A stretch of 64,000 nt of DNA from Macrostomum lignano. Taxonomy: Eukaryota. The position numbers and the translations under genes are program-made. Below are positions 1 to 64,000 of the stretch, one piece after another. Location of the stretch: the NCBI GenBank assembly GCA_002269645.1, contig NIVC01001856.1, positions 62,001 to 126,000 of the forward strand, read 5' to 3'. A model generated the notes under the pieces. The model was not told the origin of the DNA and ran no database searches. It saw only the letters and a program-made list of their open reading frames with translations. Within the stretch, counting starts at the first letter, position 1; the number at the start of each line of letters is the position of its first letter.

Positions 1-225
1 CATTTTGAGCTCAAATAGACTAACTAGTACCATTTTGAGCTCAAATAGACTAACTAGTACCATTTTGAGCTCAAATAGACTAACTAGTACCATTTTGAGC
101 TCAAATAGACTAACTAGTACCATTTTGAGCTCAAATAGACTAACTAGTACCATTTTGAGCTCAAATAAACTAACTAGTGCCATTTTGAGCTCAAATAGAC
201 TAACTAGTGCCATTTTGAGCTCAAG
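1..225. repeat. 30-bp tandem repeat, about 7.5 copies, truncated by the window edge
   Basis: Unit CATTTTGAGCTCAAATAGACTAACTAGTAC repeated almost perfectly. The 101-aa ORF over it is a repeat artefact. Confidence 0.97.
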
Positions 226-676
226 TAAACCCATGACTGAATATAAAGCATTTGTGTTATATAGTTTATTATCATTCATATTCACAGAATCCGTTATTAC
301 AAATTTTTAACCGTAAATTTATTTTAAAACCTATAAAATTTCTCAAGAATTTAGGCGCATGTTATTCATACTGTGCGTGACTCTAAGCATACAGAATGCG
401 CGCATGTGATTGAGATTCGACAATTGTTGGAATCGGTAAATTGCAATAGCCAAAAACCGCCAGAGTTATTCATCGGACCAAATGTTAACACGTTTAATGC
501 TGCATGTTTTCATTAACTAGTATTGTCTAGCATTTTTAATCGTATTTTCTATTGAAAGTAATATGATTGCGCATTGTTTTTAATTTAACCGCTGCTTTAG
601 TCGTCTGATATCTTAAGTTTTAATACTCGTAGCCTTACTGTGTGCTTGTTCCAGCTCGTTAACCCATAATCCATAG

Positions 677-2582
677 ACGGTTTATTTATTATCGAAAACA
701 AGTTCTCCTCCGACACTACGTGACCGCCCCGTGCATCCCATTGTTCGCTCCAGGCAGCTCAGGCGGCGGCCGCGCCGGCGCCTCCTCCAGCCTGCACTTC
801 CCTATGAAGGACTCGGAGTACTCTGGCTATCAGAACTACCACACCAGGGGGCCGCAGCCGCAGCCGCAGCACAGCCGCTTGGACCGGCTGCCATATCGGA
901 TGCGAGTGTCCGAGTTCTTTAGCGCTCCCATCACCCGCTATTGGATTCACCTCATCACCTATGCCATCTTTATTGTGTCATTTTTTTCCTACGTGCTTGT
1001 TGTGCTACCCGAGAGTAGGTACGTTCGTTGCCATGGTGATTGCGCTCGAATTTTCCCCTGATTCTCATCCCTGATTCCCTGATCCCTTTTTCCCCTTATC
1101 CCCTGATCCCTTGGTCCCTTATCCCCTTCCCATGATCCTTGATCCCCTGATCCCTTATCCCTTATCCCCTTCCCATGATCCTTGATCCCCTGATCCCTTA
1201 TCCCCTGACCGCCCTTATCCCCTGACCCCTTATTCCCTGATCCCATGATCCCTGATCCCTTCCCCCCTGATGGCCTGATCCCCTGATCCCTTATCCCCTG
1301 ATCCCTTAGCCCTTATAATAATGCTAATGATCCCATGATCCCCGATCCCCTGATCCCTTACGCCCTGATCCCCTGATACCTAATCCCCTGATCCCTTATC
1401 CCCTTCCCCTAATCCCCGATCCCCTGATCCCTTATCCTCTCATCCCTTATTCTCTTCCCATGATCCCCTGATCCCTGATCCCATGGTCCCTTATCCCCTG
1501 ATCCCCAAATCCCTAATCCCATGATCCCTGATCCCCTAATCACTTATCCCCTGATCCCCTTATCCCTTGATGCCTTATCCTAATCCCCTCAGCCTCATTT
1601 ATCCCAGAGCCCTCACCCCAATCACTGCATATTCACATGTACTTTCGGTCGTTCCTCTTCGCCAGATTCGTGTGGCAGGAGTACCTGGTATTCGCCTACA
1701 TCGTGTCCTACGCTCTAGACAAAGTTCGCGAGATATCCAATTGCAACGGCCTGACACTGCGAGTGAAGTTGCAAGTACACCTGTCCGATCTGTGGAATAT
1801 CTACGACTTGTGCATCTGCGCCTTCTCTCTGGTCGGCATCGCTCTCCGAGTTGCTTCAGTTCACAGCGTGAACGGCGCCGCCGCTGACAACAGCAGCTTT
1901 GTCGGTTTCTACACCAATTATAGCCTATTGTTGCTAGGCAACGGGTCCGGCCTTGGCGATGCCCACTCGGAATTTGCTCGCCAATTTTACGTGTTCTTTT
2001 GTTCGCACAATATCATGGTTATCTCTCTGGCACTGTGGCTGCTGCGCATATTCGAAGTGCTAATTAACTGGAAGCACCTGGGCCCCTATTTGTACATGGT
2101 GGCAACCATGATCAGCAAGATGCTGCCTCCCGTGGTGATTATCTTTATTCCCCTGTGCGCGTTCGGCATCGTGCGCCAGGGTATCCAGTATCCGCAGTAC
2201 AATACCTTCAACATTACCGTGCTCAAAGGCGTACTGCTCAAGCCTTATTTTATGCTCTACGGCGAGGTCTACGCCGGAGAAATCGATCCGGACGAATGGA
2301 CCGGCCTGGAGTCTCTCATGCCGCTTAGATGCGTGGTGCCAATAGCCATGGTCATCTTCCTGCTCGTGGCCGTTATCGTGTGCATCAGCATTATCATTGC
2401 CGTGTTTAACGACGTCTACCATGAGGTGCACGAGAAGTCTAAACAGGTGTACAAATATCTGCGATTCTCTATTATTATCGAATACGAATCTATGCCAATG
2501 TTTCCGCCGCCATTGACGCTGGTGTCTTGGATCTTCTTGACTGTCAGATGGCTCTATCATAAGCGCTGCAGATTCTGGGGCT

Positions 2583-2640
<58 letters not shown>

Positions 2641-5210
2641 CGGTACGAGTATAACAATAATTGGGGGTAGCAGGTCACTGAGGGGTCGAGTTGTAGCAGG
2701 TCACTGACTGAGGGGTCGAGTGTAGCAGGTCACTGACTGAGGGATCGAGTGTAGCATGTCACTGACTGAGGGGTCGAGTGTAGCAGGTCACTGACTGAGG
2801 GATCGGGGGTTGCAGGTCACTGACTGAGGGGTCGGGGGTTGCAGGTCACTGACTGAGGGGTCGGGGGTTGCAGGTCACTGACTGAGGGGTCGGGGGTTGC
2901 AGGTCACTGACTGAGGGGTCGGGGGTAGAAGGTCACTGACTGAGGGGTCGAGTGTAGCAGGTCACTGACTGAGGGGTCGGGGGTTGCAGGTCACTGACTG
3001 AGGGGTCGGGGGTAGAAGGTCACTGACTGAGGGGTCGAGTGTAGCAGGTCACTGACTGAGGGGTCGAGTGTAGCAGGTCACTGACTGAGGGGTCGGGGGT
3101 TGCAGGTCACTGACTGAGGGGTCGGGGGTAGCAGGTCACTGACTGAGGGATCGGGGGTAGCAGGTCACTGACTGAGGGATCGGGGGTAGCAGGTCACTGG
3201 CTGAGGGATTGGGGATAGCAGGTCACTGACTGAGGGTCGAGTGTAGCAGGTCACTGACTGAGGGGTCGAGTGTAGCAGGTCACTGAATGAGGGGTCGGGG
3301 GTAGCAGGTCACTGACTGAGGGGTCGGGGGTAGCAGGTCACTGACTGAGGGGTCGGGGGTAGCAGGTCACTGACTGAGGGGTCGGGGGTAGCAGGTCACT
3401 GAATGAGGGGTCGAGTGTAGCAGGACACTGACTGAGGGATTGGGGTAGCAGGAGGCTCACTAACTGATATTTCCAACGAACTTCCTCGCGCTCCAGTCAG
3501 CGCCGCTGAATCTACTATCGCCGGCGACGGCGAAGAAAACCGGGTGCACCTGATCACCTCGCTGAAGCTGTTCCTCAAGCAGGACGAAATCGAGGACCTG
3601 CAGGACTTCGAGGAGGAATGCGTCCAGGACTTCCTGCTGAGCCAGACTCGGGCCCAGCGAGAGAAGCTGGACCACCGAATAGCGGCCACCAACCAGCTGG
3701 CGGAGAACACGGCCCTCCGGCTTGAGGACATGATCCAGCGTCAATCCGTCATCAAGCAGATGCTTCAGGTGGTGGATCAGCGAATTTGCACCGGCGGCCC
3801 AGGCGGCTGCGGCAGCAACGCGACAGCTACGGCGGCAGCAGCGGCAGCCGCAGCAGCTGCTGTCGCGACCGCTAGCCCGCCTGCGGCTGCTGCTGCTGCT
3901 GCTGAGCCTGGCGGAGGAGCAAACGGAGTCGCCGAGGCGATGCTGGAGCGTCTGGCTGAAGCCGACGTGCCAGGCAACGAGTCGGTCAGCGCCGCTGTGG
4001 CTGCCGCTGCTGCCGCCGCCGCTACCTCAGCCGCAGCCGCAGTCGCTAGTGCCGGCAATCCGAATGGCAGCGGCATCAGCAGCCGGCTTGGCGGGTCAGG
4101 GCGGCAGAGGTTTAACTCCTCAAGGCACAGGCACCTGTCCAGGCAAAGGTGAGTCACTGAATTAACTCATCTTCAGGAGGGGTATATTTATAACTTTTTT
4201 GTGGAATAATTTTCGGTGCTACATTGAACTACTCAATAAGTAGTAATACAAGTATGCCCACTGTTTAATATTTCAACCTCTCTAGATCGCTCTCGCTCAC
4301 TGAAAGCAAGCATCGCCAACAGCAGCAGGCGTCACGCCGATCTCCGCACGTCAGCGGCGGCAGTACCGGCGGTGGCGCCGCCAGCGTGACACTGTCGGAG
4401 GAGGCGGCCGCGGGTGCCACGTCGCTGACTCAGCCCGACACGCCAGACGTGACCATGCCGGACCAGACTACACCGCTGCTGGACACTGGCTACGGCATCA
4501 GCGGTGGCGGTGGCGGCGGCAGCAGCTCGCAGATGCTTCGTCTGCTATCGGCAACCAACGCCCCGGAGGAGTACACCAGCATCTGCGATGGCATCGAGGT
4601 GCCGCTGCCGATCACTGAGCCACCTAGTCCGCCTTCCCCTGCCAGTGTCGGTGTGCAGCAACCCGTCGACACTGCCAACGCCGGGGGAAGCGGAGGAGGA
4701 GCAGCAGGCGGAGCTGTCGAAGCGATGGACATCGGCGATCGGTCGAGCCTAGCCGACGTCGAGCCTCGCGGAAACGGCGTTGGGATCGCGTTTAGCGACG
4801 TCGGCGCCGCCGGCCAGACCCTGGAGGCGATGCTGCGCAACGCCGAGGAGGCCGAGCGGCTGGCCATGGGGCCGGCATTGAAGCGGCGACTCCGCCAGCT
4901 CAGCTGCACAGGGGCGGCGGAGTCCGCGCCCGCACCGGACGTCGACGATCTGAGCTTGGCGGCGGCCACCGCTCCAGTCGGCGGTTTAGACTCCGCCGGG
5001 GTGACCGCCTCCGAGTCGCTGATTAACATCGTTGAGGAGGTGATGGAGCATCTCACAGACGTGGCCAGCGGCGTAGGCGAAGATGTCGAGGAGCTGGAGG
5101 AGCGGCACCGCGTCGATGACTCTGAGGACGCCGATTCCTCAGACGGCGGCCCGTTGATGATTCGGCCGCCTTCCTCCCTCAAGGACGCGGAGCCGGGCGG
5201 ATCGCTCTGA
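677..5210 (+). CDS. TRPM: TRPM-family cation channel, 3' portion (TM region, TRP domain, coiled coil, long low-complexity tail)
   Basis: Exons ~677(or 703)-1018, 1666-2642, 3497-4148 and 4286-5210. All introns are GT-AG with matching phases (2,1,2). Motifs: pore PYFMLYGEVYAGEID, TRP region EYESMPMFPPPL, LKLFLKQDEIEDLQDFEEECV and YTSICD, as in TRPM1/3/7-type channels. Earlier exons lie outside the window. Confidence 0.93.
1062..1620. repeat. Degenerate TGATCCC(C)/CCCTTATC short-unit repeat in a TRPM intron
   Basis: Visible low-complexity tandem units filling the intron 1019-1665. Confidence 0.9.
2675..3460. repeat. 29-bp minisatellite in a TRPM intron
   Basis: Unit AGCAGGTCACTGACTGAGGGGTCGGGGGT and variants, roughly 27 copies. 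Confidence 0.95.
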
Positions 5211-5610
5211 TCCATCTATGTGCTTATTATATACTCGTATGTGCCTAGTGGCTGCTTGGATTGCTAATCTAGCCAATTATATTGTTTCTGCATCAATTTG
5301 TTGCTGGGATTAGCAATGCTGCTATAAAGCTTATCGAGCTATATACGAAATATATTACTTTATTACCGCATTTTTGCCACTTAAAGCAGTTGATAACTAC
5401 TACTACTAGTAGCAATATAACTTATTACAAATCCGAATGCCATACTACACCAGTGAAATCATGCAGGCGAGAAGTGCCTGAAGATTGGATTGGATTGAGT
5501 AATGAAACTAAATTTTTTTGAGTTTTCCATACCATGGAATCTGGTCGAAAATACATTGAATACATTGAAAAAGATAATAATAATAATCATTAATAAATAC
5601 CTGCCCTAAT

Positions 5611-5879
5611 GACCAGATGTGCAACCGACAGCTCAGCCGCAGCTATTGCGCGGCGCATCTGAAGGCTGCGTACGGCTGTTCAGTCCAAGGACTGGGGGGT
5701 CACCACACAGCCTCAATTACCCCAGCTAATTTTAGCACCAATTTTACAGCTGGGTGAACTGAAGCAATGCAGAGTTAAGTGTCTTGCTCAAGGACACAAA
5801 TTGCTCCGAGTGGGTCAAGAATCGAACCCCCAACCTACCAGTCGTGAGTCGAGCACTTACATCACTAGGCTACAACCCC
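5611..5879 (-). mobile_element. tRNA-derived SINE, copy 1
   Basis: Minus strand begins with a tRNA-like head (A box TAGCCTAGTGA, B box GGTTCGATTC). Central GTGTCCTTGAGCAAGACACTT...CACCCAGCTGTAAA resembles conserved SINE central domains. A second copy is at ~46774-47049. Confidence 0.85.
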
Positions 5880-6899
5880 TTAGTTAAATTATGGAACATA
5901 AGAGATTATTACTAAATTTTCCACGCGTATTGTTAATCAGTATGATTTTTTAATTGTCTGCCTCTCTTTATTTAGAGCTGAAAGTTAAACAATTTACACA
6001 ATGCAATGTCTATTACGCCAGTGACTTACTACTGATAGTAGTAAGCTCAGGATAAGAGCACAAAAATTTAATTTTTAATTAGTAGAAGTGATGGAATGAT
6101 TGACTGCAAATTTGCTTTTTTTAATCTTGAAACAATCTGAAAAACATTCTCCCTACACTACTATTAGTACTCGGGCCTTACCATTATGCTGCTGAGTTAT
6201 GTATTCTGGTTTCCAAGATCTCCACTATTATGCATATACATGTCTATTATTTTCTGATTGTCCCGATTTTCAATTACTAAACTCGCATTCAATCGACCTG
6301 CTCGTGCGCGTCCACTTTTACCTGCTTTATTAGTTTTCTTTCATCCTTTTTTTACCCCCTGTTTGCCTTTCCTTGGTTGCTCGTTAATTATATACAAACT
6401 ATTAACATTATTACTGATTTTTAATTTAACATTTAACAGCTCATCAGGAGAAATATAATTTGCCAAATAAATGTCGCATGCTGTTCAGCCTGATTTGGCG
6501 GTACACTTCTCTCACTCTATACACATTATATATAACCTAATTGCAGTGTCTGCGGAAGCTTATTTTTTCTGATTTCTGACCGACAATCTCTCTTACTAGT
6601 TGGTTGGCGCACTTCTTGTGTGTTCCTGTCTATTTGATGAACCTGTTACTGGTGCTGATGCTAATCTTGAATGTTGAATTTTTTTTTACTAATAACACGC
6701 GCTACTTGCTACTATTTTGTTTTGTCACTTTTTTCTACTGCTTTTCCCGTTTGCATTATAAGTATTTTTAGCTGGCATTGTTGGATTGTCTGAAGCTGGA
6801 TTCGTATCTGATGGCTCTAGCAGCCATTCTTACCTCTGACCTATCTGTCATCTCATCTCTTTTCTCTCCCTGTCTCATCTCTCGATCAGTCTCGTCCCT

Positions 6900-7570
6900 C
6901 CGTATCTCATCTCTACAACATTCTCATGTCTCCGTATCTCATCTCTACATCATTGTCATATCTCCGTATCTCATCTCTATATCATTCTCATATCCCCGTG
7001 TCTCATCTCTATATCATTCTCATATCTCCGTGTCTCATCTCTAAATCATTCTCATGTCCCCGTGTCTCATCTCTATATCATTCTCATATCTTCGTGTCTC
7101 ATCTCTACATCATTCTCATATCTTTGTGTCTCATCTCTATATCATTCTCATGTCTCCGTGTCTCATCTCTACATCATTCTCATATCCCCGTGTCTCATCT
7201 CTATATCATTCTCATATCTCCGTGTCTCATCTCTACATCATTCTCATATCCCCGTGTCTCATCTCTATATCATTCTCATGTCTCCGTGTCTCATCTCTAC
7301 ATCATTCTCATATCCCCGTGTCTCATCTCTATATCATTCTCATATCTCCGTGTCTCATCTCTACATCATTCTCATGTCTGTGTCTCATCTCTATATCATT
7401 CTCATGTCTCCGTGTCTCATCTCTATATCATTCTCATGTCTCCGTGTCTCATCTCTACATCATTCTCATATCCCCGTGTCTCATCTCTATATCATTCTCA
7501 TGTCTCCGTGTCTCATCTCTAAATCATTCTCATGTCTCTGTGTCTCATCTCTATATCATTCTCATGTTTC
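6900..7570. repeat. 32-bp minisatellite
   Basis: Unit CGTGTCTCATCTCTATATCATTCTCATATCTC and variants. Confidence 0.93.
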
Positions 7571-8236
7571 CGGGTATTATCTCTCCATCATTTTCATCTC
7601 TCCCTCATCTTCCTTGCACCGTAGCTCTAATCCCTCTAATTATAATTTGTTCCAGTGCAGCCTATCAAGCAGTGGAGCATTCATCACGGTTCCGAAAAAT
7701 TGCGTGAATTCCGCTTTGATTACTAATTTAGCGAGCTGCACTACCTTTAGCTGACTCAATGAATTAATTACACATTGTTTTTTTTAACCTAGCATTCTAT
7801 AGTGGTATTATACTCGTAAAATATACAAAAAACCAAGCTGATTATTAATATTCAATTTGACGCTTTGTATTTACCTAAGTTTTTCTTGGTTAATACAAGA
7901 ATTATCTTGCTACTTTTTAGCGTAAAATTGTCTTATTGCTACTAGCTATTAGTAGCAAGAACGACATGTTATGAAATTTTATATACACATATCAAGCATA
8001 AATATAAACTTTACTTAGGGAATTTTGTAAAACAGTTGTTTCACTTTTGTTAATATATACCCAGACAAATAGACTAATGAACAGAACCTAATGCTTTCTT
8101 GAGTCGATAGTTATTATTTAAAACCGCCTTGTTTGTTCATGATAAGCTATAAGTTGATATTTTTTATATTTACTAAAAATCAACAAAGACCTGCTATTAC
8201 CACTTGAAGCAACAAAGACGCTATAGAATCCAAGCC

Positions 8237-11200
8237 ATGTCATCACCAGCTGCTGATGAAGCTGCTAAGCGGGAGGCCACCCAGCCAGCCGCCGCTGCCG
8301 CCGATACAGTCGGAGCAGCCGCCACACCGAACGGCGGCAACTACAAAGACTCTGTCAACGCTCTCAGATCAACTTTCCTAAGCGGCCAGACTCGCCCGCT
8401 GTCCTGGCGCCGCAAGCAGCTGGAGGCGCTGTACGCGCTGCTCACCGACCAGGAGGACCGCATCGCGGAGGCGCTCTGGCAGGATCTGCGCAAATGCCGG
8501 CAGGAGGCGGCCGCCGCCGAGCTGCTCATCCTCAAGGCCGACATTGCCAAGCTGAACCGCGACCTGCCTCAGCTGACCGACATTCATAAAGTGAAGAAGA
8601 CCTTCATTAGCATGATGGACAACCTCGGCCTGCAGCAACAGCCATACGGAGTCGCCCTCATTATCGGCGCCTGGAATTATCCGTTCCAGCTGACTCTGAT
8701 GCCGCTGGCCGGCGCCATCGCAGCTGGCAACTGCGCTCTGGTCAAGCCGTCCGAGATTGCCTCGGCCTCCGCCGCCTTGCTGGCCGAACTGGTGCCCAAG
8801 TATCTGGACCAATCCTGCATCCGTGTTGTCTGCGGCGGCGCCAAGGAGACCCAGGAGCTGCTCGAGCAGCGATTCGATTATATCTTTTATACTGGCAGCT
8901 CCCGAGTTGGCCGGCTGGTCATGGCCGCCGCTAGCAAGCACCTGACCCCGGTGACACTCGAACTGGGCGGCAAGTCCCCCGTCTACGTGTCCGAAGGAGT
9001 GGATTTGGGCCAGGTGAGATGGGATCTGGGCTTAGGTGAGAATGGGATAGAAACTGGTCAGGTGATATGGGATCTAGGCCGGGTGAGATGGGATCTGGGC
9101 CAGGTGAGATTGAATCTGGGCCAGGTGAGATCGGATCTGGGCCAGGTGAGATTGGATCTGGGCTTAGGTGAAAATGAGATAGAAACTGGCCAGGTGATAT
9201 GGGATCTAGGCTAGGTGAGATGGGATCTGGGTTGAGTGAAGTGGATCTGGACTAGGTGAGATGGGATCTGGGCTTAGGTGAGAATGAGATAGAAACTGGC
9301 CAGGTGATATGGGATCTGGGCCGGGTGAGATGGGATCTGGGCCAGGTGAGATTGAATCTGGGCCAGGTGAGATCGGATCTGGGCCAGGTGAGATGGGATC
9401 TGGGCCAGGTGAGATTGGATCTTGGTCAGGTGAGATCGGATCTGGGCCAGGTAAGATTGAATCTGGGCCAGGTAAGATTGAATCTGGGCCAGGTAAGATT
9501 GAATCTGGGCCAGGTGAGATTAGACCTAGGCCAGGTGAGATCGGATCTGGGCCAGGTGAGATTGGACTCTATTTCAGGTGAGATACTCTTCTTGTCCCCC
9601 GTAGGTGTCCAAGCGGCTAGTCTGGGGCAAGTTCTTAAACGCAGGCCAGACGTGCATCGCCCCGGACTATGTGATGTGCCCGCCGGAGCTGGCCCAGCCG
9701 CTGGCCGACGCCGTTGCCGCTCAGATTGCGGAGTTCTACGGCCAGGACCCGAAGGCCAGTCCAGACTATGGCCGGATCGTGTCCGATAGAATGTTCGACA
9801 GGATTGTCGGCCTAATGCAGGCTAGCAAAGCTGATAGGTGGGCCGGTTTGCCTCGCTCTGTTGGTTGCTAAATAGGACATTCTTCTCTTCTGCTAACAGG
9901 GGAATTTTATTCGATGGTAGGGGGATTCTTCTGAGCTGATAAGTGAATTTCCAATTTTTTAAGATCCGACTGAATACTTTTAGGCGGGATTTCTGACTCG
10001 CTCTGGGCGAGTTTATTGCTTTATTAGTGGGGGAATTTACGGCCCGATTAAGAGATAATTATTTTTTTACGAATTTATTGTTGCACTAAAGGAAGATTTT
10101 CTAAATCACTTAGGAGATATTTTTTTCTTGTGCTAACAAGAGATTTTGATTAGGAGGGAATCTCTTACCAGCTCAGAGAGGGAATCTCTCCGGCTCAGGG
10201 AGGGAATCTCTCACTAGCTTTGGGAGGGAATCTCTCACCGGCTCAGGGAGGGAATCTCTCACTAGCTTTGGGAGGGTATCTCTCACCGGCTCAGGGAGGG
10301 AATCTCTCACTAGCTTTGGGAGGGAATCTCTCACCGGCTCAGGGAGGGAATCTCTCACTAGCTTTGGGAGGGAATCTCTCACCGGCTCAGGGTGGGAATC
10401 TCTCACTAGCTTTGGGAGGGAATCTCTCACCGGCTCAGGGAGGGAATCTCTCACTAGCTTTGGGAGGGAATCTCTCACCAGCTCAAAGAGGGAATCTCTC
10501 ACCAGCTCAGAGAGGGAATCTCTCACTAGCTTTGGGGGGGAATCTCTCACCAGCTGAGAGAGGGAATCTCTCACCAGCTCAGAGAGGGAATCTCTCACTA
10601 GCTTTGGGAGGGAATCTCTCACCAGCTCAGAGAGGGAATCTCTCACCGGCTCAGGGAGGGAATCTCTCACCAGCTCAGAGAGGGAATCTCTCACCGGCTC
10701 AGGGAGGGAATCTCTCACTAGCTTTGGGAGGGAATCTCTCACCGGCTCAGGTAGGAAATCTCTCACTAGCTTTGGGAGGGAATCTCTCACCAGCTGAGAG
10801 AGGGAATCTCTCACCGGCTCAGGGAGGTAATCTCTCACTAGCTTTGGGAGGGAATCTCTCACCAGCTCAGAGAGGGAATCTCTCACCGGCTCAGGGAGGG
10901 AATCTCTCACCAGCTCAGAGAGGGAATCTCTCACCGGCTCAGGGAGGGAATCTCTCACTAGCTTTGGGAGGGAATCTCTCACTAGCTTTGGGAGGGAATC
11001 TCTCACCGGCTCAGGGAGGGAATCTCTCACTAGCTTTGGGAGGGAATCTCTCACCAGCTCAGAGAGGGAATCTCTCACCGGCTCAGGGAGGGAATCTCTC
11101 ACTAGCTTTGGGAGGGAATCTCTCACTAGCTTTGGGAGGGAATCTCTCACCAGCTCAGAGAGGGAATCTCTCACCGGCTCAGGGAGGGAATCTCTCACTA

Positions 11201-12461
11201 GCTTTGGGAGGGAATCTCTCACTAGCTTTGGGAGGGAATCTCTCACCAGCTCAGAGAGGGAATCTCTCACCGGCTCAGGGAGGGAATCTCTCACTAGCTT
11301 TGGGAGGGAATCTCTCACTAGCTTTGGGAGGGAATCTCTCACCGGCTCAGGGAGGTAATCTCTCACTAGCTTTGGGAGGGAATCTCTCACCGGCTCAGGG
11401 AGGTAATCTCTCACTAGCTTTGGGAGGGAATCTCTCACCGGCTCAGGGAGGGAATCTCTCACTAGCTTTGGGAGGGAATCTCTCACCGGCTCAGGGAGGG
11501 AATCTCTCACCAGCTTATAGTTGAAATTTCTCTTTCTTTAATTAGAACATACACTATACACATTAGCTGTAAATCATGGAGTTCTTATTCCCGCCAACGA
11601 CGGCAGGGCCACTGGAGGTGACACGGACCGCGATGCCCGCTACATCGCCCCGACTGTGTACACCAACGTGCGCGCCGATGACGCCCTGATGCGCGAGGAG
11701 ATTTTCGGCCCGCTGATGCCAATTATGCCAGTTAGCGGAGTCGAAGAGGCTGTGTACTTCATCAACAAATGCGAGAAGCCGCTGGCTATTTATGTTTTTA
11801 CTCACGACGGCAGCGTGAAACGGCGCTTCGAGGAGCAGACAAGCTCAGGGGCGTTGGTCTTTAACGACGTGGTCATCCACGCCGGCATGGAGACCCTGCC
11901 GTTTGGCGGCGTCGGGCACAGCGGCATGGGCAAGTATCACGGAAGGTGAGCCGATTTTTTGCTTAGCCATACGGTATAGTTGGGTATGTGGTTCACGGAT
12001 AGGATATCTGATTCACGGGTAGGTTATCTGGCTCACGGATCAAACAGCTGACTCACAGGTATATGTTTCACGAACTGTTTGTATATGATATGTATATGAT
12101 TCACGGTTTTTTATATGATTCACGGGTAGGGTATATGATTGACGAATTGGGTATATGATTAACGTGTTGATTACCTGGTTGATATATTACCTTGATTTAC
12201 TTTAAAAGTTCTCCCATAATCTAAGTGCATTAGAGACAGGGTGCTCTCAGTCAGTACTTATAAACCAGTCACGCTTTCCCCAGGTTCACATTTGACACAT
12301 TCTCGCACCAGCGGGCCCTGCTGTACAAGAGCTCCTCGGCCACTTCCGAGATGGTCAACAACAAATTTCGCTATCCGCCGTACAATGATAGCAAACTGGC
12401 CTGGGTGAACTGGGCTCTGAGCAGCTCGGTGAAGAAGGGATCCACCTGTGTGCTCATGTGA
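8237..12461 (+). CDS. ALDH3: Aldehyde dehydrogenase family 3 (fatty aldehyde dehydrogenase-like), 508 aa, C-terminal CaaX
   Basis: Exons 8237-9013, 9605-9837, 11607-11945 and 12284-12461 (1527 nt, phases consistent). Motifs GAWNYP, FYTGSSRVG, TLELGGKSP, WGKFLNAGQTCIAPDY (catalytic Cys), EEIFGPL, LPFGGVGHSGMGKYHG. Ends CVLM*. Confidence 0.96.
9001..9585 (+). repeat. 21-bp tandem repeat derived from the ALDH3 exon 1/intron 1 junction
   Basis: Unit GATCTGGGCCAG|GTGAGATGG matches the exon end GATTTGGGCCAG plus the donor GTGAGA. Confidence 0.9.
10155..11515. repeat. 24-bp minisatellite with two alternating variants in ALDH3 intron 2
   Basis: Units AGGGAATCTCTCACCGGCTCAGGG and AGGGAATCTCTCACTAGCTTTGGG, about 56 copies. 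Confidence 0.95.
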
Positions 12462-12709
12462 GCATGCAAGCTCTGTTTTCAGTTGGTTTTCGGGCTAACA
12501 ACTATCTGCCATTATTTTATGTATATCTTTATCCCATCAAGCTTGCTCTGTAAATTCACATTAACCCCTATCTCCTCTTATTTTTTGAAAGACAGCCGGG
12601 TTGTGAGCTTTTTAAACTTTTATTTTTTCAAAAAATCTCGAATTATCCTGCCGCTAATTTAGAGTGCTTTTTATAGTACTATGCTTAACCAATATTTTGC
12701 CTGTAACAC

Positions 12710-13230
12710 AGATATAACACAGATACTAGATGTCACTCGCAATTAAAGTTGTGAAAAGCAAAGCGTCTACTCTTTTTGAGTAATATATCTGCGCAATGTC
12801 ACTTAAATTTAATGTGGCAGCTAAAAATTGTTTTTCTTCCTCGGAGTTTGTTATCTCAGGAGCATATGTGGTTAAGAATCAATAAGCATTTAATTCGATG
12901 TACACAAGTGAACGCAAGACGGACAAAACTTAGCCTAGCCAATCTGGCTCAGCCAATGAGAGAGCAGTAAGGAGAGAGGTCAAAGTCAGACGAACAAAAC
13001 TCTAGGGAGCAGGGCCCAATCTGGCTCAGCCAATGAGAGAGCAGTAAGGAGAGAGGTCAAAGTCAGACGGACAAAACTCAGTCTAGGGAGAGAGCAGTGA
13101 GACAAGAGGAAAACCAAACTGTTTATCGGCCTTGCTGGGGCTGGGACCTCTAAAACGCTAATTTACTACTGAAAAAGAGTAAATGAGCGCGTTTTTTGCG
13201 AGTGACATCTTGTTATTTTAGTATCTGTTG
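12710..13230. mobile_element. Probable MITE / non-autonomous DNA transposon with imperfect terminal inverted repeats
   Basis: AGATGTCACTCGCAA (12728-12742) is inverted as TTGCGAGTGACATCT (13196-13210). Flanking AGATACT and TACTCTTTTT motifs are also mirrored. There is an internal ~75-bp duplication with CCAAT boxes. No TSD was identified. Confidence 0.55.
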
Positions 13231-14029
13231 GTGTATATTAAAAAATCTTACAATAGTCAATAAATTATTATTATTATACCATTATTATTCATTAATTGTT
13301 TTCATTAAACTGTTTCGCTTCATTTCAAAGAATTTCGTTACTAAGTAGGAGCTGGGAATTCGGTAGAAATTTAGATTTGTTAGACATTTACAGACTACTT
13401 TAAGTAGCTTATAGTATTGTCACATGGACGGAAATCCTGTTTAGAAGTTCTATAACAACATTAATCGTGTTTAAGATTTAGGACACTTGCTTTTGCGTTT
13501 TTATCTCGCTGTTGTGTCTGATGTAATTATTAATTTTTTTTGTTTTCTTCTGCGCGATATTTTTTACGTAAAATTTGCAGCTTCCTACCCTTAAATCTAC
13601 GAGCATATATACTACCCTCATAATATCTGTATATACGAGTAATATTAGTTTTTATTGAAAACTATAAGACTGGCCGCTGTGCCCTATGGCTATACAATGC
13701 TGGTGCCTGCTATTGACGTATTTTTCTATTGGCCAATTTATAATTTTGTTCACTTTTAAAAAAATTGAATTTCTTACTATATCTACCGTTTAAATATTGC
13801 TTTTCTGGCTCCGCAAAATATACTAATTATTATAACTTTACCGCTTTTAAACGCTTTTAAATCTCAATAACTTTTGGTCTTTAAAAATTATTTTTCAAAG
13901 ATTTCAATACTCAGGCTTTAGAAAAAGCCTTCTAAATTAGATATTTTCGCTATAAAATTGTGTAGTGATCATGCACCAGGCTTTTTGTAATGATCTCTTA
14001 TTGTGGTCAAACCTTGGCATCACGATCCC

Positions 14030-15045
14030 TTAACTTTCACCAGTGACCCAGCGATGATCCCCTCTGAGACTCATGACCGCCAAATAATCTCCACTGTGAC
14101 TTATGACCACCCGATGATCCCCATGACCACCCGATGATCCCCATTACCACCCGATGAACCCCATGATTACCCGATGATCCCCATGATCACCCGATGATCC
14201 CCATGACCACCCGATGATCCCCATGACCACCCGATGATCCCCTCTGAGACCCATGACCACCCGATGATCTCCACTGTGACCCATGACCACCCGATTGTGC
14301 CCACTGTGACCCATGATCACCCGATGATGCCCACTGTGACCCATGACCGCCTGATGATCCCCATTGCGACCCATGACCACCCGATGATCCCCACTATGGC
14401 CCATGACCATCCGATGATCCCCATAACTACCCGATGATCCCAATGACAACCCGATGATCCCCACGACCACCCGATGATCCCCACTGTGACCCATGACCAC
14501 CCGATGATCCCAATGACCACCTGATGATCCCCATGACCACCCGATGATCCCCATGACCACCCGATGATCTCCATGACCACCCGATGACCCCCATGACCAC
14601 CCGATGATCCCACGACCACCCGATGATCCCCACTGTGACCTATGATCACCGGATGATCCCCATTACCACCCGATGATCCCCATGATTACCCGATGACCCC
14701 CATGACCACCAGATGATCCCACGACCACCCGATGATTCCCATAACCACCCGATGATCCCCATGACCACCCGATGATCCCCACTGTAATCCATGACCATCC
14801 AATGACCCCCACTGTGACCCATGAGCACCGGATGATCCCCATTACCACCCGATGATCCCCATGATTACCCGATGACCCCCATGACCACCCGATGATCTCA
14901 CGACCACCCGATGATCCCCATGACCACCCGATGATCCCCACTGTGATCCATGACCATCCAATGACCCCCACTGTGACCCATGAGCACCGGATGATCCACA
15001 TTACCACCCGATGATCCCCACTGTGATCCATGACCACCCGAAGCC
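14030..15045. repeat. 20-bp (with 29-bp variant) minisatellite upstream of AGGF1
   Basis: Unit CCATGACCACCCGATGATCC. Confidence 0.95.
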
Positions 15046-15146
15046 CATTTCTATCCCTCATTTCAGTCCCAGTCTGTTCGCAGCTCAACCCAATGAAGCC
15101 TTAGCGAGTCGAACAATTTTCCGCCAGAAAACTGGCCTCTGCTGCC

Positions 15147-15738
15147 ATGTCAGGTGATGATGAAGAGGCGGACCAGCCGCCGCAGCAGCAGCAGCAGCAG
15201 GCAACCGTAGGTTTGTCTTCCAACGTGTGCAGCTGCGCCGAGCTGGCAATCAGCAATCGGCAGCTGCGAACGCGCTGCGAGCAACTGGAAGCAGAGGTCG
15301 CCAATCTGCGGGAGCAGCTGGCAGCCGCTTTGGCCGCCACAGGCGTTGCCGCCGAAGACAAGCAGAGGCGGGCCAGTAGCTCAGCGTTCAACCGTCCGGA
15401 TGCTGAAGAAGATGGCGAGCTCAGTGTTGAAGACATTCTCCGGTCCACTGCTCAGGAGATGGCCAGGGAGGCCGCCGCCGCCACGGCCGCCGAGCCCGCC
15501 GCCGGGTCGTCCATCGAAGCTGATTTGAAAGCCGCCGCCGAGGAGGCACTCGGCAGTCAGGGCTACGTGTACGATGAGCGGACTGGTCTGTATTATGACA
15601 CGGCTAGCGGATACTACTATGACCCTGTGAGTAGTATAGTGCCTGACTGCTGCCCACTCCTTGCTTTGCTACCATCTGTTAAATACTTTCTGTCTATACC
15701 TGCCCGTCTGCCTGTCTGTCTGTCCGTCTCTGTATGTC

Positions 15739-15815
<77 letters not shown>

Positions 15816-15840
15816 GTGTCTGTCTGTCTGTCTGTCTTAG

Positions 15841-15905
<65 letters not shown>

Positions 15906-16004
15906 GCCTGCCTTCCTGTCTGTGTGTGTGTCTGTCTGTCTGTCTGTCTGTCTGTCTTTCTGTCTGTATGTCTGTGTGTCTGTGTGTGTGTCTGTCTGTC
16001 TGTG

Positions 16005-16041
<37 letters not shown>

Positions 16042-16064
16042 GCCTGCCTTCCTGTCTGTGTGTG

Positions 16065-16125
<61 letters not shown>

Positions 16126-16152
16126 GCCTGCCTGCCTTTCTGTCTGTGTGTG

Positions 16153-16183
<31 letters not shown>

Positions 16184-16224
16184 ATGTCTGTCTGTATGTC
16201 TGTCTGTCTGTCTGTCTGTGTGTG

Positions 16225-16277
<53 letters not shown>

Positions 16278-16304
16278 TAGTGTCTGTCTGTCTGTCTGTC
16301 TTAG

Positions 16305-16361
<57 letters not shown>

Positions 16362-16364
16362 TAG

Positions 16365-16399
<35 letters not shown>

Positions 16400-18703
16400 G
16401 TGTCTGTCTGTCTGTCTGCCTGTCTCTGTCTTGTGTCTGTCTTGTGTCTGTCTGTCTGTCTGTCTGCCTGCCTTCCTGTCTGTGTGTGTGTCTGTCTGTC
16501 TGTCTGTCCGTCTGTCTGTCTGTCTGTCCGTCTGTCTGTCTTTCCGTCTGTCTGTCTGTCCGTCTGTCTGTCTGTCTGTCCGTCTGTGTGTCTGTCTGTC
16601 CGTCTGTCTGTCTGTCCGTCTGTCTATCTTTCGGCCTGCCGTTCACTTTTTTAATCATTAATGCGCTTTACAAGAGTTCAAAGGTAAAAGTCAGTTCGAC
16701 CAAAATGTTTTTAAAACCCTGCAACCTACCGCGCGCGCACCTTCAGACGGAGCAGCTGTTCTACAACAGCAGCACGGGGGTGTACTACACCTATGACAGC
16801 GCCAGTCAGCAGTACGTGTTCCACTCGCGCGTAGCCTTGTCGGAGCTGCGCCAGCGAGCGGAACTGATGGCCGTCATGAGCGGCCTTCAGCACCGGCCTC
16901 CTGAGCCTGCGGGCAAGCGCAGAGCTGCTGCACCGGTGAGCGAGTACCTGTCTGTGTCAGTGATGCTGTCATAGAGCCCTGCTGTGTCAGTGATGCTGTT
17001 GTGGAGCCTGTCTGTGTCAGTGATGCTGTCATAGAGCCCTGCTGTGTCAGTGATGCTGTCATAAAGCCCTGCTGTGTCAGTGATGCTGTCATGGAGCCTG
17101 TCTGTGTCAGTGATGCTGTCGTGGAGCCTGTCCGTGTCAGTGATGCTGTCATAGAGCCTGTCTGCGTCATTTATACTGTCAGGTAGTCAGTCTGTCAACG
17201 ATGCTGTCAGGTAGTCAGTCTGTCAACGATGCTGTCAGGTAGTCAGTCTGTCAGCGATGCTGTCAGGTAGTCAGTCTGTCAGCGATGCTGTCAGGTAGTC
17301 AGACTGTCAGCGATGCTGTCAGGTAGTCAGTCTGTCAGCGATGCTGTCAGGTAGTCAGTCTGTCAGCGATGCTGTCAGGTAGTCAGTCTGTCAGCGATGC
17401 TGTCAGGTAGTCTGTCATCCGGAAGCAACACCCAAAATTCCAGGCGGAGCGATCCCGAAGTCGCGAGCGGCACCTGGTCTCGGGCAGAAGGCGAAAACGC
17501 AAATTGGATTCCCACAGCAAATCGAAAACAAAGAGTAAACGGCGAAACACTGACGAAGATGGCGGACAGGAAAACGGCGATGGAGACAACGGGGAGGCTG
17601 GAGCCGCTGACTCCTCGGTCGGCTCCGAGGACCGGCGCTCAGATTCCAGCCGCAAGAAGAAGCCATCTAAGAAAGAGAAAAAAGTCAAAAAGGAGAAGAA
17701 AAAGAAGAAGACTTTAAAAAGCAAGCGACGGAAGCGACGCGATAGCGAAACTGACGTGGCGGAGGCTGGAGCAGCTGATGAGGCGGGCGACGCTGAGGAC
17801 CCCTACCCGCCCTGCATTCGCATGCTGGTGCTGGAGTCGCCCAGCCTGCCAGTCGGCTCGCTGCACATCGTCACCCACGACGGCGCCACTGTTGGCCGCG
17901 ACCCGGCCGCCCTGCCCACCCTGCTGCTGGCTGGCGACGCCTCGGTGAGCAAGCTGCACTGCCGGATCGAGTACAGCCGGCCGGACAGGCACTTCCAGGC
18001 GGTGGACATGGCCAGCCACACCGGCACGCTGATCGGCGGCCGGCCAATCAGTGACCGGCGCGAGATCAGCCGGCCTGCGGCTCTGCTGCACGGCTGCCGG
18101 CTGCGGATCGGCGCCACCGAGTTTCTCTGCCATATTCACCGGTACCCCGGTGAGGCCACTTGTTCCAGGTGCGAGCCCGGTCTTATACAGCGGCCGCAGT
18201 CGCCCGTCGCCGATGATTCGCCGAGCAGCGCCCCGGATCGGTGAGCCCAGCTGCGCCAGTTGAAGGCCAAGCACGGCCTCCTGGCGCCGGCAACTGGCGC
18301 GGCCGCCGCGGCGCCTCCGGGCTACGCGGACCGGGCCGCGGCTCGCAGGCGCGAGTTCGGCCTCGACGACGACTCGAGGCAGCTGGAATCAGGCGGCCGG
18401 CCGGTTGAACGTCAACAGGCTGCTGCGGCCTCCGTCGATGTGGCGCTGCACGAGCGGGAGGAGTCGAACCCGGGAGTCCGCCTGCTGGCCAGGATGGGCT
18501 GGCGGCCGGGCGACGGAGTCGGCGTCGGCGAACGGGCCGAGCGGAGTCTGCGGGAGCCGCTGGGCGCCGCGCCGCGCCTGTCGGAGCGGGCCGGACTCGG
18601 CTCCGAGCTCGGCCGGGCAGCGTCGAACGTCGACGCCGAGGCTGATCGGCGGCGTGCTCGAGTTGCCATGGTGACGCGTGAGCGATACGATCGGATTGGA
18701 TAG
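15147..18703 (+). CDS. AGGF1: Angiogenic factor with G-patch and FHA domains 1 (coiled coil, OCRE, FHA, G-patch); in-frame TGA at 18242-18244
   Basis: Exons 15147-15626, 16747-16935 and 17444-18703, all phase 0. [26 protein letters not shown]|TEQLFYN, FHA VGRD...[10 protein letters not shown]...DMASHTGT, G-patch [19 protein letters not shown]. The FHA and G-patch ORFs are in the same frame, separated by one TGA. Confidence 0.9.
15705..16630. repeat. (TCTG)n microsatellite in AGGF1 intron 1
   Basis: Long imperfect TCTG run. The SVCL/DRQT ORFs are artefacts. Confidence 0.97.
16950..17420. repeat. Two related 28-30-bp minisatellites in AGGF1 intron 2
   Basis: GTCAGTGATGCTGTCATAGAGCCCTGCTGT followed by GTCAGCGATGCTGTCAGGTAGTCAGTCT units. 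Confidence 0.92.
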
Positions 18704-18799
18704 CTTCGCTGAGTTATTGTAATATATTTATGCTCTGCTTCACTGATTTCTGCTAGCTTTTCACCTCGGCTCCGTACAGCAATCCGACCTCTGCTCCGT

Positions 18800-19860
18800 C
18801 ATCAGTGACCCACTATTCCGAAATCAGTGACCCACTATTCCGACATAAGTGATCCACTATTCCGACACCAGTGACCCACTCACTATTCCAACATCAGTGA
18901 CCCACTATTCCGACATCAGTGACCCACTATTCCGACATCAGTGACCCACTCACTATTCCGACATCAGTGACCCACTCACTATTCCGACATCAGTGACCCA
19001 CTCACTATTCCGACATCAGTGACCCACTCACTATTCCGACATCAGTGACCCTCTATTCCGACATCAGTTGACCCACTATTCCGACATCAGTGACCCACTA
19101 TTCCGAAATCAGTGACCCACTATTCCGACATCAGTGACCCACTCACTATTCCGACATCAGTGACCCACTCACTATTCCGACATCAGTGACCCACTATTCC
19201 GCCATCAGTGACCCACTATTCCGACATCAGTGACCCACTCACTATTCCGACATCAGTGACCCACTCACTATTCCGACATCAGTGACCCACTCACTATTCC
19301 GACATCAGTGACCCACTCACTATTCCGACATCAGTGACCCACTCACTATTCCGACATCAGTGACCCACTCACTATTCCGACATCAGTGACCCACTCACTA
19401 TTCCGACATCAGTGACCCACTCACTATTCCGACATCAGTGACCCACTCACTATTCCGACATCAGTGACCCACTCACTATTCCGACATCAGTGACTCACTA
19501 TTCCGACATCAGTGACTCACTATTCCGACATCAGTGACCCACTATTCCGACTTCAGTGACCCTTTATTCCGACATCAGTGACCCTCTATTCCGACATCAG
19601 TGACCCTCTATTCCGACTTCAGTGACCCTCTATTCCGACTTCAGTGACCCTCTTTTCCGACTTCAGTGACCCTCTTTTCCGACTTCAGTGGCCCACTATT
19701 CCGAAATCAGTGACCCACTATTCCCAAATCAGTGACCCACTATTCCCAAATCAGTGACCCACTATTCCCAAATCAGTGACCCACTATTCCGACTTCAGTG
19801 GCCCACTATTCCCAAATCAGTGACCCACTATTCCCAAATCAGTGACCCACTATTCCCAAA
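18800..19860. repeat. 22/26-bp minisatellite, array A
   Basis: Unit ACTATTCCGACATCAGTGACCC, with or without ACTC. Confidence 0.95.
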
Positions 19861-20634
19861 GTCTGGTCGGTGCAGTTCGGGCCGAAATTCTAAATCAGTG
19901 CTTCATCATTGCGCTCAACAAAATAATTTTTGAATGCTGGGTTGAAATAAAAAAAAATTGGTTGAACAGGTAGGCCTGCTGTGACAATCTGTGTATTGCT
20001 TTCCTTCCTGTATGATTTTGTCCTTGTCGCTAGTTTTTCATGTAAGTCATTTTTCTCCTTGTCGGATGTGAACGCGAACTGAATTGTTGCAAGAGGTTTT
20101 TTTGCCTATTCGCTTTTTGTTTGGGAAACACTGCTTTAACATTCTAGCCTGTCTGTGCATGTTGTGTTGAAACTCATGAATGTTGAAAATACACGTTGCT
20201 CAATAGAATGCATTTATTACATTTTATAGTAACTGTCCTTGAACTGAAAAACTACTTTAAAATTTGTATGTTTTACATAAATATTTGCGCATTATTTTAC
20301 CGACATAATTCGCAGTGTATACCCATTCAAGCACCTGGGCCTTTCTATGCAGCCCCATCCTTGAGCAGTATTATAATATAAGCGCTCAGTGGCGAGGTGA
20401 AACCAAGGCTGGCTGACTCATGCGCTTTAAAGTATATGTTGCGGCAATGGCTGGGATAAATAAACCGTCAGCTGAATGACTGGAGTTTGCTAAGGAGAAA
20501 TTTTCCTTAATGCTGCTTATTTATGCAGTCTGAGCTTGCTTCACTTTCTTAGGCGAGTGTTTGCCCACTGAACTGCACCATATAAATTGCCATGGGACAT
20601 CAATGTCCTGTCTCAGTGTCCTCACCAATCAATT

Positions 20635-22280
20635 CTATTTCGACATCAGTGAACCTCTATTCCGACATCAGTGACCCTCTATTTCGACATCAGTGACCCT
20701 CTATTTCGACATTAGTGACCCTCTATTCCGACATCAGTGACCCTCTATTTCGACATCAGTGACCCTCTATTCCGACATTAGTGACCCTCTATTTCGACAT
20801 TAGTGAACCTCTATTTCGACATTAGTGACCCTCTATTCCAACATCAGTAACCCTCTATTTCGACATCAGTAACCCTCTATTTCGACATTAGTGACCCTCT
20901 ATTCCGACATCAGTGACCCTCTATTTCGACATCAGTGACCCTCTATTCCGACATTAGTGACCCTCTATTTCGACATTAGTGACCCTCTATTTCGACATTA
21001 GTGACCCTCTATTCCGACATCAGTAACCCTCTATTTCGACATCAGTAACCCTCTATTTCGACATTAGTGACCCTCTATTCCGACATTAGTGACCCTCTAT
21101 TTCGACATCAGTGACCCTCTATTCCGACATCAGTGACCCTCTATTTCGACATCAGTGACCCTCTATTTCGACATCAGTAACCCTCTATTTCGACATCAGT
21201 GACCTTCTATTTCGACATCAGTGACCCTCTATTCCGACATTAGTGACCCTCTATTTCGACATCAGTAACCCTCTATTTCGACATCAGTGACCCTCTATTC
21301 CGACATTAGTGACCCTCTATTTCGACATCAGTAACCCTCTATTTCGACATCAGTGACCCTCTATTCCGACATCAGTGACCCTCTATTCCGACATCAGTGA
21401 CCCTCTATTCCGACATCAGTAACCCTCTATTTCGACATCAGTAACCCTCTATTTCGACATTAGTGACCCTCTATTCCGACATTAGTGACCCTCTATTTCG
21501 ACATCAGTGACCCTCTATTCCGACATCAGTGACCCTCTATTTCGACATCAGTGACCCTCTATTTCGACATCAGTAACCCTCTATTTCGACATCAGTGACC
21601 TTCTATTTCGACATTAGTGACCCTCTATTCCGACATTAGTGACCCTCTATTCCGACATTAGTGACCCTCTATTCCGACATCAGTGACCCTCTATTCTGAC
21701 ATAAGTAACTCACTATTCCGACATCAGTGACCCACTCATTATTCCGATATAAGTGACCCACTCACTATTCCGACATCAGTGACCCACTCATTATTCCGAT
21801 ATCAGTGACCCACTCATTATTCCGATATCAGTGACCCACTCACTATTCCGACATCCGTGACCCACTCATTATTCCGACATCAGTGACCCTCTATTCCGAC
21901 ATCAGTGACCCTCTATTCCGACTTCAGTGACCCTCTATTCCGACATCAGTGACCCACTCATTTTTCCAATATAAGTGACCCACTCATTATTCCGATATAA
22001 GTGACCCACTCACTATTCCGACATCAGTGACCCACTCATTATTCCGATATAAGTGACCCACTCACTATTCCGACATCCGTGACCCACTCATTATTCCGAT
22101 ATCAGTGACCCACTCACTATTCCGACATCAGTGACCCACTCATTATTCCGATATCAGTGACCCTCTATTCCGACATCAGTTACCCTCTATTCCGACATCA
22201 GTGACCCTCTATTCCGACATCAGTGACCCTCTATTCCGACTTCAGTGACCCTCTATTCCGACATCAGTTACCCTCTATTG
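20635..22280. repeat. 22/26-bp minisatellite, array B (same family as array A)
   Basis: Unit TCTATTCCGACATCAGTGACCC and variants. Confidence 0.95.
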
Positions 22281-24052
22281 TTGGCGAAACAATCCTAAAT
22301 TATAAAATTCTGTAATTTAGGATTGTTTCTCGCTGAACTACACCTAGCTATTGACCGCCTTTTGAGCAGCTTATCTCGTCTCACACGGTATCATAGAGTA
22401 GAGATACGAAAGCTTGAATTAAATATCGAATAATGAGGCAGAAAATGCTATGGCTAGCGAAAACTTGAGACTAAAAAGAATGTAAGTCTCCATCTTGCTC
22501 CCGCGAGTCCATTTCTAATCATTAATTATTCAGTCAGATGAGGGTGAACCGGTACGGGGTGAGCAGCTGGCTGCCGCCATCTATCCGAGTGTATATTTCA
22601 TCTCAAGTTTCATACTTTTTCAATTAGCCTCGGCATCGCAGCAGCCGGTCAGAATGCGGATTAGCTTGAGCTAAAGACAAATTCATATTTGCCCTTACCC
22701 AGGGGATCTGGGACGCATGCTGACTGGCAAATCAATCAAGCAACACCGGCTCTCCGGGACTTCAGATTCTAGGATGCAGCTTCCACTGCGTGACAAGCTC
22801 GCTGCTGACAGCTGCAATAAAATCCAATGCGTTTAACTGGCAGAACATTTTTACAGCAGTATTATATGCGCGCAATTTTGCGAAAGATTTCTTAAGCATC
22901 CTCCAATCCGCTGCGGACGATGAAGGAAACAACAAGGGGACTTGTACCTTCCTAATTCCTAACATCTACTGCTCTTGCACTTTCGCCTCCATCGCCTGCA
23001 ATACTTAACTGTTCTAGCGCCAGGTGCATGCTCTGGGATGTGTTGAGCACACTTGAGCTGTTTAACAGGCTGTCAATCAATACGCCGGGAAATTAAGCTA
23101 ACAATTCCAAGATGCGTTTATCTTCTTGCATGCCACGCCAATTTTTATTGCACTCGTAATGACGCGCCCCAGAAACCCACGAGGCATCGGATCTTAGCAT
23201 GCGCTTTTTCTTGCCTAACCAGGGGCAGCCACTGACGTCCGAGCTTATGAATAGTTAATAGGAACTCGAGTTTCTTGTGTATAATAATACAACCTTTGCA
23301 CTTTCAATATGGGGTAAAAGGAACTGGCCAACAAACTCTATTCGTTTGCCTCAGACTCTTGAGCATTTGAAAAGTTTTGCTGTGCACAGACCTCTTGCAT
23401 GCGGGTACTTCTCTCCTTCAAGGGTCAAGAGCTGCTCTGTGTGTCCACGAACTGCGCTCCTTGTCAATCCTAATGTCTTCACCGGGCCGCTTCCGGGAGC
23501 GGAAAAGCTTCTTTAAGTTTCGCTTCGCTTCAGTTCAGTTTCAGAAGGGCCTTATCAAGCCGGCGCAGTCCCGCCATTTCGCTTCATTGCGTGCGCGGCT
23601 CGGGGCGTGCAGAAAGCTGCTGGCATAATGAGGCTGAGCAGTGGACTGCTAGGCCAGGCGGAGTCCGTTAAACTTCAACTTGGAATAAAACTAGTTTAGC
23701 TCAGGCTTTGGAGTTGAGAAGCTGCGCCTGTCTACTCAAATAATAGTTTTTTTTGTTTGCGATGTTACTCAGTTGAACACTTGTGAGCACTTGCTCAAAC
23801 TCAATTAATACGCTGTTAAGAATACATGCACTGTATTAAGTCATATTATACTTTACTAAAAGCAACACAATAGCGAGAGTAAGTTTATTTTAGTTCAACA
23901 GTCAGGGTGTAAATTAAGTAGGGCGCAGCAGAGACAGCAATACTTTCATCAGCTGCTCATGTGGGTTTTAAAATGTTTTGTTAAAGTTTCCAGTACCCAG
24001 CAATCTCAAGTAAGATTCATTCAGCCTCAGCAACAATGCGTATTTCATGGCT

Positions 24053-29121
<5,069 letters not shown>

Positions 29122-29191
29122 TCCTTGTGCTCTTTTACCTTGGGGTTGCGATAGGGGCCTCGCGGCCTATTCGCGGCGCCTGCGCCCCCCG

Positions 29192-30889
29192 TCAGTAGTA
29201 AGTAAGTAAGTAAGTAGCCCTCAGCGGCTGCTCTGCATCATTTCTCTCCCTAGAGCCGTCGGGCTCCGCTTCCTCTGCACCACCGCCGCCGCTGCCGCCA
29301 CCGCCGCCGCCGCTGCCCGCGTCGCCCCGGCACAGATAGCGCACTATCTGGATTAGCAAATCCATGATCTCCACAATCCAGATCAGCGTCACGCCGATCC
29401 ACATCGAGAACAGGCCTCCAACCTGGCTCAGCGTGCTGGGCAGGGTGCGCACCGCCTTTTCCTCGAACACCTTCACCATGTGGTCCTTCTTGGCGATCTT
29501 CACCGTGAGGAAGCTGCGGCTGATCAAGCTGTCCTCGTGCAGCGCCGCCGCGGCGCCCGGCTCGCCTCTTTTCAGCGCCTTCTTGATATTGGCGTAGTGT
29601 TGGACAATCTCTTTGTAGTGACCGCCCCTGCCGCGCTCGCTATGGCTGAGCATGCCGGCAAAGTCCAGGTGGAACGAGTGCCTCGGCCAGCCGGCCTGGG
29701 ACACGATGGTCTCGTAGGTGTAGTGAAAGCACGGCTCCCCGCACTGGCCCGTGCTGTTGTGCGCGATGCCGTTGTAGCATCGGGACGCCTTGGCCGCCCG
29801 GTTCAACTGGTCGGCGGTGATGTTCGCGACGCTGCCGAACGCCTCGCAAGGCCGGAGATCCCGGCTGGCCAGGCCTGGTGGCTCCGGCAGGGTGGCTGTG
29901 TAGCAGCCGCACTTGGCCACGATGGTGGCCTGCTTGCTCAGGCTGTCGCACAGGCGCGAGCTGTAGGCGAACTCCTCCCCGGAGGCCACGCGCAGTCTGG
30001 CGGGCACCTCGCCGCTGCACTGGCCCCAGGGCGGCTCCAGCCGATGCCAGGCATTTGGCACAATCTTCACCTCGGTGAAGGTGCCCGGCATGACGTTGAA
30101 GCCGTCCTTGCTGATGTCCGGGTAGGAGCCCTGCTCGTGCAGCACCAGCCGAGCGCCCCAGGCCAGCGTGTTGACGTCCACCATGAGACAGTCGATACAG
30201 TAGCTCTCGTTTGCTGAGTAGTCCAAGAACACCTGCATCTCCGTATAGATCACCTTGCTGGCGTACTCCGGCCTGATGTTGTACATGTAACAGTTCAGAT
30301 GGTCGGGGTGGTCGATGCGCCGCCACTCTCCGATCTCGTGACAAAGGATGTGGCCGACCGGCGGCTCTTCGTTGGGTTTGAGGACCACGGCGAAGCACTT
30401 GGTGACCAGCTGGTTGATGCTGTGGCCCAGCTCCGTGTAGTTGAAGTCCTTGTCGGGCAGATTGTACCAATAGTGCAGGTGATTCAGCAGGCTGTTCTTG
30501 TACGGGTCCATGGTGCCGTTGCTGGTGGCCGAGATCAGCCTGAGCAGGGCGCGCCAGTACTGCCTGGGCGTTGGCCAGCCGCGCTCCCTGATAACCTCCC
30601 GGCCCCGCCGAGACAGCGGGTTCTGATTGCACAGCGTGAAGCTCGGGAACGTGGCGCTTTGGTCCAGCCGACTTTTCGGCTGCTGAATGGTGTCAAACTG
30701 CAGGTACTGGCGCACGATCTCGTGCAGGTTGACCAGGCAGCCGATGAACAGGCCGGAGACGCAGACCAGCCACATGATTCTGATCCAGCCTTTGGCGCGG
30801 ACAATCTGCGGAATGCCCCGCAGCGAGGTGCGCATAGCGAAGCTGACAAAGATCTGGCGCATGCCGCCCGGCCGCCTGGCCTGACCCAT
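29192..30889 (-). CDS. Intronless DEG/ENaC (FaNaC/ASIC superfamily) ion channel, 565 aa, C-terminus now supplied by the LINE tail
   Basis: TSLRGIP pre-TM1, WLVCV TM1, FPSFTLCNQNP, NCYMYN, GARLVLHEQGSYP, Cys-rich thumb (CDSL..CGC..CY..C.EPC), QAGWP, TM2 [21 protein letters not shown]. The last residues TYLLTYY* come from the antisense LINE tail. Confidence 0.92.
   Translation of the reverse strand: MGQARRPGGMRQIFVSFAMRTSLRGIPQIVRAKGWIRIMWLVCVSGLFIGCLVNLHEIVRQYLQFDTIQQPKSRLDQSATFPSFTLCNQNPLSRRGREVIRERGWPTPRQYWRALLRLISATSNGTMDPYKNSLLNHLHYWYNLPDKDFNYTELGHSINQLVTKCFAVVLKPNEEPPVGHILCHEIGEWRRIDHPDHLNCYMYNIRPEYASKVIYTEMQVFLDYSANESYCIDCLMVDVNTLAWGARLVLHEQGSYPDISKDGFNVMPGTFTEVKIVPNAWHRLEPPWGQCSGEVPARLRVASGEEFAYSSRLCDSLSKQATIVAKCGCYTATLPEPPGLASRDLRPCEAFGSVANITADQLNRAAKASRCYNGIAHNSTGQCGEPCFHYTYETIVSQAGWPRHSFHLDFAGMLSHSERGRGGHYKEIVQHYANIKKALKRGEPGAAAALHEDSLISRSFLTVKIAKKDHMVKVFEEKAVRTLPSTLSQVGGLFSMWIGVTLIWIVEIMDLLIQIVRYLCRGDAGSGGGGGGSGGGGAEEAEPDGSRERNDAEQPLRATYLLTYY
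29215..29502 (+). repeat. 288-bp direct repeat, right copy (putative target-site duplication)
   Basis: Begins immediately after the (GTAA)n tail and is identical to 24127-24414. Confidence 0.95.
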
Positions 30890-33800
30890 GACTGCTCAAT
30901 CTGCGGCTCGGTTCCACCTCGGTCCGCTGTCTGTGGGATTTGAACTCAGTTTCTTATTTAGCCTTGAGAATGAGCTCCCTTCCAGCCAATCAGGAGGAAC
31001 CGGGGGTTCCCCCTGTCACAGCTGCTCAAGTTTCTACTCAGCCTCTCTCATTCCTGCGCGCAGTTCGGAAACTTCACAACGTTCCATTTAGATTCAAATC
31101 AATTGATCTTTGATGAGTGATTGGGGAATACAAATATCCCTCATCATGCTTATTCGCCCTCACTAAACTATGTATTATAGTTACTGGTGATTCAAGATAC
31201 CCCCTAAAAATTAGCATGATTAATTTTACTTTTATATCTGTACAAGTCTAAAACCTTTTCGTCGGTAACTACATGTACAGGTTTTTACGGTTATTCGATC
31301 AGGCAGTCGCGTACTTTTATTATAGTTAAAAAATTCAACTGCCGTTTTAGTAGCGCTTCTTGTTAATTAATACGTCAACGTTCGTAATTAATACTAATAC
31401 GCCAATTAGAACGTCTACCACATGTGCTTCTTGCATCAGCTCTGACTCCGTTGGAAACTGGCCTTCACCCAGGCGGGGCTTCTGGACCTTCAACAGGTGG
31501 GCACCAGGTGACTGTGAATTTCTCCGATGTCTCTGATCAAGCTTCAATAGTGGGCAAGCCCTCGACTTCTGAATATCCAGACGCGATCAATTTTTTTCAA
31601 GATATTAAATTCGTTAAAAATAGTACCTAAAGTGTTTAAATGTACTTTAAGACTGTTTAGCGCTGGAGCTCTGCAGTTTCTATTTTATAATAAACAGGTT
31701 TGAGCAGTTGTTTACTCAAGGTATTTTCGATGCTAAAATTATCTTGAAAAAAACATGCAGTACGCCCAGCTAGCGAAGCAGCGGCCTCTCAGCAGCTCGG
31801 AAGCAGAGAAGTCCGGAAGCAGTTCTCCCCTCTCTTCGATGAAGTTTTATGCAATACTTTGACTAGGAGGAAACTACATACCTCTATAGTCCCCTGAGCT
31901 GCATCCGGCGAAATAAGTCAAGTATTTTATGGCTAAGTAAAGACACAGGAAAACTTTTTTCTTGAATTATTATGGACGATGCGGTCATTCAGACAGCGGA
32001 TGCGATGCCTATTCAGCTCGCAGATATTTGCTCTTTGCTGCATACGAGTCTACTATAGCTTCCTAGGGGTCATTGGTTTTATTGCAGGCCTTCCATAGGG
32101 AAAGACTGTCATCAAAGCTACGCTCCTTACTAGGTTTACTTTGAGCGAGTTTTAACGTATAACTTAGAATAATTCTAGCTCAATCTCTACGACCCGCATT
32201 CACCATGCTCATGTATTTTTAAGCATTATACTTTCAGTCTCCGCCAGTCTGCTAGTTCAAGCACTTCTCATCGGCTCTAAAAAAACACATGGACATCTGA
32301 GTATTGCCACAAGGACCACTATAGGAATTATGACGCCTAGCTATTTGGATAATGCCTATATGCAATTAATGATTTTGAGATCTAGAGAACTACTCGATCT
32401 CTATTGCCAATTAAAACACACACTTTGGTGATGGGTAGCAGAATTCGAGCTTGGGCAGATTTCTAAAAAAGGCCGCTTCGATTCAGCGCATATCTTATAT
32501 ATGGCCCCGTAGCCTTTTCTCAGACTTTTTTATGCAATTTGCGTCACAAACCGCGGCTCTGAGTTGAATTAGAGCTACCAATATTGGTTTCTGGGTGGAA
32601 AATACGACGTAAAAACGTGTTGCTGAGTGTACGAGCGTGGTTTGTCACATTATTTTTACTTTTTTAATGCATTTTTGCCTGGCTATGCATTAAGAAACAG
32701 GAAAGAAAGGCCGTGGGAGCCTTTAGACAAATTGTCACACTTTATACACGTAAAATAGATAACGTCACACGTTTTAGACACGCTAGATAGATCACTTCAC
32801 ACGTTAGATATGTAGGTAGATAATGCTTAAATGAATTTCTCTTCTGCCGACGGTTGGCGATAGATTTGAACAGCATAAAATGATTTCGGATTCCTAAATC
32901 CACTCAAATATTCAACACGTACGTATGGGGATCTGTGCAGCATGCGGGAGGCCGTTGGATGCTCCAGCTCAAATAGTCTCTTTTTCTGCCTGGCATTAAC
33001 ATTCACTGAATTATTGATTTATTCAGCTACATCAAAAGGCGTCAATGACGCGCGCATCCAAAGCAACAATTTCAGCATCTGCTCGTCATCTAATACTGTA
33101 AATTTATGCCGTTTAATTGACATTTTCTGTCTCGTACATGTATTAATTCGCATCCTCGATAGATCGAGCTCAGCTTTAACAGTTCCTTCCTTGCCCACGA
33201 CTATCTACGTTCGATGATAGCAAAACACCTTTAGATATAATTGAAAGAACCCCATTAGAATTTCAAAACCATAATGTTCTTTAGTAGGAACTTGTGGATT
33301 TTTTTATACATGTCGTTCTAAAATTGAAGAAAAAAGCTGATTGGCTTGATATATAACTTACGATAGAATCATTCATGTATTAGCAGACTTGTTTCTGTTT
33401 TGGGCCTGATACGCCCAAGCAATGCTACCTTAATTCTGGCAGTAGATTAAATTATTTTAGGCGGCCGAAACTAGCGCATATGCCTTGGGCCATAGAGAAA
33501 CCGAATGGTAGTAGGGTTGCATTACTCCAACACAAACAAGTGTAGATTACAAAAACCCTACGGATATCAATAAAAGCTATGAAAAATTCAAGTCATATCA
33601 AAAGATGAACATTTAGGTCTGTCTCATTGATGAATAAAACCATGGTCTGAAAAATTAAAACCTCCATTCTCCGTAATGTATTTTTCGTTAAAGCCTGCCT
33701 TCTAAAATTTCCAAGAAATAAAAAGTTCATTGCGCGGAATCATATTAGGATTTTTTCAGAACACTTTATTCGTCGTTTTGTTTCATTCTTCCTTCATTCT

Positions 33801-34919
33801 TTCATTTTTTCTATTTAGTTTCAGCATTTTCTTTTTTTGTTATACATATATTTACACTACCGACACAAATTTAACATTTAAAAGGACGCATATTTCTTTG
33901 CATACTTCGAAATAAAAGTTGTTGTGAGGCTGACGATAGCCGACGTTAAATAAAACGAAAGGCTAAGCATTCTTTTCTAGTCATGTAAAATCACGAAAAT
34001 CAGATTCACTTGAAAGATGTCGTCACAAGTAGTTACTTCAATCAATGTGAGTGTAATAATTTTCTCATTTGTCTTGTATTGATCTTTGAATTACTTCCTA
34101 CTAGTTTTATTCCTAATTACTGAAATCTGTTAACAATGCAACTTTTATATTTTACAGTAAAGATAAATAAACGAAGATCAATCAATTAGTTAGTCAATCG
34201 TTTTGTAAAAGTTTTGATGCGTTAAAGTTTCTTTCGCTTACGAGCTTGTATATTAGCTATAATTTTTAGATGTGGAAATCATTTTTAATTTCAATTTCTA
34301 AGCATGATGTGCATTTATTTTTTGGCACCTGCTCTAGCTTTTTTGAACAATAAAAGTGTTCAAAGTTTTTAGCAGTTAAAATCACATCAATTTTAATTTC
34401 AGATTCAAAGGAATGAGTGTCTCAGGGTATAAACATTAGCTGCTATATTTCTTTGAAAATTTTGAAACTGCTACTTGGATAACCAGAGATTATATTTTTA
34501 AAATGAAGAAATTTTTAGTTTTCTGAATCACAGATTCTCAGTTCATTATAATGCATTTATTCGAATATAGTAGAATTATTTAGTCTGAATAAACTTGTAT
34601 TTTATTATTTGTGCCTGGCCCTGTAATTCTACTTTGAAGCTCACTATAAAAAATTATTCTTTTTTAAGATGAAAGTATCTTGTCACATCTTTTGCCTTCT
34701 ATCAAGATACTTACATTTATTTTAGGAACAAAATACTGCGTAAAAATTGAAACAAAAACTGTACTTTTATAGCTGTCTTGAAAAAAATTCCGTTAGAATC
34801 TGGGATGTGTTTGAACAGAAAATAAACTCATGGAGGATCTGAAAATCCAGAAAGCTACATCACTACACTGTTTATATATCTGCTATATTCATTATTCAAT
34901 CAAACCATCACAAACCGCA

Positions 34920-36123
34920 ATGCCAATCGTCCAGCTCGATTTGTTCAACCCGTCGCCGGAGCAGCAGAGCAGAGCCCGAATCGTCTACGCCATCAACGTG
35001 TTCGACGTGCTGCCCCTGCCAGCCCTGCTAGTCGTGGTGTTCCTCGCCTACTCCATCGTGCTGCTGCTGTTCCGCTTCCTGGCCTATCGGGTTGTCAGCG
35101 AAGCCGGCGAGCCGAGTAGCGAGCCCAGCGGGCCGGGGCCTCTCCGCTCCTGCTGCCTTTGCTGCCTGTCCTGCGCCGACGCCTGCGACTGCTGCGACAG
35201 TCGGGGCACCGTGGCCGGCTGCTTGAACGGCGTCTGTCCGCACAGGCGCAGCGGCGTCAAGTACTCGGATGTCATGCTCTGCCACACTTGCGGGGTGAGC
35301 ACGGACTGATTGAGGCGAAACCTTTAACTGCTTCATCCCACCATTAGACACTTTAGTACTTGACCTCACCTGACACTCCGATACCTCACCTGACACCCGA
35401 ATACCTCACCTGACACCCGAATACCTCACCTGACACCCGAATACCTCACCTGACACCCGAATACCTCACCTGACACCCGAATACCTCACCTGACACCCGA
35501 ATACCTCACCTGACACCCGAATACCTCACCTGACACCCCAATACCTCATCTGACAGCCGAATACTTCACCTGACACCCCAATACCTCATCTGACACTCCG
35601 ATACCTCACCTGACACCCGAGTACCTCACCTGACACCCCAATACCTCATCTGACACCCGAATACCTCATCTGACAGCCGAATACTTCATCTGACACCCCA
35701 ATACCTCATCTGACACTCCAATACCTCATTTGACACACCAATACCTCATCTGACACCCCAATACCTCATCTGACACCCCAATACCTCATTTGACACTCCG
35801 ATACCTCATCTGACACTCCGATACCTCATCTGACACCCCGATACCTCATCTGACACTCCGATACCTCACCTGACCCCCCAATACCTCAACTGACATCCCA
35901 ATCCCTCATATGACATCCCAATACCTCATCTGACATCCTAATACCTCATCTGACATCCCAATACGTCATCTGACATCCCAATACGTCATCTGACACCCAA
36001 ATTCAGCGTTCCACCGTCGACTGCTGCGACGCAGACTGCGATGATTGCCTTTGCTTCTGCTTCGAGTGCAAGTTCCGGCCTCGGGGCCAGGCGCTGCTGG
36101 GCAGGCAGGAGCCGCTGGACTGA
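34920..36123 (+). CDS. Uncharacterised Cys-rich single-pass membrane protein, 163 aa
   Basis: Exons 34920-35294 and 36007-36123 (GTGAGC donor, TTCAG acceptor, phase 0). Hydrophobic stretch followed by 19 Cys in CC/CxxC clusters. GC-rich codon usage. Confidence 0.75.
35365..36000. repeat. 20-bp minisatellite in the intron of the Cys-rich gene
   Basis: Unit TGACACCCGAATACCTCACC. Confidence 0.95.
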
Positions 36124-36519
36124 TTGACCTTCAGATGACCTTCCAATTGACTGAAGACCATTTATATACTGTAAACACTGGTTGATTTATAGAACTTCAT
36201 CACTCTAGTTACTCTTGCATTATTACGATCTGTCATAAGTGTGCAATATTTTTTACTTTTTTTCTACATTCTACTTTAAGTAGTGCAAAAAGCACTTTTA
36301 TTCTGATAAAATGCTGGTCATATTTTTATTCGCTGGATCAATGCTGCGTGAATTTTTTTATGAATTGGGAATTCAATTTTTCAAAATACCAAGATGGTTG
36401 TTCGTATAAAACTTGCTTTTTATGATTTTACTTGATCATTGTGCACCCAATCTTACATGTAAGTCCTAATGGTAAAGTCTCTGCAATTATATCCTACACT
36501 GATGTTCCCTGGTATCGGC

Positions 36520-37520
36520 AGTGGGTGTTTCTTTGTCTGATTCGGGTAGGTGTTTATTTGTCTGATTCGGTTAGGTGTTTATTTGACTGTGTTAGGTGGG
36601 TGTTTATTTGTCTGATTCGGGTAGGTGTTTATTTGTCTGATTCGGGTAGGTGTTTATTTGGCTGATTCGGGTAGGTGTTTATTTGTCTGTGTTAGGTGGG
36701 TGTTTATTTGTCTGATTCAGGTAGGTGTTTATTTGGCTGATTCGGGTAGGTGTTTATTTGGCTGATTCGGTTAGGTGTTTCTTTGTCTGATTCGGGTAGG
36801 TGTTTATTTGTCTGTGTTAGGTGGGTGTTTATTTGTCTGATTCAGGTAGGTGTTTATTTGGCTGATTCGGGTAGGTGTTTATTTGTCTGATTCGGGTAGG
36901 TGTTTATTTGTCTGATTCGGGTAGGTGTTTATTTGTCTGATTCGGGTAGGTGTTTATTTGTCTGATTGAGGTGGGTGTTTATTTGTCTGATTTGGGTAGG
37001 TGTTTATTAGTCTGATTGGGGTGGGTGTTTATTTGTCTGATTCGGGTAGGTGTTTATTTGTCTGATTGAGGTGGGTGTTTATTTGTCTGATTCGGGTAGG
37101 TGTTTATTAGTCTGATTGGGGTGGGTGTTTATTAGTCTGATTGGGGTAGGTGTTTATTTGTCTGATTGAGGTGGGTGTTTATTTGTCTGATTCGGGTAGG
37201 TGTTTATTTGTCTGATTCGGGTAGGTGTTTATTAGTCTGATTGGGGTAGGTGTTTATTAGTCTGATTGGGGTAGGTGTTTATTTGTCTGATTCGGGTAGG
37301 TGTTTATTTGTCTGATTCGGGTAGGTGTTTATTTGTCTGATTCGGGTAGGTGTTTATTTGTCTGATTCGGGTAGGTGTTTATTAGTCTGATTGGGGTAGG
37401 TGTTTATTAGTCTGATTGAGATGGGTGTTTATTTGTCTGATTGGGGTGGGTGTTTATTAGTCTGATTGGGGTGGCTGTTTATTTTTCTGTGCTAGGTGGG
37501 TGTTTATTTGTCTGTATGGG
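36520..37520. repeat. 25-bp minisatellite
   Basis: Unit GTAGGTGTTTATTTGTCTGATTCGG. Confidence 0.95.
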
Positions 37521-37867
37521 TGGGGTTTTTTAGTAGAATCAAGTAAATTATCTCAAAGTACATTCATTGATCTGTTGTAATGCAATAAAACTCGGTTGCC
37601 CAGCAACATGCAAGCTAAATAAATCATTAATAATTTATCTAATAAAATCCCACGATTGGTAAATCTGGCGTCCTTCTGCTTTAGTTGTTCGTCCATGCCA
37701 CGTCATCAGCGCAGATTCGAACTGCTCGATTCGAGACGTCGCAGACTGTCGGATTTTGCAGCAGTTAAAGAATTTCCAGGTCTTGAGATGCAAGCGCACT
37801 GCAGTCTGAGTTTGAATTTCATTACGCCATGTTCGACCTCTGGAGCTGGTCAGCCTTTTTGCCGTCA

Positions 37868-38577
<710 letters not shown>

Positions 38578-39134
38578 CATTTGTGAGAACAGTATCTATG
38601 CGCGTTCAGCCCCCGTGAAAACTTTACCAAACGCTGCTTTCAAGATAGCAATTGAGAACATTTAGATGAGCCTGTCAGTTAAGAGAGGCCACACCGCCAT
38701 CCACTTGTGTCTTTTACCAGCCATAATGTTTTTCGGGGGGAAAATCGTGGAATTTTCCATTTGCAGCAAAATTATACGCCCGAGGCTTCATGAGCTCTTT
38801 GACAGTGATACTTAAGTCATGCAGGTAACCCGGCGGCTCACTCATTACACCTGCCAAGCACTGCTGCAGTTATTATTGCGCGTAGCATTTGCTACTCACA
38901 ACTGGCATTATCTGCGCATCAGCTGGGCGTCAGCAATGGCCAGGTCAGGCCATAATTGACGCGTGGCTGACCGACACCGCACCACACTATGCTAGCTTCG
39001 TTTGGCAGCTGAGTAAAACAAAAGCTTCAACTAAAACTTTTTCTAGCTATCATTTGCGCCGAGAATTTTGATTAAAATGAAAAGAGTTCATCCAGTTTGA
39101 GACTGCTACAATTGTGCTAATAAACCATGAGTTC

Positions 39135-40860
39135 CAATCTAATCTCACCGCTTCCACTCTCCTCTTCACCAATCTAATCTCACTGCTTCTACTCTCCTCT
39201 TCACCAATCTAATCTCACCGCTTCCACTCTCCTCTCCACCAATCTAATCTCACTGCTTCTACTCTCCTCTTCACCAGTCTAATCTCACTGCTTCTACTCT
39301 CCTCTTCACCAATCTAATCTCACTGCTTCTACTCTCCTCTTCACCAATCTAATCTCACCGTTTCCAATCTTCTCTCCACCAATCTAATCTCGCTGCTTCT
39401 ACTCTCCTCTTCACCAATCTAATCTCACCGCTTCCACTCTCCTCTCCACCAATCTAATCTCACTGCTTCAATTCTCCTCTCCACCAATCTAATCTCACTG
39501 CTTCAATTCTCCTCTTCACCCATCTAATCTCAGTGCTATCACTCTCCACTCCACCAATCTAATCTGACTGCTTCCATTCTCCTCTCCACCAATCTAATCT
39601 CACTGCTTCTACTCTCCTCTTCACCCATCTAATCTCACCGCTTCCACTCTCCTCTCCACCAATCTAATCTCACTGCTTCAATTCACCTCTCCACCAATCT
39701 AATCTCACTGCTTCTACTCTCCTCTTCACCCATCTAATCTCACCGCTTCCACTCTCCTCTCCACCAATCTAATCTCACTGCTTCAATTCACCTCTTCACC
39801 AATCGACGAGCGTAATCTCATTTCTTCCGCTCTCCGTTCTCCTCTCCACAAATCTAATCTTGCTGCTTCCGCTCTAATCTCAACCAATCTAATCTCAGTG
39901 CTTCCATTATCCTCTTCACCAATCTAATCTCTTTGCTTCTACTCTCCTCTCCATCTAATCTGACTGCTTCCATTCTCCTCTCGACTAATCTAATCTCACT
40001 GCTTCTACTCTCCTCTTCACCAGTCTAATCTCACTGCTTCTACTCTCCTCTTCACCAATCTAATCTCACTGCTTCTACTCTCCTCTTCACCAATCTAATC
40101 TCACCGTTTCCAATCTTCTCTCCACCAATCTAATCTCGCTGTTTCTACTCTCCTCTTCACCAATCTAATCTCACCGCTTCCACTCTCCTCTCCACCAATC
40201 TAATCTCACTGCTTCAATTCTCCTCTCCACCAATCTAATCTCACTGCTTCAATTCTCCTCTTCACCCATCTAATCTCAGTGCTATCACTCTCCACTCCAC
40301 CAATCTAATCTGACTGCTTCCATTCTCCTCTCCACCAATCTAATCTCACTGCTTCTACTCTCCTCTTCACCCATCTAATCTCACCGCTTCCACTCTCCTC
40401 TCCACCAATCTAATCTCACTGCTTCAATTCACCTCTTCACCAATCGACGAGCGTAATCTCATTTCTTCCGCTCTCCGTTCTCCTCTCCACAAATCTAATC
40501 TTGCTGCTTCCGCTCTAATCTCAACCAATCTAATCTCAGTGCTTCCATTATCCTCTTCACCAATCTAATCTCTTTGCTTCTACTCTCCTCTCCATCTAAT
40601 CTGACTGCTTCCATTCTCCTCTCGACTAATCTAATCTCACTGCTTCCATTATCCTCTTCACCAATCTAATCTCAGTGCTACCACTCTCCTCTTCACCAAT
40701 CTAATCTCACTGCTTCTACTCTCCTCTTCACCAATCTAATCTCAGTGCTATCACTCTCCACTCCACCAATCTAATCTGACTGCTTCCATTCTCCTCTCCA
40801 CCAATCTAATCTCACTGCTTCTACTCTCCTCTTCACCAATCTAATCTCACTACTTCCGCT
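39135..40860. repeat. ~35-bp minisatellite with a ~640-bp higher-order duplication
   Basis: Unit ACCAATCTAATCTCACTGCTTCTACTCTCCTCTTC. The distinctive variant AATCGACGAGCGTAATC occurs at 39801 and 40442. Confidence 0.93.
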
Positions 40861-41655
40861 ATCTGCTCTCCTTTCCATAGCAGACTTTCAAAAAATGCTT
40901 TAGAACTTTTAAAGATATTAATAAATATAATTGAAATATTGATCATTTGTTATTTACGTAATTGTCTTAATAAATTTTATCACCGAATACTGCATGACAT
41001 TAAATAACGAATGCGGTTTTAGATACTGTGTATGAATGTGAAATAGAAAGTTCACTCATTTTTTGCCAAACGAAAAGTTTTGATCTAAAACTAAGGTGTT
41101 TGAAAGAATCCTGTTTTTCCTGTTTTAGACAGTACACAGAATCAGTGAATCACAGAACTAGGCTAAATTCCGCTAACTAAAATAATATTTGTACACGCGT
41201 GTAGGATATTGGGTAATATACTTAGAATATTGTCAATTTTCACTGTAGCATTGGAAGATTGTTTAGTAAGGATACAACTAAAACAACTGTATTGTAATTT
41301 TTTCCATATGATTCACAGTTATTTCACGCTTATATAAAGCTAAGGAGGGTGGATAGATTATAAACGCCGGAATGGGGTCACGTGATGAAATTTGTACGTG
41401 TAGTAAATGTACATTTGAGAGAAACTATAGAACACCATTGCTATTGATCTGGGTATTTGAAATAATGAATAAACAACACTCAAAATAAATAGAGAACTTA
41501 GTGGGTGGTAATTTCGCCCCCAGCCAATAGACATCGCTGGAGGGAGGTAGGAGGTGTTACTTATGTTGCCACAGCCAATGAGAGAGGTCGCTCAGGATAG
41601 GGTGTGGCTAGCGTGGCCTTGCAGCCAATGAGAGATCGCTTAGGATAGGGTGCGG

Positions 41656-42894
41656 CTAGCGTGGCCCCGGTCTGTAACCCTCGTCCTCGAAATTGTGTTT
41701 CACGCGGAACTCGTACCTCTGCTTCTGCGTCTCGTACTTCTCCAGCTTCTCCTCGATGTCGTCCTCCTCGGACTCGCTATCCGCCATGCCAATCAGGGTG
41801 GCCGCCATGACGCCGGCGCACTTGGAGCGTTTTTTGTGCACAACCCAGCGCTCTTTGTCGCTGCAGTGGCAGCCGCAACGGCAGTAAGCTTGTCGTCGAT
41901 GGTAATTTGGAACGTATGGAGGCAGAGAACTTGCTGGGGAATATAGTGTGGAGCGTGTAGTGCAATAGTAGAATAGAGAGTGGTTATTTCATATTTTTAA
42001 CTTTCAATGATTAAACTGTAAAGTATGATTAAAATAAAATCAAAAGTAAACAGCGACTATTCTGAAAATCTTTCAGTCAACGCTGGACTCCGCCACTGCA
42101 CTTACCAAAGCTGTGTGCGTTTTATGCAGCTTAGTGTCTGTCTGCCTGTCTCACTGACTATTGAGTTATCGATTGGGCACCCCATGCGCCCACCAACCCA
42201 TCTGTCACCCCATGCGCCCACCACCCAATCTGTCACCCCATGCGCCCACCACCCCATCTGTCACCCCATGCGCCCACCACCCCATCTGTCACCCCATGCG
42301 CCCACCACCCCATCTGTCACCCCATGCGCCCACCACCCCATCTGTCACCCCATGCGCCCACCACCCCCATCTGTCACCCCATGCGCCCACTATCCCATCT
42401 GTCACTGTAACCCATGCGCCCACAACCCTTTCACTCCATGCGCCCATCATCCCATCTGTCACCCCATGCATCCAACAACCCATCTTGCACCACATGCGCC
42501 TCGACACTCCAGCAGACATCGCGAGGTTTAATTACTATATATTGCGAATTGCTTTCATCTGTTTTCAATATATCAAAGCTAAACTATCGCCTGCCCTGTT
42601 TTGCCACATTGTCTTGCTCAGTTAAACTCTAAATGACGCAACAATACGACCTATATTCTGATTAGATTCCAGTTCACAAATCGCCAACTCACAATTTTTC
42701 CTAACACACGCCGACGACGCTGGCTGCTCCGCTTGCAGCTCGTCGACGGCAGCAGCAACGGCTGCCGCCGACGACTCAGGAGAGTCGCCACAGCCGCCGC
42801 CGCCGCCGTCGCTACTGATGCTGCTGTTGTTGCTCTTCCTCAGGCGGTCTCGCCGAAGTCTACGAGTAGACTGAGCACTGCTGCTGTCCGACAT
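41656..42894 (-). CDS. Uncharacterised small protein (~173 aa) with a CxCxCHC motif and an acidic coiled-coil-like C-terminus
   Basis: Exons 42894-42651 and 41933-41656 (G|GTCGTA donor, CCCCAG acceptor, phase 1 consistent). GC-rich codon usage. No family recognised, and upstream exons are possible. Confidence 0.6.
42175..42490. repeat. 28-bp minisatellite in the intron of the small orphan gene
   Basis: Unit CATGCGCCCACCACCCCATCTGTCACCC. Confidence 0.9.
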
Positions 42895-43414
42895 TCAGCT
42901 AAGGAGCGTTTGAGAAGTGCTAAACTGACCAGCTGTGCCTGTCTTCTCTCAACAGTTGCTCTGCTCTGCTCTGCTCTGCTCTCGCTGTTTTTGTAAGCAG
43001 AGAACGCAAATAAAGTAGGGGGGGGGGGTAGTTGAGCTCGCACACGAGAGCTTCGAACACAATAGGGGGAGGGACTGCACCGTATGAGCGTTGAGAAGAA
43101 AGTGGAGGCGGAGAGCCAGCCTGCTCTCTCACCCGCCTCGTTATATGTGCTCAAAATTTGGCAATTACTTTTCTTCATAGCTTTTATGATATGCTAGTGG
43201 CCCTATTCTCGAGGTCGAAGACGGGAAGTTCTGGCGCACTCTGAGTCATGACATAAAAACAGACTCGCTGCGCTGCCACTACTAGAGTAGTGCAGAAGCA
43301 ACTCGAATTCTTCCCTATTTGGCTGATACGGCTTGAGCCCTGCTTTTTTGTGTCAGGTGTCACTTGACAGTGTCATGTCATAGTCATGTGTTTTGTGACA
43401 TTTGGCATGACACT

Positions 43415-43675
43415 GCATCATGTCAGTCATGTCAGTCATGAGTCATGTCAGTCATGTGAGTCATGTCAGTCATGCCAGTCATGTGAGTCATGTGAGTCAT
43501 GTCAATCAAGTCAGTCATGTCAGTCGTGTGAGTCATATCAGTCATGTCAGTCATGTCAGTCATGTCAGTCATGTCAGTCATGTCAGTCATGTCAGTCATG
43601 TCAGTCATGTCGGTCATGTCGGTCATGTCAGTCATGTCAGTCATGTCAGTCATGTCAGTCATGTCAGTCATGTAT
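43415..43675. repeat. 9-bp tandem repeat
   Basis: (CAGTCATGT)n. Confidence 0.95.
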
Positions 43676-44089
43676 TAGGTCAGAATAATGTAACATTCAT
43701 GTCATCTTCATTTCTTTGCAGTCAAACAACTGCAGAAGAGAAAAGTTGAACGGGAGAAAATTCTCCTCAACTCCTCACGCAGGGCTCAGATTCCCAAGCG
43801 AAGGACTTGGCGGAATGAGAAACCAAAAACACGCGAGCTTCCGAGCAAAGCTCAAAGCTCGATAGACGAATAGCATCTGCCATTGCTTTTCTACCTCTGA
43901 CTCCACCCGACTCTGCGCTGCTCAGTTTTTAGGGGGGGGGGCGGATGACGCCATCTTTGTAGAAAACTCATCGGCTCTGAGTCTGACTCGACACGGGGCG
44001 GCTGTCCCGCTCATGTGGCTTCTTGATGGGGCCTTGAGCTGTCTTTTGTGCTAGCCGCAGCATATTTTAATTGCAGCGAATTTTAGCAA

Positions 44090-45575
44090 GTTCTCTATCG
44101 AATCTCTATCCGATCTCTATCCTATCTCTATCCGATCTCTATCGAATCTCTATCCGATCTCTATCCTATATCTATCCGATCTCTATCGAATCTCTATCCG
44201 ATCTCTATCCTATCTCTATCCGATCTCTATCGAATCTCTATCCGATCTCTATCCGATCTTTATCCGATCTCTATCCAATATCTTTCCGATATATATCCGA
44301 TATATATCCGATCTCTATCCAATCTCTATCGAATCTTTATCCGATCTCTAGCCAATCGCTATCCAATCTCTATCCAATCTCTATCCAATCTCTATCCAAT
44401 CTCTATCCAATCTCTATCCAATCTCTATCCGATATCTATCCAATTTCTATCCAATCTCTCGCCGATCTCTATTCAATCTCTATCAAATCTCTATCCAATC
44501 TCTATCCAATCTCTATCCAATCTCTATCCAATCTCTATCCAATCTCTATCCGATATCTATCCAATCTCTATCCAATCTCTATCTGATATCTATCCAATCT
44601 CTATCCAATCTCTATCTGATATCTATTCAATCTCTATCAAATCTCTATCCAATCTCTATCCAATCTCTATCCAATCTCTATCCAATCTCTATTCAATCTC
44701 TATCCAATCTCTATCCAATCTCTATCCAATCTCTATCCAATCTCTATTCAATCTCTATCCAATCTCTATCCAATCTCTATCCAATCTCTATCGAATCTCT
44801 ATCCAATATCTATCCAATATCTATCCAATCTCTAGCCGATCTCTATTCAATCTCTATCCAATCTCTATCCAATCTCTATCCAATCTCTATCCAATCTCTA
44901 TCCGATATCTATCCAATCTCTATCCAATCTCTAGCCGATCTCTATCCAATCTCTATCCAATCTCTATCCAATCTCTATCCAATCTCTATCCGATATCTAT
45001 CCAATCTCTATCCAATCTCTATCCAATCTCTATCCAATCTCTATCCAATCTCTATCCAATCTCTATCCGATATCTATCCAATCTCTATCCAATCTCTATC
45101 CGATATCTATCCAATCTCTATCCAATCTCTAGCCGATCTCTATCCAATCTCTATCCAATCTCTATCCAATCTCTATCCAATCTCTATCCGATATCTATCC
45201 AATCTCTATCCAATCTCTATCCAATCTCTATCCAATCTCTATCCAATCTCTATCCAATCTCTATCCGATATCTATCCAATCTCTATCCAATCTCTATCTG
45301 ATATCTATCCAATCTCTATCCAATCTCTATCCAATCTCTATCCAATCTCTATCCAATCTCTATCCAATCTCTATCCAATCTCTATCCAATCTCTATCCAA
45401 TCTCTATCCAATCTCTATCCAATCTCTATCCAATCTCTATCCAATCTCTATCCAATCTCTATCCAATCTCTATCCAATCTCTATCCAATCTCTATCCAAT
45501 CTCTATCCAATCTCTATCCAAACTCTATCCAATCTCTATCCAAACTCTATCCAATCTCTATCCGATATCTATCCA
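44090..45575. repeat. 11-bp tandem repeat
   Basis: (TCCAATCTCTA)n with variants. Confidence 0.97.
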
Positions 45576-46188
45576 ATACTATAATAACTCCTGTCATTCG
45601 GCAAAAACTCGTCCCGTTCTCGTCCTTATCAAAAGTTCCCAACTGAAAGCCGTAATCAACAGTGAAAGATTCCAAGCGTTGCTAGTGAAAAATCTCAAGT
45701 AAGTACATTTCTTTGAGAAATAGGACTCTCCATTGCTTTCTTGGCTCTCTTGCCTCAAGCGACACCCTGCAGCTGGGCTGCACTTTTGGCTACTGGCACC
45801 CGGCAACAATCCGGATGACACAGCGGCCTTCATTTCCTGCTCGTTTCCTTGTATTCGAAAGCTCGAAATGTAGAATCTTACATGCATGGCTTACGCTTAG
45901 TGTAATGTTGAAAGTTTTCTTATAAAAAGTACATTTGCACTCTGTTGACAGCCTAACGGGTGTCCCAAAAAGGTGAAATTTTAAACCAAAACTGTGCAAG
46001 ACTATCTGCTCTTGGTTCCTAGCAACCACAAATGCTGAGAGTCAACATTCATAAGATTTGCTTCCCGCAGTTCTTATTTCAATTCATGAGAAACATCATC
46101 GCCATTGAAAGAATGAGTGAATGCCACAGACAAGAGGCTTATTTCTTATTTCGATTGATTTCGACTGATTCAAACTTGGCGGGAGTTG

Positions 46189-49100
46189 TCACACGCTTGA
46201 CTCCTGCAGCATCACTGTTTCCACTCGCTTCTTCACCCCATCTGGTGCCGCAACGGCGGTGCCGCCCACCTGCGTGTCGATGGCAGCCGGCCGGCAGCCA
46301 CAGCACCGTCTGGCGAGTCCGCACAGCCGGCTGGCCAGCAGGGCCTCGCGGAATTCCGCGTTGGCAGCGAAGTGGGCCACGGCGGAGGCGGCCATGCTGG
46401 ACTTGGCGCAGAGCAGCGCGGCGCGCACCAGAGAGCGGTGCAGCCGGCTGTGCTGCCGGATTGGCGAGGCCACGGCGACCGCAGCGGTGACGGCGTAGGG
46501 CGCCCAGCACAGCAGGAAGGCGCCTTGAAGGCGGAGCGAATGCGGTGACTTGATTTAATGGTCAGGCAAATGGCCTCAGATGGAGTGCCTAAAGCAGGGA
46601 CAAACACCATATTCTGTGACCAACACCATATTCTGTGACCAACACCATATTCTGTGACCAACACCAAATTCTGTGACCAACACCATATTCTGTGACCAAC
46701 ACCATATCCTGTGACCAACACCATATTCTGTGACCAACACCATATTCTGTGACCAACACCATATTCTGTGACCAATGGCCAGATGTGCAACCGACAGCTC
46801 AGCCGCAGCTATTGAGCCGCGCATCTGAAGGCTGCGTACGGCTGTTCAGTCCAAGGACTGGGGGGGTCGCCACACACACCCTCAATTACCCCAGCTAATG
46901 CTGGCACCCATTTTACAGCTGGGTGAACTGAAGCAATGCAGAGTTGAGTGTCTTGCTCAAGGACACAAATTTTTCCGAGTGGGATCGGGAATCGAACCCC
47001 CGACCTTTCATTCGTGAGACCGACGCTCTGACCACTAGACTACAACCCTCTTTCTAGTACATCCCGTGTGAGCGTGTGCATGAGCGCAAGCCTGAGTACA
47101 GTATTGGAGCACTGGCATGTGCTCAGGAGGCAGCGGAATGAGCAGAATTGACTCAGCACTGGTTCTGAAACTATGTCACGGAAGAAGTTGCGCTGTCCAG
47201 CCTCCTGCAATGATTACTGCAATATATTATTATACTACACTGTAGAAGTCGAAAGCAATCCTCACCGATCACACACAGGATGTGGATTGCAACGCGGCGC
47301 TCCCGCCTCAGCTGGCTCTCAGCCTGCAAACTGCTCATCTGCCGTTTCGCCCGCAGCTGGAATGTCAAAGTTGCGATGGCAGCTGGGTAAGCAAAGACAG
47401 GACTCGGTTTGAAACACCGACACTAGAAATCATTCACTGAGGCACAGTAAGAATTTGAAGTGGAAGCAGTTTACGTAGAACAAGAGCTTCCAGTAGAAGG
47501 CTGCATATGCTGAGACATAATAAAATATAGAAAGTAGAAATTGAAATACAGGAGTGGCCGCGTTCTCAAAGCACAGCCGGAGACATGATGAAAACGACAC
47601 AAGGAGAACAAAGACTCAAATCACTGGACACAGGTGCTCACGTAGACGAAGATCTTCCAGTAGGACACGCAGACACCAAGACATCGGGTGAAAGACACAG
47701 GATGAAATACACAATGAAATAGACACAGGATAACACAAACCCAAGCCTCAGCATGAGACACAGGTGCTCACGTAGGCGAAGATCTTCCAGTAGGACACGC
47801 AGACACCAAGACATCGGGTGAAACAGACACAGGATGAAATACACACAATGAAATAGACACAGGAGGACACAGACCCAAGCCTCAGTATGAGACACAGGTG
47901 CTCACGTAGGCGAAGATCTTCCAGTAGGACACGCAGACACCAAGACATCGGGTGAAACAGATACAGGATGAAATACACACAATGAAATAGACACAGGAGG
48001 ACACAGACCCAAGCCTCAGCATGAGACACAGGTGCTCACGTAGGCGAAGATCTTCCAGTAGGACACGCAGACACCAAGACATCGGGTGAAACAGACACAG
48101 GATGAAATACACACAATGAAATAGACACAGGAGGACACAGACCCAAGCCTCAGCATGAGACACAGGTGCTCACGTAGGCGAAGATCTTCCAGTAGGACAC
48201 GCAGACACCAAGACATCGGGTGAAACAGACACAGGATGAAATACACACAATGAAATAGACACAGGAGGACACAGACCCTAGCCTCAGCATGAGACACAGG
48301 TGCTCACGTAGGCGAAGATCTTCCAGTAGGACACGCAGACACCAAGACATCGGGTGAAACAGACACAGGATGAAATACACACAATGAAATAGACACAGGA
48401 GGACACAGACCCAAGCCTCAGTATGAGACACAGGTGCTCACGTAGGCGAAGATCTTCCAGTAGGACACGCAGACACCAAGACATCGGGTGAAACAGACAC
48501 AGGATGAAATACACACAATGAAATAGACACAGGAGGACACAGACCCAAGCCTCAGCATGAGACACAGGTGCTCACGTAGGCGAAGATCTTCCAGTAGGAC
48601 ACGCAGACACCAAGACATCGGGTGAAACAGACACAGGATGAAATACACACAATGAAATAGACACAGGAGGACACAGACCCTAGCCTCAGCATGAGACACA
48701 GGTGCTCACGTAGGCGAAGATCTTCCAGTAGGACACGCAGACACCAAGACATCGGGTGAAACAGACACAGGATGAAATACACACAATGAAATAGACACAG
48801 GAGGACACAGACCCAAGCCTCAGCATGAGACACAGGTGCTCACGTAGGCGAAGATCTTCCAGTAGGACACGCAGACACCAAGACATCGGGTGAAACAGAC
48901 ACAGGATGAAATACACACAATGAAATAGACACAGGAGGACACAGACCCAAGCCTCAGTATGAGACACAGGTGCTCACGTAGGCGAAGATCTTCCAGTAGG
49001 ACACGCAGACACCAAGACATCGGGTGAAACAGATACAGGATGAAATACACACAATGAAATAGACACAGGAGGACACAGACCCAAGCCTCAGCATGAGACA

Positions 49101-52100
49101 CAGGTGCTCACGTAGGCGAAGATCTTCCAGTAGGACACGCAGACACCAAGACATCGGGTGAAACAGACACAGGATGAAATACACACAATGAAATAGACAC
49201 AGGAGGACACAGACCCAAGCCTCAGCATGAGACACAGGTGCTCACGTAGGCGAAGATCTTCCAGTAGGACACGCAGACACCAAGACATCGGGTGAAACAG
49301 ACACAGGATGAAATACCACAATGAAATAGACACAGGAGGACACAGACCCAAGCCTCAGCATGAGACACAGGTGCTCACGTAGGCGAAGATCTTCCAGTAG
49401 GACACGCAGACACCAAGACATCGGGTGAAACAGACACAGGATGAAATACACACAATGAAATAGACACAGGAGGACACAGACCCAAGCCTCAGCATGAGAC
49501 ACAGGTGCTCACGTAGGCGAAGATCTTCCAGTAGGACACGCAGACACCAAGACATCGGGTGAAACAGACACAGGATGAAATACACACAATGAAATAGACA
49601 CAGGAGGACACAGACCCTAGCCTCAGCATGAGACACAGGTGCTCACGTAGGCGAAGATCTTCCAGTAGGACACGCAGACACCAAGACATCGGGTGAAACA
49701 GACACAGGATGAAATACACACAATGAAATAGACACAGGAGGACACAGACCCAAGCCTCAGCATGAGACACAGGTGCTCACGTAGGCGAAGATCTTCCAGT
49801 AGGACACGCAGACACCAAGACATCGGGTGAAACAGACACAGGATGAAATACACACAATGAAATAGACACAGGAGGACACAGACCCAAGCCTCAGTATGAG
49901 ACACAGGTGCTCACGTAGGCGAAGATCTTCCAGTAGGACACGCAGACACCAAGACATCGGGTGAAACAGACACAGGATGAAATACCCACAATGAAATAGA
50001 CACAGGAGGACACAGACCCAAGCCTCAGTATGAGACACAGGTGCTCACGTAGGCGAAGATCTTCCAGTAGGACACGCAGACACCAAGACATCGGGTGAAA
50101 CAGACACAGGATGAAATACACACAATGAAATAGACACAGGAGGACACAGACCCAAGCCTCAGTATGAGACACAGGTGCTCACGTAGGCGAAGATCTTCCA
50201 GTAGGACACGCAGACACCAAGACATCGGGTGAAACAGACACAGGATGAAATACACACAATGAAATAGACACAGGAGAACACAGACCCAAGCCTCAGCATG
50301 AGACACAGGTGCTCACGTAGGCGAAGATCTTCCAGTAGGACACGCAGACACCAAGACATCGGGTGAAACAGACACAGGATGAAATACACACAATGAAATA
50401 GACACAGGAGGACACAGACCCTAGCCTCAGCATGAGACACAGGTGCTCACGTAGGCGAAGATCTTCCAGTAGGACACGCAGACACCAAGACATCGGGTGA
50501 AACAGACACAGGATGAAATACACACAATGAAATAGACACAGGAGGACACAGACCCAAGCCTCAGCATGAGACACAGGTGCTCACGTAGGCGAAGATCTTC
50601 CAGTAGGACACGCAGACACCAAGACATCGGGTGAAACAGACACAGGATGAAATACACACAATGAAATAGACACAGGAGGACACAGACCCAAGCCTCAGTA
50701 TGAGACACAGGTGCTCACGTAGGCGAAGATCTTCCAGTAGGACACGCAGACACCAAGACATCGGGTGAAACAGACACAGGATGAAATACACACAATGAAA
50801 TAGACACAGGAGGACACAGACCCAAGCCTCAGTATGAGACACAGGTGCTCACGTAGGCGAAGATCTTCCAGTAGGACACGCAGACACCAAGACATCGGGT
50901 GAAACAGACACAGGATGAAATACACACAATGAAATAGACACAGGAGGACACAGACCCAAGCCTCAGTATGAGACACAGGTGCTCACGTAGGCGAAGATCT
51001 TCCAGTAGGACACGCAGACACCAAGACATCGGGTGAAACAGACACAGGATGAAATACACACAATGAAATAGACACAGGAGGACACAGACCCAAGCCTCAG
51101 TATGAGACACAGGTGCTCACGTAGGCGAAGATCTTCCAGTAGGACACGCAGACACCAAGACATCGGGTGAAACAGACACAGGATGAAATACACACAATGA
51201 AATAGACACAGGAGGACACAGACCCAAGCCTCAGTATGAGACACAGGTGCTCACGTAGGCGAAGATCTTCCAGTAGGACACGCAGACACCAAGACATCGG
51301 GTGAAACAGACACAGGATGAAATACACACAATGAAATAGACACAGGAGGACACAGACCCAAGCCTCAGTATGAGACACAGGTGCTCACGTAGGCGAAGAT
51401 CTTCCAGTAGGACACGCAGACACCAAGACATCGGGTGAAACAGACACAGGATGAAATACACACAATGAAATAGACACAGGAGGACACAGACCCAAGCCTC
51501 AGTATGAGACACAGGTGCTCACGTAGGCGAAGATCTTCCAGTAGGACACGCAGACACCAAGACATCGGGTGAAACAGACACAGGATGAAATACACACAAT
51601 GAAATAGACACAGGAGGACACAGACCCAAGCCTCAGTATGAGACACAGGTGCTCACGTAGGCGAAGATCTTCCAGTAGGACACGCAGACACCAAGACATC
51701 GGGTGAAACAGACACAGGATGAAATACACACAATGAAATAGACACAGGAGGACACAGACCCAAGCCTCAGTATGAGACACAGGTGCTCACGTAGGCGAAG
51801 ATCTTCCAGTAGGACACGCAGACACCAAGACATCGGGTGAAACAGACACAGGATGAAATACACACAATGAAATAGACACAGGAGGACACAGACCCAAGCC
51901 TCAGTATGAGACACAGGTGCTCACGTAGGCGAAGATCTTCCAGTAGGACACGCAGACACCAAGACATCGGGTGAAACAGACACAGGATGAAATACACACA
52001 ATGAAATAGACACAGGAGACACAGACCCAAGCCTCAGCATGAGACACAGGTGCTCACGTAGGCGAAGATCTTCCAGTAGGACACGCAGACACCAAGACAT

Positions 52101-55100
52101 CGGGTGAAACAGACACAGGATGAAATACACACAATGAAATAGACACAGGAGGACACAGACCCAAGCCTCAGCATGAGACACAGGTGCTCACGTAGGCGAA
52201 GATCTTCCAGTAGGACACGCAGACACCAAGACATCGGGTGAAACAGACACAGGATGAAATACACACAATGAAATAGACACAGGAGGACACAGACCCAAGC
52301 CTCAGCATGAGACACAGGTGCTCACGTAGGCGAAGATCTTCCAGTAGGACACGCAGACACCAAGACATCGGGTGAAACAGACACAGGATGAAATACACAC
52401 AATGAAATAGACACAGGAGGACACAGACCCAAGCCTCAGTATGAGACACAGGTGCTCACGTAGGCGAAGATCTTCCAGTAGGACACGCAGACACCAAGAC
52501 ATCGGGTGAAACAGACACAGGATGAAATACACACAATGAAATAGACACAGGAGGACACAGACCCAAGCCTCAGTATGAGACACAGGTGCTCACGTAGGCG
52601 AAGATCTTCCAGTAGGACACGCAGACACCAAGACATCGGGTGAAACAGACACAGGATGAAATACACACAATGAAATAGACACAGGAGGACACAGACCCAA
52701 GCCTCAGTATGAGACACAGGTGCTCACGTAGGCGAAGATCTTCCAGTAGGACACGCAGACACCAAGACATCGGGTGAAACAGACACAGGATGAAATACAC
52801 ACAATGAAATAGACACAGGAGGACACAGACCCAAGCCTCAGTATGAGACACAGGTGCTCACGTAGGCGAAGATCTTCCAGTAGGACACGCAGACACCAAG
52901 ACATCGGGTGAAACAGACACAGGATGAAATACACACAATGAAATAGACACAGGAGGACACAGACCCAAGCCTCAGTATGAGACACAGGTGCTCACGTAGG
53001 CGAAGATCTTCCAGTAGGACACGCAGACACCAAGACATCGGGTGAAACAGACACAGGATGAAATACACACAATGAAATAGACACAGGAGGACACAGACCC
53101 AAGCCTCAGTATGAGACACAGGTGCTCACGTAGGCGAAGATCTTCCAGTAGGACACGCAGACACCAAGACATCGGGTGAAACAGACACAGGATGAAATAC
53201 ACACAATGAAATAGACACAGGAGGACACAGACCCAAGCCTCAGTATGAGACACAGGTGCTCACGTAGGCGAAGATCTTCCAGTAGGACACGCAGACACCA
53301 AGACATCGGGTGAAACAGACACAGGATGAAATACACACAATGAAATAGACACAGGAGGACACAGACCCAAGCCTCAGTATGAGACACAGGTGCTCACGTA
53401 GGCGAAGATCTTCCAGTAGGACACGCAGACACCAAGACATCGGGTGAAACAGACACAGGATGAAATACACACAATGAAATAGACACAGGAGGACACAGAC
53501 CCAAGCCTCAGCATGAGACACAGGTGCTCACGTAGGCGAAGATCTTCCAGTAGGACACGCAGACACCAAGACATCGGGTGAAACAGACACAGGATGAAAT
53601 ACACACAATGAAATAGACACAGGAGGACACAGACCCAAGCCTCAGCATGAGACACAGGTGCTCACGTAGGCGAAGATCTTCCAGTAGGACACGCAGACAC
53701 CAAGACATCGGGTGAAACAGACACAGGATGAAATACACACAATGAAATAGACACAGGAGGACACAGACCCAAGCCTCAGTATGAGACACAGGTGCTCACG
53801 TAGGCGAAGATCTTCCAGTAGGACACGCAGACACCAAGACATCGGGTGAAACAGACACAGGATGAAATACACACAATCAAATAGACACAGGAGAACACAG
53901 ACCCAAGCCTCAGTATGAGACACAGGTGCTCACGTAGGCGAAGATCTTCCAGTAGGACACGCAGACACCAAGACATCGGGTGAAACAGACACAGGATGAA
54001 ATACACACAATGAAATAGACACAGGAGGACACAGACCCAAGCCTCAGCATGAGACACAGGTGCTCACGTAGGCGAAGATCTTCCAGTAGGACACGCAGAC
54101 ACCAAGACATCGGGTGAAACAGACACAGGATGAAATACACACAATGAAATAGACACAGGAGAACACAAACCCAAGCCTCAGCATGAGACACAGGTGCTCA
54201 CGTAGGCGAAGATCTTCCAGTAGGACACGCAGACACCAAGACATCGGGTGAAACAGACACAGGATGAAATACACACAATGAAATAGACACAGGAGAACAC
54301 AGACCCAAGCCTCAGTATGAGACACAGGTGCTCACGTAGGCGAAGATCTTCCAGTAGGACACGCAGACACCAAGACATCGGGTGAAACAGACACAGGATG
54401 AAATACACACAATGAAATAGACACAGGAGGACACAGACCCAAGCCTCAGCATGAGACACAGGTGCTCACGTAGGCGAAGATCTTCCAGTAGGACACGCAG
54501 ACACCAAGACATCGGGTGAAACAGACACAGGATGAAATACACACAATGAAATAGACACAGGAGGACACAGACCCAAGCCTCAGTATGAGACACAGGTGCT
54601 CACGTAGGCGAAGATCTTCCAGTAGGACACGCAGACGATAACCAGTGGCAGAACGAACTGTGCGGTAAGCAGACTCAGCCAGTATGCCCGGTGCCCGGAC
54701 TCGCGGCTCGACCAGTTCAGGTCACAGGTGGACACGGAGCGAACTGCGACGAACAGTGAGTCGCTGACGACAATGGGTAGCATCCATAGCAACGACATGG
54801 CAACCAGGCAAGCGATGAGTCGGACAGCAGCTCGGGTGGACACATTGCGGCTGGCGAGGATGGACCGGCAGCGAAGAAGCGACAGCGCGGTGAGCACGTT
54901 CAGCGACGTGAGGCCCAGCCAGCCAGTCCAGAAGACGTACCAGCGACAGTACCAGCTGGGGAAGCGCCACTGCGGTCTCCAGGCTGCGTGTACATTCAGC
55001 AGAGCGGCCAGGATGCTGCAGAGACAATTGCTGATGAAGCTGGCGCACAACAGCCAGGAGAAGCCGTTCCACAGGGACTTCGAGACGATGTGGGTGTAGG

Positions 55101-55218
55101 CGGCCAGTCCGTTGGCGCTGATGGCCGCGGCGAAGATGAGGGAGAAGCTGGTCGCGTCGATGTAGCTCTCCAGGTCTTCTTCCGCCGCTGAGGTCGCGTT
55201 GACTGTGCCGGCCTGCAT
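46189..55218 (-). CDS. Divergent opsin-like class A GPCR, 346 aa, TM7 Lys retained
   Basis: Exons 55218-54604, 47356-47266 and 46523-46189 (1041 nt, phases 0 and 1). Seven hydrophobic segments, W.F..WYC in ECL1/TM3, TC in ECL2, LPL..I..SYWKI in TM5, FLLCWAPYA in TM6, LCAKSS (Lys296 equivalent) in TM7, N..FR helix 8. Confidence 0.82.
46595..46775. repeat. 19-bp tandem repeat abutting the SINE 3' end in opsin intron 2
   Basis: Unit ACCATATTCTGTGACCAAC, about 9 copies. Confidence 0.93.
46774..47049 (-). mobile_element. tRNA-derived SINE, copy 2 (in opsin intron 2)
   Basis: Aligns over its length with 5611-5879. The head reads GGGTTGTAGTCTAGTGGTCAGAGCGTCGGTCTCACGAATGAAAGGTCGGGGGTTCGATTCCCGATCCC with A and B boxes. 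Confidence 0.87.
47632..54636 (-). repeat. 134-bp tandem array, about 52 copies, made of the opsin exon 1 end plus its splice donor
   Basis: In gene orientation each unit ends GTCTGCGTGTCCTACTGGAAGATCTTCGCCTAC|GTGAGCACCTG. The first copy is the real exon end (VCVSYWKIFAY). Confidence 0.98.
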
Positions 55219-56293
55219 GCTTAAAGTGAATTGTTCTTCTGTAGTCAACAGACGAAAATCTTTATTAGAGTTTTTTTAAAGTGACTTGAGCAGCTGAGCG
55301 ATGTAGACTGGAAGTGAGATGGTTGTCCAAGTCACTTTATAGTTGCTCAAAAGCAACTATCAGTTTAGCAACTATCAGCCTTTCAGTTTGCACCGCCCAT
55401 TTTTTTAGGCAAACCAATAGGAGCAGGTGGAGATTGGAATCGCTGATTTTTAGTGATGAGCTCGTATTTTCCGAATCACATCTTAGTGTCATCACTAATC
55501 CAGAGTAGAGATGGGCTTTGGGGCTGTCACGACTTTCTTAGTTATCTCATCAGTGACAGTACACCTTCACTTGTCTCTGCTTACTTTTCCTGTTCAAATC
55601 TTGTTAATCTTCTGTCTCTCTACTTCGCTCCTTTCTGATTGGTTCTCTATTCTCGTCTCTCTCCTCAGTCGCACACTCCACCCCCCCAGGTTATTGACAT
55701 TAATATACCTGTTTGGGCCCTGAGCTCCACTTACCGTCTGTTTTGTATTCAACTCTAATTAAGTATCCTCTCAATTTAAATAGTCGTATTACATGTATTT
55801 TGTTTACAGGGGCTTTTGCAGGAAAATTGGCCTGGGCGTTTTCGTGCAATTCACACACACGAGGGCCGACCCCCCAAGGCACAGAGTGTACATGCCTGAC
55901 GATTAGAAAGTCAGGGCCGCTGTGCACCCCGTGTGAGCGCGTGTGCATGAGTGCGTGCCTGCGTACAGCATTGGCGCGCTTGTGTGCTCAGGACTCAGCG
56001 GAATGGGCAGAATTGCCGTCAGCGATCGTGGCAGGACGATGTCGCCGAAGGCGTTGCGCCAGGGTGCGCGCAGCCCTGCTGCGAATCTTAATACAGCTCA
56101 AGAGACTGAGGTACGGAAATTGAAGGTTCTTTTATAGCAGCTTTCGAGTTTCTGTTTTATCTCAAAAAAATTGGTTGCAAATCGAGTCACTCAATCTGTT
56201 TTATCAACTGTAGCATTAGTAAGGATTAAACTTGATTGAGTCACAGTGTAAAACTAGTCAGAATTCCGAATTAGGTCAGGTGCTCAAGCCGCG

Positions 56294-58566
56294 CTAACCG
56301 GACCTGAAGGCGTCCCGGCCACGGGTCCGGATGAGCCGCTCCAAGTCGTTGTTATCAAAGAAGGGCAACCGGCGCAGCTCCGCAAACTTTCTGCTGGCCA
56401 TTTTCACACAGCGGCCCCACGCGTCTCTGGCCGCGCACACGGGCCGCTCGACCAGCTGGAAGCAGGGCATTCGGACCAGGCGGAAGAACCAGTCCAGCAC
56501 CGACTGACCTTCCGTGTCCTTTGATTGCTTCAGGCAGTAATAGAAACTGTAGTGCGGTTTTTGGGGGATCGGTGAGAGTTGAAAATTATTAAAATTAGAT
56601 TGTTAGAAGCTGGTTGAGACTAGAAAATGAGACGTCACTTAATGTTTAGATTAGAAATTATTAGATGAGACTAGATAATGGATTATCAGATGAAACTAGA
56701 TAATGGATTATCAGATGAGACTGGATAATGGATTATCAGATGAAACTAGATAATGGATTATCAGATGAGACTAGATAATGGATTATCAGATGAGACTAGA
56801 TAATGGATTATCAGATGAGACTAGATAATGGATTATCAGATGAGACTAGATAATGGATTATCAGATGAGACTAGATAATGGATTATCAGATGAGGCTAGA
56901 TAATGGATTATCAGATGAGGCTAGATAATGGATTATCAGATGAGATTAGATATTAGATTATCAGATGAGATTAGATATTGGATTATCAACTGAGACTACA
57001 TATTGAATTATCAGATGAGATTAGATAATGGATTATCAGATGAGGCTAGATAATGGATTATCAGATGAGGCTAGATATTGAATTATCAGATGAGATTAGA
57101 TATTAGATTATCAGATGAGATTAGATATTGGATTATCAACTGAGACTACATATTGAATTATCAGATGAGATTAGATATTGAATTATCAGATGAGATTAGA
57201 TATTAGATTATCAGATGAGATTAGATATTGGATAATCGGATGAAATTAGATGTTGGATTATTAGATGAGATTCGATAATGGATTATCAGATGAGATTAGA
57301 CAGTGGTGCATCGGATGAGAATAGAGTAACAGAAGAGCATCAGAGAATTAGAGACCATACTAAAAGTGCAGGTCAAGGATCTAGGCTCGTATTTAAAATG
57401 TATAAGAAGGCATCAGCACAAATACAGTCAGGAATCACCTGACGTCGCACTCGCAGTGAGAAATGGTGAAGTGGAACAGACTCGTGTAGCCATATCGAGT
57501 CTGCAGAGGGTCGATCACTGTGGTGCAATGGTCGTGATCTCTGCAGCATTTGTCAGTTTCGAACGCGCTGCCGAGGTCCGAATAGTTGCTCACTCGGGCG
57601 CCTGGAATGGCGCCATCGAGTAACGGGGTCGTTAATTTGTTGGTTTTAATGAATATAGTAGATTAATTACTATACAGTATAAAGCTACTATAACTTATAG
57701 TAGATAGATAATTCCAATTTGAATTATAAGTAGTATAAGTAGTCTGTTAGCATTAAAATCTCAGAATATATATATATATATGTATACTTCCCTGCAAGCT
57801 ACATGCTACATGGAGTCAAGTTTGTATGTATGCTATTTATGCTATGTAACAATAGGTTTCACTGGACTGGCGCCCCTGGTGCTGGCGCCCCTGGTGCTGG
57901 CGCCCCTGGTGCTGGCGCCCCTGGTGCTGGCGCCCCTGGTGCTGGCGCCCCTGGTGCTGGCGCCCCTGGTGCTGGCGCCCCTGGTGCTGGCGCCCCTGGT
58001 GCTGGCGCCCCTGGTGCTGGCGCCCCTGGTGCTGGCGCCCCTGGTGCTGGCGCCCCTGGTGCTGGCGCCCCTGTTGCTGGCGCCCCTGGTGCTGGCGCCC
58101 TGGTGCTGGCGCCCCTGGTGCTGGCGCCCCTGGTGCTGGCGCCCCTGGTGCTGGCGCCCCTGGTGATGGCGCCCCTGGTGCTGGCGCCCCTGGTGATGGC
58201 GCCCCTGGTGCTGGCGCCCCTGGTGATGGCGCCCCTGGTGCTGGCGCCCCTGGTGATGGCGCCCCTGGTGCTGGCGCCCCTGGTGATAAAGCCCCTGGTG
58301 ATAAAGCCCCTGGTGATAAAGCCTCTGGTGATAAAGCCCCTGTTGCTAAAGCCCCTGGTGCTGGCCCTCCTAAGTCTCCCAAGTCAAGTTCAGTGTATCA
58401 AACTTTTCCCTGTATAATATATATTATTGCATTTTATTTAGCACTTACCTGTGCCGCACCACTTAGTTTTGGGGTGAATAAATGTCGGATTAGTGTTGTA
58501 ATCAACGCCCGGCACGAGAGCGGGCAGGCCTAAGACGAGAATTAGAGAAAAAGTTGGCATTGCCAT
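56294..58566 (-). CDS. PLA2G3-like: Group III (bee-venom-type) secreted phospholipase A2, 177 aa
   Basis: Exons 58566-58449, 57601-57439 and 56546-56294 (534 nt, phases 1 and 2 consistent). Signal peptide MAMPTFSLILVLGLPALVPG, Ca loop TKWCGTG, catalytic DKCCRDHDHC, SHCECD, FYYCL, FF..VRMPCF...C...WGRC. None of the upstream exons is in the ORF track. Confidence 0.93.
56655..57305. repeat. 25-bp minisatellite in PLA2 intron 2
   Basis: Unit GATTATCAGATGAGACTAGATAATG. Confidence 0.95.
57868..58368. repeat. 15-bp minisatellite in PLA2 intron 1
   Basis: Unit CTGGCGCCCCTGGTG, grading to AAAGCCCCTGGTGAT. Confidence 0.96.
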
Positions 58567-59149
58567 ATTTAGCGATTGTAAATATTGTAGAGCTTAGCCA
58601 ATTTTGTTCGTAATTCAGCTTGTATATAATGGCTAGATAAAGTATCAATTTTCACTGCTGCACATCGGTGCGGGTGTAGCAGTTCTTTCCGTCTATGACT
58701 GAGGAGCGGGGAGGGGTTCACAGTTGGACCATAGACAACTGCAACACAGCCGGAGAAGTTTGCTTTGGGCTTGCCGAGAATGATTATATTTGTCTATTTT
58801 TAGATTGCTTGCTACAGTAGCATAAATATGATAGACCTGCTGTTTGATGTCTATTATAAATCTACCTACTAGTTGAGACAGACTACTAACTATTAAAATA
58901 GTTTGAACGATTATTATTCAAGCAAGCGTGAACTAAGAGTATAGGAGTTTCAGCAATACCTGGGTTTTAGTTGAGAAAAACAAACGGAAAAAATCCGGTT
59001 AAATAAAATTTGTTTGACACTTTAAAACTCTCAAAAGGGTGACTTAAGACTGCTTATCCAGGGGTCAGCAATGTCTGTGAAACCCAGAAGCATTTAAAAC
59101 CTTGCAATAGAAATCCAGCCTGCTCAAGGTTTCTATCTCTTATCAGTAC

Positions 59150-60000
59150 TCTTCTCTCGAATCTTCTCTTTTATCCTCTCTCTTCTCTCCTCTCTTCTCT
59201 CCTCTCTTCTCCTCTGTCTTTTCTCTCTTCTCTTCTCTCTTCTCTTCTCCTCTGTCTTTTCTCTCTTCTCTTCTCTCTTCTCTTCTCCTCTGTCTTTTCT
59301 CTCTTCTCTTCTCCTCTGTCCTCTACTCTTCTCCTCTGTCCTCTTCTCTCTTCTCCTCTGTCCTCTTCTCTCTTCTCCTCTGTCCTCTTCTCTCTTCTCC
59401 TCTGTCCTCTACTCTTCTCCTCTGTCCTCTTCTCTCTTCTCCTCTGTCCTCTTCTCTCTTCTCCTCTGTCCTCTACTCTTCTCCTCTGTCCCCTTCTCTC
59501 TTCTCCTCTGTCCTCTTCTCTCTTCTCCTCTGTCCTCTACTCTTCTCCTCTGTCCCCTTCTCTTCTCTCTTCTCCTCTGTCCCCTTCTCTTCTCTCTTCT
59601 CCTCTGTCCCCTTCTCTTCTCTCTTCTCTTCTGTCCCCTTCTCTTCTCTCTTCTCCTCTGTCCCCTTCTCTTCTCTCTTCTCCTCTGTCCTCTTCTCTCT
59701 TCTCCTCTGTCCTCTACTCTTCTCTCTTCTCCTCTGTCCTCTTCTCTCTTCTCCTCTGTCCTCTTCTCTCTTCTCCTCTGTCCCCTTCTCTTCTCTCTTC
59801 TCCTCTGTCCCCTTCTCTTCTCTCTTCTCCTCTGTCCTCTACTCTTCTCCTCTGTCCCCTTCTCTTCTCTCTTCTCCTCTGTCCTCTTTTCTCCTCTCTT
59901 CTCATCTGTCTCTTCTTTCCTCTCTTCTCTGTTCTGTTCTCTTCTCTCTACTCTCCTTTCCTCTCTTCTCCCCTCTACTCGTACTCTTCTCTCTCCTCTG
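59150..60000. repeat. CT-rich low-complexity tandem repeat
   Basis: TCTTCTCCTCTGTCC(C)CTTC-type units. Confidence 0.95.
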
Positions 60001-60179
60001 GTCCGCTAGATTCTGTCCGGCCCTTAAAGTAAAAAGCTTTGCCGACCCCTGGTTTAAACTATCAAGAGGCTGTACTGTTGCGATGAAACAGAATATAATT
60101 GTAGTCTTAGGACATGAATTTGCAGTAGAGATCATATCCGTTCCGTTCCGTTCAAATTGCAGGCTCAGTGGACTTTGGT

Positions 60180-61049
60180 TCAGTTGTACATCCGGTACCT
60201 CTTGTACTCCGCAACAGCCGGTTTGTACTTCGTCCACAGGCCACTCGTGGCCAGGTCCCGGTCCACCTGGAAGTCGCGAAATTCCACGTGACGGCAGGTG
60301 GCAGTGGACTCCATGTACAGGGCGCTGGTGCACACGGAATTGCTGGCGGCCTCGGCTAGGCAGTCAACTAGACTCAATTTGCCGGGCACAACGCTTGAGC
60401 AGTACTCATTCGGCTGGCGATAGCCGTGGGCGGCAAATTTGGCTCGCTGCCAGAAGTTGGCGCCAACTGCGCGGCTGGCAGCTACGGTGGACAGCGGCAG
60501 GCACAGCAGGGAGTGCAGCTCAGAGCAGTTGGCGAACTCCAGGCCGTCGCTGCTCGGGCGGTAGAGCACGCAGTCTACTGGATCCGAGCTACTGTTGGCC
60601 GCCTTCTCGTCAATGTAGGTATCGGCAGCGGTTGTCGAATAGCTGCTGTTGGTCCGTAGAGCGTACTGCTTAGCGAACCTGTTTCTTAGTGCAGACTCAG
60701 CAGCGATGGCTCGCGCAGTCAGTCCAGTCCAGAATGCTACATCACCGGTCAGGTTCAGCTTCATCAGGCTGACGGCCGCGTCAGAGCTCAGCGAGCTGAC
60801 AGCCAGTCTGCCACCAGCTGATCGGCAGGCCCGTGCGGCGCTGCACCAGTTGTGCAACGGACTGACGGTTGCCATGGCGCAGGTGGAATTGTCCAACTGG
60901 AAAGGAAACCCGGCGTTGGATGAGCAGTTGACGTCTTTGAGCTCAGCTGGGGTAGTCTCAAAGTCCATGGAGGGAAACCTCTGGCCGAACGCACCGTCAA
61001 AGAGGCAGCAGACAGTGAGGAACACGAATAGAAGCAGCAGTGACCGCAT
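60180..61049 (-). CDS. Secreted C-type lectin-like plus PAN/apple-like domain protein, 289 aa, single exon
   Basis: Signal peptide, W.....C...GGRLA, FWTGL, C.L...........C......C (CTLD), then C...C...C...Y....C (PAN-like). Confidence 0.8.
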   Translation of the reverse strand: MRSLLLLFVFLTVCCLFDGAFGQRFPSMDFETTPAELKDVNCSSNAGFPFQLDNSTCAMATVSPLHNWCSAARACRSAGGRLAVSSLSSDAAVSLMKLNLTGDVAFWTGLTARAIAAESALRNRFAKQYALRTNSSYSTTAADTYIDEKAANSSSDPVDCVLYRPSSDGLEFANCSELHSLLCLPLSTVAASRAVGANFWQRAKFAAHGYRQPNEYCSSVVPGKLSLVDCLAEAASNSVCTSALYMESTATCRHVEFRDFQVDRDLATSGLWTKYKPAVAEYKRYRMYN

Positions 61050-61664
61050 GCTTGGCTGCTCAGCCGCGAGTGCAGCTAAAGATTAAGTTAAAGCAGTTTC
61101 TATGAATGGTTGGACAGACGTTGCAAAATATAGCAAACGGATTCAGTGGGCTGGGTTGCCGGGGCTGTTGACTTCCAGTTGTCATGCCTGACTTATCTAA
61201 GTAAGCCTACCTGCTGTAACCATGGATACGATGCCGCCACTGATGCGCCGACGCTGTAAATAAACTGTTAGCTCGCTTCTATCTCCCCCATCTTAGCTTG
61301 CAATTGTCCCTTGGTCAGGATGCTGCTCCGGATATGTTTGTGTTGGGTAATGAGACAGCCCTGGCATCAGGTGATCTGCTTGAGAGAAACAGCATTGGGA
61401 CTGACTGGATAGGAAAGGCTTGCTGCAAGGCTTCCTTAGCAACAGTTGCTAGCTGCAACAAAAACAGCTAAAGCAAGCCCGCCCAGTTTTGTTCCACGTT
61501 TATCCGTTGGGGTTTTGCTTCCGAAAGGAATTCTAGAAAAAGAAATTTCCAACTAAACGTACACAAGTATGCGGGTTAGGAAAACTTTTACGCTATTACT
61601 ACTTGTAGGTAGCATGAAATTTTTTAGGCTTCTTGTACCAGAGAAATGAGTCAAGAAGTGTCTT

Positions 61665-62226
<562 letters not shown>

Positions 62227-63412
62227 CTCCCTAGTGACTGTCTGCCTGTATTTGAAAGTCCTGCCACTTTTCCAATGATTATTTTACAAGAACTAACACT
62301 TGCTTGGACAAAAAGCTCACATGAACTTTTCGTCTCCATGCCAATTCAGAGGTGGCAGCGCATTGAGCTTGATCTCATTAAATCTATTTGGCTCGATCGC
62401 CCTAGTCTAGGCTTCCCACCCTGCCAACCTTCAATTCGTTTTAATCTCGGATTTCAGCGGCAGAGGGAAGCGCACATTTTAATCTCTTTTTATATAAAAA
62501 ATATTCTAACAGTTTGGCAGATTTTTCCTGCCGAAATCTATTTTTTTAGGCAAATACGCTGCAGAAACGGACAGAGTTCAGAATGCATTCGGTGAAGGTA
62601 GGAGCCTGTTAAAATCAATGTCCCATATTGGTTAGCTGACTGTGTGCAGCAGGAGAGAAGGAGCCGCGGTACGGTAAGGCATGGGAGCGACAGTCAGCTG
62701 CGGCCATGGAGTACGGAACTTGAAATCTGGCTGGGGGGATTGCCTGGTTGCCACGCGTAACTGCGTGCTGCGCTACCCCCTGAGGAAGAGGCACAACTCT
62801 TTCCTTCCGCTCTCCCTCTCTCCCTCTCCCTCTCTTTCCCGTTTTTAACGGCCAGCAAATTGGGAAGCGGCAGTTCAGTGATAGGGCCAGCCAGCTAGAG
62901 GTAAAAAATGTTAAATCAACTGCGCAAGAATCATATGGTTCCGTATTTCGCTGTGGCAAACCTCTCGACTCGCCTGTCCGCCTCGCTTCACGCTTCAGCC
63001 TCCTTGACTTCGGGCAGCTGCACTGATCTGGCCTGAGGCAGGCTGGGCGCCGCTCTCCCTCAACTCCCTCGATTCCTCCCACCCACCCCCTTCTGCAACA
63101 CACACACACGCACGCACACACACTAGCTAAGCCGAATCCCAAAAGTCACAGATCCCACCCACTTTTCCGCGGACACTTTGCCTACTTACACACGTTTCTA
63201 TCCTCGGGGACTTCGGCTCCTCTCTCGCATTCAGCGCCACATAGCAGCAGTTTCATTCCATCGCTTCCCCAGCAGGACTTGCTTAGGAAAATTTGAAGCT
63301 GCTGCTGGACGGACGTCCGATGCTCTTCGAGCGATGCGGAGCGCTCCTTCAGTAGGGCAGCCTCGCTTGTTCTAGAATAGTAGAGCAGCCAGAAAAAGGC
63401 CAACCGGCTTCG

Positions 63413-63944
63413 ATGACGAACGCGTCGGCAGTCGTTTTTGGGTGCGCCATCATCAGCTCTCTGCTGCTGCTGCTCCGACCAGCTTCCGGTGAAATTCGTA
63501 AGTCTGGGATCCCCCCCCCCCGAAAACAAAACCAGCACCTTTCTGAGCCTTCCCGACTTAACAAAAGTCGTCAAGCACTTGAGAGGCTGAATCGGGGACC
63601 TTTGAAAGAATGAAAGACTTTTGATACGGTGAGGGACTTTTGGTACGGACCTTCGACAGCTACAGTGAAGAACCTTCGGGGATTTTGTTGCGATGCAAAA
63701 AATGGGAACTTTACTTCTAAAATTTTCGTTAGGGCTCTTTGTCCCTTCAGTTCGAGGTGAATGTGCATTTTTAATATCCCATACGTTTCTACGCAACCCA
63801 GCCACCATCGGCGATGACGAAGTGAAGCTGGTGAACCTGCTGTTCGAGCACAAAGGCTACAACAGGCTGATCAGGCCAGTGGCCGATTTGAACCAAACTG
63901 TGCAGGTGGACTTTGGACTGGCGATGGTGCAGCTCATCAATGTG
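63413..63944 (+). CDS. Nicotinic acetylcholine receptor subunit (Cys-loop), first two coding exons; the gene continues beyond the window
   Basis: Exon 63413-63497 (signal peptide, donor C|GTAAGT; alternative at 63488) and exon 63802-63944: DEVKLVNLLFEHKGYNRLIRPVADLNQTVQVDFGLAMVQLINV|, with the phase-0 intron after QLINV typical of nAChR genes. Resembles invertebrate beta1-type subunits. Confidence 0.9.
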
Positions 63945-64000
63945 GTTCGTGTGGGCCTGTGTTTATGCAGATTTCATGTAGCTTTTTGTAGCTCGTGCGT

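Follow-up and report, generated by a model that had tools for sequence, protein, structure and literature searches.

The integration of LINEs by target-primed reverse transcription (TPRT) yields a target duplication when the second nick lies downstream of the first (PMC2881922), and the choice of nick on the second strand is an unresolved step of this process (PMC2881922). The resulting target-site duplications (TSDs) are typically ≤~20 bp for LINEs (PMC13295347), normally 5-30 bp for L1 (PMC5223499) and of ~11-25 bp median length for the Drosophila I, F and Doc elements (PMC8090852). L1 TSDs of >100 bp make up <10% of the events in HeLa cells, while in NER-deficient cells they account for most events; they have been attributed to a distant, possibly unrelated, second nick (PMC5223499), and Servant et al. 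(2017) noted that such long-TSD events can duplicate exons (PMC5223499). Servant et al. (2017) credit human L1 TSDs >100 bp to Gilbert 2002/2005 and Symer 2002 (PMC5223499).

In Macrostomum lignano, a natural genomic copy of a quite different LINE displays an event comparable to these. Within the window (the whole stretch of 64,000 nucleotides that was analysed), a full-length-looking element of 4,800 bp (24415..29214, + strand) lies antisense to a DEG/ENaC channel gene and is flanked by an exact direct repeat of 288 nt (24127-24414 and 29215-29502, 100% identical), as established by a repeat search of the 22-32 kb interval and by string comparison. This pair is the one long repeat reported in that interval, and an exact repeat of such length is far beyond chance. 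Most probably, TPRT has very recently inserted an active M. lignano LINE here, which came to lie antisense in the 3' end of this single-exon gene. The most noteworthy fact of the locus is the length of the TSD, 288 bp, generated by a LINE that is not an L1 and that bears an RNase H.

The element has the features of an APE-type non-LTR retrotransposon, namely AP-endonuclease and reverse transcriptase, a simple-repeat tail and a flanking TSD; no terminal repeats were detected inside it by the repeat search, which is consistent with a lack of LTRs. Its 49-nt 5' leader begins ATCGTCAATT... and is followed by ORF1 (24464..25303, +; 279 aa from the first ATG, no Pfam match) and by an intact ORF2 of 1,272 aa (25303..29121, +) encoding an AP-type endonuclease, a reverse transcriptase, an RNase H and a C-terminal Cys/His motif, with Pfam matches to PF14529 (Exo_endo_phos_2), PF00078 (RVT_1) and PF00075 (RNase_H). 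A short 3' UTR leads to ...GTCAGTAG(TAAG)4, the microsatellite tail (29199..29214, +), whose last base is 29214. The stop of ORF1 overlaps the start of ORF2 in a TAATG at 25299-25305. For SART1, an R1-clade element, a TAATG-type overlap of ORF1 and ORF2 has reportedly been described, serving translational coupling. The element shares with the R1/I-group (TRAS1, R1Bm, Drosophila I factor) the AP-endonuclease, reverse transcriptase, RNase H and C-terminal Cys/His motif, a microsatellite tail in place of poly(A), and the TAATG stop/start overlap; the first three of these activities are those of an I-factor-type ORF2 (PMC2881922). It differs from that group in that its ORF1 lacks a recognisable domain, and its TSD of 288 bp contrasts with the median of ~11-25 bp of I-, F- and Doc-type elements.

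The best PDB matches of the ORF2 endonuclease are TRAS1 and R1Bm, while L1 and R2 are also among the PDB matches for ORF2; identity to any named element reaches only ~25-35%. Evidence bearing on a named clade consists of automatic names and the endonuclease matches in PDB (TRAS1/R1). Judged from ORF2, which is 86-100% identical to fragments in >40 M. lignano UniProt entries, the family is abundant and young in this species. Many of the M. lignano UniProt entries P0009-P0063 are chimeric models carrying 95-100% identical pieces of this ORF2, including GPCR, C-type lectin, kinase, SET, RING and thioredoxin proteins. These chimeric entries are probably gene-model artefacts, and they show how often the LINE sits in or beside genes. 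A second copy of the LINE was found neither in the 64,000-nt window nor near two paralogs of the channel gene, for which ~51 kb of M. lignano sequence was searched, and exact-product look-ups for ORF2 and for P0004 returned no record.

The borders of the 288-nt repeat coincide with the ends of the LINE to the base: the left copy abuts the 5' end of the element and the right copy abuts (TAAG)4, while the outer side of each copy runs into native gene sequence. The right copy (29215..29502) comprises codons 463-558 plus base 1 of codon 559 and is continuous with the upstream coding sequence, whereas the left copy (24127..24414) runs on without a break into the 24 codons of the original end and then the 3' UTR. 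The sequence-only reading, which had described an exonic, antisense LINE insertion with a duplication, is thus borne out by an exact repeat that abuts both LINE ends. On the channel-sense (-) strand, the break lies at 5'-GAGGGCTA^GGAAGCG-3', inside codon 559 (the first of the original 24-residue tail), and the 3' end ...CTA at this nick meets, with TA/TAG microhomology, the cDNA made from the (UAAG)n tail. On the + strand, the break lies 288 nt away at 5'-GATCTTCA^CCGTGAGG-3', and its 3'-OH meets the 5' end of the LINE. Both sides of the LINE now carry the 288 nt that separate the breaks, and the whole 4.8-kb element has been copied. In the proposed mechanism, TPRT with a "downstream" second nick, at a stagger of 288 nt, would have produced the duplication; by our own derivation on the published model (PMC2881922), the junctions are oriented as they should be after TPRT whose stagger duplicates the target. 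Since the true 5' terminus of the LINE and junction microhomology leave the TSD length uncertain by 1-3 nt, the duplication may be shorter by that amount at either end.

The same junctions bear on two other origins of the repeat. Mis-assembly, by which an insertion with a short TSD, or two haplotypes or homeologs, would have been mis-joined so that 288 bp became doubled, deserves consideration in a genome that is repeat-rich, partly polyploid and hard to assemble (PMC5730564), and in a window with 38 tandem-repeat rows. However, a short TSD puts both junctions at one site, while here, in empty-site coordinates, 288 bp separate the 5' junction (X|LINE) from the 3' junction (LINE|X); combining an empty allele with a filled allele of short TSD yields neither of them, and repeat borders that match the LINE ends to the base also speak against a mis-join, which we regard as very unlikely. 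Alternatively, a 288-bp stretch of the exon could have been duplicated in tandem at an earlier time, with the LINE inserting later exactly at the junction of the copies. A (GGC)n-like low-complexity stretch could favour such slippage or duplication, but this history needs an insertion at the exact junction base without a TSD of its own as well as zero divergence between the copies, and the 96-codon duplication would give two TM2 segments, itself disrupting the channel. It is far less parsimonious than a TPRT insertion and is considered extremely improbable.

The insertion is very recent, since there are 0 differences in 288 nt, neither ORF of the element is broken and identity to sister copies reaches 100%. 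An empty-site allele of the channel was sought by exact look-up and homology searches of public collections, and none was retrieved. The filled allele is most likely young, probably polymorphic and neutral-to-hypomorphic, and would be tolerated by the genome of M. lignano, which is polyploid or duplicated; a newly adapted channel is unlikely.

Like the human L1 events with TSDs >100 bp, the M. lignano case combines TPRT, a second break hundreds of bp away and the duplication of an exon-sized target. The human events were obtained in cultured cells with engineered L1 and are enriched by NER deficiency; the present one, by contrast, is a natural genomic copy in a flatworm, and its LINE, which is not L1, bears an RNase H and a (TAAG)n tail. 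A 288-bp TSD is therefore an extreme yet known kind of outcome, and the locus is a new example of a rare event. The far-off second break probably arose from a displaced or opportunistic second nick, as proposed for the rare human L1 TSDs >100 bp. That TSDs at the hundred-bp scale are regular for this LINE family, or for second-strand processing in M. lignano, appears unlikely on the one copy examined; if they were, the second nick might, for example, be under weak NER-type control, as it is in human XP cells. Each insertion would then duplicate an exon-sized target and exonic hits would leave functional gene halves on both sides, which would feed the exceptional duplication load of the M. lignano genome; were long TSDs typical of the family, it would also serve as a natural system in which to study second-strand nick choice. 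In any case, the locus illustrates a rare TPRT outcome cleanly and in a natural setting, and it marks as currently active a LINE family of a regeneration model organism.

The gene that received the LINE encodes, as it now stands, a DEG/ENaC subunit of 565 aa (29192..30889, - strand; ATG at 30889, TGA at 29194-29192), and a TGA lies in frame 9 nt 5' of the ATG. Residues 17-510 align with positions 1-454 of the 455-position Pfam model PF00858 (ASC, amiloride-sensitive sodium channel; E=2e-52), and Kyte-Doolittle scanning places TM1 at residues ~35-55 (30725..30787, -) and TM2 at residues ~490-516 (29342..29422, -), the latter within the right repeat copy; translation and hydropathy further reveal many Cys residues between the two peaks. 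The nearly complete ASC match and the two hydropathy peaks uphold the earlier description of this upstream ORF as a complete two-TM channel. With the FMRFamide-gated Na+ channels (FaNaC) and ASIC it shares the full ASC domain, both TM helices and an FPSFTLCN motif that follows TM1. Among solved structures, FaNaC is nearest (7yvb, E=1.6e-21; 8on7, E=2.3e-20), with the ASICs at ~7e-12. Unlike ASIC/ENaC, the channel has SLRG in place of the pre-TM1 HG motif (RG at residues ~20-25) and GVT in place of the GxS filter of TM2 (residues ~498-502). The flatworm relatives (P0001-P0003, P0081-P0086) carry L/I-R-G for the HG gating motif of ASIC/ENaC and G-(V/L)-T for GxS. Since flatworm relatives carry RG and GLT, the variant motifs represent a clade trait and not damage.

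Identity of the channel to its nearest public proteins is ~29-39% at best. In the full-length homology search, the best full-length matches were M. lignano DEG/ENaC paralogs (27-29% identity), and an exhaustive search with representatives gave a best identity of 39%. The channel gene consists of a single exon, while its M. lignano paralogs are multi-exon, which suggests, at the level of gene structure, intron loss or an old retrocopy. Two paralog loci (L001 10001-15338 and L002 10001-16036) span 5-6 kb, with tblastn matches in at least two separated blocks. A retrogene origin of the intronless channel was also considered; no poly(A) remnant is evident past the 3' UTR.

The protein now ends in ...AEQPLRATYLLTYY, that is, ...AEQPLRA-TYLLTYY, according to the ORF translation. 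The LINE tail read antisense (aCT TAC TTA CTT ACT TAC TAC TGA) encodes TYLLTYY*, the tail-derived bases (29192..29214, -) together with base 29215 supplying these seven residues and the TGA stop. Residues 1-558 are kept, TM2 included, while residue 559 changes from R to T and is followed by six tail-encoded residues and the stop. The displaced original end, RKRSGGCRSAGSADGGCVMVVTTC (...VVTTC), persists as 24 codons at 24053..24126 (-), base 1 of the first codon being 24127; read from 24126 to 24053 on the - strand, it is directly continuous with the left repeat copy. When the pre-insertion protein is reconstructed without the LINE and one repeat copy, it forms one open frame of 582 aa. Two further statements of the sequence-only reading hold accordingly: translation confirms that the antisense tail substitutes TYLLTYY* for the original 24 residues, with seven residues encoded by the tail, and those 24 residues are still found in place, joined to the left copy and restoring the 582-aa frame on rejoining. 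The insertion allele is thus predicted to encode a 565-aa two-TM channel with a 7-residue end derived from the LINE tail.

That reading had further held the channel to be intact because the duplication covers TM2. The 288-nt repeat does contain TM2, but this is only one way to view the outcome, since the ORF is intact through the position of the first nick and a short TSD would have been equivalent. TM2 is kept in the upstream ORF because the LINE 3' junction, i.e., the first nick, precedes the stop by 24 codons, and the protein outcome is independent of TSD length, as a normal TSD of 10-20 bp at the same nick gives an identical protein. The long TSD adds an orphan second copy of TM2, the old tail and the old 3' UTR beyond the LINE. 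This orphan fragment contains a 120-aa ORF at 24415-24053 (-). Within 24053-24415 (-), an ATG-initiated frame of ~112 aa (MVKVFEEK...TM2...VVTTC*) is followed by the original 3' UTR and poly(A) signal. The 5' end of human L1 has antisense promoter activity; that the orphan fragment would be expressed, which it could be only if the 5' end of the present LINE had such activity, is pure speculation.

The AATAAA of the original 3' UTR (23884..23889, -), 163 nt below the old stop, is now ~5.3 kb below the new one, and the first canonical AATAAA on the channel strand past the new stop is at 27960, which is 1,254 nt into the LINE. Since no AATAAA lies close after the new stop, a message would have to use a cryptic site or carry a 3' UTR of great length; it would either end within the antisense LINE or extend over 5.3 kb as far as the old poly(A) signal. 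In drawing its stop and predicted 3' end from antisense TE sequence, the allele resembles the terminal-exon TE insertions that replace a C-terminus and 3' UTR. Apart from its unusual TSD, it is an ordinary TE allele of recent origin. The message could also escape this fate if the LINE were removed as an intron, from a donor in the upstream repeat copy to an acceptor at the matching position of the downstream one, giving the original mRNA and the ...VVTTC protein. AG|GT occurs at repeat offsets 30 and 78 (donors 29470 and 29422, acceptors 24383 and 24335), splicing at either pair restores the exact frame, and M. lignano genes have on average ~5 introns of 1.1-1.4 kb (PMC5730564). Nevertheless, both donors are weak (GTGTTC, GTTGGA), the acceptors are not preceded by a polypyrimidine tract, and the intron would measure 5,088 nt in an otherwise intronless gene, making such removal highly improbable.

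No transcript-derived model or protein of the channel gene was found in the public collections searched (about 15 billion proteins), and the reconstructed original C-terminal 196 aa, used as a query, gave no match. The M. lignano paralogs of the channel do have transcriptome-guided gene models in the collections. The absence of a public model hints weakly at a gene that is poorly expressed or lacks annotation, and it is silent on which allele is transcribed.

A consequence for trafficking or scaffolding had been suggested from the loss of the old C-terminus, on the premise that ASIC-family C-termini ending in Cys bind PDZ proteins such as PICK1. The premise stands for vertebrate ASIC1 and ASIC2, whose distal C-termini are bound by the PDZ domain of PICK1, but not for ASIC3 or for alpha- and beta-ENaC (PMC8555555). 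The channel described here, being nearer to FaNaC, falls outside the ASIC1/2 subfamily. For comparison, the C-termini of 3 M. lignano paralogs and of 7 top representatives of the exhaustive search were read to their true ends. None of these ten relatives ends in Cys, and no shared or PDZ-type ending was found among them, the ends including ...SRQAA, ...RLPET, ...LGIVS, ...FYKRR, ...KNDGV, ...ELPNT, ...QPTSS and ...SVTHH. The T-T-C end of the old tail may or may not be a PDZ ligand, comparison with relatives lending it no support.

Altered trafficking or scaffolding by loss of a PDZ-binding end is accordingly not upheld for this FaNaC-like channel. In its full form, the proposal requires that the insertion allele be expressed and yield a working channel whose trafficking or scaffolding is changed through the lost PDZ-binding ...VVTTC end. 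The complete ORF with both TM helices, the T-T-C end of the old tail (Thr at -2, Cys at 0) and the PICK1 binding of ASIC1/ASIC2 are compatible with it, but the restriction of that binding to ASIC1/2, the closer affinity to FaNaC, the lack of a conserved or Cys ending in the ten relatives, the missing model or protein and the distance of a poly(A) signal from the new stop all weigh against it, and we give it very little credence. The tail swap would be of consequence only with an expressed allele and a functional tail, neither of which is indicated here.

With regard to genome context, the DV1 line of M. lignano has extra large chromosomes, and its assembly is PacBio-based (PMC5730564). The minisatellite density of the window is extreme (38 TRF rows with units of 4-134 nt) and fits published accounts of the genome (PMC5730564). 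Together with the ORF2 and paralog matches, this density assigns the window, on sequence grounds, to M. lignano or a very close relative. Among the arrays called by TRF are those at 10153-11516 (48-nt unit), 20634-22279 (22-nt unit), 39134-40857 (35-nt unit) and 44092-45577 (11-nt unit). Several long "ORFs" of the window are minisatellite arrays read through, which give rise to spurious Pfam matches. Other host gene fragments occur at 1637-2707, 8204-9214, 15147-16974 and 60180-61049, and comprise an Ion_trans/PKD-like channel, an aldehyde dehydrogenase, OCRE-domain ORFs split by a (GTCT)232 array, and a C-type lectin. Furthermore, a 7-kb satellite array at 47627-54636 (134-nt unit, ~52 copies, 99% match, strong A-over-T skew) abuts a 7tm_1 GPCR-like ORF at 54580-55248 (-).
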